Shown here piece after piece: positions 1 through 64,000 of a stretch of DNA of 64,000 nt (position 1 is its first letter; the number at the start of each line of letters is the position of its first letter). This DNA comes from Clostridia bacterium (GTDB taxonomy: Bacteria; Bacillota; Clostridia; Christensenellales; CAG-1252), in assembly GCA_024685775.1 (NCBI GenBank), contig JAIKVL010000004.1, positions 70,486 to 134,485 of the forward strand. Reading direction: 5' to 3'. The notes under the pieces were generated by a model. The model did not search any database. It saw only the letters and a list, made by a program, of their open reading frames with translations, and had not been told where the DNA came from. The translations under genes were made by a program, and so were the position numbers.

Positions 1-168
1 GTCGTCCACACCGGGGATAATATCGTCCAAAGGCATAATGACCGCGGCGGCGACGACGGGGCCCGCGAGAGGTCCTCTGCCCGCTTCGTCCATTCCCGCG
101 ATCAAGGTCACGCCTTCGGACAGCAGCTCCTTTTCAAAGCTCAAATTCTCTTTCGTTTCAAATTTCAT
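1..168 (-). CDS. rnhB: Ribonuclease HII, first 56 codons only (gene runs off the window start)
   Basis: My own reverse-complement translation from the ATG at 166-168 gives [49 protein letters not shown]. It contains the DEAGRGxxxGPxV catalytic motif. The gene sits in the canonical position downstream of rbgA. Confidence 0.85.
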
Positions 169-1003
169 CGGGTTTCTCCAAGGTGATCTTACCGAGCCGC
201 TGTTTGCGGAAATCGTCGATCACGGCAAGCGCCGTTTTATCGAGATCAGGCTCCGCGCCTTTCATCATAAAGCCTCTTTTTTTCGCGATCTCGGAAAGGA
301 TTTCAAGCGGAGTTCCGCTTGCTTCGACCCCGTATCTGTTTTTGAGATTCGTCGGAAATTTCCGACAAAAGAAAGCAATCAAAGCGAGCGACAGTTCCGC
401 CGTGTCGACGACGGCGTCGCGCACCGATCCGATAAACGCGAGGTTCAGACCGACCGTTTCCGACTTCATGCTGTGAGAGAGCGTCCCCGGAGTGTCCAAG
501 AGGGAGACGCCGCCCGGAAGTCGGACCCATTGCTCCCCTTTCGTGACGCCGGGCTTATCGCCCGTCACCGTCTTTTTGCCGCGGCAAAGCGCGTTGATCA
601 AAGTAGACTTTCCCGTGTTGGGCATTCCGATGACCATCGCCTTTACGGCGTAACGAACGCCCTTATTCGCGTTGCGCTCGATCTTCTCTTTATTGATCTC
701 GTTCAAGAGCGCGAGGATCTTTTGCGCGTCGCGAGAAGCCGTCCCCGACGTCGCGATCACGGTCATCCCTTTGCTCTTAAAATATTGTTCCCACAGACGC
801 GCGTCCGCGGGTTCGACCATATCGCACTTGTTGATGACGTACAAAACGGGTTTGTTTTGAATGAGATTATCGAATTCCGGATTGATGCAGGAAAAAGGGG
901 CGCGCGCGTCCAAGACGTACACCAAGCTGTCCACCTTTTTCAGGCTTTCTTCCATTTGGCGTTTCGCTTTCGCCATATGTCCCGGAAACCATTGAATAAT
1001 CAT
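158..1003 (-). CDS. rbgA: Ribosome biogenesis GTPase A (YlqF/RbgA)
   Basis: 281-aa ORF starting [15 protein letters not shown]. The G motifs are circularly permuted (NKCD before GMPNTGKST). Synteny with trmD and rnhB. Confidence 0.9.
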
Positions 1004-1674
1004 TTTTTCTCCAAGAGATCGGGTCTGAGTTTTTTCGTGATTTCAAGGCTTTGCGCCTTTCGCCATTTCGCGACTTCCGCGTGATCCCCGGAAAGCAGGA
1101 CGTCGGGGACTTTAAGCCCCATAAACTCCTGCGGGCGCGTGTACTGCGGATATTCGAGAAGCGCGCCGGAAAAGCTCTCTTCTTCCGTACTTTGCTCGCT
1201 GCCGAGGACGCCCGAAACGTATCGGGAAAGCGCGTTTATGACAACCATACAGGGGAGATCGCCGCTCGTCAAGACGTAATCGCCGATCGAAAGCTCCTCG
1301 TCGATACAAAGATCGATCACGCGTTGATCGACGCCTTCGTAACTGCCGCAAAGGAAAAGAAGATCGCTCTTTTCGGAGAGTTCGACCGCCTTTTTCTGCG
1401 AGAACGTTTTTCCGCGCGGAGAAAGGAAAATGCGCAAGCATTCGTGATCGGGGTCGGCATTTTGTATCGCGTCGTAGATCGGCTGCGGCGTCATCAGCAT
1501 TCCCGCCCCTCCGCCGAAGGGATAGTCGTCCGTCTTCTTATGCTTATCCGCGGAATAATCGCGGATATTATAGAGTTCGAGCTCGAATTTACCGCTTTGG
1601 ATCGCTTTTTCGAGGATCCCGACTTTGAGTCCGTCGTACGCTTCCGGGAAAAGGGTCAAAACTTTAATTTTCAT
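1000..1674 (-). CDS. trmD: tRNA (guanine37-N1)-methyltransferase
   Basis: 224-aa ORF starting MKIKVLTLFPE, with the GGGAGM and LSPRG motifs typical of TrmD. It lies downstream of rimM. Confidence 0.92.
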   Translation of the reverse strand: MKIKVLTLFPEAYDGLKVGILEKAIQSGKFELELYNIRDYSADKHKKTDDYPFGGGAGMLMTPQPIYDAIQNADPDHECLRIFLSPRGKTFSQKKAVELSEKSDLLFLCGSYEGVDQRVIDLCIDEELSIGDYVLTSGDLPCMVVINALSRYVSGVLGSEQSTEEESFSGALLEYPQYTRPQEFMGLKVPDVLLSGDHAEVAKWRKAQSLEITKKLRPDLLEKK

Positions 1675-2170
1675 AGACCGCCGCCTCCCCGAACGCCGTT
1701 TCGTCGAAAACGATGGTCTTCGCCGCGAGATCGGCGACCGCGTTCAGTTTTTTCAAAAACGGGATCATGATCTCTTTTTCCCCTTTGATCAAGAGGACGT
1801 CGGCGGCGCGGGCGTTTTGATAGACGTCCGTGATCTCTCCGACGTTTTTTCCTCCGACGAGGACGCGAAGACCGACGAGATCGCTGATAAAGAACTCGCC
1901 CTTTTTGAGGTTCTCCGCGTCCGCGCGATCCACTTCGAGGAGCTTGCCGCGAAGAAGATCGGCGTCGTCTCGATTCAAGACGCCTTCGATTTGAACGATC
2001 GCCTGATCGTCCGCTCTGCGCGCGCGGATCTTGACCTTCCTATCGCCGAGATAAGCCTCTTTGACACGGCAAAAAAGTTCGGGTGAGTCCAAAAGGACGA
2101 TCGCCCGAACTTCTCCTTTCACGCCGTGCGGTTTAGTTATTTTCGCTATCGCCAGCCTCATTGATCTCAC
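1664..2170 (-). CDS. rimM: 16S rRNA processing protein RimM
   Basis: 168-aa ORF with the N-terminal IAKITKPHGVKGEV motif and a PRC-barrel-like C-terminus. The start could be the internal Met at 2161. Confidence 0.85.
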   Translation of the reverse strand: MRSMRLAIAKITKPHGVKGEVRAIVLLDSPELFCRVKEAYLGDRKVKIRARRADDQAIVQIEGVLNRDDADLLRGKLLEVDRADAENLKKGEFFISDLVGLRVLVGGKNVGEITDVYQNARAADVLLIKGEKEIMIPFLKKLNAVADLAAKTIVFDETAFGEAAVYEN

Positions 2171-2384
2171 GGATCTCGACGTCGTAACGCTTATTGCGCT
2201 TCGCCGCCGCGGCTTTTACGATGAGACGGATCGCTTTCGCGGTTTTTCCGCCGCGACCGATCACGCGACCGATATCATCCGGCGAAAGCGTAATCGTGAT
2301 CAAACGCTCTTCTTCGCTGATCTCGACCGAAAAATCGGAATTTCCGGTCAACGATTCAACGATGTAGGAAACCAATTCTTGCAT
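2133..2384 (-). CDS. ylqC: KH-domain RNA-binding protein (YlqC family)
   Basis: 83-aa ORF with the GRVIGRGGKTAKAIR KH motif. It lies between rpsP and rimM, as in Bacillus. Confidence 0.8.
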   Translation of the reverse strand: MQELVSYIVESLTGNSDFSVEISEEERLITITLSPDDIGRVIGRGGKTAKAIRLIVKAAAAKRNKRYDVEIREINEAGDSENN

Positions 2385-2386
2385 CG

Positions 2387-2641
2387 TTATTCACCCTTGT
2401 TCTCGATAACGCCGGCTTTCTTCAAAAGAACGCGCACGGTATCGGTGGGTTGCGCGCCGTTCGCGATCCACTTCTTCGCAAGATCCGCATCCACCTTGAT
2501 GGTTTCGGGATTGGTCATGGGATCGAAATAGCCGACCTGCTCGATGTACATGCCGTCTCTCGCTTTTCTGCTGTCCACCGCGACGATGCGGTAGCAGGGT
2601 TTGCCTTTTGCGCCGATTCTCGTAAGTCTGAGTTTTACCAT
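2387..2641 (-). CDS. rpsP: 30S ribosomal protein S16
   Basis: 84-aa ORF starting MVKLRLTRIGAKGKPCYRIVAVDSR, a canonical S16 N-terminus. Confidence 0.95.
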   Translation of the reverse strand: MVKLRLTRIGAKGKPCYRIVAVDSRKARDGMYIEQVGYFDPMTNPETIKVDADLAKKWIANGAQPTDTVRVLLKKAGVIENKGE

Positions 2642-2672
2642 TTGTTTATACCTCCGTATTGATTACCTTTTA

Positions 2673-3992
2673 TTAAAAGGGGAATCCCCCTCTTCTTCCG
2701 TTCTTCATGCGCTTCATCATTTCGCGCGTCGCCTCGAACTGTTTCAGCAAGGCGTTTACGTCCGAAATCTCCGTCCCGCTTCCCGCCGCGATGCGCTTTT
2801 TGCGGCTCGCTTTTATGAGGTCGGGATTGTTTCTTTCTTTCTCCGTCATCGACTGGATGATCGCTTTGGTGCGCGCGATCTTTCCTTCGTCCACTTGGAG
2901 ATCCTGCCCGTTCAGCTTTTGGGAAAGCCCGGGGATCATCCCGATCATTTGGGTAAGATTTCCCATTTTCTTCATTTTATCCAGCTGAACGAGATAATCG
3001 GACAGCGTGAAACTCGATTCGCGAAGTTTCTTTTCGAGGGCGCGCGCCTCTTCTTCCGAGAAGGCTTCCTGCGCCTTTTCGATCAAGGTCAGGACGTCCC
3101 CCATACCGAGGATCCTCGACGCCATACGCTCGGGATGAAAAGGCTCGATATCGCCCATCTTTTCGCCCGTGCCGCAATAGCGAACGCTCTTTCCCGTTAC
3201 GGCTTTGATCGAAAGCGCCGCGCCGCCGCGGGTATCGCCGTCCAGCTTCGTCAGGATTACGCCCGTGATATCGAGAAGTTCGTTGAACTTTTCCGCTACG
3301 TTGACCGCGTCTTGACCGGTCATCGAGTCGACGACGAGCAGGATCTCCTGCGGTTTCAGGAAGGCTTTGAGTTCTTCGAGCTCGCCCATCAAAGCTTCAT
3401 CGATATGCAGTCTGCCCGCAGTGTCTACGATCAAGGTATCGTAGCCCGATTTCTCCGCGACGTCCAAAGCGTGCTTTACGATCTTCAAAGGAGCGATCTG
3501 CCCTTTTTCGATGACGGGAACGCCCGCTTTTTCTCCTACTTTTTGGAGTTGCAGGATCGCCGCCGGGCGATACACGTCGCACGCGACGAGCGCGGGTCTC
3601 TTTCCGCTCTTTTTAAGCATCATGCCGAGCTTGCCGCACATCGTCGTCTTACCGCTGCCCTGCAAGCCGCACATTAAGATGATCGTCGGCGGGCGGTCGG
3701 CTACGGCGAGCTTGGTATGCGCGCCTCCGAGAAGGTTGATGAGTTCTTCGTTTACGATCTTAATGACCTGCTGAGTCGGCGTTAGGCTCTTTAAGACCTC
3801 TTCGCCGACGGCTTTTTCGGTCACGGCGGCGATGAAATTTTTTGCGACGGTAAAGTTTACGTCCGCTTCGAGAAGGGCGATCCTGACTTCGCGCATCGCT
3901 TGCTTGATTTCAAGCTCGGTCAACGCGCCTTTATTCTTCATTTTGGAAAAGATGTGATTCAGCCTTGTTCCGAGTCCGTCGAACGCTCCCAT
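2673..3992 (-). CDS. ffh: Signal recognition particle protein Ffh
   Basis: 439-aa ORF with the GLQGSGKTT P-loop, DTAGR and TKLDGDTRGG motifs, and a Met-rich M domain. Confidence 0.95.
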   Translation of the reverse strand: MGAFDGLGTRLNHIFSKMKNKGALTELEIKQAMREVRIALLEADVNFTVAKNFIAAVTEKAVGEEVLKSLTPTQQVIKIVNEELINLLGGAHTKLAVADRPPTIILMCGLQGSGKTTMCGKLGMMLKKSGKRPALVACDVYRPAAILQLQKVGEKAGVPVIEKGQIAPLKIVKHALDVAEKSGYDTLIVDTAGRLHIDEALMGELEELKAFLKPQEILLVVDSMTGQDAVNVAEKFNELLDITGVILTKLDGDTRGGAALSIKAVTGKSVRYCGTGEKMGDIEPFHPERMASRILGMGDVLTLIEKAQEAFSEEEARALEKKLRESSFTLSDYLVQLDKMKKMGNLTQMIGMIPGLSQKLNGQDLQVDEGKIARTKAIIQSMTEKERNNPDLIKASRKKRIAAGSGTEISDVNALLKQFEATREMMKRMKNGRRGGFPF

Positions 3993-4313
3993 TTATCCCT
4001 CCAATGCTTCATAGACTTTTTTGAGTTTTGCTTTGAGCGCTTCATCACCCGCGGAAACTTCGTCCAAAGCCGCGGCGACGCGACTCTTCCAAGCGATCTT
4101 TCCGACCGCCGCTTCCGCTTTTTCCAAGGACCCGACCGCGTGCTTCACTGCGTCTCTGACGGCTTGGCGCGTGACGCCCGCCTCTTCCGCGATCTCGAAA
4201 AGCGACATATCGAGCTCGACGTAATCGGACAGCATTTTCCGCTGTCTTTCGGTCAAAAGCCCGCCGTACTCCGACAGAAGCGCCGCTATTTTTATCCGAT
4301 CTTCGATCTCCAT
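3993..4313 (-). CDS. ylxM: UPF0122/YlxM putative helix-turn-helix protein
   Basis: 106-aa ORF containing LTERQRKMLSDYVELDMSLFEIAEEAGVTRQAVRDAV. It sits immediately upstream of ffh. Confidence 0.85.
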   Translation of the reverse strand: MEIEDRIKIAALLSEYGGLLTERQRKMLSDYVELDMSLFEIAEEAGVTRQAVRDAVKHAVGSLEKAEAAVGKIAWKSRVAAALDEVSAGDEALKAKLKKVYEALEG

Positions 4314-4346
4314 ATCGCACTCCTATCAAGCAAAATTACTTTACAC

Positions 4347-4375
4347 ATTATAATAAAAGAAAACGCGGCTGTCAA
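4347..4375 (-). promoter_or_regulatory. Sigma-A type promoter for ylxM-ffh-rpsP
   Basis: On the minus strand: TTGACA (4375-4370), a 17-nt spacer, then TATAAT (4352-4347). An AGGAG site precedes the ylxM ATG. Confidence 0.6.
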
Positions 4376-4511
4376 GTATTTTTACTTAACAATCGCGTTT
4401 TCATACTTCGTAAACCGAAAAAAAACGAGGGCGCGCAGGCGCGTACTTTTTATAGGTAACCGTGCGGCAACGAGGTAGTTGGCAAAGTATATGCGCCGCT
4501 ATACGCGCTCG

Positions 4512-5408
4512 TTACGGAACGATCGCGGAAATAAAGTCGTTCGCGTCGAAGGGAAGAAGGTCTTCCTTTCCTTCGCCCACGCCGACGAACAGGACGGGGA
4601 TCTCCATCTCGTTGCAGATCGCGAGGACGACGCCGCCTTTCGCGGTCCCGTCGAGCTTGGTCAAAATGATCCCGTCCACGTCGATCGCTTCTTTGAAGAT
4701 CTCGACCTGCGACAAAGCGTTCTGCCCCGTCGTCGCGTCGAGGACGATATAGCTGCGGTAATCGGCTTCGGGATAATCGCGCAAAACGACGCGATTGATC
4801 TTTTTAAGCTCTTCCATCAAGTTCTTTTTGTTGTGAAGTCTGCCGGCGGTGTCGATCAAAAGAACGTCGGTCTTTTTCGCCTTGCAGGAAGCGATCGCAT
4901 CGAAGACGACCGCCGCGGGATCCGCGCCCTCTTCGTGCTTGATGATCTTGACTTTACTGCGATCCGCCCAAACGCCGAGCTGTTCCGCTGCCGCCGCGCG
5001 GAAGGTATCCGCCGCCGCGAGGGTAACGGATTTTCCCATCGAGGTGAAATAATGCGCGAGCTTTCCGATCGCCGTCGTCTTTCCGACGCCGTTTACGCCC
5101 GCCACGAGAAGACACAAAGGATACTCGTACTCGGGAACGTCGTAATCGATCATTTCCTTTAAGATCTCGGCGAAGACGTCCTTCGCGTCCTCGGTCGCGG
5201 AGATCCTTTTTTGATAGCAACGATCGCGAAGCTCTTCGACCGCTTGCGACGCCGTTTCGACGCCGACGTCCGCTCCGATCAAAGCCATTTCCAGCTCCTC
5301 GTAAAAATCGTCGTCCAGCGCCCTGCCCTTGAAAAGTTCGTAGATTTTTTTGGAGAACGCTTCTTTGGTGCGTTTCAACCCGTCCGCAATCTTACTGAAA
5401 AACCCCAT
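4512..5408 (-). CDS. ftsY: SRP receptor FtsY
   Basis: 298-aa ORF with GVNGVGKTT, DTAGR and TKLDGTAKGG motifs. Adjacent to smc. Confidence 0.93.
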   Translation of the reverse strand: MGFFSKIADGLKRTKEAFSKKIYELFKGRALDDDFYEELEMALIGADVGVETASQAVEELRDRCYQKRISATEDAKDVFAEILKEMIDYDVPEYEYPLCLLVAGVNGVGKTTAIGKLAHYFTSMGKSVTLAAADTFRAAAAEQLGVWADRSKVKIIKHEEGADPAAVVFDAIASCKAKKTDVLLIDTAGRLHNKKNLMEELKKINRVVLRDYPEADYRSYIVLDATTGQNALSQVEIFKEAIDVDGIILTKLDGTAKGGVVLAICNEMEIPVLFVGVGEGKEDLLPFDANDFISAIVP

Positions 5409-5409
5409 A

Positions 5410-8400
5410 TTACGCCTCCGCGCGAATCTCGCTGAGCTTGACCGCGATGACTTTTGACACGCCTCTTTCTTCCATCGTTACGCCGAACAGTTCGTCCGCA
5501 AGTTCCATAACGGGCTTTTTGTGAGTGATGACGACGAATTGCGTGTCGCGACTGTATTTTTTGAGATAGTTTGCGAGAAGGATCGTGTTGCTCTCGTCGA
5601 GCGCGGCTTCAATCTCGTCCAAGATCGAGAACGGCATCGGGCGAAGCCTGAGGATCGCAAACAGAATCGCGATCGAGGTCAAAGCCTGCTCGCCGCCGGA
5701 CAAAGAATGCAGACTCGCCTGCGCCTTTCCGGGCAGCTTAACGACGATGTCGACGCCTTTTTCGAGTTCTCCCGCCTTTTCGGGATCGACGTCCACGAGG
5801 ACGAGGTCGGCGTTACCGCCGCCGAAAAGATCGGAGAAAGTCTTTTTGAAGTTTTGATTGATCTGCTCGAACGCCGCGTTGAACTTGCCGAGCATATCCG
5901 CGTTCATCGCCGCGATGAGTTTTTCGAGATCCTCTTTGGCTTTGACGAGGTCTTCGAGTTGGGAGTACAGCTCTTCGTGGCGGTTTTTGACGTTCTCGTA
6001 ATCTTCGAACGCGTTGAAGTTGATCGACCCGAGTTGGGCGATCTTACCGCGCAGGCTCGAAATCGCGGAAGGCGCTTCGGCGGGATTGAAATTCTCCGTG
6101 TCGCGCAAAGCGAGCATTTCCTCTTCGGACAGCTCGTACTCTCCGAGAACGCGGTCGCGAAGGGTCGCGAGGTCGCCTTCGATCTTCTCGACCTTACTCT
6201 CTTCACGCGCGCGCTTATCCATAATGGAAGCGATCGTGTCGTTAACCTTGCTTCTCGCTTCGTCCGTCTGAGCGAGCGAGGCGCGCAACGCGGCTTTTTC
6301 CATATCTTTAAGCTGCATCTCTTTTTCGATCTGTTCGAGACGCGCTTTTTCCTCTCCCGAGAATTCGAGTTCGGGGGAGCTGTTCTTCGTGTTTTCCAGC
6401 TCGGTTTCCACGCCGAGAAGGGAAGTCTTTTTCTCTTGCCAAGCCTCGTCCGCTTGCGCTTTTTCCCCTTCGAATCTCTTGATATCCGATTCGATCTGAG
6501 AGAGTTCGAGGCGGACGGACGAGCATTCGACTTGCGCGTTCGTCACCGCCGCGGTCAAAGAATCGCGCAGTTTGCGCTTCGCCTCCGCGTCTTCCTTGGA
6601 GGCTTTCGCCTGCCCTTGGACGCTTTGACGCTTGCCTTCGATATCCTGATTCAAACCCTCCGCGCTCTTGATCTCGCTTTGGACGGCGGCGAGCCTGCCG
6701 ATGACTTCGTTCAGTTCGCCCTGCTCGCGCGTCATACGTTCGTTAGTCTCGGCGATGAGTTTATCGGACGTCGCGATCCTTTCGGTTTCGGTCGCGATCT
6801 CCAAATCGACGGCTTGAATTTCGTCGCGCAGAGAATAGATCTCTTCTTCGATTTTCTTGGCTTCCGCGTCTTTCTTTTCGACTTCGGCGCGGAGTTTTTC
6901 GCGCTCGACGAAAAGCGCCTTCAAAGCCTCGCGGGCTTCGTTCAGCTCGCGTTCCTTGGAAAGGTGCATCGCGTTCTTTTGGCGACGGCTACCGCCGGTG
7001 ATCGTCCTTCTCGGATCGATGATATCGCCGTCCAACGTCACGATCTTTACGCCGTAATCATAGCGATCCGCCATTTCGCGCGCGCATTCGAGATCCTCGG
7101 CGATAACCGTTCTGCCGAGAAGTTGCTCGATGACGTCCGAATGACGGGGATCGAATTTGATGAGTTCGGAGCAAATACCGAGCGCGCCGCGCATATTCAA
7201 AACGCCCCTGTACTCGTATGCGAGCGCTTGCGGGCGGGCTTTGTTCGCGGGGATCATCGTCGCGACGCCGTACTCGTGCGACTTCAAATAATTGACGATA
7301 TAGACCGCGTCGAGATCGGTCGGAGTGACGACGTGTTGCACCGAAGCGCCGAGCGCCGCCTCGATCGCGACCTCGTACTCTTTCGGGACTTTGATAAGCT
7401 GACCGACGACGCCTTCGATATGCTTCGCGAGAGAAGCGTCCGTCTCCGCGTCGTTCAAAAGCAATTTGACGGCTTGCTGATATCCTTCGTGTTGCCCGAC
7501 AATATCCGCCATCGCGCGGACTCTGCCCTCTTTATTCGCGTACTCCGCGTTCTTTTCATTCAAGGCGACGTTCATATGGTAAGTCGTCTGCCTGAGATCG
7601 TTATATTCGCCCGAACGAAGCGCGCGCTTTTCGCGAAGCGCGAGTTTCTTTTTCGTCAAAGAATCGATGAGCGCGAGCGATTTTTGCTTTTGCGCTTCTT
7701 CGCGTTCGAGGATCGCCGCCGAAGCTCGGACACTGATTTCGAGAGAAGAACGCCTTTGCTCCAACGAGCCCGCTTCCGCGTTGAATCCCGCGAGAGAGGA
7801 GCGGACGTCCGACAAACGACCGAACACGTCGAACACTTCGCTGTTGGACTTTTCGATCGAGCTTTCGTTCCCCGCGATCTCTTCGGAAAGCGCGAGAAGT
7901 TTTGCGGATAACGCTTCGAAACGCTGATCCGCGAGATAGGATTCCTTCCTGCGAATATCGAGAATCGCATTCGCCTCTTTCAAGGTCTCGGAGAGGACTT
8001 CCCTTTCGCCTTCGGTCTCGGCGAGTTCTTTTTCGATCCTTTCCTTTTCTTCGGTCAAATGGGCGAGTTTATTTTTGAAAACCGCCATCAAACCGCTGTT
8101 CTTTTCACTGCTGACTTTGAGCTTTTCCCTTTCTTCGAGAAGGGCGCGAACGGTTTTCTCGTTCTTGTCGATCTCTTCCAAGCTCTTGTTATACTGCGTC
8201 GTCAAGCGAATGGATTCGCTTTCCTTCGCGTAAAGCTCTTCGGTAAACGCCTTGACGTTCTCCGCGATCTTTTGCTTTTTGCGGACGCTGTCCTCACGGG
8301 AATGCAAATAGAAATTGACTTCCTGATAGCGCATCTGCTCTTTGTACTCGAAGAATTTCTGCGCCGCGTCGCGCTGCTTGGCGAGAGGCACCATTTGGCG

Positions 8401-9000
8401 TTCGAGCTCGGAGACGATATCCTGCAAACGGGTGATATCCTCGCCCGCGCGAGCGAGCTTGCGCTCGGTCTCGACCTTTTCCGCTTTGGTCTTCGCGATG
8501 CCCGCGGCTTCTTCGAAGATCTGGCGGCGATCGATCGGCTTAGATTCCATGATCTCCGCGACTTTGCCCTGCCCGATGATCGAATAGCCGTCCTTGCCCG
8601 CGCCCGTGTCGCGCATGATATCCAAAATATCGCGTAGACGGCAAATATTATGGTTCAGATAATATTCGCTCGTCCCGGAGCGATACAGCTTGCGGGTGAC
8701 GACGACCTCTTCGCGGTCGGTTTTGAAAATGTGATTGGAGTTATCGAAGACGAGAGAAACCTCGCAATAAGACATCGAGGGGCGTTTTTCCGTTCCGTTA
8801 AAAATGACGTCCTGCATTTTGGAACCGCGAAGAGCCTTGGCGCTCATTTCACCGAGCACCCAACGGACGGCGTCCGCGACGTTACTTTTGCCGCAGCCGT
8901 TCGGACCGACGATCCCCGTGAAACTATTTTGAAAATCGATCACGGTTTTGCCGGCAAAGGACTTAAATCCTTGCAGTTCGAGCCTTTTGAAGTTGACCAT
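5410..9000 (-). CDS. smc: Chromosome segregation protein SMC
   Basis: About 1196 aa from MVNFKRLELQGFKSF. It has the Walker A GPNGCGKSN, long coiled coils, a hinge, the LSGGE signature and a Walker B ILDEIEAALD. The ORF-track start at 9021 is probably a 7-codon over-extension. Confidence 0.93.
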   Translation of the reverse strand: MVNFKRLELQGFKSFAGKTVIDFQNSFTGIVGPNGCGKSNVADAVRWVLGEMSAKALRGSKMQDVIFNGTEKRPSMSYCEVSLVFDNSNHIFKTDREEVVVTRKLYRSGTSEYYLNHNICRLRDILDIMRDTGAGKDGYSIIGQGKVAEIMESKPIDRRQIFEEAAGIAKTKAEKVETERKLARAGEDITRLQDIVSELERQMVPLAKQRDAAQKFFEYKEQMRYQEVNFYLHSREDSVRKKQKIAENVKAFTEELYAKESESIRLTTQYNKSLEEIDKNEKTVRALLEEREKLKVSSEKNSGLMAVFKNKLAHLTEEKERIEKELAETEGEREVLSETLKEANAILDIRRKESYLADQRFEALSAKLLALSEEIAGNESSIEKSNSEVFDVFGRLSDVRSSLAGFNAEAGSLEQRRSSLEISVRASAAILEREEAQKQKSLALIDSLTKKKLALREKRALRSGEYNDLRQTTYHMNVALNEKNAEYANKEGRVRAMADIVGQHEGYQQAVKLLLNDAETDASLAKHIEGVVGQLIKVPKEYEVAIEAALGASVQHVVTPTDLDAVYIVNYLKSHEYGVATMIPANKARPQALAYEYRGVLNMRGALGICSELIKFDPRHSDVIEQLLGRTVIAEDLECAREMADRYDYGVKIVTLDGDIIDPRRTITGGSRRQKNAMHLSKERELNEAREALKALFVEREKLRAEVEKKDAEAKKIEEEIYSLRDEIQAVDLEIATETERIATSDKLIAETNERMTREQGELNEVIGRLAAVQSEIKSAEGLNQDIEGKRQSVQGQAKASKEDAEAKRKLRDSLTAAVTNAQVECSSVRLELSQIESDIKRFEGEKAQADEAWQEKKTSLLGVETELENTKNSSPELEFSGEEKARLEQIEKEMQLKDMEKAALRASLAQTDEARSKVNDTIASIMDKRAREESKVEKIEGDLATLRDRVLGEYELSEEEMLALRDTENFNPAEAPSAISSLRGKIAQLGSINFNAFEDYENVKNRHEELYSQLEDLVKAKEDLEKLIAAMNADMLGKFNAAFEQINQNFKKTFSDLFGGGNADLVLVDVDPEKAGELEKGVDIVVKLPGKAQASLHSLSGGEQALTSIAILFAILRLRPMPFSILDEIEAALDESNTILLANYLKKYSRDTQFVVITHKKPVMELADELFGVTMEERGVSKVIAVKLSEIRAEA

Positions 9001-9041
9001 TTTTCTCCCGCATTGGCGCATAAGCGCGCTTATACCATAGA

Positions 9042-9050
9042 ATTATATCA
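9042..9050 (-). promoter_or_regulatory. Possible extended -10 element upstream of smc
   Basis: The minus strand reads TGaTATAAT about 40 nt upstream of the smc ATG. The -35 element is weak. Confidence 0.3.
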
Positions 9051-9140
9051 TAGTTTAGAGAAAGAAATAAAGTATTTTGATTTACATTTTGCATAAGCGA
9101 AAAGAAAAAACCGTTTGAAGAAAAAGAAACTTGTTACAAA

Positions 9141-9169
9141 CGGAAAAACGGCGAATCGATTCGCCGTTT
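9141..9169 (-). terminator. Rho-independent terminator after rnc
   Basis: Palindrome CGGCGAATCGATTCGCCG, followed on the minus strand by TTTTTCCGTTT. Confidence 0.55.
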
Positions 9170-9241
9170 CTTTTCCGTATTTTTTGCTTTTGCCGTTCTT
9201 GCGATCCCACGAATTTGCGCCGACGACCTCGGGCAAACGGG

Positions 9242-9868
9242 TTATTCTCCTTTCAACGCTTTCAACGCGATCGCGCAGGCTTCGTTTTCCGCGGTTTTGA
9301 TATTGCGCGCGGTGGCGAAACCTCGGCTCTTCCCGTTGACGTAGACCTCGACGGTAAACTTCTTATTCGTTTCGGGACCCGATTCCGTGTGCGGCGCGTC
9401 GTACGACCACTTGTTTTTCTCGCAAAGCTCTTTTACTTTCGATTTGAAATCAACGAAAGAATCCGCGAGCGAGATCGTCCGTTTGACGAAAGAGACCGCC
9501 GCTTCGAAACCGCCGTCCAAAAGGATCGCCGCCGTTACGGCTTCATAGAGATCGCAACGCATTTTTTCCGAAAGAGCGCAACCGTTTTTAACGCAGCGCT
9601 CGGAAAAACCGAGCCGATCCGAAAGCGCGGCGAGCGGTTCGCGCGAAACCATGGATTTGCGCCGCTCCGTCATCTCGCCGGGATCGAGCGAAGGACTCCG
9701 AAAAAGCATTTCGCTGACCGCGTAATTGACGACGCTGTCGCCCAAAAATTCGAGCGTTTCGTAGTTCTCCTTGATATCGGCGGATTTATGCGTCAGCGCG
9801 CGAGCGAGCAAGCGTTCGTTATGAAACGCGTAACCGATCTCTTCATACAAAGCCCGAAAATCACTCAT
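9242..9868 (-). CDS. rnc: Ribonuclease III
   Basis: 208-aa ORF with the ETLEFLGDSV signature and a C-terminal dsRBD-like segment. Confidence 0.9.
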   Translation of the reverse strand: MSDFRALYEEIGYAFHNERLLARALTHKSADIKENYETLEFLGDSVVNYAVSEMLFRSPSLDPGEMTERRKSMVSREPLAALSDRLGFSERCVKNGCALSEKMRCDLYEAVTAAILLDGGFEAAVSFVKRTISLADSFVDFKSKVKELCEKNKWSYDAPHTESGPETNKKFTVEVYVNGKSRGFATARNIKTAENEACAIALKALKGE

Positions 9869-10853
9869 TTTGCAGATCCTTTTCGAGATATTCGTTTACG
9901 CCGCCTTTGATCGCATCGCGGACTTGCAGGATCGCCCCGCAGACGGACTTCGCTTTGGACGCGCCGTGCGCCTTGACGACGGGTTTTTTGACGCCGAGAA
10001 ACGCCGCGCCGCCGTGCTCGTTATAATCCATCGTCTTTTTCAGATTCTTGAAAACGGGCTTCAAGAGAAGAGCGCCGAGCTTGGCTCGGAAAGATTTCAT
10101 AACGCCTTGTTTCAAAAGCTTAAAAACTGCGTTCGCCGTCCCTTCCGCGCTCTTCAAAGCAACGTTTCCGTCAAACCCGTCCGCGACGACGATATCCACG
10201 TCGCCCGATAAAATATCGCGCGCTTCGACGTTCCCCGCGAAATTGACGCGCGGATCTTTTTTCAAAAGGTTATGCGCCTCGACGGAGAACGCATTGCCTT
10301 TCGTCTTTTCCGCGCCGTTATTCAAAAGGCCGACGCGCGGCGAAGAAACGCCGTACACGCCCTTCATATAAGCCGCCGCCATCAAAGCGAACCCGACGAG
10401 ATAAGTCGGTTTGCAATCGACGTTCGCGCCGCAATCGCAAAGCAGGACGACACCCCCTTTGACCGTCGGCAGCGCGGGACAAAGCGCAGGTCTTTCCACG
10501 CCTTTTACGCGCCCGATCTTCAAGGTCGCTCCGATCAGGACGGCGCCCGTCGAACCCGCGGAAACAAGCCCGTCCGCCTCGCCCTTTTGGACGGCGTCCA
10601 AAGCGACGACGAGAGAGCTGTCTTTCTTCGTCCGAACCGCGACCATCGGTTGTTCTTCGCAGGTGATGATCTCCGAAGCGTTTTTGAACAAAAGACGGTC
10701 TCCGCCCTCGCCCGCCGCAAGCGAGCGAAGCTCTTCTTCCTTTCCCGTCAATAAAATTTTGATCTCGTTATCCGCTTTCAGCGCGGCAAGCGCGCCTTTG
10801 ACGATTTCTTCCGGGGCGTGATCGCCGCCGTATCCGTCCACAGCAATAATCAT
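9861..10853 (-). CDS. plsX: Phosphate acyltransferase PlsX
   Basis: 330-aa ORF starting MIIAVDGYGGDHAP, with a GSTGA motif. Typical PlsX. Confidence 0.92.
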   Translation of the reverse strand: MIIAVDGYGGDHAPEEIVKGALAALKADNEIKILLTGKEEELRSLAAGEGGDRLLFKNASEIITCEEQPMVAVRTKKDSSLVVALDAVQKGEADGLVSAGSTGAVLIGATLKIGRVKGVERPALCPALPTVKGGVVLLCDCGANVDCKPTYLVGFALMAAAYMKGVYGVSSPRVGLLNNGAEKTKGNAFSVEAHNLLKKDPRVNFAGNVEARDILSGDVDIVVADGFDGNVALKSAEGTANAVFKLLKQGVMKSFRAKLGALLLKPVFKNLKKTMDYNEHGGAAFLGVKKPVVKAHGASKAKSVCGAILQVRDAIKGGVNEYLEKDLQNE

Positions 10854-10922
10854 AGTTTCCTCCCTAAAAGGTTTCTTTATCTATTATATCGTAAATGCGG
10901 CTTGCTTTCAACCGTTCGACGG

Positions 10923-10955
10923 AAAAAGGCTCGGCAGTCTCCCGCCGAGCCTTTT
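10923..10955 (-). terminator. Rho-independent terminator after ppdK
   Basis: AAAAGGCTCGGC-agtctcc-GCCGAGCCTTTT hairpin, about 20 nt past the ppdK stop, with a T-run on the minus strand. Confidence 0.7.
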
Positions 10956-10974
10956 GATTTAACCGTTTTATCTA

Positions 10975-13626
10975 TTAGTTTCTCGGATTCTTGATGTTGG
11001 CTTGCGCCGCGGCAAGACGAGCGATCGGCACGCGATACGGCGAGCAGGAGACGTAGTCCAAACCGATCGCATGGCAGAATTCGATCGAAGAGGGATCGCC
11101 GCCGTGTTCTCCGCAGATACCGCAATGGATATTGCTTCTCGAAGCGTGGCCGAGTTTGACCGCCATTTCCATCAATCTGCCGACGCCCTTCGTGTCGAGA
11201 CGAGCGAACGGATCGGACTCGTAGATCTTCGCGCTGTAATAGCTCGGGAGGAACTTGCTCGCGTCGTCACGGCTGAAACCGAAGGTCATTTGGGTCAAGT
11301 CGTTCGTTACGAAGCAGAAGAATTCGGCTTCTTTCGCGATCTCGTCCGCAGTAAGAGCCGCGCGCGGGATCTCGATCATCGTTCCGACTTCGTATTCAAG
11401 CTTCGCGCCCGCCGCTTTGATGACTTCGTTCGCGGTGGCGACGACGGTGTCTTTGCAGAATTTAAGCTCTTTGACTTCGCCGACGAGCGGGATCATAATC
11501 TCGGGCTTAACGTTCCAATCCGGATGACGCTTTTGAACGTTGATCGCGGCTTTGATGATCGCTCTGGTCTGCATAACGGCGATTTCGGGATACGTTACCG
11601 CCAAACGGCAGCCGCGGTGACCCATCATCGGGTTGAACTCATGCAGGCTCTCGCAGAGCAAACGGATCTCTTGGGTGGTCTTGCCCTTCGCTCTCGCGAG
11701 GAGCTCGATATCCGCTTCGAGGGTGGGGACGAACTCGTGGAGCGGCGGATCGAGGAAACGGATCGTAACGGGCATGCCTTTGAGCTCTTCCATCAAGCCT
11801 TCGAAGTCGGCTTGTTGCATCGGCTCGATCGCGTCCAAAGCGCGCTCTCTTTCTTTCTTGTCTTCCGAGCAGATCATCTCGCGGAATTTCTCGATTCTGC
11901 CCGGTCCGAAGAACATATGCTCCGTACGGGTAAGACCGATACCTTGCGCGCCGAGTTCGACCGCTCTCTTTGCGTCGGCGGGGGTGTCGGCGTTCGTGCG
12001 GACTTTCAAAGCCTTATACTTGTCCGCAAGTTTCATGATCCTGCCGAAGTAACCGCTGTTCGGATCGGCGGGAACGGTTTTGATGATGGTGTCGTAGATC
12101 GTTCCGGTGGAGCCGTCCAAGGAAAGTCCGTCGCCTTCGCGGAAGATCTTTCCGGCGAGCTCGAAGAATTTCTCTTCTTCATGCATTTTGATATCGCCGC
12201 AACCGGAGACGCAGCAGGTTCCCATACCGCGCGCAACGACCGCCGCGTGAGAGGTCTGACCGCCGCGGACCGTCAAAATGCCCTGCGCGTACTTCATACC
12301 CTCGATATCTTCGGGAGAGGTTTCCAAGCGGACGAGAACGACTTTCTTGCCTTGCTTGCCGAGGCGGACGGCGTCCTCCGCGGTAAAGACGATCGAGCCG
12401 GCAGCCGCGCCCGGGGAAGCCGCGATACCTTTTCCGACGACGTTCGCTTTATCCGCCGCTTTGAGAGCCGCGGCGTCGAAGGTCGGGTGGAGAAGCATAT
12501 CCAAGGTCTTCGCGTCGATTTGGAGAAGAGCTTCCTTCTCGGAGATCATGCCCTCGTCGATCAAGTCGCAAGCGATCTTGATCGCCGCCGCCGCGGTGCG
12601 CTTACCGTTACGGCATTGGAGCATAAAGAGTTTGCCGTTTTCGACGGTGAACTCCATATCCTGCATATCTCTGTAATGGTCTTCGAGGATCGCGCAAACG
12701 TCCACGAATTGCTTATACGCATCGGGGAATTTCTCTTCCATCTCGGAGATCGGCATCGGGGTGCGGACGCCTGCGACGACGTCTTCGCCTTGCGCGTTGA
12801 TCAAAAATTCGCCCATAAGTTTCTTTTCGCCGGTCGCGGGGTTGCGGGTAAAGGCGACGCCCGTTCCGGAATTGTTGTTCAAGTTACCGAAGACCATCGG
12901 CATGACGTTGACCGCGGTACCCCAGCTGTACGGAATGTCGTGATCCATACGATAGATATTCGCGCGGGGGTTATCCCAGCTGCGGAAGACCGCACGAATC
13001 GCCGCGTTGAGCTGCTCGATCGGGTCGTCCGGGAAATCGGTGCCGAGCTGCTTCTTATATTCAGCTTTGAATTGATAAGCAAGCTCTTTGAGGTCGGCGG
13101 CGGTGAGTTCGATATCGTACTGCACGCCCTTCTCCGCCTTCATCTTGTCGATGAGCTCTTCGAAGTACTTCTTGCCGACTTCCATAACGACGTCGGAGAA
13201 CATTTGGATAAATCTTCTGTAAGAGTCGTAAACGAATCTCTCGAATTTCGGATCGGGGTTGCCTGCGATCATCGCCGCGACGACCTTATCGTTCAAACCG
13301 AGGTTCAAAATCGTATCCATCATACCGGGCATGGACGCTCTCGCACCCGAACGGACGGAAACCAAAAGCGGGTTCTTCAAATCGCCGAACTTTTTGCCGT
13401 TGATCTCTTCCATCTTCGCGACGTTCTTCATGATCTCCGCCATAATGTCGTCGTTGATCAATCTGCCGTCCTCATAGTACTGCGTGCAAGCTTCGGTGGA
13501 AATCGTAAAGCCTTGCGGAACGGGAAGACCGATCTTGGTCATTTCCGCGAGGTTCGCGCCTTTACCGCCGAGAAGTTCGCGCATGGTTGCGTCGCCTTCG
13601 GTGAAAAGATAGACGTATTTTTTCAT
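10975..13626 (-). CDS. ppdK: Pyruvate, phosphate dikinase
   Basis: 883-aa ORF starting MKKYVYLFTEG, with GGKGANLAEM, the phospho-His region GGQTSHAAVVARGMG, and a C-terminal PEP-utilising TIM barrel. Confidence 0.95.
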   Translation of the reverse strand: MKKYVYLFTEGDATMRELLGGKGANLAEMTKIGLPVPQGFTISTEACTQYYEDGRLINDDIMAEIMKNVAKMEEINGKKFGDLKNPLLVSVRSGARASMPGMMDTILNLGLNDKVVAAMIAGNPDPKFERFVYDSYRRFIQMFSDVVMEVGKKYFEELIDKMKAEKGVQYDIELTAADLKELAYQFKAEYKKQLGTDFPDDPIEQLNAAIRAVFRSWDNPRANIYRMDHDIPYSWGTAVNVMPMVFGNLNNNSGTGVAFTRNPATGEKKLMGEFLINAQGEDVVAGVRTPMPISEMEEKFPDAYKQFVDVCAILEDHYRDMQDMEFTVENGKLFMLQCRNGKRTAAAAIKIACDLIDEGMISEKEALLQIDAKTLDMLLHPTFDAAALKAADKANVVGKGIAASPGAAAGSIVFTAEDAVRLGKQGKKVVLVRLETSPEDIEGMKYAQGILTVRGGQTSHAAVVARGMGTCCVSGCGDIKMHEEEKFFELAGKIFREGDGLSLDGSTGTIYDTIIKTVPADPNSGYFGRIMKLADKYKALKVRTNADTPADAKRAVELGAQGIGLTRTEHMFFGPGRIEKFREMICSEDKKERERALDAIEPMQQADFEGLMEELKGMPVTIRFLDPPLHEFVPTLEADIELLARAKGKTTQEIRLLCESLHEFNPMMGHRGCRLAVTYPEIAVMQTRAIIKAAINVQKRHPDWNVKPEIMIPLVGEVKELKFCKDTVVATANEVIKAAGAKLEYEVGTMIEIPRAALTADEIAKEAEFFCFVTNDLTQMTFGFSRDDASKFLPSYYSAKIYESDPFARLDTKGVGRLMEMAVKLGHASRSNIHCGICGEHGGDPSSIEFCHAIGLDYVSCSPYRVPIARLAAAQANIKNPRN

Positions 13627-13673
13627 GTAAAATCCTCCTAAGATAAAAACTCGTAGAAAAAACGGTTATAAAT

Positions 13674-13702
13674 ATAATAATTCATTTCAAATCATTTAGC
13701 AA
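13674..13702 (-). promoter_or_regulatory. Candidate sigma-A promoter for ppdK
   Basis: Minus strand TTGCTA-17 nt-TATTAT in the AT-rich gap upstream of ppdK. Confidence 0.35.
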
Positions 13703-13772
13703 GAGTTTTCGAAAAAACGCTTGAATTTTACTTTCGATTTTCTTTCGCGGAAAAACTGCGAAAAAAAAACAC

Positions 13773-14501
13773 TCAAAGCGCGCGTTTGATTAGATCGGAC
13801 AGCTCGAAAAAGGACTTCACCGTGCTGCCCGTTTTATAGCGGATATATTGGGCGAAAAGCGAAAAAAGTTCGCAACAGACGTTCGCTTCGGCGTCCGGTT
13901 CTTCCCCGTCCGAATAAGCGGCGAGAAAGCGAACGGCGGTCGGAGACAGGCGAAAAACGTAAGGCGGTTTGCTCTCCGCGAGACGAAGCGCGCCCTCTTC
14001 GAGGTCGAAGACAAAGAAACGGGCTTCGAGTTTCCCGTCGTAATCCCCTTTTTGCATCCCGTAACCGGCGATCTTCAAAAAATCGAGAACGTACATAATA
14101 AAAGCGGAGACGCCGCCTCCGTCGTAACAGATCGACATCAAAAAGCGCAAAAGCCGCGCGAGTTCCCGCGAAACGGAAATATCTTCTTCGGTCAGCTTAT
14201 CGGCGATTTCGAGCGCGGACGCGCCGAGATAATAGCGAAGAAGATCGTCGGATATTTGCGTAAACGGATCGGAAAAATCAAAAGATTTCAAAGAATAATA
14301 GCCGTTCTTTTCAAGAAGGACGTACTGCCCGAAAGCGAACGGAACGGCGGCTTGACGAAGGCGGGATTTCGGGGACGAAACGCCGCGGACTTTTACGGCG
14401 ATTTTGCCGCAAGAATCCGTTAAAAGCGTGATAATTCTGTCACCCTCTCCGACCTCGGTGGAACGAAGGCAAACGCCTTCAACTTTCTTCTCCTCCGTCA
14501 A
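13773..14501 (-). CDS. recO: DNA repair protein RecO
   Basis: 242-aa ORF with an OB-fold N-terminus and the era-yqzL-recO synteny. It apparently starts at TTG, preceded by GGAGGAAAG. Confidence 0.85.
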   Translation of the reverse strand: MTEEKKVEGVCLRSTEVGEGDRIITLLTDSCGKIAVKVRGVSSPKSRLRQAAVPFAFGQYVLLEKNGYYSLKSFDFSDPFTQISDDLLRYYLGASALEIADKLTEEDISVSRELARLLRFLMSICYDGGGVSAFIMYVLDFLKIAGYGMQKGDYDGKLEARFFVFDLEEGALRLAESKPPYVFRLSPTAVRFLAAYSDGEEPDAEANVCCELFSLFAQYIRYKTGSTVKSFFELSDLIKRAL

Positions 14502-14610
14502 CTCTTCTTTCCTCCGATTTGTATAAGCAGTAGGCTTCGGGCAAGCCCGTCTTGACGAAGAGATCCCAAAGCGCGTCTTTATTATTGTTTTTTTCGGAAT
14601 TTTCTTTCAC
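14479..14610 (-). CDS. yqzL: YqzL-family small protein (43 aa; not in the ORF track)
   Basis: My own translation from the GTG at 14610, which is preceded by GGAGGAAATCACC: VKENSEKNNNKDALWDLFVKTGLPEAYCLYKSEERRVDGGEES*. The W-x-LF-x-xTG-x-x-x-Y-x-LYK core matches the YqzL family, which sits between era and recO in Bacillus. It overlaps the recO start. Confidence 0.6.
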   Translation of the reverse strand: MKENSEKNNNKDALWDLFVKTGLPEAYCLYKSEERRVDGGEES

Positions 14611-14671
14611 GGTGATTTCCTCCGATAAAAGTATCGAACGAAATCGAAAGAATTATACTCTTAGTAAGCGG

Positions 14672-15553
14672 TCAATCTTTTTTGGAATAACCGAGGAGAT
14701 CGAGGATCGCCCCGTTATCCTTCCAGCCGCTCTTGACCTTAACGAAAAGGCGCAAATAAACTTGCCCGTCCACGAGCTGTTCGAGCTCTTTTCTCGCCGC
14801 GACGGAAATCTTTTTCAAGGTCTCTCCGCCTTTCCCGATAATGATGGGTTTATGGGTCTCTTTTTCGCAAATAACGTCCGCTTCGATGCGCGTTATGCCG
14901 TCCTCGCCCACGTCGAACTTCTTGATCTCGACGCCGATCCCGTGCGGAATCTCCGCAAGCAGGAATTTCAGAGCCTTTTCGCGGACGATCTCCGCCGCCA
15001 TAAAGCGGAGCGGTTTATCGGTGTACATATCCTCGGGATAATAGCGAACGCCGTCTTTCAGCATCGAACGAAGGACGGAAAGAAGCTCGTCCAGATTTTC
15101 CTTTTTCTCCGCGGAGATCGGAACTATCTCGATATTCTTGATCGAAGAAAGCCGCTTGACGCTTTCCATCGCGAAGCCCTTGTCCGCAATATCCATTTTA
15201 TTCAGCGCGACGACGGTCGCGGTCGTGGCGGCGAGCTTCTCCAAAAACGCGACGGAATCCTTATCGAGGGGCTTGGACGCGTCGATGACGTACAAAACGC
15301 CGTCCGAGTCGTTTTTCGCGGAAGAGACTTCGTCAGCCATAAACTTCGAAAGTTTGCTCGCGCCCGTGTGGATCCCCGGCGTGTCGATAAAGACGATCTG
15401 AAAATCTTCGCCGTTCATAATGCCGACGATCTTGTCGCGCGTCGTCTGCGGACGCCAACTGACGATGGAAACTTTTTCACCGACGAGGGCGTTGATCAAA
15501 GTCGATTTTCCCGCGTTCGGCAATCCCAAAATTGCAATAAAACCCGATTTCAT
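14672..15553 (-). CDS. era: GTPase Era
   Basis: 293-aa ORF with GLPNAGKST, DTPG and NKMD motifs and a C-terminal KH domain. Confidence 0.95.
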   Translation of the reverse strand: MKSGFIAILGLPNAGKSTLINALVGEKVSIVSWRPQTTRDKIVGIMNGEDFQIVFIDTPGIHTGASKLSKFMADEVSSAKNDSDGVLYVIDASKPLDKDSVAFLEKLAATTATVVALNKMDIADKGFAMESVKRLSSIKNIEIVPISAEKKENLDELLSVLRSMLKDGVRYYPEDMYTDKPLRFMAAEIVREKALKFLLAEIPHGIGVEIKKFDVGEDGITRIEADVICEKETHKPIIIGKGGETLKKISVAARKELEQLVDGQVYLRLFVKVKSGWKDNGAILDLLGYSKKD

Positions 15554-15578
15554 ACTTTTTTCCTTTTTATTTGCCGCG

Positions 15579-15971
15579 TCAGGACGGATCTCCGAATCGG
15601 TGCGGCATCAATTCGGAAAGTTGATAGACGCGAACGACTGCGTCGCTCGCGAGGATAACGGGGATATCTTCGCAAAATTCGGACATAACTTGCAGGCACA
15701 TTCCACAGGGAAAGGCGATATTCGCGGCGGTCGTGTAGACGGCGAGCGCGGAGATCTTGGTCTCCCCGTCCGACACCGCCTTAAAGATCGCGACGCGCTC
15801 GGCGCAAACGGTTGCGCCGTAGCTTGCGTTCTCGATATTCGTCCCGCTGTAAATCCTACCGCTATCCGTCAAAACCGCCGCGCCGACGGGAAAATTCGAA
15901 TAGGGAGAATAGGAATTGCGGCTCGCTTCGGTCGCCGCGTCGATCAAACTGTCAAGCGTCTCTTCTTGCAT
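15579..15971 (-). CDS. cdd: Cytidine deaminase
   Basis: 130-aa ORF with the CAER and PCGMCLQ zinc-binding motifs. Confidence 0.92.
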   Translation of the reverse strand: MQEETLDSLIDAATEASRNSYSPYSNFPVGAAVLTDSGRIYSGTNIENASYGATVCAERVAIFKAVSDGETKISALAVYTTAANIAFPCGMCLQVMSEFCEDIPVILASDAVVRVYQLSELMPHRFGDPS

Positions 15972-15974
15972 AGG

Positions 15975-16442
15975 TCATCTCCTTATATCGAGGGCGGAAA
16001 GGATTTTTTCCTCTTCCTTCCGCATCGCCGCCCGATCTTTTTCTTCTATGTGATCGAATGAAAGTAAATGTAAAAGCCCGTGAACGGATAAATACGCGAC
16101 CTCGCGTTCGTAAGAGTGTCCGTATTCTTTCGCCTGCTCTTTCGCTCGCGCGCGGCAGATCACGACGCTGCCGAGGTTGACCCGCCCCGTCGAGGGATCA
16201 ACGTCAAACGGATAGTCTTCCGCCCGCAAGGGCAATCGGACGTTTTCCAAAGTCGGGAAGGACAAAACGTCCGTCACGCGGTCCACGCCGCGCATTTCTC
16301 GATTCAACGCGCGAATCTTTTCTCTGCCGACGAACGTCAAGTCCGCGTCGGAATCCTCCGCGCCCATAACGGCGAGTCCTTTTTCCCAAACCTTCGCCAA
16401 AAATTCTTTTTCTTCTTTCCCCGCGCCCGTGATCGAGATCAT
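15975..16442 (-). CDS. ybeY: rRNA maturation RNase YbeY
   Basis: HGLLHLLSFDH metallo-motif. I place the start at the internal MISITGAG, where an ATGA overlap couples it to the pgpH stop. The 191-aa track ORF is over-extended. Confidence 0.88.
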   Translation of the reverse strand: MISITGAGKEEKEFLAKVWEKGLAVMGAEDSDADLTFVGREKIRALNREMRGVDRVTDVLSFPTLENVRLPLRAEDYPFDVDPSTGRVNLGSVVICRARAKEQAKEYGHSYEREVAYLSVHGLLHLLSFDHIEEKDRAAMRKEEEKILSALDIRR

Positions 16443-17881
16443 TTTTTCAACTGTTGCGTGTTGTACGCGATGCGCTCGTGGTGAACGCCCATAAGCGTCG
16501 TAACGACCGCGGCTTTGACCTTGGTGAGTTCGCGGATCGTGATCGGGCAATCGTCGAACTGCCTTTCCTGCATTTTCTGGCGAACGAGGTTATCGACGAG
16601 TTTTTCGAGTTCTTCGCGGGTGGACGGGCGAACGGAGCGCGTCGCCGCTTCGGCGATATCGGCGATCATAATGATCGCGTTGATCTTCGTGGAAGGTTTC
16701 GGTCCGAGATAGGTATAACCCTTTTCTTCGAGCGTTCCCTCCGTTATATTCTGCGCTTTATGATAGAAATAACCGACGGAACTGTCGCCGTGATGTTCAA
16801 GCGCGGCGGAAACGATCTCTTTCGGGAAACCGCGGTTTTCGAGGATCTTCGCGCCCGCTTCGGTGTGGCGGGTGATCATCTTGACGCTAGCTTCGGGGAT
16901 CAAATCGTCGTGCGGGTTATAGCCGTCCGTCTGGTTTTCCGTAAAGAATTCGGGGTTCTCCATTTTACCGATATCGTGATACAAAGCCGCCGCTTTCGCG
17001 AGGTTCGGATTTTCGCCGATCGCGTACGCCGCCCGCTCCGAAATATTCGCGACGGTAAGCGAGTGATTGAACGTCCCGGGTGCTTTTTCTTCGAGCTCTT
17101 TCAAAAGGGGTTGGTCGAAGGAGCAAAGCTCCATTAGGCGAAGCCCCGTGTTCAAATTAAAGACGCGCTCGAAAACGGGAGAAAAACAGAAATACGCAAA
17201 GACGCTGATCGCGCCGCCGACGAGGACGGAGACGCCGACCGTGATCATTTGATCGATATTGGGTTTTCCGCCGACTGCCGCCGCGGAAATAAAACCGAGG
17301 ATCCCGAAAGAAATAACGACGCAAGACGACGTAAACAAGACGCGCATGCGGCTCGAAAAAGGCTTGATCAAAAAGATCAGCAGCGAACCCATACCGACGT
17401 TGACGACGAGCGTCATCATTTGCAAAGACAATTCGTCGAAAATGAATTTGGATGAATTGTAGAAAAACAGAACCATACACGTCGCGACGATGGAAACGCT
17501 CGTAAAATGCGCAGAAAGCGCGACGTGTTTATCGAAATCCGTTCCGAGAAGAAGCGGGAGGAAAGCAAGCGGGATCGCGAACGCGTGATCGAAATGCATG
17601 CAGGTAATCGACGCCACGGCTTCCATCAAAAGCACGCTGTACACGAGAATGACCGAAACGGGATCACCCTTCCCGATCATTCTGAGGATCAAAAAGTTCG
17701 ACGCTAAAAGCGAATAGATCACGATGCCGAACGTAATGAGCGTCAAAGGATCGAACGTTACGCCGTAGACCGAGCGGAACGCCGCCACGACGCCGACGAG
17801 GACGACGGCAAGCACCGCAAACGACAGCAACGTAAACGTAAAAAACGCGATCCTTCTTTTGGAATTCGTTTGTTTGTCCAA
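16439..17881 (-). CDS. pgpH: Membrane HD-domain phosphohydrolase (7TM-HD, PgpH/YqfF-like), short form
   Basis: 480-aa ORF with multiple TM helices followed by an HD domain (HSLTVANISE, LYHDIGK). It lies between yqfD and ybeY, as in Bacillus. Confidence 0.7.
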   Translation of the reverse strand: MDKQTNSKRRIAFFTFTLLSFAVLAVVLVGVVAAFRSVYGVTFDPLTLITFGIVIYSLLASNFLILRMIGKGDPVSVILVYSVLLMEAVASITCMHFDHAFAIPLAFLPLLLGTDFDKHVALSAHFTSVSIVATCMVLFFYNSSKFIFDELSLQMMTLVVNVGMGSLLIFLIKPFSSRMRVLFTSSCVVISFGILGFISAAAVGGKPNIDQMITVGVSVLVGGAISVFAYFCFSPVFERVFNLNTGLRLMELCSFDQPLLKELEEKAPGTFNHSLTVANISERAAYAIGENPNLAKAAALYHDIGKMENPEFFTENQTDGYNPHDDLIPEASVKMITRHTEAGAKILENRGFPKEIVSAALEHHGDSSVGYFYHKAQNITEGTLEEKGYTYLGPKPSTKINAIIMIADIAEAATRSVRPSTREELEKLVDNLVRQKMQERQFDDCPITIRELTKVKAAVVTTLMGVHHERIAYNTQQLKK

Positions 17882-17897
17882 AGTACCCTCCGAACCC

Positions 17898-19031
17898 TTA
17901 TTCGGGCGAGAACAGAGAATCCAGTCTCCGTACTACGGTATAGTATAACACTATATAGAGAATATTGTCCATCTTTTTTTGTTCCACGCTGACGCCGCCG
18001 ACCGCGGAAGCGTAAAAAGGAACGGAAGAAAGCATCGCCTGCGTCTCCTTTTCGATACGCGCGGGAACTTCGATCCCGAAATCGTGATAAACCGTGACGT
18101 CTTTTCGCTCGAAATACGTCCGTTCGACGACGCGGAGCGCGTTTCCGACGGAAGAAAAAACAATCCTTTCCGAAAGGTCGAACGACGCGAATGGCGGCTC
18201 TTCCTCTTTTCCCCATTCCCTTCCGAAAAGAAGGATCCGACGAAAACTCTTTTTCTTTCCCGTTAACTCGTTTTGCACGGATATTTCGGGCAAAGCGATT
18301 CGTCTCTCATAGGTCGTCATTCCGTAGACTTCCCCTTTCGCCGGCGCGGCGGCTTCCCCCTCCGTAAAGGAATAGACGGGGTCGATCAGGACGTCGCCCT
18401 GAGAGACTCGGTCGCCGATCTTGACGCGCGGCGTTCCGCTTTCCGCGACGATCTTCGTTATGACGGCGGAAACTTTCGAAACGATCGGATCGAAAGAGAC
18501 TTCGTCCGCTTCGGAAGGCGGCAATTCTTCCTTGACGTCCACGAAGAGTTTATTCCCCTTGACGCGAACGGACGCAAACGAGATCCCCTCGATCGAAGCG
18601 ACGTCTTTTCGGATCGAAGGGACGTCCACCTTTCCCTTAAAAGTAAATCCGTCGATCTTATGCGCTTCCAAAACGGCGGCGATCGTCTTCGTGTTCACGA
18701 AAGTATTTCCGCGGATCTCCGCTCGATAAACGAAACTTTGAAAAAACGCGACCGAACAAAGCGCGACGACAGACGCGATCACGAGGACCGAGCGGGCTTT
18801 TACGAAAGAAAGAATTCTCTTCCCCGCTCGCTCTCGCAAACGTTTCCCGCGAAGACCTTCGGCGGTCAGGATGCGGTCGAGCGCGCGTTCGTCGACCTTT
18901 GCCACGGAAAACGACGTCCGTTTTTCCCCGATTCGAACGTCGTAGACGGTCACGCCTTCTTTTCCCGCCTTTCGGATCAAAAACGCCGCCCTCGCAGTCG
19001 GAACGGCAAAGCGCGCGCGATCAGTCGTCAT
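17898..19031 (-). CDS. yqfD: Sporulation protein YqfD
   Basis: 377-aa ORF of YqfD-like size, with one central TM helix and synteny directly after yqfC. Confidence 0.75.
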   Translation of the reverse strand: MTTDRARFAVPTARAAFLIRKAGKEGVTVYDVRIGEKRTSFSVAKVDERALDRILTAEGLRGKRLRERAGKRILSFVKARSVLVIASVVALCSVAFFQSFVYRAEIRGNTFVNTKTIAAVLEAHKIDGFTFKGKVDVPSIRKDVASIEGISFASVRVKGNKLFVDVKEELPPSEADEVSFDPIVSKVSAVITKIVAESGTPRVKIGDRVSQGDVLIDPVYSFTEGEAAAPAKGEVYGMTTYERRIALPEISVQNELTGKKKSFRRILLFGREWGKEEEPPFASFDLSERIVFSSVGNALRVVERTYFERKDVTVYHDFGIEVPARIEKETQAMLSSVPFYASAVGGVSVEQKKMDNILYIVLYYTVVRRLDSLFSPE

Positions 19032-19287
19032 AAATCGTCTCGACGCCGCGGATCTCTCCCGAGACGTAGATCTCCTCTCGACTCGCGCAATTCACTTTGA
19101 GTTTTTCGCCGAACACGCGCACCTTTCCTTTTTTCACGCGCGCGACAATCTCCCGATCCGAGATGACGAGTAGCCCCTTCTGACCGGAAACCAGCGCGAA
19201 CGCGCCGCCGTAAACGGTTATTTCATAAGGTGCAGGAAAGGAATCGGGAGAAAAGAATCGGGAACGAAGATCACAAAGGTACGCCAT
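19021..19287 (-). CDS. yqfC: YabP/YqfC-family sporulation protein
   Basis: Its C-terminal half aligns by eye with the YqfC pattern (GLLVISDREIVARVKKGKVRVFGEKLKV...IYVSGEI). The track start at 19323 falls inside the groEL terminator T-run, so I prefer the Met at 19287. Confidence 0.7.
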   Translation of the reverse strand: MAYLCDLRSRFFSPDSFPAPYEITVYGGAFALVSGQKGLLVISDREIVARVKKGKVRVFGEKLKVNCASREEIYVSGEIRGVETIYDD

Positions 19288-19292
19288 ACTCG

Positions 19293-19321
19293 AAGATATG
19301 ACGATGCGCGCGCGATTATTC
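19293..19321 (-). promoter_or_regulatory. Possible sigma-E-type sporulation promoter for yqfC-yqfD
   Basis: The minus strand reads GAATAAT-14 nt-CATATCTT, which resembles the kmATATT-N14-CATACAhT consensus. It ends 5 nt before the 19287 ATG. Confidence 0.25.
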
Positions 19322-19354
19322 AAAAAAAAAGCGGCGCGAATTGCTTCGCGCCGC
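19322..19354 (-). terminator. Rho-independent terminator after groEL
   Basis: GCGGCGCGAA-ttgc-TTCGCGCCGC hairpin followed by T9 on the minus strand. Confidence 0.85.
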
Positions 19355-19371
19355 GCTCATAAGAGATCGGA

Positions 19372-21302
<1,931 letters not shown>

Positions 21303-21348
21303 ATTTCCAATATGTCCTCCTTTTTACCTATTTTCTTAACTGCATTGT

Positions 21349-21377
21349 ATTATATCACGCTCCGAAATCGCGAGCAA
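21349..21377 (-). promoter_or_regulatory. Candidate sigma-A promoter for groES-groEL
   Basis: Minus strand TTGCTC-17 nt-TATAAT. I could not recognise a CIRCE inverted repeat next to it. Confidence 0.4.
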
Positions 21378-21578
21378 GCGACTGAGCGCATTTTATCGAC
21401 GTTTTCATTTTATCACGCCCGAAAGGTCGATTTTCAAGTTTCGTGCCACGATTTTTCGAGAAGTCGGTCGAATTCGGTCGCATAAAAAAAAGAAAGTTTC
21501 GAAAGACGCGCTTTAAGAGCCTTCCGAGCTTTCTTTTCAAACCGCCGAGCGGCTATTAAATATTGAACTTGTTGAATA

Positions 21579-22514
21579 TTAACCTTGTTTAATATCCTTT
21601 GCGGTAACGCGCTTGATAAATGCGAGAAAATCCGAATAAACTTCGTCTTTATTGATCTCGTTCATAATCTCGTGACGCGCTTCGGGATAAAGCTTGATAT
21701 CCAAATCGGCAAGACCGAGAGCTTTATATTCCTCGTAAAGCTTGGAAACGAGCGAGCCGTTTCCGCCGACGGGGTCCTTATCGCCGCTTGCGATCAAAAC
21801 CGGAAGATTTTTCGGGATCGATTCGAGCGCGGCGGTGGTGTACACCGTCTTTAAACCTTCGAAAAAGCTCTTTTGGAACGCAATGGACATATCGAAAGAA
21901 CCGCCGCAGAAATCGTCCGCGAGGTACGCTTTGACGACTTCCTTATCGCGCGTAAGCCACGCGAAGGGCTGATTTTCCGACTTAAATTGCTTATCATACG
22001 CTCCGAAAGACAGTTTTCCGATGAGTTTCGCGGGCTTTTTGCCGCCGAACAAGGCGTTCTGCAACTTGGCGACCACCCTGCCGAACGCGACTTGCGCGGT
22101 ATTCATATACGCAGAACCCGAAAGAATGACGCCGGAAAGCGCTTCCCCGTTCCTCTCGATGTAAGCCTGAGAAAGAAAACTTCCGTAAGAATGACCCAAA
22201 AGGACGATCGGAAGCTTGTACTTCTTCTCGGCGTATCCGGTCAAAGCGATCATATCGCTGACGGTATCGTTATAGCTGTCGCCCTCGACGATACCGCGGT
22301 TATCGTATCCGCAGGTTTTCCCGTGACCGCGATGATCCTCCGCCACAACAATATATCCGTTTGCATTCAAAAAAGAAGCGAAATTATCATATCTGCCGCA
22401 ATGCTCGCCCATACCGTGAGCTATTTGAACGACGCCGACGGGATTTTTGACTTCATCCCAGCAATAGCAGGCAATTTCCGTCGCGTCGAAAGTATTTAAC
22501 AAAAACTCTTTCAT
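21579..22514 (-). CDS. Alpha/beta hydrolase (lysophospholipase / monoacylglycerol-lipase-like)
   Basis: 311-aa ORF with an HGMGEH oxyanion region, the GHSYGS nucleophile elbow, and a late D...H pair. Confidence 0.75.
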   Translation of the reverse strand: MKEFLLNTFDATEIACYCWDEVKNPVGVVQIAHGMGEHCGRYDNFASFLNANGYIVVAEDHRGHGKTCGYDNRGIVEGDSYNDTVSDMIALTGYAEKKYKLPIVLLGHSYGSFLSQAYIERNGEALSGVILSGSAYMNTAQVAFGRVVAKLQNALFGGKKPAKLIGKLSFGAYDKQFKSENQPFAWLTRDKEVVKAYLADDFCGGSFDMSIAFQKSFFEGLKTVYTTAALESIPKNLPVLIASGDKDPVGGNGSLVSKLYEEYKALGLADLDIKLYPEARHEIMNEINKDEVYSDFLAFIKRVTAKDIKQG

Positions 22515-22680
22515 TGTAACCTCCTTGTGTAAAGATTATGAAAAAAAGTTAATTTCACACGAATATTATACATAAATAATAGTATAAAATCAAGTATCAT
22601 TGTAGAATAATTGTTACAAAAATGTTGAAAAATCAAAAAAAATTCGCGCAAAACGCGCGTTCGAGAGAATAAGGAGGATC

Positions 22681-23709
22681 ATGCAAACGAACGTAGCCCT
22701 CGCGGGAGGCGGCACGGCGGGTCATATCACGCCGAACCTCGCCCTGTTACCCGAACTCAAAACCCGATTTGACAAAATCATCTATTTAGGCGCGCCGTCC
22801 TCAATGGAAGAAGCACTTTGCAAAAAGGCAAATCTTCCGTTTTATCCGACCGAAACAAGCAAGTTTCACCGAAAGCGCGTCTGGAAGAACGCAGCGCTTC
22901 CCCTGACCCTTATAAAAGGAATACGTCAAGCGAAAAGCGTCCTCAAAGCAGAGAACGTTTCCGTCGTCTTTTCCAAGGGCGGCTACGCCGCGATCCCGAC
23001 CGTCCTTGCGGCTCGATCCATCGGGATCCCGATCGTCTGCCACGAAAGCGATCGCACGATGGGGCTTGCGAATCGCCTGACCGCGCTTTTTGCCGCAAAA
23101 ACCTACACGGCATTTCCCGGAACGTATAAAAAAGCAAGCGTTTTGGCGACCCCGATCCGAGAAGAGATCTTCCGAGGAGAACCGCTCGATCTCTTTTCCC
23201 GCCCCGAAAAACCCGTCGTGCTCTTCATGGGCGGATCGCTCGGCGCCGCCGCGATCAACGACGCGCTTTCGAAATCGTTCGCCGAACTAACTGAAAAGTA
23301 TAATATTCTCCATATCTCGGGAAAATCCGCCCCGCCGATCAAATCGCCTTCCTACGTCTCCGTCCCGTTTACCGATTCCATCGAAGATTTTTATAAAACG
23401 GCGGACGTCGTCGTCTGTCGCGCGGGAGCCTCCACGCTCGGAGAACTCACCGCGCTCGGAAAAAAAGTCGTCGCCGTTCCGCTTCCGAAAGGAGAATCGA
23501 GAGGAGATCAGGAGGAGAACGCGGCGTACTATCTATCCGAAAAGAAGATCCGCGTCCTGCCGCAAAGCGAGCTTTCCGCAAGAAGCCTTCTCGCGGCGAT
23601 CGACAAAAGTATAAAGAATAGCGCGCCCGCGCCCGCGTATGACCGAAACACTCCGTCCATTCTCGCGGAAGCCCTTTACGCCGCGGCGAAAAACCGAGGC
23701 GCGCCGTAA
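22681..23709 (+). CDS. murG: UDP-GlcNAc:undecaprenyl-PP-MurNAc-pentapeptide GlcNAc transferase MurG
   Basis: 342-aa ORF with an N-terminal AGGGTAGHITP motif and a C-terminal CRAGASTLGELTALGK glycosyltransferase-28 motif. Preceded by AAGGAGG. Confidence 0.88.
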   Translation: MQTNVALAGGGTAGHITPNLALLPELKTRFDKIIYLGAPSSMEEALCKKANLPFYPTETSKFHRKRVWKNAALPLTLIKGIRQAKSVLKAENVSVVFSKGGYAAIPTVLAARSIGIPIVCHESDRTMGLANRLTALFAAKTYTAFPGTYKKASVLATPIREEIFRGEPLDLFSRPEKPVVLFMGGSLGAAAINDALSKSFAELTEKYNILHISGKSAPPIKSPSYVSVPFTDSIEDFYKTADVVVCRAGASTLGELTALGKKVVAVPLPKGESRGDQEENAAYYLSEKKIRVLPQSELSARSLLAAIDKSIKNSAPAPAYDRNTPSILAEALYAAAKNRGAP

Positions 23710-23933
23710 CGACTCCTGCGATCAAAGGACAAATAGCGGGAAAAACGAACGGAAGAATCGACCCGAAAAAGGAGCGAAAATCGGGAAAAAGCTCGGGCTA
23801 TCCGCAAAAATCAATTTTGAAATTTTTAAGGTTTTCTCAAAAAAAACTCTCAAAAATCAAGGTTTTTTCGAAAGAGAACCCTAAAAAACCGCGATTTTTC
23901 AGCGGGTTTTCGCAAAAAAATCGAAAATCGGTC

Positions 23934-23961
23934 TTGACAACCCGTTTTTTTATGTTAGAAT
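23934..23961 (+). promoter_or_regulatory. Sigma-A promoter with extended -10 for gldA-dhaK
   Basis: TTGACA (23934-23939), a 16-nt spacer, then TGtTAGAAT (-10 at 23956-23961). It lies about 70 nt upstream of gldA. Confidence 0.55.
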
Positions 23962-24031
23962 TTTAGTAGACGGTGATTTACCGTATCTCACTTGCGGAGT
24001 TTCCGCAAAATAAAATTTAAGGAGATATCAT

Positions 24032-25204
24032 ATGAGAAAAGCATTTATCTGCCCCACCAAGTACGTCCAAGGCGAAGACGAATTGCTCAATTTGGGCTAT
24101 TTCGTCAAAACGTTCGGCAAAAAAGCCCTTTTGATCGCCGATCCGTTTGCGTTGAACCTCGTAAAAGACAAACTCGCCGCTACCGCGGAAAAATACAAAA
24201 TCGAATTCGTTCCCGCAGGAGACGTCTTCAAAGGCGAATGCTCCCGCACCGTCGTCGCCAAGCTCCAAGAGATCGCGAAAGCGAATAAATGCGCCTGCAC
24301 GATCGGTCTCGGCGGCGGTAAAGCGATCGACACCAGTAAGTGCGTCGCTGCCGGCGATCCCCTGATCATCTGCCCGACCATCGCGGCGACCGACGCTCCG
24401 ACTTCTCACAGCGCGGTTCTTTACACCGACGATCACGAGTTTGACGATTACGCATACTTCCGTCAAAGCCCGAGCGTCGTCTTGATCGACCTGAACGTCA
24501 TCGCGAACGCGCCGGCTCGCTTCCTCGTCTCCGGTATGGGCGACGCGCTCAGCACCTACTTCGAGGCTCGCGCGAACGTCAAGAGCGTTTCGAACGTAAA
24601 CGCCGGTCTCCCCTGCGGCGCGAACCGCGCGAAGGGAACTCTCCTCGGCTACGGCACGCATACCGCGTTCGCTCTCGCCGAGCTCTGCTATAAGAACCTC
24701 ATCAGCGACGGTTACAAAGCGAAAGTCGCCTGCGAAGGCAACTGCGTGACCCAAGCGTTCGAAAAGATCGTCGAAACGAACATCCTTCTTTCCGGTCTCG
24801 GCTTCGAATCCGGCGGTCTCGCCGCGGCGCACGCGATCCACGACGGTATCACGATCGTCCACGAGATCCACGCGAATAACTTCCACGGCGAAGTCGTCGC
24901 GTTCGGAACGATCTGCCAACTCATCCTCGAAAACGCTCCGGAAGACGAGCTCTATGAAGTTCTCGATTTCTGCGACACCGTCGGTCTCCCGATCTGCTTG
25001 CAAGATCTTATGACCAACCGCAAGACGGGCGAAGTCGCGAGGACCTCTCTCACGGACGACGAACTCAAAGCCGTCGCCGCGAAGACCTGCATCCCCGAGG
25101 AATCCATCCACAATATGCCCTTCCCCGTTACCGAGGATATGGTCGTCGCCGCGATCAAGACGGCGGACAAGATCGGTCGCGAGTACAAAGGTTTGGACGC
25201 GTAA
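24032..25204 (+). CDS. gldA: Glycerol dehydrogenase (iron/zinc ADH family)
   Basis: 390-aa ORF with a GLGGGKAIDT motif, metal-ligand histidines (AAHAIHDG) and family-typical length. Paired with a DHA kinase gene. Confidence 0.88.
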   Translation: MRKAFICPTKYVQGEDELLNLGYFVKTFGKKALLIADPFALNLVKDKLAATAEKYKIEFVPAGDVFKGECSRTVVAKLQEIAKANKCACTIGLGGGKAIDTSKCVAAGDPLIICPTIAATDAPTSHSAVLYTDDHEFDDYAYFRQSPSVVLIDLNVIANAPARFLVSGMGDALSTYFEARANVKSVSNVNAGLPCGANRAKGTLLGYGTHTAFALAELCYKNLISDGYKAKVACEGNCVTQAFEKIVETNILLSGLGFESGGLAAAHAIHDGITIVHEIHANNFHGEVVAFGTICQLILENAPEDELYEVLDFCDTVGLPICLQDLMTNRKTGEVARTSLTDDELKAVAAKTCIPEESIHNMPFPVTEDMVVAAIKTADKIGREYKGLDA

Positions 25205-25224
25205 TTTCAAGCAAGGATTTACTG

Positions 25225-25251
25225 TTAGCCGAGGGAATCTCTCTCGGCTAA
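25225..25251 (+). other. Intercistronic stem-loop between gldA and dhaK
   Basis: TTAGCCGAG-ggaatctct-CTCGGCTAA with no T-run. It lies 20 nt before the dhaK ATG. Confidence 0.5.
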
Positions 25252-25270
25252 TATCATAAAGGAGAGAACT

Positions 25271-27103
25271 ATGAAAAAAATAATGAACACCCCCGAGACC
25301 TTCGTCTACGATATGTGCCACGGTTTGGCGATGGCGCATCCCGATCTCGAATTCGTCGAGAAGTTCAAGATCGTCAAGAAGAAGGAGATCAACGAAGATA
25401 AAGTCAGCCTTATCTCCGGCGGTGGTTCGGGTCACGAACCCGCGCACGCCGGTTTCGTCGGGAAAGGCATGCTTGACGCCGCCGTTTGCGGCGACGTGTT
25501 CGCATCCCCTTCGCAGGTTCAGGTCTATAACGCGATCAAAAAATGCGCGACCGACAAGGGCGTCCTTCTCATTATCAAGAACTATTCGGGCGACTGCATG
25601 AACTTCAACAACGCGATGAGCGACGCGATCGACGACGGAATCAAGGTGGACGCCGTCTACGTAAACGACGACATCGCCGTTAAAGACAGCCTTTACACGG
25701 TCGGCAGACGCGGCGTGGCGGGCACCGTCCTCGTTCACAAATGCGCCGGCGCGGCTGCGGAAATGGGCAAAGAACTTTCCGAAGTCAAGGAGATCGCGAA
25801 TAAAGTCATCGCGAACGTCCGCTCTTTCGGTTTCGCCTTTACTTCCTGCACCGTCCCCGCCGCGGGTCACCCGACCTTCGAGATCGGTGACGACGAGATG
25901 GAATTCGGCGTCGGTATCCACGGCGAACCCGGTCGTTTCCGCGAGAAGATCGACTACTCTTCGGGCAAATTCTCCGACAACCTCGCGCAAAGGATCGTCA
26001 AAGATCTGAACGAGGATCTCGGTCTCAAATCGGGCGACGAAGTCGTTCTTTTGATCAACGGTTTCGGCGGCACCCCGCTCCAAGAGCTTTACATTTTGAA
26101 TAAGAGCACGACGGACGCGCTCTCTGCTTCCGGCGTCAAGATCCATCGCACGATCGTCGGCAACTTCATGACGAGCATCGATATGGCAGGCGCGTCGATT
26201 ACCGTCCTTAAAGTGGACGACGATCTCAAAAAGTACGTCGACTATCCCGTCAACACCCCCGCCCTTACTTGGGGCGCGGCGATGAGCGAACAAGCGGAAG
26301 CCGCCGTCGAAGCGATGAACGCGATCGCGAAAGCGCTTGGCGTGACGAACGTCGCGGCGCCCGCGCAAAAGAAAGCGAAGAAAGCCGCCGCGGAAGAAGA
26401 GGACGCGAACGCCGTCTACGAAGTCGAAGGCACGCCCGCGATCGGTGAAACCATCAACACCGCCGCGTTCGTCAAGATCGTCGACAAGATGGCGGACGTC
26501 ATCATCGAGAACGAAGTTCCCTTCTGCGAAGCGGATAAGATGGGCGACGGCGACTTCGGAATGAGCATCGCCAAAGGCTTCAAACAGCTCAAAACCGACT
26601 GGGCGACCCGCAAAAAGGGCGACGTCGGCGAATTCCTCGTCTCCTGCTCCGAGATCATCAAAGAGTACTGCGGCGGCGCGTCCGGCCCGATCTGGGGCAG
26701 CGCGTTCAAGTACGCGGGCAAAGCGATGCTCGGAAAGAAAGAAGTCAACCTGACCGACATCGCGTTCCTCTTCACCGAGGCGAATCGCGGCGTTTACGAG
26801 ACGGGCAAGAAGAGCTTCGGCAAAGGCGCGGAAATCGGCGATAAGACCCTCGTGGACGCTTTGAAACCCTGCGCGATGGCTTTGACCAAAGCGGCGGAAG
26901 AAGGCAAAAAACTCCAAGAAGGTTTGGACCTCGGCGCGAAAGCGGCGCACGACGGCGCTGAAGCGACCAAGACCCACGTCGCGACGCTCGGCAGAGCGGG
27001 CACGGTCGGCGAGCGCAGCATCGGCTACCCCGACGCAGGCGCGCACGGACTCGACGTCATCTTCAACGAGCTTGCGAAGTACATCAAGAACTTCAAAGAG
27101 TAA
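25271..27103 (+). CDS. Dihydroxyacetone kinase, fused DhaK-DhaL type
   Basis: 610-aa ORF. The N-terminal Dak1 domain has ISGGGSGHEPAH. An Ala/Lys-rich linker joins it to a C-terminal Dak2 domain with DGDFGMS. Confidence 0.9.
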   Translation: MKKIMNTPETFVYDMCHGLAMAHPDLEFVEKFKIVKKKEINEDKVSLISGGGSGHEPAHAGFVGKGMLDAAVCGDVFASPSQVQVYNAIKKCATDKGVLLIIKNYSGDCMNFNNAMSDAIDDGIKVDAVYVNDDIAVKDSLYTVGRRGVAGTVLVHKCAGAAAEMGKELSEVKEIANKVIANVRSFGFAFTSCTVPAAGHPTFEIGDDEMEFGVGIHGEPGRFREKIDYSSGKFSDNLAQRIVKDLNEDLGLKSGDEVVLLINGFGGTPLQELYILNKSTTDALSASGVKIHRTIVGNFMTSIDMAGASITVLKVDDDLKKYVDYPVNTPALTWGAAMSEQAEAAVEAMNAIAKALGVTNVAAPAQKKAKKAAAEEEDANAVYEVEGTPAIGETINTAAFVKIVDKMADVIIENEVPFCEADKMGDGDFGMSIAKGFKQLKTDWATRKKGDVGEFLVSCSEIIKEYCGGASGPIWGSAFKYAGKAMLGKKEVNLTDIAFLFTEANRGVYETGKKSFGKGAEIGDKTLVDALKPCAMALTKAAEEGKKLQEGLDLGAKAAHDGAEATKTHVATLGRAGTVGERSIGYPDAGAHGLDVIFNELAKYIKNFKE

Positions 27104-27123
27104 TCCCCTATCCTATCACAACG

Positions 27124-27156
27124 AAAAAAACACCTCGCCGCGGCGAGGTGTTTTTT
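27124..27156 (+). terminator. Rho-independent terminator after dhaK (bidirectional shape)
   Basis: A7-CACCTCGCCgcGGCGAGGTG-T6. Confidence 0.88.
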
Positions 27157-27168
27157 CGTTTCGATGCA

Positions 27169-27197
27169 TTGACTCCATTCTTTCCGTTTGTTATACT
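27169..27197 (+). promoter_or_regulatory. Sigma-A promoter for the orphan gene
   Basis: TTGACT (27169-27174), a 17-nt spacer, then TATACT (27192-27197). It begins 13 nt after the dhaK terminator. Confidence 0.55.
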
Positions 27198-27267
27198 TAA
27201 ATTAAAGATTTGCCTTACGATTACGACAATCGGCACTTTTTATTCTATTCGAGAACTCGGGGGGTTT

Positions 27268-27879
27268 ATGGAACTCGTTCAATCCTATTCATTTTTTCTA
27301 AAACTTTTAAGCCGCAAATACGGTGAAGACGAACGCATCGTTTGCATTCTTTTCCTCGACCCGTGCAACGACGATTTGATAAGCGGTTACCTTTCGCACC
27401 GTTTCGATTACTTCAATTATCGACTCGGTGAGCAGATTGACTTTTTCTGCCCCGGATACAGCCATATTGAAAATTCGGAAACGGAAAGATCGTTCAGCTC
27501 TCGGGATTTCGTCGACTTCATACGGCAACTTGAACAATTGACCTCTTGGCGGTATTCCGGCGGGACGAACTTACTGCTTTTGCGCTATTCGGACTGTCAT
27601 CTCCTGTTCGACAGCACATACGATCTTAACTTATCAAAAATGATGATCGACGGGTACCTAACCGATTATCGAGGATTTTTGGAAGATTTGATCCGCTCGT
27701 TAAAAGAGGATGACGCCATATTCTTCGAACGTAGCTACGCCAAACATCAAATATCGCGCCTTTGGAATAATTTTTCGGATCTGCTGCCGAACCTTTGCAA
27801 AAGCATCGTAAATCACATTAAGGATACGGTGAAAATCGATGGATATTTTACTCCGAAGGATATAAGAAAAAGGCGATAG
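27268..27879 (+). CDS. Hypothetical protein, 203 aa, no family recognised
   Basis: ATG preceded by GGGGGG. The segment is visibly AT-richer than its neighbours. The sequence alternates hydrophobic strands (IVCILFLD, IDFFCPGY, TNLLLLRY) with helices, and has no TM helix or signal peptide. The 243-aa track ORF starts inside the terminator, so I reject that start. Confidence 0.6.
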   Translation: MELVQSYSFFLKLLSRKYGEDERIVCILFLDPCNDDLISGYLSHRFDYFNYRLGEQIDFFCPGYSHIENSETERSFSSRDFVDFIRQLEQLTSWRYSGGTNLLLLRYSDCHLLFDSTYDLNLSKMMIDGYLTDYRGFLEDLIRSLKEDDAIFFERSYAKHQISRLWNNFSDLLPNLCKSIVNHIKDTVKIDGYFTPKDIRKRR

Positions 27880-27921
27880 TCGATCCGACCCTCGCTTTTC
27901 AAAATTGCGTTCGTTTCTCTT

Positions 27922-29298
27922 CTACGCCGAACGGCGATTCGGGTAAACCGCCTGCTCGATCGGCATCGTCGCGATGTCGTAAAAGTCTTTTTCCATCCCT
28001 TTGATAATATCGATGATATTCGGATCGAAATGCGTTCCCGATTCTTCCAAGAGGATCTTGAAAGCGTCGTGGGGCGCCATCGGGTCTTTATAGACGCGTT
28101 TACTTACGAGCGCGTCGTAGACGTCCGCGATCGCCATAATGCGCGCGGAAAGCGGGATCTCCTCGCCTTTCAATCCCTTGGGATAGCCCGTTCCGTCCCA
28201 TCTTTCATGGTGCGCGACGGCAATATTATAGGCTTTATCCAAAAACGCTCTGTCGCCGAGATTCACAAAGATGCTATTCACCATTTCACCGCCCTTTTCC
28301 GAGTGCTTTTTCATAATGTCGAATTCCTCGGGCGTAAAGCGACCGGGCTTCAAAAGAATGGTGTCGGGGATCGCGATCTTCCCGATATCGTGCAAAGACG
28401 CGGCGGTCTCGATCTCATCAATCTCCCGATCGGTCAATTGATCGCGATATTTCGGGTATTTCTGCAATTCGCGCGCGATAAGTCCGACGTACTTTTTCGT
28501 TCGGATAACGTGCTCGCCGGTACCGACGTCACGCGATTCGATGATTCCCGCGAGATCCTCGATGACATGAACCTGCATATTGTTTTTTTGCTCCATTTCT
28601 TCGCGCGCGATCGCCATCAATTCTTTCTGTTTATCAAGCATGATCGCGTTACGTTTCGAGATCCCGATCGCCAAAAGATTGACGCAAATCAAAGCGAGCA
28701 TACGCGGAAAAACGTAATGGAATAAGATCTCGATCAGGCGGCGAGGCGTCCCCAAAGCGAACCGTTTGGCGAGATCCAACATCTCTTCATCCGATAACCC
28801 GCCTTTAATGAAGTTTCGATCGGGCAATCCGATAAAGAAACTTCCGTAGACGGTCGCGGGGACCAAAAGCAGCGCCGCGATAAAGACGTAGACCGACATT
28901 TTTTTGCTGTAACGATATTGCGCGATCATCAAAGAAGGGATTACGAGCAAAAGGATCGCGTGGAAGGAAAGCGCAATACCGACCAATGCGATCCCTACGT
29001 ACATAAACGTCACCATTATGACCTTAAACGAATAATGCCGACAAATCGAATTCGGCTTTTTCAAAAGTTTATCGTGGATCACGAAAATAACGAGCGGCGT
29101 TATAAAAATCAGAAACGACACGAGCATCGTGACCAACATGATCACGCGAGGAACCCTAAAAACTTGCAACTCATTCAACCCGAAACAAATAATCGCCAAA
29201 CCGGCGATAATGGTCATGACTCTGATAACAAAGCTATTTGCGCTTGATTCCGCAAGTACGTAAATATCTTTTTGATCGTTTTTGATTAACTCATCCAT
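27922..29298 (-). CDS. Membrane-anchored HD-GYP domain protein (putative c-di-GMP phosphodiesterase)
   Basis: 458-aa ORF with about 6 N-terminal TM helices followed by HDIGKIAIPD...HHERWDGTGYPKGL. Confidence 0.85.
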   Translation of the reverse strand: MDELIKNDQKDIYVLAESSANSFVIRVMTIIAGLAIICFGLNELQVFRVPRVIMLVTMLVSFLIFITPLVIFVIHDKLLKKPNSICRHYSFKVIMVTFMYVGIALVGIALSFHAILLLVIPSLMIAQYRYSKKMSVYVFIAALLLVPATVYGSFFIGLPDRNFIKGGLSDEEMLDLAKRFALGTPRRLIEILFHYVFPRMLALICVNLLAIGISKRNAIMLDKQKELMAIAREEMEQKNNMQVHVIEDLAGIIESRDVGTGEHVIRTKKYVGLIARELQKYPKYRDQLTDREIDEIETAASLHDIGKIAIPDTILLKPGRFTPEEFDIMKKHSEKGGEMVNSIFVNLGDRAFLDKAYNIAVAHHERWDGTGYPKGLKGEEIPLSARIMAIADVYDALVSKRVYKDPMAPHDAFKILLEESGTHFDPNIIDIIKGMEKDFYDIATMPIEQAVYPNRRSA

Positions 29299-29504
29299 TG
29301 GCTTTTACATTTTCGTCCGAATGCAGCGGTTCGAAAACGAAAAAGTCCTTTTTGCGTTATCTTATTTTGAATTATATCATATAAGAAACAGTCCTTGTCA
29401 ATAAGGAAACGAAAATCGTAATATCGACGCGACAAAATGAGAGAATTATCCGAGCAGACCGTGAACTTCACGAAAAACCGCCGCCGTTCACGGTTTCGAA
29501 GGAC

Positions 29505-29561
29505 AAAAAAAAAAGAGAGCCGAAAACCCCTTCCGTTTGCGCGGATCGAATTCTCGGCTCT
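29505..29561 (-). terminator. Terminator closing the phage-like operon
   Basis: On the minus strand, the stem AGAGCCGA...TCGGCTCT (with a large structured loop) begins 7 nt after the holin stop and is followed by T10. Confidence 0.5.
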
Positions 29562-29567
29562 TTTGCT

Positions 29568-29867
29568 TTATGCGGATTTATCCGACTTTTCCTCTTCTTC
29601 GACAGACGCGCTGCTCTTCGCGTGACTTTTCCGTTTCGGGAAAATGTTCTGCACGCCGGAGACCGTCGAATCGATGGTTTGAATGATATTTTTGATATCC
29701 TGTTTGATTCCTTCGAGGGCGTTCAGCCCCTGCGTCAAACTCGTGATCGTAGAAGTGTATTTCTCTTCCCTGCGCTTACTGTCTTGCAACTGATAGACGA
29801 GAAGCGCGAGAAAAAGAAGTGCCCAGACGCCGTTCGACGCCATATAGTCCACCAATTGTTCCCACAT
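29568..29867 (-). CDS. BhlA/UviB-family holin-like protein
   Basis: 99-aa ORF: MWEQLVDYMASNGVWALLFLALLVYQLQDSKRREEKY. It has an N-terminal TM helix, an RE-x-x-Y motif and a coiled tail, matching the BhlA/UviB pattern as I remember it. Confidence 0.65.
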   Translation of the reverse strand: MWEQLVDYMASNGVWALLFLALLVYQLQDSKRREEKYTSTITSLTQGLNALEGIKQDIKNIIQTIDSTVSGVQNIFPKRKSHAKSSASVEEEEKSDKSA

Positions 29868-29868
29868 A

Positions 29869-30786
29869 TCAACCTCCTATTTCTTTGATATATTTCGGGT
29901 AATAGAACCCGAGAAACGAGCGAAGCTCGTCTTCGTTTTGCCTGACGAAACGATCCCGCTGACTCTTCGGCAATCGCCTGGTCTCCTCGACGGCGAAATT
30001 CAGGCGTTTTTCGTAATTCGTCCTTTTATCTCCCGTGTAATCGCGGAATTCTTTTTCGTATTCCGCGTTCTCCTTTTCGAGATTTTCGACGTATTCCCGT
30101 TCCTTTTCACCGAGTTTGGACTGCTTGCTCTTTTCGAACGACTGCAAGATCTTGTCGCGCTTGGCGGTAAGCTTTTGCAGTTTATCTTCCAAGGCGAGCG
30201 CGTAATCGATCTCGAAAGACGCGAGCGCCGAGCGATAGGATCTTTGCGTTTCCTCGATCCTTCCGTCCAGATTCCGCACCTCGCTTTCGAGTTTTGCGTC
30301 CAATCGCGCCCGGTCGTACGCATGGTCGTCCGCAAGCTGTTCTTTTCGAAGATCGAAAACGGTCGAATGCGTCATTCCGTTCTTCGAAAGGGCTTCGAAC
30401 GCCCGCCTTTCTTTATCCGAGTGCAATCGATCGATGCTTCGGGTCTTATCCGAATAATCGTCGTACGCCGACTTCTTTCGCTCGATCAGAGAATCCAGCT
30501 CTTTCGCGGTCTTCGTTTCGAGTTTGTTCTTTCTCTCGGCAAACGAATCGGCGATGGAATCTTTCGCCTTCTCCATCAATTCCTCGTCCGTCTCGGCGTT
30601 CGGCGCGGAAACGGCTCCGTTCGCGTACTCCTCCGCCTTGATCTTGACGCCTTCTTCGTACTCGTTTCGGATCTTGCTCAGCCCGACCAGGATCGGGCGG
30701 GTAGGATCGGAATCGATGAGAGGCCCGACGCCCGAGATCTCTCTCTTCGGAAGCGACCTCGGGGGATCCAAATCGAATAGTTTCAT
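29869..30786 (-). CDS. Phage-module protein, coiled-coil rich (needle or internal-protein candidate)
   Basis: 305-aa ORF preceded by AGGAGG. It is highly charged with heptad-like repeats. No family recognised. Confidence 0.55.
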   Translation of the reverse strand: MKLFDLDPPRSLPKREISGVGPLIDSDPTRPILVGLSKIRNEYEEGVKIKAEEYANGAVSAPNAETDEELMEKAKDSIADSFAERKNKLETKTAKELDSLIERKKSAYDDYSDKTRSIDRLHSDKERRAFEALSKNGMTHSTVFDLRKEQLADDHAYDRARLDAKLESEVRNLDGRIEETQRSYRSALASFEIDYALALEDKLQKLTAKRDKILQSFEKSKQSKLGEKEREYVENLEKENAEYEKEFRDYTGDKRTNYEKRLNFAVEETRRLPKSQRDRFVRQNEDELRSFLGFYYPKYIKEIGG

Positions 30787-30797
30787 ACTTTCCTCCT

Positions 30798-31910
30798 TTA
30801 CGACGTATAACTGACGTCGTTTTCCGATATGGAAAAACCCGCGAACGCGCCGGAGACGAAAGCGTCCGCATACGAAACGACCGTTTCCGTGCCCGCCGAA
30901 TTCCGACGAACGAGAACGTTCGAATCTTTTTTGTAGTAGAAAAAGGGATATCGCATATCCACTTCCACGTTACACGACGGCGCGAAGGTTTTATTTCGGG
31001 TGATCGTCAAAAGATCATACGGAACGAACGCGTTGCCGCAGACGACGGAATACAAACCGCCCTGCCAAAACTGCATCGCCTTCCAAAGCCCGTCCCCGTT
31101 CGAATACAAAAGGAGCGAGCCGCGCCCCGCGCTTTTTACTTCTTTCACCCCCGAAATGACGTTCGCGCAGAGCGCGGGCGTTCCGTCGAAGGGAAAGGCG
31201 TAAAACCGAAGATCCCCGCTTTCGTCCGCGACGGCGGCGATGAAATCGAAATCGGCGGACAATCCCAGCCCGTCGATCAACGCGCAGGACGTCAGTCCGT
31301 TTACGGGGATGGTCTCGATGTGATTCCCCGTGATGACCTTGACTTCACTGTCCGACGTCGAAGAAAGGACGACGAGATCGGAAGCGTACGCGCCGACGGA
31401 TTTATTATAGTAAAACGCCGCGTCGACGTGCTCCGCGTTCATATCCGACACCGTCGTCTGGTTATTCGAACGTTCGTACTTTTCGATCTTTCGTTTTCCC
31501 AAGCGGACGAATGCGATCGCGCGCGTCGGAAGATAGGCGGATCCGATATCGTTCAGATAACGACCGTAACGGCGGATCGCGCCGCCCGAAACCGTAACGG
31601 ACGCGCCTTTATGGTTTCCGTCCGAGACGACGTCGAAGATATGCTCTCCCTTCTCCAAAACGCAGGTCAGGTGAAAGGCGGGCGACCTTTTTTCCGAGAC
31701 GGGGACTCCGTCGATATAAGGCGTGTAAGCGCCCGTCAGATCGAAAAAGGTCATTTCGAATTCGACTTCGCATTTCGCGTCCGAATAAAAGCGGACGCCG
31801 CCGACTCGCTTTGCGGAAGGCAACGAGGTCCGGACGGTCTTGCGTCTTTCGCGATTCGCCATCAATTCTTCCGTATTAAAAAACGTTTCTTTCCGATAAT
31901 CCATTTTCAT
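30798..31910 (-). CDS. Phage-module structural protein, beta-rich (tail or receptor-binding candidate)
   Basis: 370-aa ORF with an ATGA overlap onto the upstream gene. No family recognised. Confidence 0.5.
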   Translation of the reverse strand: MKMDYRKETFFNTEELMANRERRKTVRTSLPSAKRVGGVRFYSDAKCEVEFEMTFFDLTGAYTPYIDGVPVSEKRSPAFHLTCVLEKGEHIFDVVSDGNHKGASVTVSGGAIRRYGRYLNDIGSAYLPTRAIAFVRLGKRKIEKYERSNNQTTVSDMNAEHVDAAFYYNKSVGAYASDLVVLSSTSDSEVKVITGNHIETIPVNGLTSCALIDGLGLSADFDFIAAVADESGDLRFYAFPFDGTPALCANVISGVKEVKSAGRGSLLLYSNGDGLWKAMQFWQGGLYSVVCGNAFVPYDLLTITRNKTFAPSCNVEVDMRYPFFYYKKDSNVLVRRNSAGTETVVSYADAFVSGAFAGFSISENDVSYTS

Positions 31911-33343
31911 TCTCCGAAAAAGTCGACGACCATATCCGCTTCCGTCACCCGAACGCTTTCTGCGGAGGAAGCGATCGTGATCGACAATTTGTCGAAGGGT
32001 CGTTTGACTTTGATCTTATTCAGTCCCGTATGGACGGGGTATAAGAAGGAGACGCCGTCGAGCTCGACCGAGATCAAGGCCTCCCCTTCCGCGCGAGCGC
32101 GCATTTCCCGAAGCAGTTTTTTGCCCCGATTTGCGCCGAGCGTCGTCACGGGCGAACGCCACACTTTATAGGTTGCCGTCGAATTCACGCTGCCGGATCT
32201 GTCGATCAGTCCGAGGAAATTCACGGGATAGTTCGCCTCTGCGATAACGCCGCCGATCGCTTCGTTATTCACGCCGATCATACAGGTGATCGTCAAATCG
32301 TGCGCGATCTCGATTTTTCCGTTCCATACGTCATAGATCAAAAGGCTGTTCGGAGCGTTTCGGATCGCGCTGTCCATATCGAGCGAGCAGGCGAGATAAT
32401 ACTTGCCGTTATGAAACGCGCCGTGCGCTTCGGGCTGATTCGCCGAAAACAGTCCTTCGAGTTCCTGCAAAGTTTTCCCGACCGCCAAACCGTCGAAGAC
32501 GTAGACGCCGTCCGACGCGCTGAACATAATCCTGTCGCCGCAAACGGTGATCGTGTCTTTATGGATCAATCCGACCGAAAGAAAGAGTTTTTTGACGACG
32601 AATTGCGTTTGATCGTTATATGCGGTGATCCTCGCGATCCCGTGCTCGAAAAAGACGTACAGGTAGCCGCCGAAACTCAGGACTTTTATCACTTGCCCCA
32701 TCTCGCTCGAAAACGAGATCGCGCCGCCCTCTTTCAAAGAAACGTTCCAATTCGACGGATTGAAATCGTCGCTGAATCGGAGCGTGAAAGGATCGCTTCC
32801 GAAGCAAGCGAACACGCGGTCGCTATGCGAACACATCGTCGTGATCGGCTCGTTCATTCCGAGATTCTGCGCCGTCATTCCGCGCAAAAAGAAGAGTCCT
32901 TGCGTCGAAGAGAAAAGAAGCCCTTCTCTCTCGTCCAACAAATACGGGATCGCGCATAAGACCTCTCCGTAAGCGTCGAGTTCGGAAAACATCACGAACG
33001 CATTCAAGCGAAGATCGTACAGCATTCCGTCGTCCGCATAGGCGATCAAGCGATCGGTCCGATATTGCGCGGCGTGCATCGTGTAGGAAAACAGCCGCAG
33101 GAAGCGGACTCCGTCGGGCTTACGGATATGCCACGTTCTGCCGTCGATCTTTTCGGCGGCGAGCGATAACCCCGTTCCCGTCTCCAAAACTCCTTTTTCG
33201 AAAGCGAAGTTATAACTCTTCGGAGAGTACGAAAAAGGGAGTTCCTCTTCGGCGACGCGCGTATCGACGCCTTTGAACGAGGAGAGCTTAAAGCGTTTTC
33301 GGGCGGGAGAAGACAGCGTCGAGTTGATAAAGCGTCGGATCAT
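31907..33343 (-). CDS. Phage-module protein, putative tail hub or nozzle
   Basis: About 478 aa from the Met at 33343 (ATGA overlap with the upstream stop; GGGAG 6 nt upstream). It shows repeated beta-propeller-like segments (DGMLYDL, DRVFACFG, GYLYVFFEHG, DGVYVFDG). Its size and position parallel P22 gp10. Confidence 0.5.
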   Translation of the reverse strand: MIRRFINSTLSSPARKRFKLSSFKGVDTRVAEEELPFSYSPKSYNFAFEKGVLETGTGLSLAAEKIDGRTWHIRKPDGVRFLRLFSYTMHAAQYRTDRLIAYADDGMLYDLRLNAFVMFSELDAYGEVLCAIPYLLDEREGLLFSSTQGLFFLRGMTAQNLGMNEPITTMCSHSDRVFACFGSDPFTLRFSDDFNPSNWNVSLKEGGAISFSSEMGQVIKVLSFGGYLYVFFEHGIARITAYNDQTQFVVKKLFLSVGLIHKDTITVCGDRIMFSASDGVYVFDGLAVGKTLQELEGLFSANQPEAHGAFHNGKYYLACSLDMDSAIRNAPNSLLIYDVWNGKIEIAHDLTITCMIGVNNEAIGGVIAEANYPVNFLGLIDRSGSVNSTATYKVWRSPVTTLGANRGKKLLREMRARAEGEALISVELDGVSFLYPVHTGLNKIKVKRPFDKLSITIASSAESVRVTEADMVVDFFGE

Positions 33344-33876
33344 AACCATCTCCCGAACGGCAACGTAATTTCCCTACGCGAAGAAAGAACGTTCGCCAAC
33401 CCTTCTTTGTAACGTTTTTCGAAAAGCGTCGCTTCTTCGAAAAGCATGGATTCGAGCGCGTACTCCGCCGCGACTCCGCTTGCGAAAAGATCCGGGGAGA
33501 CGCGCGGCGGCATTTCGATCGTCCCGCCGAGCGCGGGATAGGAATTCGGCGTGTAACAATATCGCAGGGAGTACGATCCGTCTTCGGCGAACAAGCTTCC
33601 CCCGCGAACTTTACACTTTGCCTTCCCGCCGCCCGAACGAACGAGTTTTACGACGTCGAAAAACCGTTTCGTAAGAGCGGACAGCTCGAACGACCCGTTC
33701 GAAACCGTGATCGATTCCTCTTCTTCGAGGGGCGCGTACTCGGTGATCAAGCGCATATACGCCACGCCGAGCGCGTTTACGAGGCGCGCCGTTCTCTCGT
33801 CCATCGGGCTGCCTTCCGCCGTTAGGTTTTCGCCCAGCAGCGTCGCCGCTTTATTCAATATTTCATTGACTTGCAT
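33340..33876 (-). CDS. Phage-module protein, putative head-to-tail adaptor
   Basis: About 178 aa from MQVNEILNKAATLLG, preceded by AGGAGG. It sits after the capsid gene and before the hub candidate. Confidence 0.45.
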   Translation of the reverse strand: MQVNEILNKAATLLGENLTAEGSPMDERTARLVNALGVAYMRLITEYAPLEEEESITVSNGSFELSALTKRFFDVVKLVRSGGGKAKCKVRGGSLFAEDGSYSLRYCYTPNSYPALGGTIEMPPRVSPDLFASGVAAEYALESMLFEEATLFEKRYKEGLANVLSSRREITLPFGRWL

Positions 33877-33884
33877 AATTCCTC

Positions 33885-34232
33885 CTATCCCCGCGTTTTC
33901 CACGCGGCGTTCATAAATGCTTCCGCGGTCTCGCCCGCCTTTTCGCAGATCTCGCGCTCTTCTTCAAGCTTCGCTTTCCGCTCCCGTTCTTCGAGTTCTT
34001 CCAAGAATCGTTTTATGCGGCGCACATGCGTTTCGCGAAGTTTCGTCACGAGGCGAGCGTCGAGCGCGTCGTTCCAAGTTACGACGATCTCGTCTTCTTT
34101 TCCGTTCAGTCGGACTTCGAAACGGGATCGCTCCAAGTTGTAAAACAAAAGATACCGCTCGTCCACCTCGCGGATCCGATCCGACACGTCGAACACGTCG
34201 CTTCGGATCGGGATCAATCGTTCTTTCCGCAT
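33885..34232 (-). CDS. Phage-module small protein, unknown function
   Basis: 115-aa ORF preceded by GGGAGG. It has a charged helical C-terminus. Confidence 0.5.
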   Translation of the reverse strand: MRKERLIPIRSDVFDVSDRIREVDERYLLFYNLERSRFEVRLNGKEDEIVVTWNDALDARLVTKLRETHVRRIKRFLEELEERERKAKLEEEREICEKAGETAEAFMNAAWKTRG

Positions 34233-34249
34233 ATGCGCCGCCTCCCGCG

Positions 34250-35434
34250 TTATGCCGAAGCCGCGGTAATGCCCGTGATCTTACCCTGACCGCCCGGCTT
34301 GTCGCAGATCATATCCGCATACTTGACGAGGGTCGCGGTAAAGGTCGCGGTTCCCGGCTTTTGCGTAAGGACCTTGCCCTCTTCGCCTTCGAGCCATCTC
34401 CAATCGCAGAGCTGATGGATCTTGAAGTCTTTGCTGCTCAAAAGATACATCGTCCCGTTATCCACGAAGCGTTCCGCGATGACGGGGATTCCGTTATAGG
34501 AGATCGCCTTGAAGCCGCCGTCGAGATTCATATAGTCGATATTCGTGCGGCTCATCGCAAGATAATCGAGGTAGAAACGTCTGACGTCGTAAGACGTGCT
34601 GATGAAATCCACGTCGGACGCGGAGACTTCCTCCAACTTGTCGATCGCTTCTTGGATCATTCCCGAATGGATCGCGCCGGCGTTGGCTCGGATATAAGGA
34701 TTCAGGAACTTGTAGGTCGCGCGGTTGAGCCCGTAAACGAGACCGCTCATATTGAAAAGAGATTCCAATCCGGTCAGCTCGGAGTCCTTGCTGTTTTGAA
34801 GGGTCGCGAAATAGTTCGCGCCGATGAGCTCCGAAGGCGCGGTTCCGTCGATCTTGACGGTGTTTTCGTTATGATCCACCGCCAAAATGCGCCTTTGCGA
34901 GACGATCGGGGTGTTTTGCCCGTCGGCGTAAACGTCGATCAACATTCCTTCGAGGAAATTTCTGACGTTGCTGAACTTGATCAGGTTTCTGTCGCTATTT
35001 CCGGGATTCGCGACGGTGACGCCGAGTTTTCCGGATCCGTTGCCGTACAGCATACGGCTGAAATGGAACTTGCTCGCTTTGAGAAGCCCTTCCATCTCGC
35101 TGTTCAACAGATTGACGAACGCGCCCGCGTTGTTTTCGCTGGCGCGGAGCGCTTTATCCGAGATATCGATCGTTCCGTACAGGTTTTTGAGCGTGGTCGT
35201 AAAGTTCACGTACAAATTGCCGGATGCCGCGGGGAGATCGCCCGTTTCGCTTCCCGCGCCTACGCCGCCGTTTACGCCGTACGGCACGAGACGGACGATG
35301 TTTTTACCCCAAACGTTTGCGGTGGATTGCTCGATTTTTCCGAGAAAAGCGTTCGTTTTGGTGTTGAGTTGGTTGGTGATTACTCCGAGATAAAGCGTCT
35401 TCAACGCTTTATCGGCAGTCGATAAAGAAATCAT
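34250..35434 (-). CDS. Major capsid protein (HK97-fold type by context)
   Basis: 394-aa ORF preceded by AGGAGG and directly after the scaffold gene. The sequence style is typical of Firmicutes prophage capsid proteins (NLYGTIDISDKALRAS..., C-terminal LVKYADMICDKPGGQ). Confidence 0.7.
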   Translation of the reverse strand: MISLSTADKALKTLYLGVITNQLNTKTNAFLGKIEQSTANVWGKNIVRLVPYGVNGGVGAGSETGDLPAASGNLYVNFTTTLKNLYGTIDISDKALRASENNAGAFVNLLNSEMEGLLKASKFHFSRMLYGNGSGKLGVTVANPGNSDRNLIKFSNVRNFLEGMLIDVYADGQNTPIVSQRRILAVDHNENTVKIDGTAPSELIGANYFATLQNSKDSELTGLESLFNMSGLVYGLNRATYKFLNPYIRANAGAIHSGMIQEAIDKLEEVSASDVDFISTSYDVRRFYLDYLAMSRTNIDYMNLDGGFKAISYNGIPVIAERFVDNGTMYLLSSKDFKIHQLCDWRWLEGEEGKVLTQKPGTATFTATLVKYADMICDKPGGQGKITGITAASA

Positions 35435-35435
35435 A

Positions 35436-36077
35436 TTACATCCTCCTTTCCATTATCATTTTTTCCGTCATGGCTCCCGCCTCTTCGAAGGTTTTCGCTC
35501 GATTCGGCGGTAAAACGGAAGCGGCGCCGCCATGCGTGATCAAATCGGGAACGCCGCTGAGGGGAGAGAGTTCGGAAAGATACTCTTTGACGAATCTATC
35601 GCGAATCTTTTCGTTTTTATAGACGTACTTTTCCAAAAACTCTCCGTCTTGCATTATGCTTTCGGGATCTTTGTAGTTTTTCGAAACGGCTTTCCCGAGC
35701 GCGATTTCGAGACAACGCTCGTTTCCCGCGAGTTCGGGATCGGATTTCAAGATCGAACTGATCTCGGTCGCGTACTCTCTCGCGATCGGATATTCTTCGA
35801 CGAAGGACGCAACTTTATCATCCCAGTTTTCCTTTTCGTACAGAGGGGTGGATCTTTCGCCTCCCTTTTCGGCGGGGGAAGATGCGCTTCTCTCCTCCAA
35901 CTCTTTAATCAGCTGACATTTCTTCGTGAATTCCGATTCGAGATTTCGATACGCTTTCCACAGTTCCTCGCCGTTTGCGAATTTTCCGACGGAGACGGGT
36001 TTTTCGTTATCCGAAACGCGTTCGTTTTGATCGTCGTTTTCGGGCAAAGCCGCCGTTTGTTCCATTTCTTCAAGCAT
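35436..36077 (-). CDS. Scaffolding protein
   Basis: 213-aa acidic, helical ORF with the KFANGEELWKAYRNLESEFTKKCQ motif seen in phage scaffold proteins. It lies between the portal and capsid genes. Confidence 0.65.
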   Translation of the reverse strand: MLEEMEQTAALPENDDQNERVSDNEKPVSVGKFANGEELWKAYRNLESEFTKKCQLIKELEERSASSPAEKGGERSTPLYEKENWDDKVASFVEEYPIAREYATEISSILKSDPELAGNERCLEIALGKAVSKNYKDPESIMQDGEFLEKYVYKNEKIRDRFVKEYLSELSPLSGVPDLITHGGAASVLPPNRAKTFEEAGAMTEKMIMERRM

Positions 36078-36100
36078 AATTTACCTCCTTATATTTGCGC

Positions 36101-37966
36101 TTACGCGCCTGCTTCCACGCTCTTGATGAGCGCTTGTCTGCGTTTATGCATTTTGATATGATCGAGAAGGCGTTTCTTCGCAGCCTCGTCGTAGGGATAT
36201 TCTTTTCCGATGATCGCGCGGGTATGTTCCGCAATATGGAGCGCGTCGTCATCCACTTCCTCGCATTCGATTTCGCCTTTGAGGACGCGCTCGTTCTCTT
36301 CTTTCGCCCGATTGACGTGAAGATCGTCGAGTTCTCTCGCGCTTTCCCAGTTTCCGAAGCCGAGCATTTCGAGGATCTTTCGTTTGTTCGAAGCGCTGAT
36401 TCTTCCGTCGTCGTCCGCCAAAAGACCGAGGTTCAAAAGCTCGATCACGCGATTGCGCCTTGCGGACGCCGTTTCGAGGACGTCGCCGCTGACGTCGTAG
36501 ACGACGTCGTCCGAACTGATATCGTTTCGATCGAAGAGCTTGTACTCGATCTCCCCGTTCTCACCGGCGATCCGTTTCATCCGCTGTTTGACCGCGAATT
36601 GTTTATAAAGCCGCAGGACTTGCTTCGCGACTTCTTTGATCGCGCCGCGGATCTCGTTCGCCGTAACTTTGAGTCTCGAATCGTCCTGCTCCATCAAAAG
36701 CGAGATCGCTTTCGCGCTGGTATTCGTGGACGGCGCTTCGGAGTACTTCATCAAGGCGCTGACGCCGCTGATGATCGTAAACTCTTCGAGGAGTCTCTCC
36801 TCTTCGCGGACGAGTTCGGCGGGGACGGAACCGATCTCCAACATTTGCGGCATCCTTCCGCCCTGCCTGACGATAATGACTTTCCCCGGCGAAAGCCCGT
36901 CTTCTTCGAGGTTCTCGACGTCCACGCTTCCGTCCTCGACCGCGAGCACGCCCATCGTCATTCGGTTCAGATATTCGTGCTTACGGTTTTTGACGGCGTT
37001 GAACGCGCGTTGGATCGGGATGATCCTTTCGACGATCGACGCGCCGAAAAAGTTCCCCGGATTCATGACGGAGGTTTGCTTCGCGAAAGGATATCCTCTG
37101 AGCGAGCCTTCCTTATTGATATAGGGAAGCGGTCCGTCGAAGACGATTTTATTCCCCGCGCAAATGACGAGCCTGCCTTGGGGATACGCCGTCGTCGGCA
37201 GTTCGTAACGCTCGATCACCATCGCGTGATTTTCTAGAGTTTCCGCTCCCATCGCGCGGACGAATCCGCTGTAACCGAGCCCGCCGATCGTGCTTCCGCC
37301 CGAGACCACGAACCCGCTGACGCTTTCGGCGGGGACCTCCACGCCCCAAATATCCTCGATCTCCTCGACCGAATACGCTTTCGCGTGGATCAGGCTGCGG
37401 CAGTCGTCGACGTGCGCGTTCGTCACGCTGTCGGGATAGATCTCGAAAGGCGGGACGACTTCGATCTCGACGTCGCCGTCAAAGAGTTCTTCCTTCCCGT
37501 TTTTCCCGATCTTTCTGCCCTTATGCTTATTCCAAGTCACCTTGTAAAGCGCGGTTCCCGTAACTTCGCTCCACATATTCGCTTCGTAAATGAGCTGCTG
37601 TAAATTCAACTCGTTGAAGACGGAATTCAGGATCTTTCCGGAAAAAGCCGCCGCGGCTTTATCCGATTCGTCGGCGGTCAGCGGGCGCACGGACATGCCG
37701 AGTTTAATGGCGCTGAGTTTGGACGTTCGCGTTTCGAGGATGGTCGCGGTATGGTTATAAACTTCGCGCTGCTGCCAAAAGTACTGCTTTCCGTAGTCTT
37801 CGATATCCCCCGTTTGCCCGATCTCGCAGTATTGATTCCCCATGACGAAATTCAAATTCAATCGCCATTGCATTTCAAGGTTTTTCCTCGCTTCGCGACG
37901 CGCCTCGAAATCCTTTCTTATCTCCGCGACGAGGTCTTCCTGCGTTTCGAACTCATCTTTTTTCAT
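36101..37966 (-). CDS. Portal protein
   Basis: 621-aa ORF whose position between the terminase and scaffold genes, and whose size, fit a portal. Confidence 0.7.
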   Translation of the reverse strand: MKKDEFETQEDLVAEIRKDFEARREARKNLEMQWRLNLNFVMGNQYCEIGQTGDIEDYGKQYFWQQREVYNHTATILETRTSKLSAIKLGMSVRPLTADESDKAAAAFSGKILNSVFNELNLQQLIYEANMWSEVTGTALYKVTWNKHKGRKIGKNGKEELFDGDVEIEVVPPFEIYPDSVTNAHVDDCRSLIHAKAYSVEEIEDIWGVEVPAESVSGFVVSGGSTIGGLGYSGFVRAMGAETLENHAMVIERYELPTTAYPQGRLVICAGNKIVFDGPLPYINKEGSLRGYPFAKQTSVMNPGNFFGASIVERIIPIQRAFNAVKNRKHEYLNRMTMGVLAVEDGSVDVENLEEDGLSPGKVIIVRQGGRMPQMLEIGSVPAELVREEERLLEEFTIISGVSALMKYSEAPSTNTSAKAISLLMEQDDSRLKVTANEIRGAIKEVAKQVLRLYKQFAVKQRMKRIAGENGEIEYKLFDRNDISSDDVVYDVSGDVLETASARRNRVIELLNLGLLADDDGRISASNKRKILEMLGFGNWESARELDDLHVNRAKEENERVLKGEIECEEVDDDALHIAEHTRAIIGKEYPYDEAAKKRLLDHIKMHKRRQALIKSVEAGA

Positions 37967-38204
37967 TCTGTTCCCTCCTTTTTTCCGCTTTCTTGATTAG
38001 GCTGTCCGGGCTTTTCGGGACGATCTCCCTTCCGAACAATTCGTACATCTTTTCCATACACGCGCGGCAAAGATACAAGCCGCCCGCTTCCCTTTTCCAA
38101 GGCACGCGCGGCCGAGAGAGATCGGGCGCCACGGCGAACGCGGCGAGATTCTTACAAAACCCGACGTCGCACTTTGCTTTGACTTTCAGTTTTATCAGTT
38201 CCAT
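37953..38204 (-). CDS. Small zinc-ribbon protein
   Basis: 83-aa ORF with CDVGFC ... CRAC cysteine pairs and GGAGGA 7 nt upstream. It overlaps the terS-like gene by 53 nt and the portal gene by 14 nt. Confidence 0.5.
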   Translation of the reverse strand: MELIKLKVKAKCDVGFCKNLAAFAVAPDLSRPRVPWKREAGGLYLCRACMEKMYELFGREIVPKSPDSLIKKAEKRREQNEKR

Positions 38205-38460
38205 TTTCCGTTTCCTCCAAGAGTTTTAATAATCGCTTCTTTTCTTCCGCGAGTTCTTCGTCCGTCATTTTTTCCAAAGCCCCTTCCTCCGAGACGATCT
38301 CCAAATAGGCTTTCAAGGCGGAGATGTCCGGCGGATAATGCTTGCTCGTTACTTTTTGTTTGATGACGTCGCCTTCCGCGGAATACTCCGTCGTCTTTTC
38401 TTTTGCGGTGTAGCCGATCGCCTTTTTGTAGAGAGAGTTTACGAGCCTTTCATCGATCAT
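38152..38460 (-). CDS. Terminase small-subunit-like protein (C-terminal-motif type, no HTH seen)
   Basis: 102-aa ORF. KKAIGYTAKEKTTEYSAEGDVIKQKVTSKHYPPDISALKAYLE resembles the A-x-GY...E...K.TKKH.PPD..A...WL segment of Firmicutes phage small terminases. Confidence 0.45.
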   Translation of the reverse strand: MIDERLVNSLYKKAIGYTAKEKTTEYSAEGDVIKQKVTSKHYPPDISALKAYLEIVSEEGALEKMTDEELAEEKKRLLKLLEETENGTDKTESQSKVRRRVL

Positions 38461-38473
38461 TGTTTCCTCCTTC

Positions 38474-39910
38474 TCAATAGTTTTTCCCGCGCCGACCGAG
38501 CAGTTTGTTCTTAAATCTCGCCTGCGGCGTCAGTTCTTCTTTTTTCGGAGCGCAAGGGCGCGGCTTGCTCATCAGATAATATCGGAGTTCGTCCATCGCG
38601 TGATCGTCCGCCTTTACGGGAGCGTCACCGTTTCCCCAATAATAGCCCTTGATCTCTCGGATCATATGGACGCAATTCCGAAAGATGACGATGCGCGGCG
38701 GTCGCTCTTTGAACCAACTTTTGACGCGCGCGATCCCCGACCAAAGATCCTTGTCGACCGACGTGTTGCAGATGACGCCTTTTTCATAGAAAAGATCGGC
38801 GACCGACCGCAGGGAAGCGAGCGTCTTTTGATTCGCGGCGCTGTCGATAATGCAGCGAAGTCTTCCCTTTTCATCCCGATGCCAGCCGAGTTCGTCCGCG
38901 ATCTCGTGAATGCGTTTCGCGTGGTGATCGATATCCTTTCCGCTCTCGTAATGCTCCGCGACGACGTAGACGTTTCCGTCGTAATCGACCGCGTAAAAAT
39001 GGCAGGACAGCGGATTATGAAGTCCGGGGTCGATCGAAATCGTATCGTACCACTCCCGCGGGATCTCGAACGGATCGACGACGTGGATGCTTTCGTCGAA
39101 CTCGGGATAGACCAATCCCCCTTCGTCGCCGAATTTTCCGTATCGCCTACTTTGGACGCTTTCCTCGTCGAACGCGCCGGTCAAAAGCTCGATCTCCGAC
39201 GGATCAAGATAAGGATTGTCCGCCCATTCCATCGTGATCGACCAGATCTCCGAATTGTTCTTTCGGTTCATAAAGATCTCGTCGTAGACCCACGTCCTGC
39301 CTTTCAAAGGCGTCATCGTTCCCCAGATCTCGCCCTTTCGATCCATTACGCGCATCAGACATTCTTCGTAAACGTCGCGCGGCGGTTCTTCGTCGAACCA
39401 GACGAAATCGAGCGACGCGCCCTGAAAGCGTTCTCTGCCTTGATCCGCGCTTTTGAATCCGATGCGGGAGACGCCGCCGAAGACGTTACGGATCGTTATA
39501 TAATCGATGACGCCGCCTTCGGGCGCGCTTTTTCTGCCCGATTGCATCGTGACGTCCTCGATCCATTCGGGTCGAAGATAGGATAAGATCTTACTTTGCG
39601 ACACCTCTCTTTGGACTTCGTACGTCGGCGAGACGACCCAACCGCAGACGTCTTTCCTGTTTTGCCGAAAGGGGTGGATCCCTCTCGCCCACCAAACGGC
39701 TTCCACCGCGCCGCATTCCGTTTTTCCGCTGCGATTCCCGCCGAAGACCCAGCGATTGCGTTTCGGGCATTTATGGAAGATCATCTGCTTTTCGTGGACT
39801 TTTTCTTTGTTGTATTTTCCGAGCTTATCGTGTTTTTCCCGAAAGGTTTGCAGTCGCTCGATTTCGGCGATCTTCCGTATGATCTCTTCTTGTCCGATCT
39901 TTTTTTTCAT
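38474..39910 (-). CDS. Terminase large subunit
   Basis: 478-aa ORF with the Walker A GGNRSGKT, the Walker B LDFVWFDEEP, nuclease-domain acidic residues (ISIDPG, IIDSAAN) and DDHAMDELRYYL. Confidence 0.85.
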   Translation of the reverse strand: MKKKIGQEEIIRKIAEIERLQTFREKHDKLGKYNKEKVHEKQMIFHKCPKRNRWVFGGNRSGKTECGAVEAVWWARGIHPFRQNRKDVCGWVVSPTYEVQREVSQSKILSYLRPEWIEDVTMQSGRKSAPEGGVIDYITIRNVFGGVSRIGFKSADQGRERFQGASLDFVWFDEEPPRDVYEECLMRVMDRKGEIWGTMTPLKGRTWVYDEIFMNRKNNSEIWSITMEWADNPYLDPSEIELLTGAFDEESVQSRRYGKFGDEGGLVYPEFDESIHVVDPFEIPREWYDTISIDPGLHNPLSCHFYAVDYDGNVYVVAEHYESGKDIDHHAKRIHEIADELGWHRDEKGRLRCIIDSAANQKTLASLRSVADLFYEKGVICNTSVDKDLWSGIARVKSWFKERPPRIVIFRNCVHMIREIKGYYWGNGDAPVKADDHAMDELRYYLMSKPRPCAPKKEELTPQARFKNKLLGRRGKNY

Positions 39911-39974
39911 TTCCCGACACCTTCATTTGCGTTCCGCTCTTCCCATTTTTCGAAAAATGATATATAATAGCGGT

Positions 39975-40757
39975 ATGAAACGCATTTTGCCCGTTTTTCT
40001 TCTCCTTGCGGTGATCGCCTGCTTTACCCTTGCCGCTCCCGCTTCCGCTTCCGCGGAAACCTCTTTTTATTTGAAAGTCGAGCGCGACGGAATCTCTCTT
40101 TATGAAAACACCGCGATCCAAGCCGCGATGTTTACTCTGCCGAAAACCTACTACGTAAAGATCCTTCGCCTCTCCTACGCTCCGACCTATCATTTGATCG
40201 AGTATAACGGAGTCAAAGGCTTGATCAAAATTTCCGATTTTTCGGATACGCCGGAAGAAAACGTCCCGAATCCTTATTACACGTCGACTTCCGTCACCGC
40301 GCATATAGAGACGGTTTTATATTCTTCCCCCTCTTTTTCCTCGCGCACCGAGATCGCCGCGAGCGGGCTTTCTTTGACCTATCTCGGGAAAGTGAACGGA
40401 GAAAAAGGGACGTACGACACGCCCGTCTGGTTCGCCGTCTTGTATGCGAACGAAGTCTATTATTTGCATTGTTCGCTGACGAATAATTTATCTCTGCTCG
40501 AAAGTTCTTTCGCGCCCGTTCATCCAAACAGCGTCGTTCAGCCCGATCCTTCGAACCCCGCAAGCGGGAAAGAAGCCTCATCCGAGCCGACGAAAGATTC
40601 TTTCGACGTCGTTCGACTGCTTCTGATCATCGGAATGATCGTTCCCCTTTTAGTCATCGTCTTTCTTTTATTCAAACCCCGTCGCCGCCCTTCCGCTCCG
40701 CAAAGGAGCCGCCGCTACGACCGCGAGGACGATTACGACGATTATTACGACGATTGA
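39975..40757 (+). CDS. Secreted, membrane-anchored protein carried opposite to the phage-like operon
   Basis: About 260 aa. It has a signal peptide MKRILPVFLLLAVIACFTLAAPASASA|ET, two SH3-like beta segments, a Ser/Pro linker, a TM helix (LLLIIGMIVPLLVIVFLLF) and the tail RRRPSAPQRSRRYDREDDYDDYYDD. The 39756 track start is antisense to terL, so I reject it. Confidence 0.7.
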   Translation: MKRILPVFLLLAVIACFTLAAPASASAETSFYLKVERDGISLYENTAIQAAMFTLPKTYYVKILRLSYAPTYHLIEYNGVKGLIKISDFSDTPEENVPNPYYTSTSVTAHIETVLYSSPSFSSRTEIAASGLSLTYLGKVNGEKGTYDTPVWFAVLYANEVYYLHCSLTNNLSLLESSFAPVHPNSVVQPDPSNPASGKEASSEPTKDSFDVVRLLLIIGMIVPLLVIVFLLFKPRRRPSAPQRSRRYDREDDYDDYYDD

Positions 40758-40781
40758 TCTTGTAAAAATTTCCTCCTCGTC

Positions 40782-41378
40782 TTAAACGCATTGTTCCGTT
40801 CGCGAGAATCCGCTTTCCGCCGTTTGCTGGAAGACGATCACGCGCGTTTGATACCGTTCGGAATAAGCATCGAACGCGGCGTTCTTCATTTTTTCGCGCA
40901 TCTCTCGCGCCTCGTCGTCCTCTTTAATGACCCGATTCAGCGAAACGGAGAACAAAGGTTCGTTACCGAATTCCCGAAGAATCCTCTTTTGATCGAACCC
41001 GAATCGATCGAGCGCGCAAGCGAATTCTTCGAGCGCCCGATCGAACCTTCGATACAGCGTTCGAAGCGAGATCCCGAGTTTTTTCATCAGATCCGATCTT
41101 GCCAGTGTGAATTCGTATCTCTCGCGAAGCAAGGCGGCGTTTCCGGTTTTGATTCCGGAGAGTCCCCTCTCGATCACGTATTTCATATTTACCAAATTTC
41201 TTTTTCTTTCGTTATTCTTAATAAGGCGTTCGTAAAGTCTCATCTGATCGCTCGGATAAATTGCATAGAACCCATCGAGAGCGCATTTCTCCGCGCTCCT
41301 TTCCAGCGCTTCGCAAACGTCATCGATATGCGCGTAACACGAAACGAGCGCCTTTGCTACCAACAATCTGTCTTCCAT
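40782..41378 (-). CDS. Putative transcription activator with a sigma-70 region-4-like HTH (phage late-regulator analogue)
   Basis: About 198 aa from MEDRLLVAK, with AGGAGG 6 nt upstream. LLRERYEFTLARSDLMKKLGISLRTLYRRFDRALEEF resembles region 4.2 of sigma factors and of ArpU/RinA/DUF1492-type regulators. Confidence 0.5.
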   Translation of the reverse strand: MEDRLLVAKALVSCYAHIDDVCEALERSAEKCALDGFYAIYPSDQMRLYERLIKNNERKRNLVNMKYVIERGLSGIKTGNAALLRERYEFTLARSDLMKKLGISLRTLYRRFDRALEEFACALDRFGFDQKRILREFGNEPLFSVSLNRVIKEDDEAREMREKMKNAAFDAYSERYQTRVIVFQQTAESGFSRTEQCV

Positions 41379-41413
41379 TTTTATCCTCCTTCTCAAAATC
41401 GCCCGTTGTAATG

Positions 41414-41427
41414 CGAACAAATGTTCA
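41414..41427. promoter_or_regulatory. LexA (Cheo/DinR) box candidate
   Basis: CGAACAAATGTTCA compared with the Gram-positive consensus CGAACRNRYGTTYC. Both GAAC/GTTC arms are perfect with a 4-nt spacer. It sits at about +1 to +14 of the promoter below. Confidence 0.6.
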
Positions 41428-41434
41428 CATCATC

Positions 41435-41462
41435 AATATATCACGTTTCCCTCAAAAGTCAA
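41435..41462 (-). promoter_or_regulatory. Sigma-A promoter with extended -10 driving the regulator
   Basis: Minus strand TTGACT (41462-41457), a 16-nt spacer, then TGaTATATT (-10 at 41440-41435). Confidence 0.55.
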
Positions 41463-41541
41463 TGCGGACGTGTCACTATTTTCGCATAAAAACAAAAATT
41501 GTAAAGAACGTATTAAATCTTTCGTATGTTTGGATATATTT

Positions 41542-41655
41542 TTGAACAAAAGTCAATTTTTGGCGATTTTTAAGCCTTTTTCGCCCATATTTTAATCATA
41601 ATTCATTTTTGTTCAAAATTGCAAACTTCGTGCCATAAATTTTCCGTTCAAAATT
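41542..41655. repeat. GTTCAAAATT motif set in an AT-rich spacer
   Basis: GTTCAAAATT occurs at 41611-41620 and 41646-41655 (direct repeat, 35 nt apart). An inverted partner, TTGAACAAAA, lies at 41542-41551 against TTTTGTTCAA at 41607-41616. Confidence 0.5.
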
Positions 41656-41848
41656 CAAAATGCATATTATTCGCATTTTACTCACGTTTCGATCCCGTTT
41701 TTAAGCTCCGATTCCGAGGCTTTCGAAATGCGCCTCTTGCTTTACGATTTGAGATAATTCGAAGTACGCACGAAAAATGGGACGTTTTCGATTCCATTCG
41801 TCGAAGCCGTTCGTGATAAAAAGAGAACGGATCGCGCAACCTACCATT

Positions 41849-42544
41849 ATGCTAACCGTCTTTATTCGATCGATCATCACTTACGTTTTTCTGTTGTTCA
41901 TAATGCGCCTTATGGGCAAACGCCAATTATCCGAGTTGCAGCCCTTCGAATTCGTCATAACATTGATTGTTGCGGAACTCGCCTGCATCCCGATGTCGGA
42001 CACTTCGATCCCGCTTTCTTATGGGATCATTCCGATGTTTACGATGTTTATCCTTCATATCGCGATCACGAAACTTGCGAGTAAAAATCATAAATTCAAT
42101 CGGTTTTTGAACGGCGTACCCGTCGTCGTCATCTCGCCGAGCGGGATCGATCATCGCCTTCTCGACAAATTGGATATGAACGTGACCGACCTTTTGCACG
42201 CGCTTCGCGCGGCGGGTTACTTCTATCCGAGCGAGGTCGCGTACGCGATTATGGAGACGAACGGAACGCTCAGCGTCCTGCCGAAAAGCGCGTTCGCGCC
42301 CGTCACGCCGAACGATATGAAAGTCTCGGTGGACGCAAGCGAAATGCCCTACCCGATCATCTGCGAAGGCGCGACTTTCTCCGAAAACCTCGTGATCACG
42401 GGCGTAGGCGAAGACTCGATCCGCACGCTACTCGAACGGCACGGGATCCGAAAAAGCGACGTCCTTTTGCTGACTGTGGATAAAAACCGAGAAGTCTTTT
42501 TGCAACCCTATAAGGGAAAAGCCATTACGGGAGAAACGGTATGA
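41849..42544 (+). CDS. DUF421 (YetF-family) membrane protein
   Basis: About 231 aa from MLTVFIRSIITYVFLLFIMRLMGKRQLSELQPFEFV, a typical DUF421 N-terminus. Confidence 0.8.
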   Translation: MLTVFIRSIITYVFLLFIMRLMGKRQLSELQPFEFVITLIVAELACIPMSDTSIPLSYGIIPMFTMFILHIAITKLASKNHKFNRFLNGVPVVVISPSGIDHRLLDKLDMNVTDLLHALRAAGYFYPSEVAYAIMETNGTLSVLPKSAFAPVTPNDMKVSVDASEMPYPIICEGATFSENLVITGVGEDSIRTLLERHGIRKSDVLLLTVDKNREVFLQPYKGKAITGETV

Positions 42545-42918
42545 GACGGCTGATCCTCGCCCTGTCCGTCCTCCTCTTGATCCTCGCCGCCGGGATCGCG
42601 GAACAGATCTGCATCGTCAGGATCTACGATAAAATGGGATCGAGCGCGAAAGAAGTAAAATGCGCCGTGGAAGCGGACGTTCGGACCGCGCTCCCCGCCG
42701 CGAAATCTTTGCAAGAAGAATGGCTCGGAAAGCGCAGTTTCCTTGAAGCGGTCACTCCGCATAACGAGACGAAAGAGATGGTTTTGAGGATCGCGGAGCT
42801 TATCGGATATATCGAAGCGGAGGACGATAAGTCCGCGACGGCGACTGCGGCGATCATCGTCGAAATGTGCGAAAACACCCCGCATATATTGGGTTTTCAT
42901 TGGCAACACATTTTTTAA
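42541..42918 (+). CDS. DUF4363-like small membrane-anchored protein
   Basis: 125-aa ORF with an N-terminal TM helix. Its start overlaps the DUF421 stop (ATGA), the usual DUF421/DUF4363 pairing. Confidence 0.6.
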   Translation: MRRLILALSVLLLILAAGIAEQICIVRIYDKMGSSAKEVKCAVEADVRTALPAAKSLQEEWLGKRSFLEAVTPHNETKEMVLRIAELIGYIEAEDDKSATATAAIIVEMCENTPHILGFHWQHIF

Positions 42919-43193
42919 TGAGATCATATAGGGCGCTTATGCTTCTCTACCGCATCGCTCTCGTCGATCATATACAAGCAGTATTCTCCCATCCGATCGC
43001 TTGCGGAGCGTTCGCCTAATCACTGCGCTCCGATCTCATTGGAAATAGCTATACCCGATTCCTCGTCGAGCCTCGCACTTGCAACCCTTCTGCACTTTTG
43101 CCGAAAATCAGCAATCTTAAAATCCGTTTACGGAGCGTTCGCCCGATCGCGGTTTTTTTTGTTTGATCGGAAAATCCGATAAATAAAAAGAAG

Positions 43194-43214
43194 TCCGACG
43201 CCGTCTGCGTCGGA
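43194..43214. terminator. Bidirectional terminator hairpin after uvrA
   Basis: TCCGACGC-cgtc-TGCGTCGGA with T-rich runs on both strands, 8 nt past the uvrA stop. Confidence 0.7.
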
Positions 43215-43221
43215 TCTCTTT

Positions 43222-46041
43222 TTAAGAAAGAATCTTTTTTAAGAATTCGCCCGTATAACTGCCGGGGACTTTCGCGACCTCTTCGGGGCTTCCCTCGGCA
43301 ACGATCCTACCGCCGCCGTCGCCGCCGTCCGGTCCGAGATCGACGATATAATCCGCGACCTTGATCACGTCGAGATTATGCTCGATCACGAGGACGGTAT
43401 TCCCGCTCTCGGTCAAGCGATTCAAAATCTTTATAAGTTTATCCACGTCGTAGCTGTGTAATCCCGTCGTGGGCTCATCCAAAATATAGACGGTCTTTCC
43501 CGTGCCGCGCTTCGAAAGCTCGGTCGCGAGTTTTACCCTCTGCGCTTCGCCGCCCGAAAGCTCCGTCGCGGGTTGTCCGAGCTTGATATAGCCGAGACCC
43601 ACGTCGTAAAGCGTCTTGATTCGATTATAGATTTTCGGAATATTGCGGAAGAAATCGCAGGCTTCCTCGACCGTCATATCGAGGACTTCGGCGATATTTT
43701 TTCCTTTGTAACGGACTTCGAGGGTTTCGCGGTTATAGCGTTTCCCGCCGCAGACTTCGCAGGGAACGTAGACGTCGGGAAGGAAATTCATTTCGATGCG
43801 CATCACGCCGTCGCCCGAGCAATTCTCGCATCTGCCGCCCGGGACGTTGAAACTGAACCGCCCTGAAGAGTACCCCCGCTCTTTCGCGTCGGGAGAATGC
43901 GCGAAGAGATCGCGAATGTCGTTGAAAACGCCCGTATACGTCGCGGCGTTACTCCTCGGCGTGCGCCCGATCGGGGATTGATCGATATCGATGACCTTAT
44001 CGAAATTCTCGATCCCGCGGATCTCCTTGCATTTTCCGTTTACGACTTTTTTCGCGCCGTTCAGCCTCTTCGTTAGTTCGGGATACAAAATCCCGCCGAC
44101 CAAACTGCTCTTTCCGCTTCCGCTGACGCCCGTCACGCAGGTAAAGAGCCCGACGGGGATCTTTACGTCGATATTATGAAGGTTGTTTTCGCTCGCGCCG
44201 AGGACTTCCAAAAAGCGTCCGTCGGGCTTTCTTCTCTCTTTCGGAATTTCGATCTTCATCTCGCCCGAGAGATACTTGCCCGTGATCGAGCGAGGAGATT
44301 TTTGAATATCTTCGGGGGTTCCCGTCGCCACGACTTCGCCGCCGAGGACGCCCGCCATCGGACCGATATCGACGATATAATCCGCGCTTCGGATCGTGTC
44401 TTCGTCGTGTTCGACGACGATCAGGGTATTCCCGAGATCGCGTAGGCGTTTGAGCGCGGCGATAAGTTTCTCGTTATCCTTTTGATGGAGTCCGATGCTC
44501 GGCTCGTCCAAAACGTACAAAACGCCGACGAGTCCGCTTCCGATCTGCGTGGCGAGTCGGATGCGCTGAGATTCGCCGCCCGAAAGGGTCGCGGAAGAGC
44601 GCGAAAGCGTAAGGTATCCGAGCCCGACGTTGACCAAGAAATTGAGGCGCGCTTTGATCTCTTTCATCACTTGATTCGAGATCAGTTTTTCGCGATCGTT
44701 CAACGCGAGATCATCGAAAAAGATTTGCAGATCTTTTATGCTTTTATCGCATAATTCCGCAATATTTTTTTCTCCGAGCGTGACCGCGAGCGCTTCTTTT
44801 CTGAGGCGTTTGCCGCCGCAAGCCGCGCAGGGAACGACGCGCATCAAGCGTTCGTACTCGAATTTCATAAAGACGCTGTCCGTTTCGTCGTAGCGGCGAT
44901 TGATCAAATTGACGATGCCTTCGTAGGTCGTTTTATGGCTTCCCGAGAACGCTTGCGTAACGTAGTCCACTTCGAAGACTTCGCCGTGATTTCCGTATAA
45001 AATGATATCGAGGATCTTTTTCGGGAGGTCTTTCATCGGCGTGTCGAGCGAAAAGCCGTACTTCTTCGCAAGCGCGCGCATCGTCTGCGCGACGGTCTTG
45101 GATTCCATACTCCAACCGATATTGTTGATCGCTCCGCCGTTCACGCTCTTATTCCAATCTTTGACGATCAGATCGACGTCCGCTTCGTAACGAAAACCGA
45201 TGCCGTGGCAACTCGGACACGCGCCGAACGGAGAGTTGAAACTGAAAAAGCGCGGCGTCAGTTCTTCGATATTGACGTCGCAGTCCGGGCAGGCGTACTT
45301 CGTGTTATAGAGCGTCTCTTTGCCGTCCGTCTCTGCGACGACGATGCCGCCCGTCATTTTGAGCGCGATCTCCAAGCTATCCGTCAAGCGGCGTTCCGCG
45401 CCTTCTTTGATCTTCAATCGGTCGACGACGACGGAAATATGATGTTTGAGTTGTTTATCGAGCGCGGGGATCTCGTCGTCCGCCGAATAATCAGTCCCGT
45501 CGATAATGAAGCGCAAAAAGCCCTGTTTTTTATAGCCTTCGATCTGCCTGCCGTACTCGCCTTTCCTTCCGCGAACGACGGGCGCGAGGACGCGGACTTT
45601 CGCGCCTTCTCCCGCCGCCATAACGCTGTCCGTGATCTGGTCGATCGAGGTCTCTTTGATCTCTTTCCCGCAGTTCGGGCAGTGAGGAATGCCGATACGC
45701 GCGTATAAAAGACGCATAAAATCGTAGATCTCCGTCGTCGTCCCGACGGTGGATCTCGGGTTTCGACTCGTCGTCTTTTGGTCGATCGAGATCGCGGGCG
45801 AAAGCCCTTCGATATAGTCGACGTCCGGTTTATCCGCTCTGCCGATAAATTGGCGCGCGTAAGAAGAGAGACTTTCGACGTAACGCCTTTGCCCTTCGGC
45901 AAAGATCGTGTCGAACGCAAGCGAAGATTTCCCGCTTCCGGAAAGACCGGTAAAAACGGTCAGTTTGTTTTTCGGGATCGAAACGTCGATATTCTTTAAG
46001 TTGTTTTGACGCGCCCCTTTTATCGTTAAATTCTCGTCCAT
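43222..46041 (-). CDS. uvrA: Excinuclease ABC subunit A
   Basis: 939-aa ORF with two ABC modules ([23 protein letters not shown] x2) and zinc-finger cysteines. Confidence 0.97.
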
Positions 46042-46044
46042 TTT

Positions 46045-48006
46045 CTATCGTCCTTTTCTCGCAGCCTGTAAGGCTTGCAGTTGCTCCCTGAGTTCGATCG
46101 CCGTTTCGAAATCCAGACTCGCCGCCGCCCGCTTCATCAAAGCGGTAACGAGCTCGATCTGCCTGTCCAGTTCCTTCGGCGCGAGTTTTTCTTTCGGCGC
46201 CGTTTCCTTGACGGGCTTGGAGATCTCGATCGTGTTTACGATCTTTTTAACGACGCTGCGCGGCGTGATATGATATTTTTCGTTATGCGCCGCCTGCGCT
46301 TTTCTTCTGCGCTCGGTCTCGCCGATCGCCTTTTTCATACTGTCCGTCATGACGTCCGCGTACATGACGACGCGACCGTCCACGTTTCTCGCCGCCCTGC
46401 CGATCGTCTGGACGAGAGAGGTCTCGCTTCGGAGAAACCCTTCTTTATCCGCGTCGAGAATCGCGATCAGCCCGACTTCGGGGATATCGAGACCCTCCCT
46501 CAAAAGGTTGATGCCGACGAGGACGTCGTACTCCCCGGAGCGAAGCGCGTTCACCGTCTTGATTCGTTCGAGCGTCACGATATCCGAATGCATATAGATC
46601 GCTTTTACGCCCTGCTCTTTGAGATAATCGGTTAGGTTTTCCGCCATACGCTTTGTCAAGGTCGTAACGAGAGTGCGATAGCCCGCCGCGGTCGTCTTTT
46701 TGATCTCGCCGAGGAGATCGTCGATCTGCCCTTCGATCGGTCTGACTTCGACGACGGGATCCAAAAGCCCCGTCGGGCGAATGAGTTGCTCCACGACCTG
46801 CCCCGCCCGTTCGAGTTCGTAAGGAGCGGGCGTCGCGGAGACGCAGATCATTTGCGGGACGCGATCCAAAAACTCGTCGAATTTCAGCGGGCGATTGTCA
46901 TACGCCGCGGGAAGTCGGAATCCGTAATCCACGAGGTTTTGCTTTCTCGAACGGTCGCCGTTATACATCGCGCGGATCTGCGGAAGCGTCATATGGCTTT
47001 CGTCGATAAAGACGATGAAATCGTCCGGGAAGAAGTCGGTCAGCGTGTAAGGCGGCGTCCCGGGTTCTCTGCCGTCGAAATAACGGCTGTAATTCTCGAT
47101 GCCGTTGCAATAGCCGACCTCGCGGATCATTTCGGTATCGTATAAGACGCGCTCGCGAATGCGTTGCGCTTCGATCATTTTCCCTTCTTCGATAAACTCT
47201 TTCTCGCGGACGAGCATATCCGCGTTGATTTTCGCGAGGATCTTTTCGGTGTCCGTTCCGATCATATAATGGCTCGCGGGAAAAATATTGACGTGCTTCA
47301 AAGAAAGCTTGGTTTTCCCCGTCAGGACGTCGAACTCCGTGATGCGGTCGATCGAATCGCCGAAGAATTCGACGCGAACCGCCGTCTCGGAAGAGCTGAT
47401 CGGGAAGATATCGAGAACGTCCCCTTTCGCGCGAAAGGTTCCGCGGCGGAAATCGAGATCGGCGCGAAGGTATTGGATCCCGACGAGTTTTTTGATCACC
47501 TCGTCACGGTCCTTTTCATCCCCCTCGCGAAGGGAAACGGCGTGAGAATAGTATTCTTTCGGCGCGCCGAGCCCGTAGATGCAGGAGACGGAAGAGACGA
47601 CGATCGTGTCGCGCCGCTCGCAAAGAGAAGCGGTCGCGGAGTGGCGAAGCTTATCGATCTCGTCGTTGATATCGAGTTCCTTTTCGATATAGGTATCGGT
47701 CGAAGGGACGTACGCTTCGGGCTGATAATAATCGTAATACGAGACGAAAAATTCGACGCGATTATGCGGAAAAAGCTCTCTGAATTCGTTGCAAAGCTGC
47801 GCGGCGAGCGTCTTGTTATGCGCGATCACGAGCGCGGGGCGATTGACCTTTTCGATGACGCTTGCCATCGTAAACGTCTTTCCGCTGCCCGTAACGCCGA
47901 GCAAGACCTGCGTGGTAAGACCGTCTTCCACGCCCTCCGCGAGTTTCTCGATCGCCTGCGGTTGATCGCCGCAAGGCTTAAAGGGGCTGACAAGTTTGAA
48001 ATCCAT
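46045..48006 (-). CDS. uvrB: Excinuclease ABC subunit B
   Basis: About 653 aa from [19 protein letters not shown], with the GVTGSGKT helicase motifs and a C-terminal UVR domain. The 711-aa track ORF over-extends into the upstream gene. Confidence 0.95.
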
Positions 48007-48011
48007 TATTA

Positions 48012-48395
48012 TTATTTGATCGCGTTGACGATAAGCGTAATAAGAGGTTTGAGCGCGGCGGCGAGCGCGACGCCGAGGATTGTCAGAATGATCTTCCAGA
48101 CGATGCTGGAACGGCGGGCGCGAAGCCTTTGCTCCTCGCTGCGCTGAAACGCGAATCCCTTTTTCAGAAGGGTGACGCAATAATAAAAGTCGCCTTTTTT
48201 ATCCGATTCGACGAGATCGATATACTCGTCGTATACCAAAGCGCGCATCGTGGGTTCGAGGTCTTCCGCCTTGAAATCCAAAGAATACGGGATACCGATC
48301 ATGATATCCACCGGACGGATCAAGCACATACCCTTGTTCTTCGTCGTTTTCTTGTAAATCACGCGCATCAAAGCGCTCTCTTTCTTGTTCAGCAT
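48012..48395 (-). CDS. Tail-anchored winged-helix-like protein (paralogue A)
   Basis: 127-aa ORF with an N-terminal wHTH-like region (ALMRVIYKK...[28 protein letters not shown]), a basic linker and a C-terminal TM helix. Its stop is 5 nt from the uvrB start. Confidence 0.55.
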
Positions 48396-49117
48396 AGTTT
48401 CTTAAAAATCAAGATCATAAAGATCAGGTTTACGATGACAGCGCCGAGCGCGGATCCGAAAAGCGCGGCGAAAAACACCTTTTTCGGACTGATCGAAGTT
48501 TTTTTCTTTTCCTCTTCCGACGGCGCGGGAGCTTCGGGAGTCGCGTTGATCAAAGAACGCGTCGTTCTGGCTTTTTCGCGGCTCTCCGCAAGCGCGATGC
48601 GATCTTCGAGCTCCGCGATCAGATCCTGCTGTTTGCGGCTCTCCTCTTTCGCGCTTTCGAGGGCGGCTTTCTTCTTTTCTTTGTCCTTGCCGTCGCCCGC
48701 CTCGTCAAAAGACGCCTGCGCCTTACGGACTTTTTCTTCGCTTTCTTTTTGCAGTCGCTCTTTCTTTTCTTCGAGCGCGATACGCTCCTGCCGATCCTCT
48801 TCCGCGGCTTGAAGCTCTTTTTTATAGGAAAGAATCTCGGGCTCTTCGGCTACGATCTGCGCAAGACGCTCGCGCGACTGCTTGATCAAAGCGCGACCTT
48901 TCGTTCGCATCGCGACGCAATACTCTTCGTTATCCGCGTATTTGAGATCGATGAGCCCGTCCGCCACGAGGACTTCGAGGATCTCCGTGAGTTCATCGGG
49001 CTGAAAAGTATGATAAGAAATACGGGAAGTGATCTCTTCCGCTTCCAGAATGCGATACCCTTCGCCTTCGCAAAGGTCGAAAAGCGCGTCCATAACTTTG
49101 ATCGAAATATCGTTCAT
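48389..49117 (-). CDS. Tail-anchored winged-helix-like protein with long coiled coil (paralogue B)
   Basis: 242-aa ORF. Its N-terminal pattern matches paralogue A (KVMDALFDL...LVADGLIDLKYADNEEYCVAMRTKG). A roughly 110-aa charged coiled coil and a C-terminal TM helix follow. Its stop overlaps the start of paralogue A by 7 nt. Confidence 0.55.
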   Translation of the reverse strand: MNDISIKVMDALFDLCEGEGYRILEAEEITSRISYHTFQPDELTEILEVLVADGLIDLKYADNEEYCVAMRTKGRALIKQSRERLAQIVAEEPEILSYKKELQAAEEDRQERIALEEKKERLQKESEEKVRKAQASFDEAGDGKDKEKKKAALESAKEESRKQQDLIAELEDRIALAESREKARTTRSLINATPEAPAPSEEEKKKTSISPKKVFFAALFGSALGAVIVNLIFMILIFKKLC

Positions 49118-49128
49118 CTCTCACCTAC

Positions 49129-49184
49129 CGAATACTTTCGCCTGATAATATATTTATTATACACGCTCTCTTAATAAATTGCAA
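49129..49184 (-). promoter_or_regulatory. Sigma-A promoter plus inverted repeat upstream of the wHTH-wHTH-uvrB-uvrA block
   Basis: Minus strand TTGCAA (49184-49179), a 17-nt spacer, then TATAAT (49161-49156). The palindrome CGAAAGTATTCG (49140-49129) lies in the leader, and AGGTGA precedes the ATG. Confidence 0.5.
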
Positions 49185-49271
49185 CACAAAAAGTTTCGCT
49201 TGGCGAATGCGAAAAAACGCCCGAATCTTCCGAGCGTTTGAAAAAAATCATTCTATCCGCGATCCGAGAGA

Positions 49272-50603
49272 TTATTCTTTCGAAAAAGCGAGCGCGAGTT
49301 CTTCGACCTTTCCCGCGCCGAGGATCAACACGGTATCTTGCCCTTTCGCCGAGCGATCGAGCATCGTTTTTACGTCGTCGTAACGGGAAAAACAGTACAT
49401 CTCTCGGGCGTTGCACGCGCAGAAAAGATCCTTCGATCCGACTCCCATATCCGCCGTTTCGCGCGCGGCGTAAGTCGGAAGCAAGATCAGGACGTCCGCG
49501 CCGGACAAAACGCGTCGGAATTCGTCGAACAGAATCCGCGTCCGAGAATAGGTATGCGGCTCGAAGACGACGAAAAGCCGCCCTTTCCCTTCTTCCCGAG
49601 CGACCCGCATCACCGCTTCGATCTCGCTCGGATGGTGCGCGTAATCGTGGATCACGGCGGCGCCGCCGAGCGTCGACCCCATTCTTTCGTATCGCCGCTT
49701 TACGCCGAGAAAAGCGGCGAGTCCCATTCGAACCGCGTCCTCTTCCACTCCGATTTTCAAGGAAACGAAGGCGGCGATCGCGGCGTTATACAGATTATGC
49801 CGCCCTTTCAGCGGCGTCATAAAACGGCGATCGGGTTCGCCTTTGACCTTCAAAACGAACTCGCCTTCTTCAAGCGGCTCGAAGGAAAAATCTTCCCCGT
49901 ACTTATAGGCGGTCGCTTCGTCATATGCGCAATCGTCGATATGAGAAGACACGCCCTCTCCGAGGACAGCGATTCCCCCGCGCTTTACGTTTCGGACGAA
50001 TTTCGAAAAGGAGCGATAAACGCTTTTTTCGTCGGAAAAAAAATCGCCGTGATCGAGTTCCGCATTTAGGACGACGGCCACGTCGGGCGTAAGCGACAAA
50101 AAGGAATCCTTATACTCGCACGCCTCGGTCACGAAGACTTCGCTTCCGGAAAGGAAAACGGTATCGTTGAAATTGCGGACGACGCCGCCGATATGCGCGG
50201 AGAAAGGTCTTTTACTCGCCGCAAGACAGCAAGCGATCATCGCGCTGACCGTCGTCTTTCCGTGCGTTCCCGCGACTGCCACCGTTTTTTCGAAAAGCGC
50301 GCATATTTCGGAGAGAAATCGAGAGCGCGAAATCGCTTTTTCTCCCGCCGCGACGCGCTCGGGATCGCTCGTTTTGATCGCCGCCGTACAGACGACGAGA
50401 TCCGCGCGCTCCGAAAAGGAAGGATTCGATCCGACGTACACTTTATAGCCTTGCTTTTTGAGTTCGAGAAAGCGTTCCGACTCGACTTGATCGCTTCCCG
50501 TAGTCTCCGCGCCGAGCCTTGCGGCGATCTTGATCAACGCGCTCATACTGATCCCGCCGACCCCGATAAAATGGATCTTCTTACCTTCGAAAAGATTTCG
50601 CAT
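49272..50603 (-). CDS. murC: UDP-N-acetylmuramate--L-alanine ligase
   Basis: About 443 aa from MRNLFEGKKIHFIGVGGISMSAL, with AGTHGKTT and Mur-ligase middle and C-terminal domains. The 483-aa track start is rejected. No clear SD was seen. Confidence 0.9.
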   Translation of the reverse strand: MRNLFEGKKIHFIGVGGISMSALIKIAARLGAETTGSDQVESERFLELKKQGYKVYVGSNPSFSERADLVVCTAAIKTSDPERVAAGEKAISRSRFLSEICALFEKTVAVAGTHGKTTVSAMIACCLAASKRPFSAHIGGVVRNFNDTVFLSGSEVFVTEACEYKDSFLSLTPDVAVVLNAELDHGDFFSDEKSVYRSFSKFVRNVKRGGIAVLGEGVSSHIDDCAYDEATAYKYGEDFSFEPLEEGEFVLKVKGEPDRRFMTPLKGRHNLYNAAIAAFVSLKIGVEEDAVRMGLAAFLGVKRRYERMGSTLGGAAVIHDYAHHPSEIEAVMRVAREEGKGRLFVVFEPHTYSRTRILFDEFRRVLSGADVLILLPTYAARETADMGVGSKDLFCACNAREMYCFSRYDDVKTMLDRSAKGQDTVLILGAGKVEELALAFSKE

Positions 50604-50744
50604 ACTACTGTATATGCCGAAGGTCGGGAAAGTGTCAAAAACAAAAAAAAACGAAAAAACGGCTGCCGAACGCCGCATAAAAAAAGTTTCGCAAGCAAAA
50701 AGTATGCGAAACTCATTTTTCAATAAGATCGAAAAGGTAAAAAC

Positions 50745-51011
50745 TTACTCGGCGTCCAGCTGCTCTTGATAAGCGCGCAAAACGGAATCGGAGATCAACG
50801 CTCTCGCTTCCGGATTGATCGGATGCGCGATATCCTTAAATTCTCCCTCGGGCGTCTTCCTGCTCGGCATCGCGATGAACGGACCGTTATTTCCGTCGAT
50901 GATCTTAATGTCGTGCACGGCGAAGCAGCCGTCTATCGTGATCGATGCGACGGCTTTGAGTTTTCCGTTGTCGCTTTTGGCAAGTCTGACTCTGACATCT
51001 GTTATATTCAT
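50745..51011 (-). CDS. spoVG: Septation/sporulation regulator SpoVG
   Basis: 88-aa ORF: [10 protein letters not shown]...[21 protein letters not shown]...[21 protein letters not shown]. Confidence 0.95.
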
Positions 51012-51038
51012 AAAGCACCGCCTTTTGGTTATATAGAT

Positions 51039-51067
51039 AGTATATCACGAAAGAGTCCGCGTGTCAA
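51039..51067 (-). promoter_or_regulatory. Sigma-A promoter for spoVG
   Basis: Minus strand TTGACA (51067-51062), a 17-nt spacer, then TATACT (51044-51039). Confidence 0.55.
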
Positions 51068-51110
51068 TACTGAATTTTTCGCTCACAAAATGCGGATAAA
51101 TAGGACTTTT

Positions 51111-52667
51111 TTAATTTCGTCCGATCGGCGCGCGCTTCGACGCGATCTTGTCGAGTAAGGCGTAATCTTTTTTCCCGATCTCCGTTTTCGGCATCTCTTT
51201 CAAAAAGACGATTTCAGACGGAAACGCATAGCGGATAACGTTCTGAGACAGGACCTCGCGGATCTTTTGCGCTTTAATCTCTTCCGAATATTCGGAATCA
51301 TCCGTGCAAAACAAAGCAATTTTCGTTTTTCCGTTTTCCGTATAACCGACCGCCGCTGCGTCCGTCAAAAAGCCGACGTCCATCGCCGCGCGTTCGATCT
51401 CCACGGGATAGACGTTCATTCCCCCGATGACGATCACGCGCTTCTTTCTGCCGGTAAAAAAGAAGAAGCCTTCTTCGTCTCGATAGCCGAGATCTCCCGT
51501 CAAAAGAAACTCCGATCTCGTATCGCTCGATCCGAGATACCCTTCCATCATGCAATCGGTCGAGACCGCGATCTCTCCGATCTCGCCGCTTTTCGCTTCC
51601 GATCCGTCCTCGCGGACGATGCGAATCTTCGCATCGACGGGCTTTCCGATCGATCCGAGCTTATCTTCTCCTTTGGAGCAAGCGGCGCAAACGGAGACCG
51701 TCTCCGCGAGCCCGTAGCCTTGATACAGTCGGCTTTCCGATCCCGCCCTCATCGCGCGTTCGTCATAGCGCGCTTTGAGTTTTTCGGGAAGAGAATCGCC
51801 GCCCGAAAACGCAAGGACCATATTTCCGATCCCTTTTAAATAGTCCTTGTTTTCCAAGAGTTTTCGAAACATATTCGGGACGCCGAGAATGATCGAAACT
51901 TTTCCCTTTTTGACGTATTTCGCTGACTTTTTTACGTCAAAGTACGGAAGAATGACGCCCTCCGCGCCGCCCGACACCGCGCCGTGCAAAGAGGACGACA
52001 GCCCGAAACCGTGATAAAACGGCAAGACGAGCAAAACGCCTTCCGAAGCAAGCGGGATCTTCGCGAGCGAGACGGTCGCTTCCGCGTTTTTATTGAAAGC
52101 GGCGTTCGTGATCCGAAGGATCTTCGGCTCCCCCGTCGTCCCGCCGGAAGGAAGATACAACGCGACGTCTTCGCCTCTCGATTCGGCGTTTTCCACACGC
52201 GCTTCCCCGATGGCGGAATAAGGATAGGTCGGTTTTTCGAAGTTTCTTGCGAAGAATTTCAGAAACCCTCGCTTTACGGGCGAGAAGTACCCGACGAGAT
52301 TGCAGGTGATCCGCTTGACGGGAAGCTCCTTTCCGAATCCGACGCGGCAGATCAAGAAGGACGCGCCCGCTTCTTTCAGTTCCTTTTCCAGAGCGTGCGT
52401 CGGAAGCAGAGGATGCGTAACGAAAACCGTTGCGCCGATCTTATTGAGCGCATAGATCGAAAAGACGCATTCGGGGCTGTTCGGCAGATTGATCGCCACG
52501 ACGTCGCCTTTCTTGACGCCGAGCCGCGAAAAAGCATCCGCGACGCCGTTTACGCGCGCGGCGACTTCCTTTCCCGCGAACGTTCGCCCGTAAAAGGAAA
52601 GGCACCGCTCCGAAGAAAGCACGCGGCTGATAAAATATTCGTAAAATGATAGGTTAACGTCCGACAT
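51111..52667 (-). CDS. ANL-superfamily acyl-AMP/acyl-CoA ligase
   Basis: 518-aa ORF with LPSGGTTGEPK (A3), GYGLAET (A5), TGDLGYRDEEGFFFFTGRKK (A7/A8) and PKTEIGKK (A10). Confidence 0.85.
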   Translation of the reverse strand: MSDVNLSFYEYFISRVLSSERCLSFYGRTFAGKEVAARVNGVADAFSRLGVKKGDVVAINLPNSPECVFSIYALNKIGATVFVTHPLLPTHALEKELKEAGASFLICRVGFGKELPVKRITCNLVGYFSPVKRGFLKFFARNFEKPTYPYSAIGEARVENAESRGEDVALYLPSGGTTGEPKILRITNAAFNKNAEATVSLAKIPLASEGVLLVLPFYHGFGLSSSLHGAVSGGAEGVILPYFDVKKSAKYVKKGKVSIILGVPNMFRKLLENKDYLKGIGNMVLAFSGGDSLPEKLKARYDERAMRAGSESRLYQGYGLAETVSVCAACSKGEDKLGSIGKPVDAKIRIVREDGSEAKSGEIGEIAVSTDCMMEGYLGSSDTRSEFLLTGDLGYRDEEGFFFFTGRKKRVIVIGGMNVYPVEIERAAMDVGFLTDAAAVGYTENGKTKIALFCTDDSEYSEEIKAQKIREVLSQNVIRYAFPSEIVFLKEMPKTEIGKKDYALLDKIASKRAPIGRN

Positions 52668-52699
52668 ATCGAGTCCTTTTTCGGCGTATCGCCGTTTGC

Positions 52700-53809
52700 T
52701 TATTCTTTCTCTTCGTCCTCTTCCGACGGTTGGATCAGCGTCACCGAATCAAGAATCTCGATCGAATTCGAATCTTCCGATCCTTCCAAACGTTTCGTTA
52801 AGATCTCGGTTTCCTCGGCGGCGTTCGGCTCCTCTCCGAAAGAGATCTCTATCTCTTCCCTCTCGGGCGAGTCCGCATTCGAGAAATCGTCCCAATTCTT
52901 GCTCTCCTCTTCGGGAACGACGACTTCCGCCGCGCTCGTATCGAAGCTCGGAGCGAATTTACGGAAGAAGAAATACCGCGCGACGGCGTAGGTCAAGAAT
53001 CCGAGAAAGAATCCGCCCGTAACGTCCGAAAGGAAATGCGCGCCGATCACGATGCGGGAATACGCCATAATAAAGACGTACAGCGCGGAAATAAAGGCGA
53101 TCCGTCTTTCCCTGCCCGCATCCCCCGGAAGGACGTCGACGATCGCGCAGAAGATAAAGAGATTGGTCGCGGCGCAAACGTGCGACGAGGGGAAGGAATG
53201 CATTCCGTGGGAAGTAAAGAGGTTCTTCAAAGAAGAGGTAAACCCGTTGATTTTGTACCACGGAGTAAATGCGGCAAACGAACCGGCGGACGCCATCTCG
53301 TAATAGCGCGGACGGCTCCAAATGAATTTCAGGACGTTTGAGGCAAGAAGCGTGGAGATCACGCAGACGACGGATCCGAAGATCAATAAAAGAAGCAGCG
53401 GCTTCTTTTTATCCTCTCCCACCTTGCGAAGCGCAAGAAAAGTCAGCGGCGTCAAGACAACCGCCGCTCCGATCGCGACAAGCAAACGATAGACAAAGGA
53501 TTCGAGATAAGTCTCGCTTGCGAAAAAACCGAAAACGAGATAGGACGCGGTTACCGCGCCGACGCAAATCAGCCGCTTGAAAAAGAGCGCGCTCTTTTTC
53601 TCATCGAGCGAGAAAAACAGCATCGCAAACGTCGCGGCGACGATCACGAAGGGCGGGAACGTCCCGACGCTTTCAAAGACCTTCGCCATCACGTTATCGG
53701 GCTGAAAGAGCGCGTCGGAAAGCTTCATATCGAAAATCCCTCCGAGGACGAACAGCACCGTTACGAGCAGAAAAACGCAAAAATAGGTAATTTTCTTTTC
53801 TTTTGTCAT
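52700..53809 (-). CDS. PAP2-family membrane phosphatase with acidic C-terminal extension
   Basis: About 369 aa from MTKEKKITYF, preceded by GAGGAG. It has the PAP2 motifs WSRPRYY, FPSSH and SRIVIGAHFLSDV, multiple TM helices, and a last ~90 aa rich in D/E. Confidence 0.82.
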   Translation of the reverse strand: MTKEKKITYFCVFLLVTVLFVLGGIFDMKLSDALFQPDNVMAKVFESVGTFPPFVIVAATFAMLFFSLDEKKSALFFKRLICVGAVTASYLVFGFFASETYLESFVYRLLVAIGAAVVLTPLTFLALRKVGEDKKKPLLLLLIFGSVVCVISTLLASNVLKFIWSRPRYYEMASAGSFAAFTPWYKINGFTSSLKNLFTSHGMHSFPSSHVCAATNLFIFCAIVDVLPGDAGRERRIAFISALYVFIMAYSRIVIGAHFLSDVTGGFFLGFLTYAVARYFFFRKFAPSFDTSAAEVVVPEEESKNWDDFSNADSPEREEIEISFGEEPNAAEETEILTKRLEGSEDSNSIEILDSVTLIQPSEEDEEKE

Positions 53810-53813
53810 TGGT

Positions 53814-56800
53814 TTACTCCTCTTTAACAGAAGGCAAAGAGCCATTCTGAATATTCCATATTTCGCTATCGAACCCGTCGTAGATCGCGCTTTCGTAGAA
53901 ATCGGAAACGGCGGCGAGTTTCGCGTTTACGCCGACGTTATCCAAATTCTCGCGAACGAAGACGTCCACGCCGTTCAGATAATAGCAATCGCGAATGACG
54001 CCGGTATCCGCGTCACCCTCTTCGCCCGTCCGGAAGATCTTGCCCACAAGCCCCGCCTGCTCACTCGAAACGGTGGCGAGAGAATAGACGTCGACGATAT
54101 GCGACGACTCCGTAAAGGAGAACGCCCCGACCGCGCCGCCGATCAGGTTTCCTTTCAGTTTGACCGCGCCGATCACCGCGCGCTCCGCCTTTTCCGTAAG
54201 GATGCCGGCAAGACCGCCCACTATGAACTGAGGTTCTGACGACTCGATCGAGCAGTTTCCGCTTACTTCCGCGTCATAGATCTCCGTTCCCATGCCGGCC
54301 ACGCCGCCGAAGGCGACGTAAAGCCGATTGCTATCGATCGCGCACTCCGCCGAGACTGTTTGTACGCTCGCCCGAACGCGGGAAACGATTCCGAAGGAAA
54401 CGCCCACGATCCCACCCGAAGCGCAAAGCAAATCGAAATCTTGCGTACCGAAAATCGTCTCTTCCAAAACCGACTCGTCGGCGGAAGAAAATGCGTAAAC
54501 GGAATCAGAAGAAACGAACGTGGTTTCGATCAAACCGTTCGCCTCGCCGACCGCGCCGCCCGCATACGCTATGCCTCGGGAACTCGCACTGACCAAAGCG
54601 GAAGAATCCGAACGGGAAAGCTTACCGTACGAAACGCCGATGATTCCGCCGACGACGACGTGATCTCCTTCCGCGGTGATACCCCCGCCCGAAACGGAGA
54701 CCTCATCAATCTCGCCGTAATTCGTTCCGACCGCGCCGCCCGCGATCAACTCGGCGGCGTTCAAAACCATAGTTGCATCTACGGTGGAATTCTTTATATC
54801 CGCAGACGAGATCGCGGCGATGGCACCGACGGTCAAATCGGATGCGGTAGCAGTCAAATCAAGATTGACCGTGAAAAATTGACAGAATTCGCCTTCCGAA
54901 AGCGAATTGATCGATCCGATCGCACCGAAGACGACTTTTCGAGAGGACGAAATCGTAACGGTCGAGAAGATGCTTATGCAGTCGAGGTTCGTTCCCGTCG
55001 ACTTCGCCGCAACGATTCCGATCGTCGCGTCCGCGCTTGCCGACATAGTCACCGAAGGCGCGTTAATCCTGACGTTCTGGATCGAAGCGTCCTCAAAGGT
55101 TTGCCCGAATAAAAGTCCGAACGTCGATTCGTCGTCCAACGTCACGTTTACGGCATTGAACGTGATCTCAGAATTGATCAAATCGAAACTCGAAGCGCTC
55201 GATGCGAACAAACCGTAATTACCGTGCGCCGTGATCTCGCCGACGTTCAAAACGAAAGAAACGTCCGAGATCTCACCGATAAGGACATCGAATAAATTCG
55301 TTCCTTGCAAAGTAACGGTAACGGAACCGCTGCCCGACAAGTATCCGTTCAGGGAGAACGGCTCGGAAATCGTTCCTTCGAGATCTTGATCCAAGACGTA
55401 ATGCGCGCCCGCGTTCCGACCCAGCTTTTTCAGATCGGCGAAAGACGCGACGACGTAGGGATCCGACCGCGTCCCGCTGCCCGAATCAAAGCCTCCGAAG
55501 GTCGCCAACGAGATGTCTACACGGACGACTTGGTCGTACAAATTCGTTATAACGAGAGTTCCTTCGCCCGCCGCGGTAAAGATCAAATTGCGCCCCGAAA
55601 CGGAAGCGTTCGAACCTTCATAGTCGAAGCGAACGATCTTCGCGATCGCGTCGTCCGAAGTGATCAAAACGGAGTCGTCCAAATCGATCGAAACGACGTC
55701 GTCGAGTTCAAGGGCGGTCAACGCCGTGTTATCCTCTGCCGAAAGAACGGAGAAATCCGAATCTTTCGAGAGGAACAGCGAATAATCGACCGGCGCGTAC
55801 ATAAGCCCGCTGACGAATCCTTCGATCGAAGAGACCGCCGCACGGAACGCGCCGACGCCGTACTTCGTTACGCCGGAAACTTCGGGGATCGTTACGGAGA
55901 ACGCCGCATCGTCCAAAACCATAACGTTCGTATAGGTCGCGGTCCCTGCCGCCGCCAAAGCGGGAACGGTATATCCTTCGACCGCGAGGATCAAAGCCGC
56001 GTCGGACAAGGAGCAACCGTCGGACGAAAGCGCGAATCCCGCGGCGGTCAGAGAATCCGCCGAATTCTTTTCCACAGAGAGGACGGAAAGCACTTTCGAG
56101 AAGGACGAGGAAATCGCTTCGTTGACGAGCGCATAGCGCGCGTCGCCTTGATTTTCGCCGTTTAAGCGGAATTGAACGTTACTCGCCGTAACGCCGTCCG
56201 CCCTGCCCGCGAGATACGCCGAAACAGAGCTTCGAGAATAGACCTTGACCAGCAGGGAAACGTTCGAAAGCGTGCCGCCCGAAACCGTTTTGAACGCCGC
56301 GAACGACGCCTCGTCCGAAAGAGAAATCTCGATCGTCAGATCGGTAAACGCGCTGTCTTCCGCGCTCTCCGCGATCGAGACTTCGCCCGACCCGGATCCC
56401 TTGATCGACACGTTTTCCACCGTCGCATTATAAACGACCTTCCCGAGGATCGGTCCGCTCCAAGCGTCGCCGCCGACCAGGTTCAGATTCTTCACCGTTC
56501 CGCCGTCGATAAATCCGAAGATGCCGTTTTCGGGGATCTCGGGAGCGACAAAGGTCGCGCCGTCGAAATCGATCGTTCCGCGGAAAGGCGCGCTCGAAGT
56601 AAAGAGCGCGGGGAACGCAAAGGACGAGATCTCGCCGCTTCCCGCATCCCATTTGAAATGCGCCGTGGGATTGGCGTCGAGAACGGATTTCATATTTTTG
56701 TAATAACGGGATTCTTTGATGAGATACGGAGATTCCGGCGTTCCTTCTCCTTCGAACGCTCCGAAACCGGATGCCGAATAAGGAACTTCGAACGCTTTTA

Positions 56801-59800
56801 CGCCACCCGAAAGATAGCCGTACAAAACGCCGTCGGCATTGTCGATGACCTCCGCCGTCCCGTTCGTGATCGAAAGCGCGTCGCCGCCGTCTACCCAAGC
56901 GACGGAAGGCGCGATGCCCGAAACGAATTTCGGAAGAATGGAATACAAATCCACGGTCGCCGTCAAATCGATTTTCGAAAGACGCTCGATTTGCCGTTGC
57001 GGAGCGACGACTGCGCCTAAGGCCTTAATATACGGATAGCGATCGTTCTCGACTTCCAAATCCGTATTAAAATCATCGCCGACGTAGCCGTAAGAAAGAT
57101 TGGCGATCGTGTGATCGAGATAGCCCGCGTCAACGGCGGGCAGATCCCCGAGCGACGCGTCGATCACGAAGGAAAACGCGCGACAATTTACGAGCGTTCT
57201 CGCGATCGAATATTCGTTTGCGACGCCCGCAAAGTACACGGTTTCAACGATGACGTTGGTCGCAGAGTAGAAGAGACCCGCACCGATATGGACGAAAGAA
57301 ACGGTCGAATAGCTCCGCCTTACACTTGAACCCTCACCTTCCGCAAAGAACCCGCCCGCCGTGCCGTCCGTGCAATCGATCGAAAGATGGGAAGAGGACT
57401 CGCTGATCGTAGCGTTTTCCGTCGTCCCGACGATACCTCCTATCTTTCCGTTCGCGACGATCGAGCCGTCCGCGCGGCTGAGACAGATATCGCCGCTATG
57501 TTCGCCGGAAATTCCTCCGACCGTTGCGTTGACGCTCGCTGCGCCGCGCAAATCGATCACAGATCTCACGCCTTCGATAGATCCTTCGTTTTTCGCAGAC
57601 GCGCCGCCCGCGATCAAATTCCCGTCGCCCGTGGCGGTGAGCGAGAGTTCGTTCGGGCTGTTATTCATAAGCAGTTTTTCGCCGTACAAAACCGAAGCCG
57701 CTATACCGCCGATCTCGCTATCCGAATATTCGGCGGTACTGACGTTCGCGCGAACGAAAATCGCGCTGTCCTCGATCGCCAAGGTTTTCGATTCATAAGT
57801 AACGCCGCCGAAATATCCGCGCCCTTGAAGGATACACTCGAAAGGCGCGCTCTTCGATCCGACGGAAAGATTTTTCGCCTCGCCGCCGAGGGTGTAAGTC
57901 GCAGCGCCGATCTCATTTTCCGACGCTTCCGAAGAGATCGACCCGGAGATCGAAACGTTTCCGATTCTTTCGGAAACCGAGCGAGCGAGTCCGCCGCAAA
58001 CGAAATGAGAAAGTTTACCGACGGTCACGCGACAGGATTCGACCGAGACGTTTTCGATATCTCGGACGGTATCGACCAATCCGAAGAATTCGATCGACCC
58101 GGCATCCTCTTCGCTGAAAGGAGTAAAGACGAATTCGACGGAGCGAAGAATACCCGTCGCCGTGCCGGAAGCGATATTCTCTACGCCGCCGACCACGAGC
58201 GCGTCCAAAGAAGAAACGGAAATCGTGGCGTCGTGATAAGAAATGCCGGAAACGGAATCCGCGCTTCCCGTAAAACCGACGACTTTGGTCGAGTCGCGAA
58301 CGGAAAGGGACAGCGAAGAAGAAACGTCGCGAAGCGCCATTACGGACGGAGCCACGCCATACGTTTCGCAACCTTTAACGGAAAGCGTTCCGGAAAGCGC
58401 GAGATCGGAAACGGAAGCGCGCGGCATATCCGCGGCAAACGCCGCCGCCACGCCCTCGCCTTCGACCGAAGCGCGCAACGCCAAAGAGGAATTCCCCGTC
58501 TTGGCTAAGGATCCGACGGAAGCGAACGCGCCGCCGAATATGACTTCTTCCGCTTTTACCGCGCCTTCCAAACGGACGCCGGAGATCGAGACGTTCGCCG
58601 TTCCCGCTTCGCAAGCGAGAGCACCGACCGACGCTTTGCGCGCGTCGAGATCGAGCGTAAAGACGTAATCGTGCGCGTCGATCGTGACGTCGTTTTTACA
58701 AAGAACGCCGCCGATCAAGACCTCGCCGCATTCCGAAGCGCGAACGGTCAAAGAACCGGAAACGTCCGTTTTTCCGTCCGCAGTCAGGCTGACGCCGCCG
58801 ACTTCCGCATAATCGACGGAGGAAAGCTCGATCGAGCCGAACAGACGGACTTCGCCGCCTGCGCCATACGTCGACACGCCGCCGACGCGCGCATTTCCCG
58901 TCCTTCCGCCGTCGACCGAAATCATGACGTTAAAGGAGCCGCTCAGCCCGACTTCGTCGTAAATCGTGACGCCGCCGACGGTCGCGTCTTTCGAAGCGAC
59001 CGTTAAGGACGCCGCGCATTCGGAATCTTTCCAAGCGTTTTCGTTCTTCAATCGTTCGGTCACCCCCGCGAGGATGACGCGCGCGGGCGCGCTGACTTCG
59101 AATTGAGAGGTCAGAGAAACGCCATTTGCCGCAAAATCACCGTTTCGGGACAAGCCGAAAACCTCCGCGGAGGTCGCGGTCGCATTCAAACCGCCTCCGA
59201 TCGAACAGTCTTCGAGTTTCGCTCCGCCGACGGAAATTCCGACGTACGAAACGGAATCGCCCTCGACGACGAAAGAAGAATCGAAAACGGTGTCTTTCGC
59301 TTCGACTTCCCCGTCGTACGAGCCTCCCGCGAGATAGGCTTCTTCCTCCGCGACGATCGAAACGCCGAGCGTCAACTCGCAATCATTTAATTGCGTCTTG
59401 CCTTGCGAAGCGACTGTGCTCAAAGAAACGACGTTCGCCGAAGCGGACAAAACGCCCGAGAATTTTACGCCGTCGAAAACCGCGTTTGCGGAATACGCCG
59501 CACAGGCGAATCGAACGATGTCTCCCGAGACGGAGAAATCCGAGAAGGCGATCTCACCGCCCGTGACGGCAAGATCGGTCGCCTGATACGCAAGGACGCC
59601 GAACGCGCCGCTCGACGCCGTGCGACCGCTGCCCGCGATTTTGAAAGAAACGTTTTCGAATTCCGCGCCGCGGATCTCCTTTGCAAGCAAACCGTTTTGT
59701 TCGAAAGAAACCGCGTTCGCGATGATCTCGATCGCCATATTTTCGAGTTTCGCACCGCGAATCACGTTAAAAAGCGGAGCGGACAAACGAAGGTTTTTCA

Positions 59801-61955
59801 AAGTCGCCCCGTTTCCGTCGATCTTTCCCGCAAAGACGAGGAGAGAAAGCGCGTCGACCCGAACGCCCGTAAAATCGTAAACGTCCGCAGACAGACGGAA
59901 GTACGCGTCCGGATGCTCCGCGAGAAGCGAGGCGAGCTCCGCCGCCGAAGAAGGCGCGTACGGTTTCAAAGCCGTGCCGTAGTCTCCGTCCGTCTTAACG
60001 TAGACGGCTTCTTCCGAGAGGGCAGATTCGACCAAAAATTCGGAATACGTCTTGCTCTTCAACGCGAGCGTGTAGACGCCGTCCGTCTTGATATAATTGG
60101 AAAGCATGACCGAAGTTTCCCGCGCGTCCAAGGACGTGACGACGGCGCCGTTCGCATACAAATCGTAAAAAGATGCGTTGGCGGCGGGCACAAAGGTCAA
60201 AATACCCGACGTGATTTTCAGCGCGGTAGGCGCGTCTGCTCTTTTGGGGGTGCGGAAGACAAGTTCTTTCGAGAGGAACGAGATTCCTTCTTGATATTTC
60301 GCGTAGACGCGCGCGGAGTGGACGCCCGCAGGGATGGCGTCGGAATAAAAGTTTTGCGTAACTTCGATCTTTTCGCCGTCGAGGATCAAGCCGTAGCCTT
60401 CGGCGTTCGGAAGCGCGGTCCAAGTCAACCCGGACGCGCCGAACGCAAGCCCGTCGACCGAATGCACGGCGACGATTTGCGGATCCGAGCAAACGAATAT
60501 CTCGTTCGTCGAAGCCGAACTTTCAAACAGCGCGTTCGAAGAAAGCGCGCGGACGGATACCGCCGCTCCCTCCTCTATGAGCGCGAGCGCGCTCGCGGCT
60601 TTCGTCTTCCCGCTTTCGTTAAGATCCTCGCCGAGCATTTGCGTTTCGGACAAAGTAAATTCGACGCCCGACACGTCGTATTCGACGGCTTGATCTCCGC
60701 GAGAGATCGTGATGCGATAAGAACCCGCGTTTTCGACCGCTTCGTATTTTACGGAAAGAGTCCCTTCGTCAAAGGACGCGTCGAAAGCTTCGGGGGCGGA
60801 TAAAGGCGTATAGACGACGCCCGTCTTTTCGACGTAAAAGACGAGTTCGCCCGAATAAGAAGACGCGGCGTAATAGACGTCGTCGCCGTCCGTGCGAACG
60901 CGGATCTTATGCTCTCCGACCGCCGTCGAGACGGGGATCGCGTAGGTTTCGTACACCGTCCGAACGAAAGTCGTCCCGTCCACTTCGACGACGTACGCGC
61001 TCTTCAAATCGCGCGCATTCCAAGACAGCTCGAACGCCGTCTTGCTCTCGTTCGGCGCGATCGAAAGCCCGTCCGGAGCCGCGTCCGCGATCGGGAAAGA
61101 CATATCCGCCGAAAAATCCGAAGGAGCGTACAGCCCGTTATTGCTGATAAGGCGCATACGATAATTCGTCTTGTTTCCGTTCAGCTCGGGCGCGAACGAC
61201 ATTTTGGTCTTTCCGTCGTCCGCGGGAATGGTCGCGACGGGAAGCGCGCCGGCGTCCTTATAGATCTCGTAGGAGACGGCGGAAGCGGAATAACGATTCG
61301 TCCAAACGATGGTTTTGTCGCTCGGATCGAAAGAAAGTTCGACGGGAGAAAGCTTTTTCAAAGGGGCTTTTCCGTCTTTAACGGTGACGGCGTAGGTCGC
61401 GCTGACCTTACTGGAAGCGTACGTCACGCCGTCGCCGAGGGTTTGCATTTGGATATAGTACGTTCCGTCCGAACGGAAAGTAAGATCGAAATAGGTGGAA
61501 TTCTTGGGCGCGGTAACGGATTTTCCGTCGTAATAGATCTTATATCCGTTATTGTTCAAAACAGAATTCCACAAAAGGCGATTCGCCGTCATCGAAATGC
61601 CGTACGGCGCGGACAGCTGCGGCAACAGTTCGGAAGATTGTGTGCGAGCGTAAGTCAAGATCGGAGAGAACGCGCCTCGCCCTTCCGTCGTCACGGCGCG
61701 AACGGAGATCTCGTGATCCTCGTAATCGAAGATCGTAAGTTCGAAAGACTCCTCGTCGGAAGGAAAGATCTCGTCGTCCACCTTGACCTCGTAACCGATC
61801 GCGCCTTGAACGCTCGACCAAGTCAGGACTTCGTTCGAAACGGAAAGATCATCGGGAACGCCGATCGACGGACCCGACGATTTTTTACAACCGACGAACG
61901 TAAGGATCAAAAGGACGAAAACCGTAATCGCAAGCAATAATTTACACTTTTTCAT
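53814..61955 (-). CDS. Giant surface lipoprotein (about 2,713 aa): 7 FN3-like modules plus GLUG/beta-helix repeat super-modules
   Basis: Starts MKKCKLLLAITVFVLLILTFVGC (lipobox FVGC). There are seven ~85-aa modules with W...GY signatures. Many GG(I/L/V)(V/A)G...G.I GLUG-like turns follow (IGGIVGTTENATI, AGGAVGTNYGEI, VGGIIGVSYGKL, SGGIVGVSFGIV, VGGLAGILTEKA). No LPXTG, S-layer or choline-binding tail was seen. Confidence 0.8.
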   Translation of the reverse strand: MKKCKLLLAITVFVLLILTFVGCKKSSGPSIGVPDDLSVSNEVLTWSSVQGAIGYEVKVDDEIFPSDEESFELTIFDYEDHEISVRAVTTEGRGAFSPILTYARTQSSELLPQLSAPYGISMTANRLLWNSVLNNNGYKIYYDGKSVTAPKNSTYFDLTFRSDGTYYIQMQTLGDGVTYASSKVSATYAVTVKDGKAPLKKLSPVELSFDPSDKTIVWTNRYSASAVSYEIYKDAGALPVATIPADDGKTKMSFAPELNGNKTNYRMRLISNNGLYAPSDFSADMSFPIADAAPDGLSIAPNESKTAFELSWNARDLKSAYVVEVDGTTFVRTVYETYAIPVSTAVGEHKIRVRTDGDDVYYAASSYSGELVFYVEKTGVVYTPLSAPEAFDASFDEGTLSVKYEAVENAGSYRITISRGDQAVEYDVSGVEFTLSETQMLGEDLNESGKTKAASALALIEEGAAVSVRALSSNALFESSASTNEIFVCSDPQIVAVHSVDGLAFGASGLTWTALPNAEGYGLILDGEKIEVTQNFYSDAIPAGVHSARVYAKYQEGISFLSKELVFRTPKRADAPTALKITSGILTFVPAANASFYDLYANGAVVTSLDARETSVMLSNYIKTDGVYTLALKSKTYSEFLVESALSEEAVYVKTDGDYGTALKPYAPSSAAELASLLAEHPDAYFRLSADVYDFTGVRVDALSLLVFAGKIDGNGATLKNLRLSAPLFNVIRGAKLENMAIEIIANAVSFEQNGLLAKEIRGAEFENVSFKIAGSGRTASSGAFGVLAYQATDLAVTGGEIAFSDFSVSGDIVRFACAAYSANAVFDGVKFSGVLSASANVVSLSTVASQGKTQLNDCELTLGVSIVAEEEAYLAGGSYDGEVEAKDTVFDSSFVVEGDSVSYVGISVGGAKLEDCSIGGGLNATATSAEVFGLSRNGDFAANGVSLTSQFEVSAPARVILAGVTERLKNENAWKDSECAASLTVASKDATVGGVTIYDEVGLSGSFNVMISVDGGRTGNARVGGVSTYGAGGEVRLFGSIELSSVDYAEVGGVSLTADGKTDVSGSLTVRASECGEVLIGGVLCKNDVTIDAHDYVFTLDLDARKASVGALACEAGTANVSISGVRLEGAVKAEEVIFGGAFASVGSLAKTGNSSLALRASVEGEGVAAAFAADMPRASVSDLALSGTLSVKGCETYGVAPSVMALRDVSSSLSLSVRDSTKVVGFTGSADSVSGISYHDATISVSSLDALVVGGVENIASGTATGILRSVEFVFTPFSEEDAGSIEFFGLVDTVRDIENVSVESCRVTVGKLSHFVCGGLARSVSERIGNVSISGSISSEASENEIGAATYTLGGEAKNLSVGSKSAPFECILQGRGYFGGVTYESKTLAIEDSAIFVRANVSTAEYSDSEIGGIAASVLYGEKLLMNNSPNELSLTATGDGNLIAGGASAKNEGSIEGVRSVIDLRGAASVNATVGGISGEHSGDICLSRADGSIVANGKIGGIVGTTENATISESSSHLSIDCTDGTAGGFFAEGEGSSVRRSYSTVSFVHIGAGLFYSATNVIVETVYFAGVANEYSIARTLVNCRAFSFVIDASLGDLPAVDAGYLDHTIANLSYGYVGDDFNTDLEVENDRYPYIKALGAVVAPQRQIERLSKIDLTATVDLYSILPKFVSGIAPSVAWVDGGDALSITNGTAEVIDNADGVLYGYLSGGVKAFEVPYSASGFGAFEGEGTPESPYLIKESRYYKNMKSVLDANPTAHFKWDAGSGEISSFAFPALFTSSAPFRGTIDFDGATFVAPEIPENGIFGFIDGGTVKNLNLVGGDAWSGPILGKVVYNATVENVSIKGSGSGEVSIAESAEDSAFTDLTIEISLSDEASFAAFKTVSGGTLSNVSLLVKVYSRSSVSAYLAGRADGVTASNVQFRLNGENQGDARYALVNEAISSSFSKVLSVLSVEKNSADSLTAAGFALSSDGCSLSDAALILAVEGYTVPALAAAGTATYTNVMVLDDAAFSVTIPEVSGVTKYGVGAFRAAVSSIEGFVSGLMYAPVDYSLFLSKDSDFSVLSAEDNTALTALELDDVVSIDLDDSVLITSDDAIAKIVRFDYEGSNASVSGRNLIFTAAGEGTLVITNLYDQVVRVDISLATFGGFDSGSGTRSDPYVVASFADLKKLGRNAGAHYVLDQDLEGTISEPFSLNGYLSGSGSVTVTLQGTNLFDVLIGEISDVSFVLNVGEITAHGNYGLFASSASSFDLINSEITFNAVNVTLDDESTFGLLFGQTFEDASIQNVRINAPSVTMSASADATIGIVAAKSTGTNLDCISIFSTVTISSSRKVVFGAIGSINSLSEGEFCQFFTVNLDLTATASDLTVGAIAAISSADIKNSTVDATMVLNAAELIAGGAVGTNYGEIDEVSVSGGGITAEGDHVVVGGIIGVSYGKLSRSDSSALVSASSRGIAYAGGAVGEANGLIETTFVSSDSVYAFSSADESVLEETIFGTQDFDLLCASGGIVGVSFGIVSRVRASVQTVSAECAIDSNRLYVAFGGVAGMGTEIYDAEVSGNCSIESSEPQFIVGGLAGILTEKAERAVIGAVKLKGNLIGGAVGAFSFTESSHIVDVYSLATVSSEQAGLVGKIFRTGEEGDADTGVIRDCYYLNGVDVFVRENLDNVGVNAKLAAVSDFYESAIYDGFDSEIWNIQNGSLPSVKEE
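59997..61859 (-). repeat. Seven tandem FN3/Ig-like coding modules in the giant gene
   Basis: Recurring signatures: VLTWSSVQGAIGYEVKVDD, LLWNSVLNNNGYKIYYDG, IVWTNRYSASAVSYEIYKD, LSWNARDLKSAYVVEVDG, VKYEAVENAGSYRITISRG, LTWTALPNAEGYGLILDG and LTFVPAANASFYDLYANG. The boundaries are approximate. Confidence 0.6.
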
Positions 61956-61975
61956 ACCGCACCTCGCACCTTTTG

Positions 61976-62004
61976 ATTGTATCATAGCGTGCGCGCGTTT
62001 ACAA
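61976..62004 (-). promoter_or_regulatory. Sigma-A promoter with extended -10 for the giant gene
   Basis: Minus strand TTGTAA (62004-61999), a 17-nt spacer, then TGaTACAAT (-10 at 61981-61976). GAGGTG precedes the ATG. Confidence 0.5.
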
Positions 62005-62126
62005 GATGCTTAATTATAATTTAATAAAACCAACCGTCTATTTGTGCTTTACGCGGAAGAAGCCGATTTTTACGCGCAAATTTCTCCCGAAAAACATATA
62101 ATGCAAAAAAAACAAAGGAGATTTTT

Positions 62127-62546
62127 ATGAACGAAGAAATCAAGCGAAACGGAGAAGCCGCCGTCCTTCCGATCCGAAAGCTCACGCTGACGAACGAGTG
62201 TTTTCGGCGGGAGATTCGGACGGGAGCGTACGCGCAGATCACCGTCATGAGGATCCCCGTCGGAGGAGAAATCGGGCTCGAAATCCACGAAGATCTCGAT
62301 CAAATCCTCGTGATCGAATACGGCGTGGGATCGGTCTACGCAGGGAAAGAAAAGAAAGAAGTCGCCTTCATCGGAGAAGCGGACGGAAGTTCCGCCGTCT
62401 TCATTCCCGCGGGAACGTACCATAACGTCGTCAATCGAAGAAACGTCCCCCTGCTGCTCTTTTCCGTCTACGCGCCGCCCAAACACCCGATCGGCACGAT
62501 CCACCGAACCAAGCTCGACGCCGATCTCGCGGAAGACGAAACCTGA
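62127..62546 (+). CDS. Cupin-domain protein
   Basis: 139-aa ORF with G-x5-H-x-H...E and P-x-G-x2-H-x3-N style cupin motifs (GGEIGLEIHEDLDQ, IPAGTYHNVVN). Confidence 0.75.
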   Translation: MNEEIKRNGEAAVLPIRKLTLTNECFRREIRTGAYAQITVMRIPVGGEIGLEIHEDLDQILVIEYGVGSVYAGKEKKEVAFIGEADGSSAVFIPAGTYHNVVNRRNVPLLLFSVYAPPKHPIGTIHRTKLDADLAEDET

Positions 62547-62585
62547 TTTTCCCTCCGTTTTTCCCGAAACGACCGCATAATTCCG

Positions 62586-62616
62586 AAAAACCGCGCGAGA
62601 TGATCGCGCGGTTTTT
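62586..62616 (+). terminator. Rho-independent terminator after the cupin gene
   Basis: AAAAACCGCGCGA-gatga-TCGCGCGGTTTTT. Confidence 0.85.
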
Positions 62617-62717
62617 CTCGCGTTTTTTCCATCATTCCGTTATACCCTCTTGATTTAGCGATAAAATGGTGATAGAATAAAAAAGCAATTTCGAAAAAAC
62701 GCAAAAAAGGAGTATCT

Positions 62718-63227
62718 ATGAAATACATAATCAAAAATAAGATCATGTCCATCGGCGCGGGCAGCACCGTTCGCGATGAAGCCGGAAACGACCTTTTCTT
62801 CGTCAAAGGAAAAGTCTTCACCTTTACGAAGAAAAAATTCCTCCGCACGATGAATAAAGAGGTGCTTTACACCATTCAAAACAAATTCCTTTACTTCTTC
62901 CTCCCGAAAGTCTTTATCAAAGACGCCGACGGAAACAATATCTTGATGATCAAGAAAAAGAGTTTCTTCTCTTTCAAGCAAAACTTCGAGATCATCCCCG
63001 CCGAAGGCAAAGAAGATCTGAACGTTGAGATCCAAGGCGATATCATCGGCTGGAACTACGATATTTTGGAAAACGGCATCGCCGTCGCCCATATCAGAAG
63101 AAACTTCAATTTGATCAAAGATTCCTTTACGCTCGAAACCGATATGGAAGACAAAGCCGCTTTCTACATCGCGTTCGTTATCGCTCTCGACAATTACTTC
63201 GACGCGCTCAGCCAAGATTACAGATAA
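62718..63227 (+). CDS. LURP-one-related / tubby-C-like (DUF567) protein
   Basis: 169-aa ORF with a repeated beta-hairpin pattern (MSIGAGSTVRDEAGNDLFFVKGKVFTF...) typical of PF04525 members. Confidence 0.65.
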   Translation: MKYIIKNKIMSIGAGSTVRDEAGNDLFFVKGKVFTFTKKKFLRTMNKEVLYTIQNKFLYFFLPKVFIKDADGNNILMIKKKSFFSFKQNFEIIPAEGKEDLNVEIQGDIIGWNYDILENGIAVAHIRRNFNLIKDSFTLETDMEDKAAFYIAFVIALDNYFDALSQDYR

Positions 63228-63712
63228 TGGATCCGACCTTTCCTCCTCTGAAAAGGATCGGTCAACAGCTTACCGACGAAGAATGCTCCGAACTCTTATC
63301 GAAAGAGACGCGGGGCGTTCTTTCTTTGCGCGGGACGAACGGCTATCCCTACGCCTTCCCCATCAACTTTTATTTCGAGAAAGAAGAAAATAGGATCATT
63401 TTCCACTGCGGAAAAGAAGGTTATAAGCTCGACTGCATCCAAGCAGATCCGCGCGCCGCGTTCACCGTCACCGAGCAGGGAGAGAAAAAGGAAGGGAATT
63501 GGTGGTACACCGCGCGAAGCGTAATCGCCTTCGGAAAGATCGAGATCCTTTCGGATCCCGCTCGAATCGCGGATCTTTCGAGAAAACTCAGCGCGAAGTT
63601 TACGAGCGACGAAGCCTACGTCGAGCGGGAGATCAGTCTCTACCTTCCGAAAACGATCTGCCTTTCCCTTTCGATCGAGCATCTCTCGGGAAAACGCGTA
63701 AAAGAGAAATAG
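63227..63712 (+). CDS. Pyridoxamine 5'-phosphate oxidase family (NimA-like) flavoprotein
   Basis: 161-aa ORF: ETRGVLSLRGTNGYPYAFPINFYFEKEENRIIFHCGKEGYKLD. Split-barrel family pattern. Confidence 0.75.
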   Translation: MDPTFPPLKRIGQQLTDEECSELLSKETRGVLSLRGTNGYPYAFPINFYFEKEENRIIFHCGKEGYKLDCIQADPRAAFTVTEQGEKKEGNWWYTARSVIAFGKIEILSDPARIADLSRKLSAKFTSDEAYVEREISLYLPKTICLSLSIEHLSGKRVKEK

Positions 63713-63740
63713 TCGATCCGTCCGAACATCGGCAAACGGC

Positions 63741-63771
63741 GGCGAGATCCTTTAAGGATTTCGCCTTTTTT
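63741..63771 (+). terminator. Rho-independent terminator
   Basis: GGCGAGATCC-ttta-AGGATTTCGCC followed by T6. Confidence 0.75.
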
Positions 63772-63837
63772 CGTATATTCTCCGAAAGATCGGGCGATAA
63801 TGCAAAGAGCCGCCGAATCGCGGCGCAAGGAGGATAC

Positions 63838-64000
63838 ATGGAAAAAGAAAATCATTGTGTAAAAAAGTACTTTGCGGAAATGCTCGGGACGATGTTCCTC
63901 GTGCTGTTCGGCTGCGGCGTGGCGGTTTGGACGGGAGCGAACGTCGTGGCGACCGCCCTCGCCTTCGGATTGACAATCGTGGCGATGAGCTTTTGCGTGG
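63838..64000 (+). CDS. MIP-family channel (aquaporin/glycerol facilitator), N-terminal 54 codons; runs off the window
   Basis: AAGGAGGA precedes the ATG. MEKENHCVKKYFAEMLGTMFLVLFGCGVAV is a typical MIP first helix. Confidence 0.75.
   Translation, partial: MEKENHCVKKYFAEMLGTMFLVLFGCGVAVWTGANVVATALAFGLTIVAMSFCV

Follow-up and report, generated by a model that had tools for sequence, protein, structure and literature searches.

Genes of the block and their products

The window (the whole 64-kb stretch of DNA analyzed) carries 12 phage-type ORFs between positions 29505 and 41462, all on the minus strand and tightly packed, in the order TerL, TerS-like protein, Zn-ribbon protein, portal, scaffold, capsid, proteins of 115, 178, 478, and 370 aa, DUF7934 protein and BhlA holin (Table 1). 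All 12 were found at the place, on the strand and in the order given in the earlier note, and its account of close packing, ribosome-binding sites and a terminal hairpin with T10 was borne out by intergenic spacing of -53 to +23 nt, two ATGA overlaps, GGAGG-type sites before most starts, and the terminator itself. The note had 12 co-directional ORFs running from a promoter near 41.4 kb; the ORFs, promoter and terminator stand, but a regulator and a plus-strand gene were omitted, and the promoter-to-terminator span comprises 13 minus-strand ORFs and one plus-strand ORF. Likewise, the flanks are core chromosome genes, as claimed, but dhaK is not a direct neighbor, being separated from the block by an HD-GYP gene and a 243-aa ORF. 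The claim of host-like composition agrees with a GC content of 0.532 in the block vs. 0.535 in the flanks.

Table 1. Features of the locus, with positions in the window
Feature	Position	Strand	Basis
Regulator promoter	41435..41462	-	sigma-70-type, TTGACT-16 nt-TG-extended TATATT
LexA (Cheo) box palindrome GAACATTTGTTC	41415..41426		exact GAAC-N4-GTTC match
Transcription activator candidate, 198 aa, sigma-70 region-4-type HTH	40782..41378	-	phrog_36 transcriptional regulator 5.6e-7
Single-pass surface protein, 260 aa	39975..40757	+	signal peptide, extracellular domains, TM anchor, acidic D/Y tail
TerL	38474..39910	-	Terminase_6N 1e-15; phrog_2 1.9e-42
TerS-like protein, 102 aa	38152..38460	-	phrog_309 (terminase small subunit) partial match, 1.6e-7
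Four-cysteine (Zn-ribbon-like) protein, 83 aa	37953..38204	-	Cys 12, 17, 46, 49
Portal (P22/SU10 type)	36101..37966	-	P22_portal 5e-17, SU10_portal 4e-16, phrog_156 5.6e-30
Scaffolding-protein candidate, 213 aa	35436..36077	-	position between portal and capsid
Major capsid protein (podovirus type)	34250..35434	-	NF033394 capsid_maj_Podo, phrog_14242 4.5e-51
Conserved head/neck protein, 115 aa	33885..34232	-	homologues in 78 loci, same position
Head-to-tail adaptor candidate, 178 aa	33340..33876	-	position between capsid and nozzle; inferred
Tail nozzle protein (beta-propeller), 478 aa	31907..33343	-	predicted structure and Foldseek
Fast-evolving all-beta protein, 370 aa	30798..31910	-	candidate distal tail or receptor-binding protein
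DUF7934 coiled-coil protein, 305 aa	29869..30786	-	PF25588 1.4e-17
BhlA-family holin	29568..29867	-	Holin_BhlA 9.6e-14
Intrinsic terminator	29505..29560	-	GAGCCGA...TCGGCTC hairpin then T10, operon end; read from sequence

The motifs of TerL are intact (Walker A GGNRSGKT at 57, Walker B FVWFDE at 169, nuclease ISIDPG at 291 and DDHAMDE at 435), and the median dN/dS of the gene is 0.047. The 102-aa protein, conserved in more than 90 loci, has a sole match, in which residues 2-53 align to positions 194-242 of the 319-position phrog_309; this partial match suggests a TerS role. No HTH or TerS Pfam match was obtained among 37 homologues, and a DNA-binding domain was not detectable. Homologues of the four-cysteine protein occur in 45 loci, and the median dN/dS of the portal gene is 0.052. 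The scaffold candidate had no family match, but is conserved in 123 loci with a median dN/dS of 0.24. The capsid scores 239.8 bits on NF033394 (cutoff 80), has more than 5,800 homologues, and shows no length variation among the 82 complete copies that were measured (median dN/dS 0.059).

Among the tail genes, the 178-aa adaptor candidate is conserved in 87 loci; a profile search of PDB sequences with it gave nothing. The predicted structure of the 478-aa protein is that of a podovirus tail nozzle: the Foldseek comparison proposed in the earlier note, run against PDB with an AlphaFold2 model (pLDDT 90, pTM 0.89), returned podovirus nozzle and tail proteins, the best being the Pa223 tail (7e-20, TM 0.74), together with VP1, GP4, the PhiM1 nozzle, SU10, T7 gp12, and P22 gp10. 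A weak profile match to the SU10 tail protein was also obtained. The 370-aa protein has only three homologues among 5.8 billion proteins and is 26-38% identical to its syntenic relatives, whose TerL proteins are 79-85% identical; in other clades, its slot is filled by unrelated small genes. Its AlphaFold2 model was unusable (pLDDT 47), and it is a candidate for a distal tail or receptor-binding role. The DUF7934 protein lies at the cassette end in 45 loci, and the BhlA holin is not followed by an endolysin. Since the 64-kb window holds neither an endolysin nor a clear receptor-binding protein, the cassette by itself may be insufficient for particle release or adsorption.

Regulator, LexA box and divergent membrane protein

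The promoter at 41.4 kb, which scored 10/12 matches with TG in a promoter scan and whose layout is conserved in three related loci, drives the regulator gene rather than terL; for terL, no promoter was identified in the window's clade. A LexA box of the consensus GAAC-N4-GTTC (PMC4234289) sits 8 nt downstream of the -10 hexamer, over the expected transcription start. Of 30 related loci, 24 have the same palindrome ahead of the regulator gene, and two more have it with one mismatch, even though the regulators in these loci share only 25-55% identity; by our own estimate from the eight fixed bases, rather than a tool output, the chance expectation is ~0.004 per region. The conserved box at this promoter apparently places the cassette under SOS control, as far as can be read from sequence, and backs the stress-responsive promoter postulated earlier. 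The regulator of the window itself had no Pfam match, while 19 of 27 members of its family matched Sigma70_r4_2 and 10 matched DUF1492. Its position is kept in six related loci (L001, L141, L142, L143, L146, and L147), as is that of the holin. Gene adjacency suggests that the regulator could activate the operon.

The divergent gene beside terL encodes a 260-aa membrane protein with nothing in Pfam, PHROG or NCBIfam. Its 26 aligned homologues, from Christensenellales and Acutalibacteraceae loci, hold the same position and orientation. The promoter scan placed a promoter of its own (TTCCCA-17-TATAAT) at 39940-39968, with the -10 ending 6 nt before the ATG, and the invariant ATTATA of this promoter is conserved in six syntenic loci.

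Distribution, conservation and missing modules

The capsid is encoded in at least 592 species genomes and falls into 638 clusters at 50% identity (E<=1e-30); individual alleles are found repeatedly, on hundreds of contigs that reach 1.6-1.75 Mb. In a set of 50,697 sequenced phages, the nearest capsid has 26% identity. Pipelines of IMG/VR label many cassette copies viral. Over about 80 species, core genes retain their length in 94-100% of loci, which speaks against truncated ORFs, a finding that the earlier note would have held against its reading. In-frame stops were found in one of 98 TerL, one of 131 portal and one of 132 capsid sequences. Median dN/dS was 0.05-0.24 over all 12 measurable gene families, including the regulator and the holin, a set that leaves out the membrane protein and the 370-aa gene for want of usable pairs; every measured gene was thus well below 1, as had been predicted. 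Cassette GC follows flank GC across loci (r = 0.92) over a range of 32-61% GC.

The prediction that relatives would hold the block at the same site was also upheld: the uvrA/DUF421...Dak site is common to seven genomes, and in six relatives (L001, L004, L005, L007, L008, and L141) the block lies between uvrA/DUF4363/DUF421 and Dak. Two loci (L143 and L147) share a gyrA...murC site, and three (L002, L003, and L148) a thyA/GH2/metallophosphatase site. Genomes with the same site have capsids diverged to 62-68% identity. Cassette proteins (26-85% identical) diverge much faster than flanking housekeeping proteins (81-97%), and a co-divergence comparison of cassette and flanking genes gave star-like relationships. 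Allele exchange, as opposed to strictly vertical descent, could account for the faster divergence.

All ORFs of the block were searched in Pfam and PHROGs, and ten of them also in NCBIfam, while the remainder of the 64 kb was searched in Pfam. In agreement with the earlier note, these profile searches found no integrase, replication gene, protease, tape measure or endolysin, and neither a tRNA nor an att-like repeat was found within the 64 kb, which is core chromosome apart from the block. In nine Pfam-annotated contexts from other genomes, no integrase adjoined the block and no larger prophage enclosed it, as it would if the block were one arm of a prophage. Nor did these contexts show a replication gene or a lysin.

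Known systems and interpretation

We consider that the locus is probably a domesticated, chromosomally fixed cassette of podovirus descent that makes small, short-tailed, DNA-packaging particles in the manner of a gene transfer agent (GTA). This reading, first raised in the earlier note, draws on the intact ORFs, fixed sites, dN/dS, GC content, absent modules and conserved LexA box. Functional temperate phages too show low dN/dS and host-like GC, so that the weight of the case for domestication lies with the absent modules and the fixed sites.

The earlier note knew of no comparable podovirus-style element described in Clostridia, a statement now outdated by FpGTA of Faecalibacterium prausnitzii, which has operons I and II (Nat Commun 2026, PMC12946183). 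Particles of FpGTA I measure ~40 nm and carry ~8.5-9 kb of host DNA, and GTA-type packaging was seen in Christensenellaceae, where the locus was not found (PMC12946183). Judged by collinear gene order and annotation, FpGTA is the closest known system. Like the present cassette, it is a ~10 kb chromosomal operon of a gut Clostridia member, with podovirus-like architecture, a TerS-like protein without a DNA-binding domain and no lysogeny or replication genes. The order of FpGTA I also matches (TerL, portal, scaffold-position protein, capsid, small unknown, adaptor, nozzle, one further gene, and a coiled-coil 'TolA'): the 115-aa protein occupies the position of the 'unknown' RCH50848, the 178-aa protein that of the gene annotated adaptor, and the DUF7934 protein that of 'TolA,' the third most abundant particle protein there. 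The FpGTA capsid is annotated 'N4-gp56 family,' whereas the capsid described here and 79/79 diverse relatives match NF033394 and none the N4-gp56 model. Unlike in FpGTA, the genes for the TerS-like and Zn-ribbon proteins separate TerL from portal, a regulator, divergent membrane protein and holin belong to the locus, the 64 kb showed no second locus carrying fibres and an endolysin, and the host belongs to the Christensenellales rather than Faecalibacterium.

Among alphaproteobacterial systems, RcGTA and CcGTA have vertically inherited structural genes under purifying selection, no lysogeny or replication genes, a TerS without DNA-binding specificity, expression controlled by host regulators, and accessory genes at other loci; LexA influences RcGTA. 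In contrast to the cassette, they are siphovirus-like, with a tape measure and prohead protease, they have no protein family or regulator (GafA, CtrA) related to those of the cassette, and they are found in another phylum.

PBSX of Bacillus subtilis is a chromosomal, phage-derived particle of a Firmicute, is induced by SOS, turns on its late genes through a small sigma-like positive factor, Xpf, and packages pieces of host DNA that are shorter than PBSX itself. It is ~28 kb long, with a long contractile tail, a repressor (Xre) and lysins of its own, and acts as a killer particle without DNA transfer, whereas the present cassette is ~12 kb, with a podovirus nozzle and no lysin. It is nevertheless conceivable, though unlikely, that the cassette makes a domesticated particle with a non-transfer role, as a killer or defective particle resembling PBSX, an SOS-induced module for lysis and bacteriocin action built on BhlA, or a means of extracellular-DNA release, any packaged DNA being incidental and never delivered. 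The conservation data fit any host-beneficial function equally, the window holds no clear receptor-binding protein or lysin, PHROGs file BhlA-family proteins as bacteriocin-related, and PBSX packages host DNA without transferring it (discussed in PMC12946183). However, a complete packaging motor and an adaptor-nozzle channel under strong purifying selection are hard to explain unless DNA is both packaged and ejected, and a podovirus tail lacks the contractile sheath with which tailocins kill.

We regard as improbable a mobile capsid-forming satellite (cf-PICI-like) or other integrative element that spreads horizontally, with a helper phage supplying replication, lysis or parts of the tail. The cassette resembles cf-PICIs as a compact island with capsid, portal and terminase genes rather than a full phage, without replication or lysis functions; its chromosomal site differs between lineages, its proteins outpace flanking genes in divergence, and many copies are called viral by IMG/VR pipelines. 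Yet cf-PICIs have an integrase, replication genes, att sites and borrowed helper tails, whereas no integrase, primase or replication gene, att repeat or tRNA target was found here or in the nine other contexts, the cassette encodes a tail nozzle itself, its site is fixed amid housekeeping genes within a lineage, and its GC follows the host across a 30-point range. A functionless remnant of a recently truncated or decaying prophage, the fallback of the earlier note, would account for a locus reduced to the structural half of a phage genome, but is contradicted by a 10-12 kb unit that is intact throughout the roughly 80 species inspected, its genes being of conserved length and their dN/dS 0.05-0.24, by identical sites despite capsids at 62-68% identity, and by the retained LexA operator and regulator, and is very improbable.

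For a GTA-like cassette, we propose that a podovirus ancestor lost its abilities of replication, excision and integration, and that the host retains the cassette for particle building. DNA damage would inactivate LexA and free the sigma-70 promoter at 41.4 kb; the 198-aa sigma-region-4-type regulator would then be produced and turn on the 12-gene operon. Scaffold, capsid and portal would form procapsids, into which TerL and the TerS-like protein without a DNA-binding domain would package any available DNA by a headful mechanism. Host chromosome would make up most of this DNA, given a cassette that is not amplified or excised. The adaptor, nozzle, variable 370-aa protein and DUF7934 protein would complete the short tail, and particles would be released from a sacrificed subpopulation by the BhlA holin and a lysin encoded elsewhere. 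The model predicts that packaging would be non-specific, that producing cells would lyse and that recipient cells would receive the DNA; particle formation, random DNA packaging and transfer are the behaviors that define a GTA. An intact, fixed cassette that is under purifying selection across hundreds of species of gut Clostridia, and is apparently induced by the DNA-damage response, most likely makes GTA-like particles and is not a dying prophage.

Gene content and flanking chromosome

The phage-derived cassette at 29.5-41.5 kb of the window is best filed as a podovirus-type gene transfer agent (GTA)-like element of gut Clostridia, a recently described kind. It comprises 13 genes on the minus strand and one on the plus strand, with a spacing of -53 to +23 nt and GGAGG-type ribosome-binding sites, and a hairpin plus T10 terminates the operon. 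All 12 genes listed in the earlier note were confirmed, but two had been overlooked: the 198-aa regulator and the 260-aa surface protein encoded beside terL. The promoter at 41.4 kb belongs to the regulator gene, and there is therefore no direct read-in to terL.

Features of the cassette and its surroundings (positions in the window unless a related locus, L with a number, is named)
Feature	Position	Strand	Remarks
TerL		minus	matches Terminase_6N and phrog_2; Walker A/B and nuclease motifs intact
102-aa protein		minus	N-terminal half aligns with a portion of a small-terminase PHROG
83-aa protein		minus	four cysteines
Portal		minus	P22/SU10 type
Scaffold-position protein		minus	assigned from position
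Major capsid protein, podovirus type	34250-35434	minus	NF033394, 240 bits (cutoff 80); phrog_14242
Proteins of 115, 178, 478 and 370 aa		minus	ORFs confirmed
DUF7934 coiled-coil protein		minus	
BhlA holin		minus	
198-aa regulator	40782-41378	minus	sigma-70-region-4 type
260-aa membrane-anchored surface protein	39975-40757	plus	divergently transcribed
Regulator promoter	41462-41435	minus	TTGACT-16-TGnTATATT
Putative LexA operator	41415-41426		GAACATTTGTTC
Second exact palindrome	40950-40961		GAACAAAGGTTC; inside regulator coding sequence
TATAAT to ATG of divergent gene	39963-39975	plus	
Slot between holin terminator and Dak, window	27148-29298		HD-GYP gene and 243-aa ORF
Same slot, L001	16007-19330		ulvan-lyase-like gene and GH16 gene, oriented as cassette
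Same slot, L141	15877-15958		empty
2,723-aa ORF	53814-61985	minus	signal peptide and lipobox (LLILTFVGC)
Podophage-like region, L131	2040-19009		60 kb IMG/VR contig

All cassette ORFs were searched against Pfam and PHROGs, ten of them also against NCBIfam, and the remainder of the 64 kb against Pfam. No integrase, repressor, replication gene, prohead protease, tape measure or endolysin was found among the cassette ORFs or in the rest of the window, and neither tRNA genes nor att-like direct repeats were found in the window. The locus thus has the composition by which a GTA is recognized, namely phage-derived structural and packaging genes that lie in a host chromosome and lack accompanying modules for lysogeny or replication. 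Nor was an integrase or replication gene seen in any of nine contexts from other genomes whose neighbors carry Pfam annotation, and in none of these was the cassette part of a larger prophage. The rest of the window is core chromosome, with rbgA, trmD, rimM, ffh, ftsY, smc, rnc, plsX, ppdK, recO, era, yqfD, groEL, murG and dak to the left of the cassette and uvrA, uvrB and murC to the right.

Otherwise syntenic genomes differ in what lies between the holin terminator and Dak. The two genes found there in L001 may, by analogy, be accessories of the cassette, since a GH16-like fold (PDB 7quz) is the putative receptor-binding protein in the description of FpGTA, the GTA of Faecalibacterium prausnitzii (PMC12946183). 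Elsewhere in the window, a single 2,723-aa ORF with long Ser/Gly/Val/Ala-rich beta-type repeats had no Pfam match, nor, among the six plus-strand ORFs lying across from it, did the five longest; features of the 2,723-aa ORF suggest that it probably encodes a giant surface lipoprotein or adhesin.

Among the proteins without an assigned family, the 478-aa protein gave a confident AlphaFold2 model (pLDDT 90), for which Foldseek returned podovirus tail nozzles, led by Pa223 (7e-20, TM 0.74) and followed by VP1, GP4, PhiM1, SU10, T7 gp12 and P22 gp10. A particle built with such a modeled nozzle would have a podovirus-type DNA exit channel. The 178-aa protein would be the adaptor, as judged from position only. 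The 370-aa protein is the fastest-evolving product of the cassette, with three homologues in 5.8 billion proteins, and its slot is filled by unrelated small genes in other clades. Distal or receptor-binding components typically show this pattern, which makes the protein a candidate for one; its AlphaFold2 model was unusable (pLDDT 47). DUF7934 is conserved throughout the cassette family. Profile searches of the capsid, 178-aa, DUF7934 and TerS-like proteins against PDB sequences returned nothing significant.

Distribution, integrity and selection

Capsid homologues number more than 5,800, many of them on contigs of 0.2-1.75 Mb, and a scan of one genome per species identified at least 592 carrier genomes, all of the best 80 being MAGs of Christensenellales or unclassified Clostridia. 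The capsid also matched 638 clusters (E<=1e-30) of a library built at 50% identity; when Faecalibacterium was sought among the capsid clusters, only uncultured 'Clostridia', 'Christensenellales' and 'Acutalibacteraceae' names were returned. The expectation that relatives would carry the cassette at the same position was borne out in six further genomes (L001, L004, L005, L007, L008 and L141), where it also lies between uvrA-DUF4363-DUF421 and Dak/Fe-ADH. Flanking proteins of these genomes are 81-97% identical to those of the window, vs. 26-85% for cassette proteins. In other lineages, the regulator, membrane protein and operon stand together as a unit at other housekeeping sites, namely gyrA...murC (L143 and L147) and the interval between infC-rpmI-rplT and coaX/hom (L146). 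A subtype whose capsid carries a Flg_new domain lies beside thyA-folA-GH2 (the thyA/GH2/metallophosphatase site) in L002, L003 and L148, where the divergent gene is kept and no regulator or holin is adjacent. Capsids of this subfamily (458-477 aa, with a C-terminal Flg_new, PF09479) occur in these three loci, in L015 and L016, and in about 20 more, and the domain is probably a built-in surface decoration. One Flg_new-capsid allele, P0203, is present in 450 blocks of the contig index.

The absence of truncation also held in relatives, as core cassette genes are length-conserved in 94-100% of loci. In-frame stops were rare and occurred in TerL (1/98), portal (1/131), capsid (1/132) and nozzle (4/91) genes. 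The stop-bearing MAG copies comprise the nozzle in L010, L033, L035 and L041, the portal in L006 and the capsid in L062, and may reflect either sporadic pseudogenization or faulty assembly; taxon labels are implausible for several of these MAGs (Bacteroidaceae, Acidaminococcus, Butyrivibrio), an indication of mis-binning or mislabeling. Median pairwise dN/dS between species ranged from 0.05 in TerL and portal to 0.24 in the scaffold, with capsid at 0.06, regulator at 0.11 and holin at 0.12. GC content is 0.532 in the cassette vs. 0.535 outside, and across hosts of 32-61% GC the cassette tracks its flanks (r = 0.92). No signal of co-divergence between cassette and flanking genes was obtained from the seven syntenic genomes, whose relationships are star-like and whose flank coverage is uneven. 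Within the syntenic clade, residues ~120-280 of the capsid are only 42-62% identical, vs. 75-90% in the blocks on both sides and 79-84% in TerL. Between species further apart, no gene is better conserved than the capsid. The divergent center suggests that an exposed capsid surface is under local diversifying selection or subject to allele exchange.

Shared sites in three lineages, kept gene lengths, low dN/dS and a GC content that follows the host are the marks of retention expected of a GTA and, together with the missing modules, they support the GTA-like reading proposed in the earlier note as far as sequence goes. A recently truncated prophage is excluded by the same-site relatives, the intact genes and the purifying selection. 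An integrated prophage, whether intact or decaying, is contradicted by searches of the window, which found no integrase or recombinase, att repeats, repressor or replication genes, and by the rarity of pseudogenes in relatives. A capsid-forming PICI or other phage satellite is likewise unlikely, as no integrase, replication/primase module or att site was found in the window or in the nine other contexts and the cassette has its own tail nozzle. Terminase and portal genes rule out an encapsulin or microcompartment, and the lack of a sheath or tube rules out a tailocin.

Regulatory sequences

In the regulator family, 19 of 27 members match Sigma70_r4_2 and 10 of 27 match DUF1492, and the copy in the window matches only a PHROG regulator family. 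The Gram-positive LexA consensus is GAAC-N4-GTTC (PMC4234289), and an exact copy, the putative operator GAACATTTGTTC, lies in the regulator promoter region, 8 nt downstream of its -10 hexamer. The whole window holds three such palindromes vs. 2.15 expected, which is no enrichment; a second exact copy, GAACAAAGGTTC, falls within the regulator gene itself. In related loci, the palindrome occurs upstream of the regulator in 24 of 30 cases, mostly as GAACAAATGTTC, and in two more with one mismatch, with a chance expectation of ~0.004 per region by our own estimate from the eight fixed bases. Regulators of the palindrome-bearing loci are only 25-55% identical, and the palindrome is placed in one of two layouts, either directly after the -10 or directly upstream of the -35. 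No LexA box was seen at uvrB in the window, so this canonical SOS gene of the same genome gives no cross-check of the operator. The comparative evidence for putative SOS control of the cassette via the regulator is strong. Because of the constant adjacency of the two, we infer that the regulator would activate the operon.

In other clades, a motif defined post hoc, G[TAG]CA[TC]A[AT]-N3-5-TT[GT] (most commonly GTCATAA), occurs in 27 of 94 regions upstream of terL, vs. <1 in shuffles and 0-1 in intra-operon controls. In 23 of these 27 regions, which include L002, L015, L021, L023, L046, L047, L055, L064 and L071-L075, its distance to the terL ATG is 46-47 nt, and it recurs in 11 of 30 regulator promoters (among them L012-L014, L017, L020, L029 and L143). 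At terL of the window's own clade, the motif is absent. Several motif-bearing loci have a -10-like hexamer ~17 nt beyond the motif, and in several the -10 ends ~6 nt before the terL ATG, suggesting that the terL transcript would be leaderless there. A conserved ATTATA beside terL, considered as the terL promoter, makes more sense as the TATAAT that serves the divergent gene. This hexamer ends 6 nt upstream of the divergent ATG and is invariant in the six syntenic loci compared (6/6), which suggests that a constitutive sigma-70 promoter drives expression of a leaderless mRNA.

Relatives among phages and gene transfer agents

Of the capsids of 50,697 sequenced phages, the nearest is found in actinobacteriophages and shares 26% identity, and the dozens of IMG/VR entries are mostly the same cassette on short contigs. 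One IMG/VR contig, L131, encodes a capsid, TerL and portal that are 36, 42, and 38% identical to those of the cassette. It also carries a beta-helix tailspike and a replication-type gene (Lin1244_N), and probably represents a true podophage from the lineage ancestral to the cassette.

In its regulation, through SOS and a sigma-like factor, PBSX is a functional analogue of the cassette, but its tail is contractile. RcGTA-type agents have an analogous evolutionary status and unrelated parts. The directly relevant published precedent is FpGTA, which consists of a 10.5 kb operon of ten ORFs (operon I) and a second 5.5 kb locus (operon II) with fibers, holin, endolysin and a receptor-binding protein, and whose podovirus-like particles of ~40 nm contain ~8.5-9 kb of host DNA (PMC12946183). 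Operon I is ordered TerL, portal, Prp-like, capsid, unknown, adaptor, nozzle, one more gene and an abundant coiled-coil 'TolA' (PMC12946183). In F. prausnitzii ATCC 27766, its proteins are RCH50844-RCH50853, and its positions in CP030777 are 2536737-2546346. Compared by gene order rather than sequence, operon I (annotated RCH50844-RCH50852) is collinear with the cassette, and its nozzle agrees with the nozzle fold of the cassette, the latter known from a structure model. In contrast, the FpGTA capsid is annotated as 'N4-gp56 family', whereas NF033394 is the sole match for the cassette capsid and for 79 of 79 diverse relatives, none of which gave an N4-gp56 match in an NCBIfam scan. This difference may stem from the age of the FpGTA annotation, and the two systems may be diverged sisters or separate domestications. 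The holin lies in the main operon of the cassette but in operon II of FpGTA, and no fiber, receptor-binding or endolysin locus like operon II was found within the 64-kb window. Beyond the FpGTA operon, the cassette has a dedicated sigma-region-4 protein as its putative activator and a co-conserved surface protein, which may mark kin as recipients.

GTA-type packaging has also been reported in Christensenellaceae (4.1-7.1 kb), Gemmiger, CAG-115 and others, with loci not named; MAGs with such reads include QANA01 sp019420265, HGM11616 sp900761075 and Onthomonas (PMC12946183). By analogy, the particles may package near-random host DNA in pieces smaller than the cassette, as both the FpGTA cargo (8.4-8.9 kb) and the Christensenellaceae signals are shorter than the 10.3-11.9 kb of the cassettes. 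We tentatively raise the possibility, at rather below even odds, that the cassette family, and not FpGTA proper, is the gene set behind this orphan packaging in Christensenellaceae and other gut Clostridia.

GTAs have long been regarded as rare outside Alphaproteobacteria. Were the cassette family indeed the source of the orphan packaging, it would be an ancient, mostly vertically inherited and LexA-wired GTA. Its carriers would number at least about 600 species, from Christensenellales and Oscillospirales, and no GTA family known outside Alphaproteobacteria would be as widespread. To the known kind, the cassette adds a putative SOS-regulator circuit that is family-wide, along with the conserved surface protein and a very broad host range. 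Virome and prophage pipelines mislabel these cassettes as viruses, as in IMG/VR, and recognizing the family would improve virome interpretation. In human stool, a 2026 study finds GTA-type packaging to account for the commonest type of capsid-borne host DNA, with genes named only for Faecalibacterium (PMC12946183). The cassette, found in hundreds of gut and rumen species, supplies other taxa, and especially Christensenellales, with a concrete candidate locus, and has an explicit proposed switch that would run from LexA box to sigma-like activator to operon. Should the locus be functional, exposure to DNA-damaging drugs and diet-derived genotoxins would translate directly into more gene flow between abundant gut commensals.

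Follow-up and report, generated by a model that had tools for sequence, protein, structure and literature searches.

A 14-bp palindrome at the predicted transcription start of a small regulator gene is probably an SOS operator, at which host LexA would control the promoter (P1) of a sigma-70 region-4-type transcription regulator. The palindrome was found in a 64,000-nucleotide stretch of chromosomal DNA from a Clostridia bacterium (the window), where the regulator gene lies upstream of a compact block of terminase, capsid and holin genes. From the match of the palindrome to known LexA sites and from its conservation, its assignment as a LexA operator is very probable. The gene block carries no repressor gene of its own and occupies one and the same site on the chromosome of many uncultured Clostridia from rumen and gut.

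Architecture of the probable operator and its promoter

The regulatory region and the two genes next to it contain the following features.

41414..41427, minus strand: putative Cheo-type (LexA) operator, TGAACATTTGTTCG (plus strand, CGAACAAATGTTCA), predicted to span +1 to +14 of P1
41435..41462, minus strand: promoter P1, with TTGACT (-35), a 16-nt spacer and TGaTATATT (extended -10)
41595..41624, minus strand, in the same orientation as P1: promoter-like site P2, TTGCAA-18-TATGAT, without a LexA box and with a conserved palindrome in the spacer
40782..41378, minus strand: regulator, 198 aa, sigma-70 region-4-type transcription factor (phrog_36/248, transcription regulator/activator)
39975..40757, plus strand: antisense gene, 260 aa, with a signal peptide, an extracellular part and a C-terminal membrane anchor

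Read on the minus strand, the full array of TTGACT-16 nt-TGaTATATT-7 nt-TGAACATTTGTTCG occupies 41462..41414, upstream of the 198-aa regulator gene (40782-41378), which starts with an ATG at 41378 and has a ribosome binding site, AAGGAGG, at ~41385-41391. The -35 hexamer of P1 (TTGACT) is located at 41462-41457 and its -10 hexamer (TATATT) at 41440-41435, and the final three bases of the spacer are TGa. In a promoter scan, P1 is the best sigma-70-like site of the region, with a score of 10/12 and the TG element. Related loci keep the extended -10 of P1; some of them have a different -35. Seven nucleotides (GATGATG) separate the -10 from TGAACATTTGTTCG (41427-41414), which matches the GAAC-N4-GTTC arms at 8/8 positions and the consensus CGAACRNRYGTTYC at 13/14. 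Based on a start 6-8 nt past the -10, the box is predicted from the sequence to cover about +1 to +14. This minus-strand reading agrees with the original prediction, which described TTGACT, a 16-nt spacer and TGaTATATT upstream of the regulator, perfect GAAC-N4-GTTC arms just downstream of that promoter, and an operator at +1 to +14 of a strong promoter; the last of these placements follows, as a prediction, from the 7-nt distance to the extended -10.

P2, located ~165 nt upstream of P1, is likewise conserved and is free of the box. In most relatives, it reads TTGAAA-TTTTGTACAAAAATGg-TATAAT. A TTTTGTACAAAA palindrome is found inside P2, and a TGTCACA-like motif precedes the -35 hexamers of both P1 and P2. 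A further GAAC-N4-GTTC sequence at 40950, within the coding sequence of the regulator, encodes a conserved NEPLF motif and was rejected as a chance match because the DNA of this motif is not kept in other loci.

Conservation of the box and its match to LexA sites

The clade sample consisted of 24 related loci whose upstream DNA could be read, all from uncultured rumen and gut Clostridia. The box is present at the same position in 23 of these 24 loci; it is missing from one of the 12 species-representative genomes and from none of the 12 metagenome loci that have upstream sequence. Among the box-bearing loci (21 distinct sequences), the site reads TGTGAACA-WW-TGTTCG, and only the two central bases vary. 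In 190 pairwise comparisons, the 14 non-central positions are 100% identical. The pairwise values nearby are lower, at 60% downstream, 47% between the -35 and the -10, and 38.5% for four-fold degenerate sites in the adjacent gene. Of the 13 perfect GAAC-N4-GTTC sequences in the ~155 kb of the 12 genome loci, 11 correspond to the operator site at the regulator. The sole clade locus without a box, L008, is a natural knockout: the genes from terL to DUF7934 are gone and the -10 and the box are gone too, so that site and structural genes have been lost together. Conservation is also high over the ~40 bp that surround the box, a stretch that takes in the -10 and part of the leader, so the binding protein cannot be named from conservation alone.

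The sequence of the site points to LexA. The clade consensus, TGTGAACAWATGTTCGTA, agrees with the Firmicutes lexA-promoter footprint, TACGAACATATGTTCGTA, at 16 of 18 positions, and the core dyad AACn4GTT was present in 39 of 40 lexA promoters in the study that gave this footprint (PMC2248561). In addition, the clade site has GAACAAATGTT in common with the lexA and recA operators of C. difficile, both of which bind LexA by SPR (PMC4234289).

Three of four deep lineages also have a Cheo-type box (CGAACATATGTTCG, GAACAAATGTTC or CGAACATATGTTTG) ahead of their regulator gene; the chance of a box per upstream region is 0.9-1.9%. In L030, the arrangement TTGCCG-16-TGgTATACT-7 nt-CGAACATATGTTCG has the geometry seen in the window, the site matches the phylum-wide lexA consensus over its first 16 bases, and a box-free promoter lies downstream. 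The box of L033 (GAACAAATGTTC) is located ~20 nt upstream of the predicted -35 and not at +1; in both L033 and L034, the box is apparently upstream of the predicted promoter, hence outside its transcript. The L035 box is CGAACATATGTTTG. No box is present upstream of the regulator in L036, and the Acutalibacteraceae version of the element has no adjacent regulator. The regulator of L030, the only one measured among the deep lineages, is 25% identical to that of the window. Since the box has been kept while the regulator diverged to this extent, the protein that binds it must have changed much less than the regulator, as would be the case for LexA or a similar host factor. This comparative evidence strongly supports the proposal, made before any related locus had been compared, that a Gram-positive LexA (Cheo) box would block the promoter of the regulator.

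The wider SOS context was also surveyed. In B. subtilis and C. difficile, uvrBA belongs to the core SOS targets. The caution attached to the original prediction, that the uvrBA promoter region does not carry the motif, holds in the window and in the three loci that reach that far: in the window, L002, L005 and L008, both the operon promoter (49184-49150) and the region preceding uvrB are free of the box. This promoter drives two small ORFs and then uvrB, the real start of which is the ATG at 48005. A tblastn search with B. subtilis LexA and RecA gave no lexA or recA in the window or the 12 loci, a protein search with B. subtilis LexA gave only Bacillus proteins among the matches listed, and a literature search on Christensenella LexA or SOS returned nothing useful.

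Three other explanations of the palindrome were weighed against a LexA operator. It is rather unlikely that the palindrome is the operator of another dimeric repressor, such as a LexA paralogue, an Xre-type protein or another host factor, for which the signal may not be DNA damage. The uvrBA promoter without the motif in every locus that reaches it, the lack of lexA in the window and loci, and the hints of further regulators given by the TGTCACA-like motif and the TTTTGTACAAAA palindrome would all be in keeping with such a protein; they are set against the 16/18 match to the phylum-wide lexA autoregulatory consensus (in L030, a match over the first 16 bases), a core common to sites that bind C. 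difficile LexA, and the retention of the site while proteins of the element diverged to 25% identity, for which the binding protein has to be highly conserved. Furthermore, no candidate repressor gene is found in or beside the block in any lineage. An improbable explanation is that the conserved sequence acts without a repressor, either as core promoter and initial transcribed region or as a 5' RNA stem-loop that stabilises the regulator mRNA. Here, an 8-bp hairpin (-8.1 kcal/mol) is possible within the first 20 nt of the putative transcript, but 40 of 200 shuffles fold as well (z = -0.84), the invariant arms provide no covariation, and there is no credible Rfam match. Although the -10 and the leader directly past the box are conserved, as this role would allow, the conserved core comprises exactly the LexA half-sites and not the flanks that would lengthen a stem, and the boxes of L033 and L034 would not be transcribed from their predicted promoters. 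Finally, the motif counts in the window are at chance level: GAAC-N4-GTTC occurs 3 times versus 2.15 expected, a count reached by 32 of 100 shuffles, and, with one mismatch allowed, the full consensus gives 5 matches versus 5.17 expected. No argument was thus built on counts; what lifts the site above chance is solely where it lies and how well it is kept in related loci. A chance palindrome inherited through shared ancestry would agree with these counts and with the common descent of the clade loci, yet it is very unlikely given a box that is 100% identical versus 38% identity at neighbouring neutral sites, that is found again, independently, in three of the four deep lineages (1-2% chance each), and that was lost with the structural genes in L008. 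A LexA operator is the reading carried forward below.

The capsid gene block and the proposed switch

The structural genes downstream of the regulator and the antisense gene form a 10.3-kb operon that runs from terL to the holin gene.

38474..39910, minus strand: large terminase (terL), first gene of the structural operon (PF03237, 58.5 bits; phrog_2), ~80% identical across species
38152..38460, minus strand: 102-aa coiled-coil protein, possible small terminase (phrog_309 terminase small subunit, E 1.6e-7)
36101..37966, minus strand: portal protein of P22/SU10 type (PF16510, PF23899; phrog_156)
35436..36077, minus strand: 213-aa protein in the scaffold position between the portal and capsid genes, conserved, with no family match
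34250..35434, minus strand: major capsid protein (phrog_14242, E 4.5e-51)
29869..34232, minus strand: five more conserved structural genes (115, 187, 480, 370 and 305 aa), the last being DUF7934
29568..29867, minus strand: BhlA/UviB-family holin, last gene of the block (PF10960, 51.5 bits; phrog_2429)

In the annotation of the block (29568-41378) and its flanks, no integrase, replication, repressor or tail-module gene is present, and the same gene content is seen in five other regulator-bearing lineages that were sampled. The arrangement of yetF, the regulator and terL is identical in 12 of 12 species representatives, and in longer loci the synteny reaches uvrB-uvrA-DUF4363 upstream and the structural genes downstream. 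Across species, terL is ~80% and the portal protein ~75% identical, versus 87% for uvrA. The nearest phages share less than 30% identity with proteins of the block; the major capsid protein has more than 5,886 relatives in Clostridia and at most 26% identity to any phage record. A search with the capsid gene gave two IMG/VR contigs, and L036, the one long enough to read, is the same element with a short flank. What had been called a phage block is, judged from this sequence evidence, rather a chromosomally fixed and syntenic GTA-like element without integrase, replication or repressor genes; more specifically, it is a domesticated, vertically inherited, podovirus-like element of GTA type.

For the regulator, PF08281 (sigma-70 region 4) is recorded in several relatives, with that of L033 scoring 40.1 bits, above the Pfam cutoff. 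In the window regulator, neither a Pfam match nor a region 2 was detected, and no significant match to TcdR/UviA-type models was obtained. Its AF2 model has a pLDDT of 85, and the best fold matches are to ECF sigma region 4 at an E value of about 0.2, which is not significant; a sequence search against PDB chains gave weak matches to sigma region 4 only. No relatives of the regulator were found in viral contigs.

The regulator gene is not contiguous with terL. The antisense gene at 39975-40757 lies in between, convergent with the regulator gene and divergent from terL. It is conserved at 44-78% identity in 12 of 12 genome loci, an opposite-strand gene occupies its position in the deep lineages, and its product has no Pfam, PHROG or NCBIfam match. 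Two minus-strand ORFs in this region (40294-40581 and 39825-40304) were considered as small phage genes and rejected, as the conserved plus-strand gene covers their position; their translations are Arg-rich shadows of that gene. A regulator-dependent promoter was not identified before terL, where the conserved sequence comprises an RBS and an ATTATA element, the latter being best read as the putative -10 of the antisense gene. A conserved terminator is also not present before terL.

In the mechanism that we infer from this arrangement, a LexA dimer bound to +1 to +14 would block initiation at P1 in undamaged cells, and it could also stop RNA polymerase coming from P2. Since the block is without a repressor of its own, host LexA would serve in this role. 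Upon DNA damage, activation of RecA would lead to self-cleavage of LexA and P1 would fire. The regulator would then turn on the terL-to-holin operon. Either it would activate a promoter before terL, or P1 transcripts would read through the antisense gene into terL, as no terminator is seen. The expected outcome is the production of presumably podovirus-like particles, followed by lysis of the cell. In short, the conserved operator suggests that these bacteria make virus-like particles in response to DNA damage.

Less likely than not, but a serious rival, is the reading that the LexA operator is real but the block is not a GTA. It could instead be an inert prophage remnant, or a device for killing or lysis that is induced by SOS and resembles PBSX or a bacteriocin. 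The block ends with a holin gene of the BhlA/UviB type, and holins of this family have been linked to the release of bacteriocins, which would suit such a device. On the other side, the terminase, portal, scaffold and capsid genes are intact at 60-90% identity in many species at one chromosomal place, which speaks for selection on DNA packaging rather than for a remnant, and GTA-type packaging has been reported in Christensenellaceae together with the similar FpGTA of Faecalibacterium (PMC12946183).

Returning to the GTA-type reading, we tentatively suggest, with somewhat less than even confidence, that the block represents an old, vertically inherited, podovirus-derived GTA family of the Christensenellales and neighbouring rumen and gut Clostridia that is hard-wired to the SOS response, with the antisense gene as part of the switch. 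If this is true, DNA damage would result in altruistic lysis and the release of particles filled with host DNA, and the operator would provide the first regulatory logic for the newly found FpGTA-type elements. LexA boxes are well known from the control regions of phage or bacteriocin regulators, and the operator is in itself no surprise. Its value lies in its target, a compact capsid/terminase/holin block at one chromosomal site in many uncultured rumen and gut Clostridia, which has a capsid family of thousands of members and resembles a Faecalibacterium GTA-like element without a known regulator. If the operator works, quinolones and metronidazole-type drugs should induce particles, lysis and possibly gene transfer in abundant anaerobes. 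The combination of an extended -10, 7 nt and CGAACATATGTTCG could also be used as a signature for finding the regulators of related elements.

Comparison with known systems

In B. thuringiensis phage GIL01, CTXphi, coliphage 186 (tum), colicins and pyocins, host LexA binds a promoter of the element and takes the place of a phage repressor or supplements it, so that SOS induces the element directly. Unlike this group of autonomous phages, plasmids and toxin genes, the element described here is a non-replicating, syntenic chromosomal block. A complete self-replicating phage genome of the GIL01 type was not found, the block being fixed between housekeeping genes, and no co-repressor such as gp7 is evident.

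The PBSX element of B. subtilis comprises chromosomally fixed, phage-derived particle genes that are induced by DNA damage, with the sigma-like Xpf controlling the late operon; it is ~28 kb, myovirus-like, and has its own Xre repressor. In contrast, the present block is 10-12 kb and podovirus-like (P22/SU10 portal), lacks a repressor gene, and has its LexA-type site directly on the promoter of the regulator. PBSX has been treated as a GTA-like element (PMC12946183).

The analogy to uviA-uviB that accompanied the original prediction is reasonable in view of the regulator family with sigma-70 region 4, the BhlA/UviB-family holin, and the two promoters and putative LexA site reported for uviA (PMC4459074). 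As in uviA-uviB-bcn of C. perfringens pIP404 / pBCNF5603, a small regulator, here a putative member of the sigma-70 family, heads the system, the regulatory region contains a putative LexA site and two promoters upstream of the regulator gene (PMC4459074), and a BhlA/UviB-type small membrane protein is encoded (here PF10960, 29568-29867). Induction of uviA-uviB-bcn by UV or mitomycin C would be a further likeness, that of the block itself being a prediction. The systems differ in output, which is a capsid/portal/terminase operon here and a bacteriocin there, and in location, as uviA-uviB-bcn is plasmid-borne and the present element is inherited vertically on the chromosome. The regulator family also shows region 4 (PF08281) only, with no detectable region 2.

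In its gene content and size, the block is similar to the published description of FpGTA of Faecalibacterium prausnitzii, a 10.5-kb operon of about ten genes that include a possible TerS, TerL, portal, scaffold, capsid and conserved unknowns (PMC12946183). FpGTA is podovirus-like, is present in 12 of 12 Faecalibacterium genomes examined, and is without phage replication genes (PMC12946183). A holin gene ends the present block, whereas the lysis and tail-fibre genes of FpGTA are in a second locus; no regulator or SOS link has been described for FpGTA, whereas the block has a regulator with a putative LexA site. In Rhodobacter capsulatus, production of RcGTA is connected with LexA and the SOS system (PMC6363796), LexA being needed for production indirectly, via repression of cckA. 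Here, in contrast, the operator is on the promoter of the element's own regulator, and LexA would be a direct repressor.

Promoter and candidate operator of the regulator gene

Upstream of the regulator gene, the minus strand from 41462 to 41414 opens with the hexamer TTGACT. After 16 nt of spacer, of which TGa are the last three bases, come TATATT, GATGATG and TGAACATTTGTTCG; the 198-aa ORF (40782-41378) has its ATG at 41378, behind AAGGAGG, a strong RBS. This reading confirms the originally predicted promoter sequence, TTGACT-16 nt-TGaTATATT, and a consensus scan of the region ranks the site (P1) first among promoter-like matches, at 10/12 plus the TG of an extended −10. In agreement with the same prediction, perfect GAAC-N4-GTTC arms lie directly downstream, and the box occupies approximately +1 to +14 relative to the predicted start. 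On the plus strand, the box reads CGAACAAATGTTCA, with an RNRY spacer and 13 of 14 positions matching CGAACRNRYGTTYC. Counting gave no significant enrichment of the motif in the window: perfect GAAC-N4-GTTC occurs three times versus 2.15 expected (one copy being inside the regulator coding sequence), the consensus with one mismatch five times versus 5.17, and the arms with one mismatch 48 times versus 47.7. Since these counts are at chance level, a functional claim must draw on other evidence.

Recurrence of the box and its probable binder

In 11 of 12 species-representative genome loci, a perfect GAAC-N4-GTTC is found 48-53 nt 5' of the regulator ATG, right behind a conserved TGTTATATT, and one also lies upstream of the regulator in all 12 metagenome loci having upstream sequence. 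Among the 21 distinct sequences, which follow TGTGAACA-WW-TGTTCG, only the two central spacer bases of the box differ; variation is slight in the −10 and far greater in the −35, the leader and the 7-nt stretch from −10 to box.

Pairwise identity in and around the regulator promoter
14 non-central box positions: 100%
Extended −10: 86%
Stretch from −10 to box: 74%
Downstream leader: 60%
Spacer between −35 and −10: 47%
Four-fold degenerate sites, first 75 codons of the regulator: 38.5%

Fixed half-sites with free central bases are the pattern expected under binding by LexA or another dimeric helix-turn-helix repressor. The 12 genome loci together span ~155 kb and contain 13 perfect GAAC-N4-GTTC sites, of which 11 are the regulator-upstream box. 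The sole genome locus without it, L008, has lost the regulator's −10 as well.

Loci of deeper lineages were obtained through matches to the capsid protein, whose relatives number >5,886 and include Christensenellales and Acutalibacteraceae MAGs. These loci carry the same module (regulator, opposite-strand gene, terL through DUF7934, with a BhlA holin usually last) in other chromosomal contexts. In the Christensenellales loci L030/L031, the regulator is 25% identical to that of the window and the promoter and box read TTGCCG-16-TGgTATACT-7 nt-CGAACATATGTTCG: the geometry is window-like, the box ideal and the surrounding sequence otherwise unrelated. L033, which adjoins gyrBA and whose regulator has PF08281 at 40 bits, carries TATGAACAAATGTTCAAA ~20 nt upstream of the predicted −35; in its sister L034, the arms of the box deviate at one position, and the L035 box is CGAACATATGTTTG. 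The box was not found in L036, an IMG/VR contig with the same element, and the Acutalibacteraceae version of the block (L028/L029, 5519-14849) has neither an adjacent regulator nor a box. In that version, the capsid protein is 466 aa long with a C-terminal Flg_new (PF09479) extension, and a 339-aa opposite-strand gene occupies the antisense-gene position. Capsids of this type occur on many long contigs.

Because a shuffle test places the chance of such a site at 0.9-1.9% per upstream region, the three matches in four lineages are far beyond chance; together with the clade conservation, this recurrence excludes a chance palindrome. Since the regulators diverged strongly while the box did not, the box is most likely bound by a host factor that is itself highly conserved. 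The clade consensus TGTGAACAWATGTTCGTA agrees at 16 of 18 positions with TACGAACATATGTTCGTA, a footprint recovered from Firmicutes lexA promoters whose core dyad AACn4GTT is present in 39 of 40 (PMC2248561), and the L030 box matches the first 16 bases of this footprint exactly. The core is likewise shared with the lexA AGGAACAAATGTTTGC, recA GAGAACAAATGTTTGT and uvrB AGGAACTAATGTTCGA operators of C. difficile, for which SPR demonstrated LexA binding (PMC4234289). The original caution that the uvrBA promoter region does not carry the motif holds in the window and extends to the related loci L002, L005 and L008, and this box-free operon counts against the LexA reading. Neither lexA nor recA lies within the window or the related loci, and only Bacillus proteins were among the matches listed in a database search with LexA; that these organisms have a LexA, and one of this specificity, is presumed from general Firmicutes knowledge. 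A repressor other than LexA could conceivably bind the same box. It is also conceivable that the region acts as RNA, as a hairpin of −8.1 kcal/mol is predicted for the start of the transcript; however, this fold is no better than shuffles, covariation is absent, and the L033/L034 box is apparently outside the predicted transcript. With clade conservation, deep lineages and the match to Firmicutes and C. difficile sites combined, the proposed LexA-operator reading is well supported, and the box is rather likely to be a LexA operator.

Gene content and inheritance of the block

Downstream of the regulator gene, the block contains the following genes.

Minus strand: large terminase (terL), PF03237
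Minus strand: 102-aa coiled-coil protein, weak small-terminase PHROG match
Minus strand: P22/SU10-type portal
Minus strand: scaffold-position protein
Minus strand: major capsid protein, phrog_14242
Minus strand: five conserved structural/unknown proteins, DUF7934 among them
Minus strand: BhlA/UviB-family holin

Gene annotation agrees with the earlier view that the block has no phage repressor; integrase and replication genes are likewise absent from it. The regulator has no Pfam match and matches PHROG transcription regulator/activator families, and its relatives carry PF08281 (sigma-70 region 4). Among fold matches to the AlphaFold model of the regulator (pLDDT 85), ECF sigma region 4 ranks first, without statistical significance. 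The family is small (36 proteins in a large protein database), with no relatives among 2.9 million viral contigs; the window itself belongs to a MAG annotated as "Clostridia bacterium". A scan of one genome per species yielded the 12 genome loci. All are from MAGs, which bear the labels Christensenella sp., Clostridia or Clostridiales and in several cases derive from rumen samples. In all 12, one side consists of a Mur ligase, two small ORFs, uvrB, uvrA, DUF4363 and yetF and the other of regulator, terL, portal, capsid and remainder, some loci being too short to display every gene. Identity across loci is ~80% for terL, ~75% for portal and ~65% for capsid, with ~87% for uvrA and ~82% for yetF; the nearest phages share <30% identity. 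The label "phage block" is thus not borne out in the sense of a prophage: fixed synteny, host-like divergence and the missing phage genes indicate that the block is a domesticated, vertically inherited phage-derived element. L008 is a natural deletion variant (10001-13745), in which terL to DUF7934 are absent, a 49-codon terL stub is joined to the holin, and the regulator and antisense genes are intact. In the viral collection, the capsid gene matches two contigs only, of which L036 (IMGVR_UViG_3300011187_001113; 13 kb, regulator to holin, ~1.8 kb of flank) is the one readable in length; evidently, prediction pipelines can classify the element as viral.

Several neighboring genes are also of note. 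Just past the holin lie genes for a 1,009-aa protein (24017-27046, minus strand) and a 243-aa protein (27148-27879, plus strand), without significant family match; L008 has a counterpart of the former within ~1 kb after the holin. By analogy with FpGTA locus II, these might be further particle parts. The product of a single 2,723-aa ORF (53814-61985, minus strand) carries a signal peptide, is repetitive and rich in Ser, Gly, Ala and Val, and is probably a giant surface protein. The uvrB-uvrA operon (promoter 49184-49150, uvrB start 48005) begins with two small, mutually overlapping minus-strand ORFs (48389-49117 and 48012-48395) in the window and in L002, L005 and L008, the three loci reaching this region. 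Both products appear winged-helix-like by eye in their N-terminal part and end in a membrane anchor; the 242-aa protein also has a coiled coil and no Pfam match.

Possible control of the block and known systems

A second conserved promoter-like site, P2 (41595-41624, minus strand), has no box. Located ~165 nt 5' of P1 and oriented alike, it contains a TTTTGTACAAAA palindrome within the spacer. In most relatives, P2 reads TTGAAA-TTTTGTACAAAAATGg-TATAAT, with a 12-bp spacer palindrome. The window carries TTTTGAACAAAA (41604-41618) and, 67 nt downstream, its reverse complement TTTTGTTCAAAA (41537-41551); repeats of this type give six matches in the window versus 0.43 expected, and a related inverted repeat, TTTTTGTAAAAA...TTTTTTACAAAAA, occurs in L036. 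These repeats may be the operator of a second regulator. A T(G/T)(G/T)CAC(A/G) motif (TGTCACAAAC in many loci) is observed a few bases upstream of both the P1 and P2 −35 elements (41470-41476 and 41629-41635, minus strand), and also ahead of the regulator promoter in L033/L034 (TTGTCATAAAA) and L036 (2055-2064). TTTACA(A/T)TTTT (41496-41505, minus strand), ~35 nt upstream of the P1 −35, hardly varies within the clade alignment and might supply the −35 of another, perhaps regulator-dependent, promoter.

The regulator gene is convergent with the antisense gene (39975-40757, plus strand), which separates it from the terL operon. The antisense gene encodes a 260-aa protein with a predicted signal peptide and C-terminal membrane anchor, without family match and 44-78% identical in 12/12 genome loci; every deeper lineage examined has an opposite-strand gene separating terL from the regulator or from the position where one would be expected. 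Minus-strand ORFs at 40294-40581 and 39825-40304 were rejected as genes, their Arg-rich translations being shadows of the antisense gene. The 63-nt gap between antisense gene and terL contains a conserved ATTATA (TATAAT for the antisense gene) and the terL RBS. Because TATAAT sits 6 nt ahead of its ATG, the antisense gene is probably leaderless in the window clade. As the gap has no recognisable terL promoter or conserved terminator, and no terminator-like site follows the regulator gene, P1 transcripts may read through into terL.

LexA bound at +1 to +14 would repress P1 and could also halt polymerases arriving from P2. Upon DNA damage, LexA self-cleavage would permit regulator synthesis. The structural and lysis operon might then be expressed through activation by the sigma-region-4 protein or by read-through across the antisense gene, which would at once oppose expression of that gene. 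The resulting particles might transfer DNA as a GTA, kill in a PBSX-like manner or do something else. If the box is a LexA operator, it would offer the first handle on the regulation of a GTA-like element that is widespread among uncultured gut and rumen Clostridia and fixed in their chromosomes.

Phage-derived elements with a regulator under LexA control form an already known class, of which the block would be a new member. PBSX is an analogue for SOS-driven phage-derived particles, and GIL01 is one for LexA serving as an element's repressor. In size and gene order, the features compared here, the block resembles FpGTA of Faecalibacterium, a 10.5-kb, ten-gene, podovirus-like gene transfer agent that packages ~8.5-kb host DNA fragments and for which no regulator is given; GTA-type packaging was also observed in Christensenellaceae (PMC12946183). 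RcGTA differs in that LexA acts there only indirectly, via cckA (PMC6363796). The closest analogue of the block's control would be, as originally suggested, uviA-uviB-bcn of C. perfringens, in which a regulator of the sigma family, a putative LexA site alongside two promoters, and a UviB/BhlA protein occur together (PMC4459074, PMC4885068).

Follow-up and report, generated by a model that had tools for sequence, protein, structure and literature searches.

The question raised by this locus is what kind of protein is encoded by a single gene of 8.1 kb whose product is named 'hypothetical protein' in public records. The window, i.e., the whole stretch of 64,000 nucleotides analyzed here, comes from an uncultured rumen Christensenellales bacterium. 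Our analysis indicates that the product is probably a membrane-lipid-anchored, rod-like and non-enzymatic surface fibre, most likely a long adhesin or spacer. The original prediction had proposed a lipoprotein with an FN3-like stalk, three beta-helix units and no wall anchor, and this architecture is now backed by profile searches and two high-confidence AF2 models. We treat the adhesin, shield and receptor roles that it raised as inferences.

The gene lies on the minus strand, running from an ATG at 61955 to a TAA stop at 53816-53814, and encodes 2,713 aa. It is part of a single open frame of 2,723 codons (53814..61985, minus strand), in agreement with the claim that one intact gene fills the 8.1 kb. 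The element GGTGCGAGGTG precedes the ATG at 61955, and the 171-bp divergent gap that separates the gene from a cupin gene contains the following feature:

61976..62040, minus strand: two overlapping sigma-70-like promoter candidates, consensus matches only

The two candidates, each recognized by its match to the consensus only, are TAGACG-16-TATAAT (62040-62013) and TTGTAA-17-TACAAT with TG (62004-61976), the latter with its -10 at 61981-61976. Since this second -10 lies downstream of a further ATG at 61985, the ATG at 61955 is favoured as the start; a start with an 'MKxK...' N-terminus is shared by 16 of the 17 relatives. Two open frames, 62070-62504(-) and 62655-63215(-), were rejected as upstream genes, being antisense shadows of the cupin and LOR genes on the plus strand.

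The frame is not a relic. Intact copies free of stops were recovered from 12 of the 13 genomes searched in the genus, with lengths of 2,603-2,746 aa, and no frameshifted copies were found in other assemblies. Two strain variants from independent assemblies are identical in length, show no indels, and yield a dN/dS of 0.33 with a dS equal to that of the neighbouring genes. Thus, the proposal of an old, selected architecture is borne out by both the genus-wide retention of a near-equal length and the strain comparison. Nothing was found in favour of an annotation artefact or of a pseudogene in decay, the one weak point being that the organism is known only from metagenome assemblies. The 8.1-kb open frame, its preservation across the genus and between strains, and two AF2 models with pLDDT of about 89-90 leave this suspicion with practically no chance; we consider it refuted by an intact gene under purifying selection. 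Relatives were retrieved from genome contigs by an alignment query; a single-protein query retrieved nothing, and a word-based homologue search with the third beta-helix unit alone yielded nothing beyond one fragment from a strain variant.

At its N-terminus, the protein displays a lipoprotein signal:

61887..61955, minus strand: signal peptide with lipobox (MKKCKLLLAITVFVLLILTFVG|C23), PROSITE-type pattern, the sole hydrophobic segment of the protein

The proposed lipobox, LTFVGC, fits the PROSITE-type pattern: MKKCK...LTFVG|C23 satisfies {DERK}(6)-[LIVMFWSTAG](2)-[LIVMFYSTAGCQ]-[AGS]-C. The pattern is likewise satisfied in 16 of 17 relatives, among which the cysteine is near-invariant and mostly residue 23 (range 23-35). 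The source genome encodes both Lgt (PF01790, 196.8 bits) and LspA (PF01252, 105.4 bits), and with a conserved lipobox and both enzymes present, the N-terminus reads as that of a lipoprotein. Following Sec export, Lgt and LspA would lipidate and cleave the protein at Cys23, as the motif and the presence of these enzymes suggest. The claim that a wall anchor is missing also held: the protein has neither an LPXTG motif nor a C-terminal hydrophobic tail, shows no second hydrophobic segment beyond the signal peptide, and matches no Pfam anchor domain. At the level of the 97%-complete source genome, no sortase (PF04203) was found, nor any SLH or CWB2 (CW_binding_2) domain. This pattern suggests that surface display in this lineage may rely on the lipid anchoring of very long proteins.

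The signal peptide is followed by seven modules:

61617..61877, minus strand: FN3 module M1 (aa 27-113); the A1 profile matches the E. faecalis GH31 FN3 (6M76/7F7Q) at E 5.7e-4, and Pfam fn3 is sub-threshold
61356..61616, minus strand: FN3 module M2 (aa 114-200); hhalign 97% to M4 and M7
61086..61355, minus strand: FN3-like module M3 (aa 201-290); hhalign 85% to M7 and 59% to M4, included in the merged FN3 profile
60801..61085, minus strand: FN3 module M4 (aa 291-385); hhalign 97% to M2 and M6
60465..60800, minus strand: module M5 (aa 386-497), divergent and longer, fold uncertain; hhalign at most 56% to the other modules
60246..60464, minus strand: FN3 module M6 (aa 498-570); hhalign 96.8% to M1 and 97.5% to M4
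60000..60245, minus strand: FN3 module M7 (aa 571-652); hhalign 97.6% to M2

Of the seven modules originally counted, M1, M2, M4, M6 and M7 are clearly homologous to each other (hhalign 90-97%) and M3 is linked to them at 85%, whereas M5 is only weakly connected. The W...(G/S)Y signature attributed to every module is present in its strict form in four of the seven; in M4 it reads W...AY and in M7 F...FY, and the W is missing from M5. A merged profile built from 48 sequences of six modules, with M5 left out, matched solved FN3 domains, namely those of GH31 (6M76/7F7Q, 3.1e-7) and RIM-BP (6Q9M, 1e-6), with further matches to NagJ (2W1N), 3MPC, ChiA1 (1K85) and IFNAR1. The Pfam FN3 model (PF00041) was not reached: its best match was M1 (E 0.042, 14.5 bits against a cut-off of 25), and nothing was obtained for the other modules. 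Assignment of the N-terminal modules to an FN3-like stalk is thus supported by the profiles. Beginning about ten residues after Cys23, these FN3-type domains would form a conserved stalk that traverses the cell wall and holds the remainder of the protein beyond it. Their conservation is uneven: M2 is the best-conserved part of the entire protein (mean pairwise identity of 64% across 16 orthologues), and M5 the least-conserved module (33% identity and 16% gaps among orthologues). Apart from M5, the modules show 43-64% identity between orthologues as against 33-39% in the helix bodies.

The remaining 2,060 aa resolve in the AF2 models into beta-helices of about 890, 300 and 500 aa with small beta-sandwich domains between them:

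57006..59999, minus strand: beta-helix unit 1 (aa 653-1650), in which an N-cap helix leads into about 890 aa of uninterrupted beta-helix (roughly 30 coils) with a C-cap at the end; a GLUG-like GGxxG cluster falls at 1416-1534
56751..57005, minus strand: linker domain X1 (aa 1651-1735), probable small beta-sandwich at low confidence; AF2 strands at model residues 1042-1089, pLDDT 50-84
55746..56750, minus strand: beta-helix unit 2 (aa 1736-2070), a cap and a short helix with no GLUG-like cluster; in register by hhalign, AF2 model
55500..55745, minus strand: linker domain X2 (aa 2071-2152), an Ig-like (Big_2/intimin-like) beta-sandwich; Foldseek matches of about 90 residues to intimin and Big_2, prob 0.98-1.0
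53817..55499, minus strand: beta-helix unit 3 (aa 2153-2713), with a cap followed by coils, a GLUG-like cluster spanning 2406-2606, and a C-terminal cap whose last residues are ...FDSEIWNIQNGSLPSVKEE; AF2 model

The original prediction had missed the two linker domains X1 and X2, read here as small beta-sandwiches at aa 1651-1735 and 2071-2152; a Pfam search with X1 returned no match. The three restarts that it described proved genuine: the cap segments quoted for them (aa 661, 1738 and 2159) open mutually homologous units that hhalign aligns in register, with probabilities of 99.5% for units 1 and 3 (E 1e-22), 97.7% for units 1 and 2, and 98.0% for units 2 and 3. Units 1 and 3 are homologous end to end. 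Aligning unit 1 with itself gives a shift of about 60 aa, equal to two coils, and hence a coil period of roughly 30 aa. Recovering these internal repeats needed profile-profile comparison; protein self-BLAST was blank at E < 0.01. Likewise at the DNA level, the best direct repeats are no longer than 43 nt at no more than 86% identity, as expected from the earlier statement that long identical stretches are missing, and recent slippage was rejected as a source of the repeats on this ground. The three units may instead descend from an ancient internal duplication predating the genus.

One AF2 model spans unit 1 and X1 (m4c1ccdf9db3f; pLDDT 89.0, pTM 0.77) and the other unit 2, X2 and unit 3 (m229c9df85bc3; pLDDT 89.8); both thus cover the beta-helix parts, and the stalk (aa 1-652) was assigned from sequence profiles. 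That the fold is a right-handed parallel beta-helix is supported by the all-beta character of the models and by the right-handed beta-helix proteins listed by Foldseek. Because the multi-domain models superpose poorly, all Foldseek E-values against the PDB exceed 1e-3 and global TM-scores are poor, leaving the local match probability alone as informative. The stalk would bear, in series, three right-handed rods of the GLUG/IgA1-protease-N-domain type, of about 890, 300 and 500 aa, with small Ig-like domains as the joints between them. Counting 4.8 A for each coil and 3.5-4 nm for each sandwich domain, we estimate that the protein might measure roughly 55-65 nm if it is extended.

The relationship of these rods to GLUG proteins is looser than was proposed. 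GLUG-like turns had been described as punctuating the whole region of about 2,050 aa. We did find 15 motifs of the GG[ILV][VA]G type, but 13 of them are confined to two clusters (aa 1416-1534 and 2406-2606, with a spacing of mostly 26-36 aa), the other two being at 1082 and 1141; unit 2 has none. The assignment itself stands at the superfamily level, at which a profile of unit 3 retrieves Glug proteins, whereas the Pfam Glug model (PF07581) gives no match to the giant protein at E up to 1 and none in the source genome at E <=0.001. A 1,039-aa homologue of the same family comes close, with 18.6 bits against a cut-off of 20.5. The unit 3 profile retrieved 13,281 representative proteins at E <=1e-3; all eight that were sampled are Glug-positive (Glug E 1e-28 to 1e-80; profile E 1e-31 to 1e-62), and in three of the sampled proteins (P0030, P0114 and P0125), the stretch with the best Glug match coincides in part with the one that the profile matches best. 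The giant protein resembles GLUG-motif proteins in that GGxxG turns recur at intervals of 26-36 aa where units 1 and 3 approach their C-terminal ends, and differs from them in that most of its coils, including all of unit 2, lack the motif.

A closer structural counterpart emerged from the Foldseek searches. The highest-probability matches (prob 0.90-1.0, about 320 aligned residues, 14-16% identity) are the N-terminal helix of the M26 IgA1 metalloproteases (S. pneumoniae IgA1P/ZmpA; 6XJA, 6XJB, 7UVL and 7UVK) and the stand-alone BACOVA_03286 (3N6Z), which share with the giant protein a smooth right-handed beta-helix and an N-terminal cap; for the unit 1 model, 7UVK scored 0.99, 6XJA 0.96 and 3N6Z 0.90. 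Given the Foldseek E-values above 1e-3, this link rests on match probability, profile searches and a sub-threshold Pfam match: Peptidase_M26_N (PF05342) aligns with the first coils (aa 708-770) at 16.6 bits against a cut-off of 27.7. The same model matches 10 of 16 orthologues at E <=0.1 (best 3e-6) and reaches 41.9 bits in a same-family homologue. In the IgA1 protease, the beta-helix is a non-catalytic, protein-binding gate for the substrate (PMC7695701). The IgA1P helix has roughly 270 aa, whereas the helices of the giant protein are one to three times longer and stand three in series; further, the IgA1 protease is LPXTG-anchored, in contrast to the N-terminal lipid anchor found here. The protease part is missing: HExxH is absent from the giant protein and from all 16 relatives examined, M26 middle and C-terminal domains are lacking in the giant protein, and Peptidase_M26_C matches neither it nor the orthologues. 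With the catalytic domains absent, identity as an IgA1 protease was rejected.

The pectate-lyase-like fold invites another enzymatic reading, namely that at least one of the beta-helices is a polysaccharide lyase, glycosidase or depolymerase tethered to the cell surface for the degradation of plant fibre. The rumen habitat would suit such an enzyme, and PL6 alginate lyases, fucoidan lyase, GH28 and phage depolymerases, which share the fold class, do appear in the Foldseek lists; yet they do so with prob 0.01-0.38 and TM-scores of at most 0.3, and the matches of highest probability are to non-catalytic helices. Pfam and NCBIfam searches with the whole protein recovered no enzyme family beyond the sub-threshold Peptidase_M26_N match, and CAZy-type Pfam families matched neither the giant protein nor its orthologues. 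Moreover, across 16 orthologues, not one of the columns conserved at >=90% in the helix bodies (aa 761-1560, 1841-2070 and 2261-2620) holds D, E, K, R or H; nearly all of these columns are glycine. We therefore regard a carbohydrate-active enzyme as very unlikely. The earlier statement that no catalytic motif is recognizable remains valid in the face of the missing HExxH and of the lack of a conserved charged helix-body residue.

Immediately downstream of the giant gene is a membrane enzyme:

52700..53809, minus strand: PAP2-family membrane phosphatase of 369 aa, directly downstream of the giant gene; Pfam PAP2 E 6e-15

Its ATG at 53809 sits 4 nt past the TAA of the giant gene, and a GAGGAG ribosome-binding site lies within the last codons of the latter. 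From this arrangement, the PAP2 gene is predicted to be co-transcribed and translationally coupled with the giant gene, and a functional link between the two is putative. Every same-genus ortholog whose downstream flank was retrieved shows the pairing, which was absent from the four loci of other genera with a long downstream ORF (L026, L027, L028 and L030).

The pattern of selection bears on the choice between the non-enzymatic roles. Between the strain variants, dN/dS climbs from 0.15 in the stalk through 0.37 in unit 1 to 0.48 in unit 3; nowhere does it reach 1, and no hypervariable region or indel variation was seen. The strain-level hypervariability that had been thought possible therefore did not materialize, with no indels and a dS matching that of the neighbours. 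Adhesins under host or phage pressure are often more variable than this, and the absence of hypervariability would also fit a structural role. Hence, one may ask whether the protein is a constitutive envelope component, such as an S-layer-like shield or a ruler of wall distance, rather than a ligand-specific adhesin. The gene is single-copy and genus-wide, its length is fixed, and its synteny beside the envelope genes PAP2 and murC is fixed as well; these features, together with purifying selection and a genome in which the conventional S-layer anchor domains SLH and CWB2 were not found, speak for such a coat or spacer. RsaA is also among the Foldseek matches, but with a prob of only 0.15, which is not significant. 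Against this, nothing was found that points to self-assembly interfaces, and the helix bodies have drifted apart within the genus to 20-30% identity, which is hard to square with a conserved lattice. Any of the at least 13 other giant genes in the source genome could serve equally. On balance, we consider a structural coat rather unlikely.

A long, exposed and distally fast-evolving protein could also serve mainly to receive or dock phages, or else GTA-like particles whose genes lie in another part of the window, where a putative domesticated phage-particle cassette occupies 29505-41462. The giant gene shows neither genetic linkage nor co-variation with this putative cassette, however, and dN/dS remains below 0.5 with no indels between strains; besides, a phage may exploit any exposed protein without that being the function of the protein. 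Such a role appears extremely unlikely. A bolder conception, which we deem decidedly unlikely, would have giant N-terminally lipid-anchored fibres replace classical Gram-positive surface display in this lineage, whose genome yielded no sortase, SLH or CWB2, with the PAP2-coupled protein as a core envelope organizer whose tightly conserved, membrane-proximal FN3 domains dock to components of the wall or membrane and whose three rods set the outer cell boundary; if true, this would represent a new type of envelope architecture, beyond another adhesin. In the surface-fibre interpretation that we favour, the fast-evolving helix surfaces would be the exposed part that contacts ligands or provides spacing, and the most likely role would be adhesion to a particle, a polymer or a partner cell in the rumen.

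This interpretation has precedents. Among the Gram-positive gut bacteria, non-enzymatic beta-solenoid adhesins are exemplified by the SRRP of Lactobacillus reuteri (PDB 5NXK; PMC5866549), and Apilactobacillus kunkeei possesses the giant beta-solenoid adhesins Giant1-5, with giant genes making up about 6% of its 1.5-Mb genome and the solenoid of Giant1-4 placed at the N-terminal end (PMC12863079). Like these, the protein described here is a very large extracellular protein of a small-genome, gut- or host-associated Firmicute, and it joins an elongated stalk to a non-enzymatic beta-solenoid. SRRPs carry an LPXTG anchor and leave the cell through an accessory Sec system; the giant protein features an N-terminal lipid anchor and has no serine-rich repeats. 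It shows no sequence relationship to either the SRRP or Giant1-5 (Foldseek prob for 5NXK only 0.02), and its polarity is the reverse of that of Giant1-4, with the anchor and stalk N-terminal and the helices C-terminal. Gram-negative adhesins such as Ag43, EtpA and Fap2, and the autotransporter passengers Hbp, SepA and EspP, also use long right-handed beta-helix rods to adhere or aggregate, and Foldseek lists them too, but with prob 0.02-0.30; their type V secretion and outer-membrane anchoring are inapplicable to a lipobox protein of a Firmicute. In general, beta-helix adhesins and lyases rank below the IgA1-protease helix and 3N6Z. The literature on GLUG together with beta-helices, and on adhesins of the Christensenellaceae R-7 group, yielded nothing useful.

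We thus read the giant protein as belonging among the giant beta-solenoid surface adhesins, a known kind. The FN3 and Ig-like domains, the GLUG-type beta-helix, and the logic of joining a stalk to a beta-solenoid in giant adhesins were all known already; the analysis adds a domain map and two confident structure models for a protein family that had no annotation. The genus in which this family is fixed belongs to the uncultured rumen Christensenellales, an ecologically prominent group with a barely characterized cell surface, and lipid-anchored giant proteins offer a testable lead on the means by which its members adhere to particles or to partners. ORFs of at least 1,900 aa occupy 6.9% of the 1.7-Mb source genome, as compared to about 6% of the genome in giant genes in A. 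kunkeei.

The giant gene occupies a single open frame on the minus strand (53814..61985), closed by a TAA stop at 53816-53814. We assigned its start to the ATG at 61955, giving a product of 2,713 aa, because GGTGCGAGGTG precedes this codon, the other candidate ATG, at 61985, lies upstream of the 61976 end of a promoter-like element (TTGTAA-17-TACAAT), and the N-termini of the orthologues read 'MKxKxFL...'. Ser, Ala, Gly and Val make up 43.5% of the protein. The many plus-strand ORFs of 250-470 aa within the gene were rejected as antisense shadows. The window is part of contig C35 of the source genome G000 (1.71 Mb, 97% complete). The gene recurs in 12 of the 13 other genomes of the genus, in each case free of internal stops, with full-length products of 2,603-2,746 aa; it is intact and selected. 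The orthologue-bearing records, assigned to Christensenellales by NCBI, are labelled 'Christensenella sp. UBA1252/4247/3770/3798/3217', 'Clostridiales bacterium' and 'Clostridia bacterium', and include a MAG from water-buffalo rumen.

The N-terminus, MKKCKLLLAITVFVLLILTFVG followed directly by C, obeys a PROSITE-type lipobox rule, as do those of 16 of 17 relatives, the remaining one appearing truncated by its gene call. Cys23 is near-invariant, the signal peptide is the sole hydrophobic segment, and the genome encodes Lgt and LspA; the lipobox is conserved, and Cys23 would be the lipidated residue. The protein has no LPXTG motif, and neither sortase, SLH nor CW_binding_2 domains matched anywhere in the 97%-complete genome, so that a giant protein without a wall anchor fits the organism's repertoire. 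The original prediction of a lipoprotein devoid of a wall anchor thus stood, lipidation itself being expected from the sequence.

The stalk that follows had been described as seven FN3-like modules (M1-M7), each with a W...(G/S)Y signature. We compared them with hhalign on sub-alignments from 16 orthologues:
M1, M2, M4, M6 and M7: mutually homologous at 90-97%
M3: linked via M7, at 85%
M5: 112 aa and gappy, weakly related to the other modules (at most 56%)
In the whole-protein profile, M1 matches the FN3 domain of an E. faecalis GH31 (E 5.7e-4). A merged profile of 48 sequences from six modules, M5 left out, matches the solved FN3 domains of 6M76 (3.1e-7) and RIM-BP (1e-6), and further those of NagJ, 3MPC, chitinase A1 and IFNAR1; the Pfam fn3 model was not reached (E 0.042). 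These profile matches establish FN3 homology at the sequence level for six modules and leave M5 uncertain, while the signature in its strict form is confined to four.

The remainder of the protein was cut into units 1-3 at the three cap segments at which it had been proposed to restart. The units indeed align in register from the cap (1 vs 3, 99.5%, E 1e-22; 1 vs 2, 97.7%; 2 vs 3, 98.0%). Units 1 and 3 also align at their C-terminal ends in a second hhalign alignment and are therefore homologous end to end, unit 1 having about 440 residues of extra coils. Self-alignment shifts of about 60 and 297 residues imply a coil period near 30 aa. Two structure models, both built from a 16-sequence alignment, agree with beta-helical super-modules:
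aa 640-1740: mean pLDDT 89.0, pTM 0.77; uninterrupted beta-helix spanning about aa 711-1600, followed by a small, less confident beta domain
aa 1736-2713: mean pLDDT 89.8, pTM 0.64; two beta-helices with short cap helices, separated by an Ig-like domain
By Foldseek match probability, the PDB entries that rank first are the beta-helix of M26 IgA1 proteases (7UVL and 7UVK, probability 0.99; 7JGJ, 0.98; 6XJA, 0.96) and 3N6Z (1.00 and 0.90; target-based TM 0.41-0.45). In the same search, the inter-helix domain X2 (aa 2071-2152) resembles intimin and Big_2 domains (probability 0.98-1.0), and low probabilities were obtained for PL6 lyases, autotransporter passengers, Ag43, EtpA, Fap2 and tailspikes. 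A viral library yielded a phage 'putative IgA1 protease' besides right-handed beta-helix proteins.

The GLUG assignment fared differently at two levels. Pfam Glug gave no match in the giant protein at E up to 1, and none genome-wide at E ≤0.001. The supposed GLUG-like turns do not punctuate the whole region: 13 of the 15 GG[ILV..][VA..]G motifs fall in two clusters, mostly 26-36 aa apart, in the C-terminal third of units 1 and 3. We then searched a unit-3 profile from 8 orthologues against 1.84 billion representative proteins, retrieving 13,281 at E ≤1e-3 and 149 at ≤1e-30, most of them 1,000-5,000 aa long with many matched stretches. All eight sampled matches carry strong Pfam Glug (E 1e-28 to 1e-80), two of them with Peptidase_M26_N as well. 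The latter model scores 16.6 bits in the giant protein (cut-off 27.7) and 41.9 bits in a homologue from the same family, and it gives hits in 10 of 16 orthologues. Retrieval of Glug-positive proteins argues that the helices are, by profile, divergent members of the GLUG / M26_N beta-helix superfamily lying under Pfam thresholds; the protein thus has three mutually homologous beta-helices of this type.

An M26 protease identity is ruled out because the giant protein has no HExxH, and database domain searches found no enzyme family in it. Helix-body columns conserved at ≥90% are nearly all Gly and include no D, E, K, R or H; charged residues are conserved exclusively in FN3 modules, caps and joints. 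The protein accordingly shows no recognizable catalytic signature, as had been claimed. The related helix of the solved IgA1 protease acts as a substrate-binding gate and is non-catalytic (PMC7695701).

Identity to the window's copy across the genus is as follows:
giant protein: 31-55%
PAP2 (membrane phosphatase family): 43-60%
MurC: 60-76%
UvrB (full-length matches): 85-92%
SpoVG: 85-95%
Averaged over all orthologue pairs, identity is 64% in M2, 54% in M3, 52% in M1, 41-51% in caps and 33-39% in helix bodies; the window's helix bodies share 20-30% with 13 more distant orthologues. Strain variants in two other metagenome assemblies retain the 8,142-nt length without indels, differing by about 68 synonymous and 68 non-synonymous changes. 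Strain-level dS is 0.034 against 0.037-0.059 in the neighbors, and dN/dS 0.33 against 0.12-0.22, rising from 0.15 in the stalk to 0.37, 0.40 and 0.48 in units 1, 2 and 3. Hypervariability was thus not seen in these two variants; rather, the gene is under purifying selection, which is more relaxed the farther a region lies from the membrane. One 2.6-kb strain-variant contig opens with 150 nt (L025:1-150) that could not be aligned to the window, and the 321-aa product called on it begins within unit 3; rather than a truncated allele, this probably reflects a break or chimera of the assembly at the end of the contig.

Synteny is fixed in the genus. Three divergently transcribed genes lie upstream:
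62127-62546, plus strand: cupin
62718-63227, plus strand: LOR
63227-63712, plus strand: PNPOx, after LOR
Downstream of the giant gene come PAP2, usually an acyl-CoA-type ligase, spoVG, murC, two small genes, uvrB and uvrA. PAP2 starts at 53809, 4 nt past the giant gene's stop, with its GAGGAG within the latter's last codons, an operon structure. The long minus-strand ORFs 62070-62504 and 62655-63215 were rejected as antisense shadows of cupin and LOR; tblastn still gives these frames 29-51% 'identity' to orthologous loci, a caution for frame assignment. The ANL gene after PAP2 (51111-52667, minus strand; acyl-CoA / long-chain-fatty-acid ligase-like) occurs in most orthologous loci. UBA1252 lacks it, spoVG directly following PAP2, so it does not qualify as an obligate partner of the giant gene.

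Other genera of the family encode lipobox, FN3 and beta-helix proteins of 1,031-2,830 aa; no match was found in 16 other families of the order among the genomes searched. At four such loci, the gene that follows codes for a secreted protein (about 830-1,090 aa) instead of PAP2, whose link therefore looks restricted to this genus:
L026:1-2518, L027:10284-13550, L028:1-3279, L030:1-2492: FN3 and beta-helix lipoprotein / secreted-protein loci
Both downstream proteins scanned contain MBG domains, and the pair could be a conserved two-gene surface module.

Public records name the family 'hypothetical protein'; we place it among the giant modular beta-solenoid surface proteins, a known class. Taking about 30 + 10 + 16 coils at 0.48 nm and nine sandwich domains at 3.5-4 nm, the extended protein would measure roughly 55-65 nm; the helices would be exposed beyond the wall, and the role is probably adhesive or spacing. 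Functionally, the nearest analogues come from other gut Firmicutes: the non-enzymatic beta-solenoid adhesins SRRP (PMC5866549) and A. kunkeei Giant proteins (PMC12863079). Relative to these, the polarity is reversed, with anchor and stalk N-terminal.

The genome holds 54 non-overlapping ORFs of at least 1,000 aa (15.8% of the DNA), some being housekeeping genes and at least 14 carrying a lipobox; 13 ORFs reach at least 1,900 aa (6.9%). Both counts include the giant gene. Further examples are:
C30:1-18968, C35:151964-169153, C27:1-10254, C38:64377-72263: giant ORFs
Many giant lipid-anchored proteins in a genome with no sortase or S-layer module found are the more interesting lead, at the level of the lineage, whose surface display may proceed mainly via lipid anchoring. 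Among these giant ORFs is a lipobox protein of 6,322 aa; another, of 5,729 aa, lies about 17.5 kb past the window's end.
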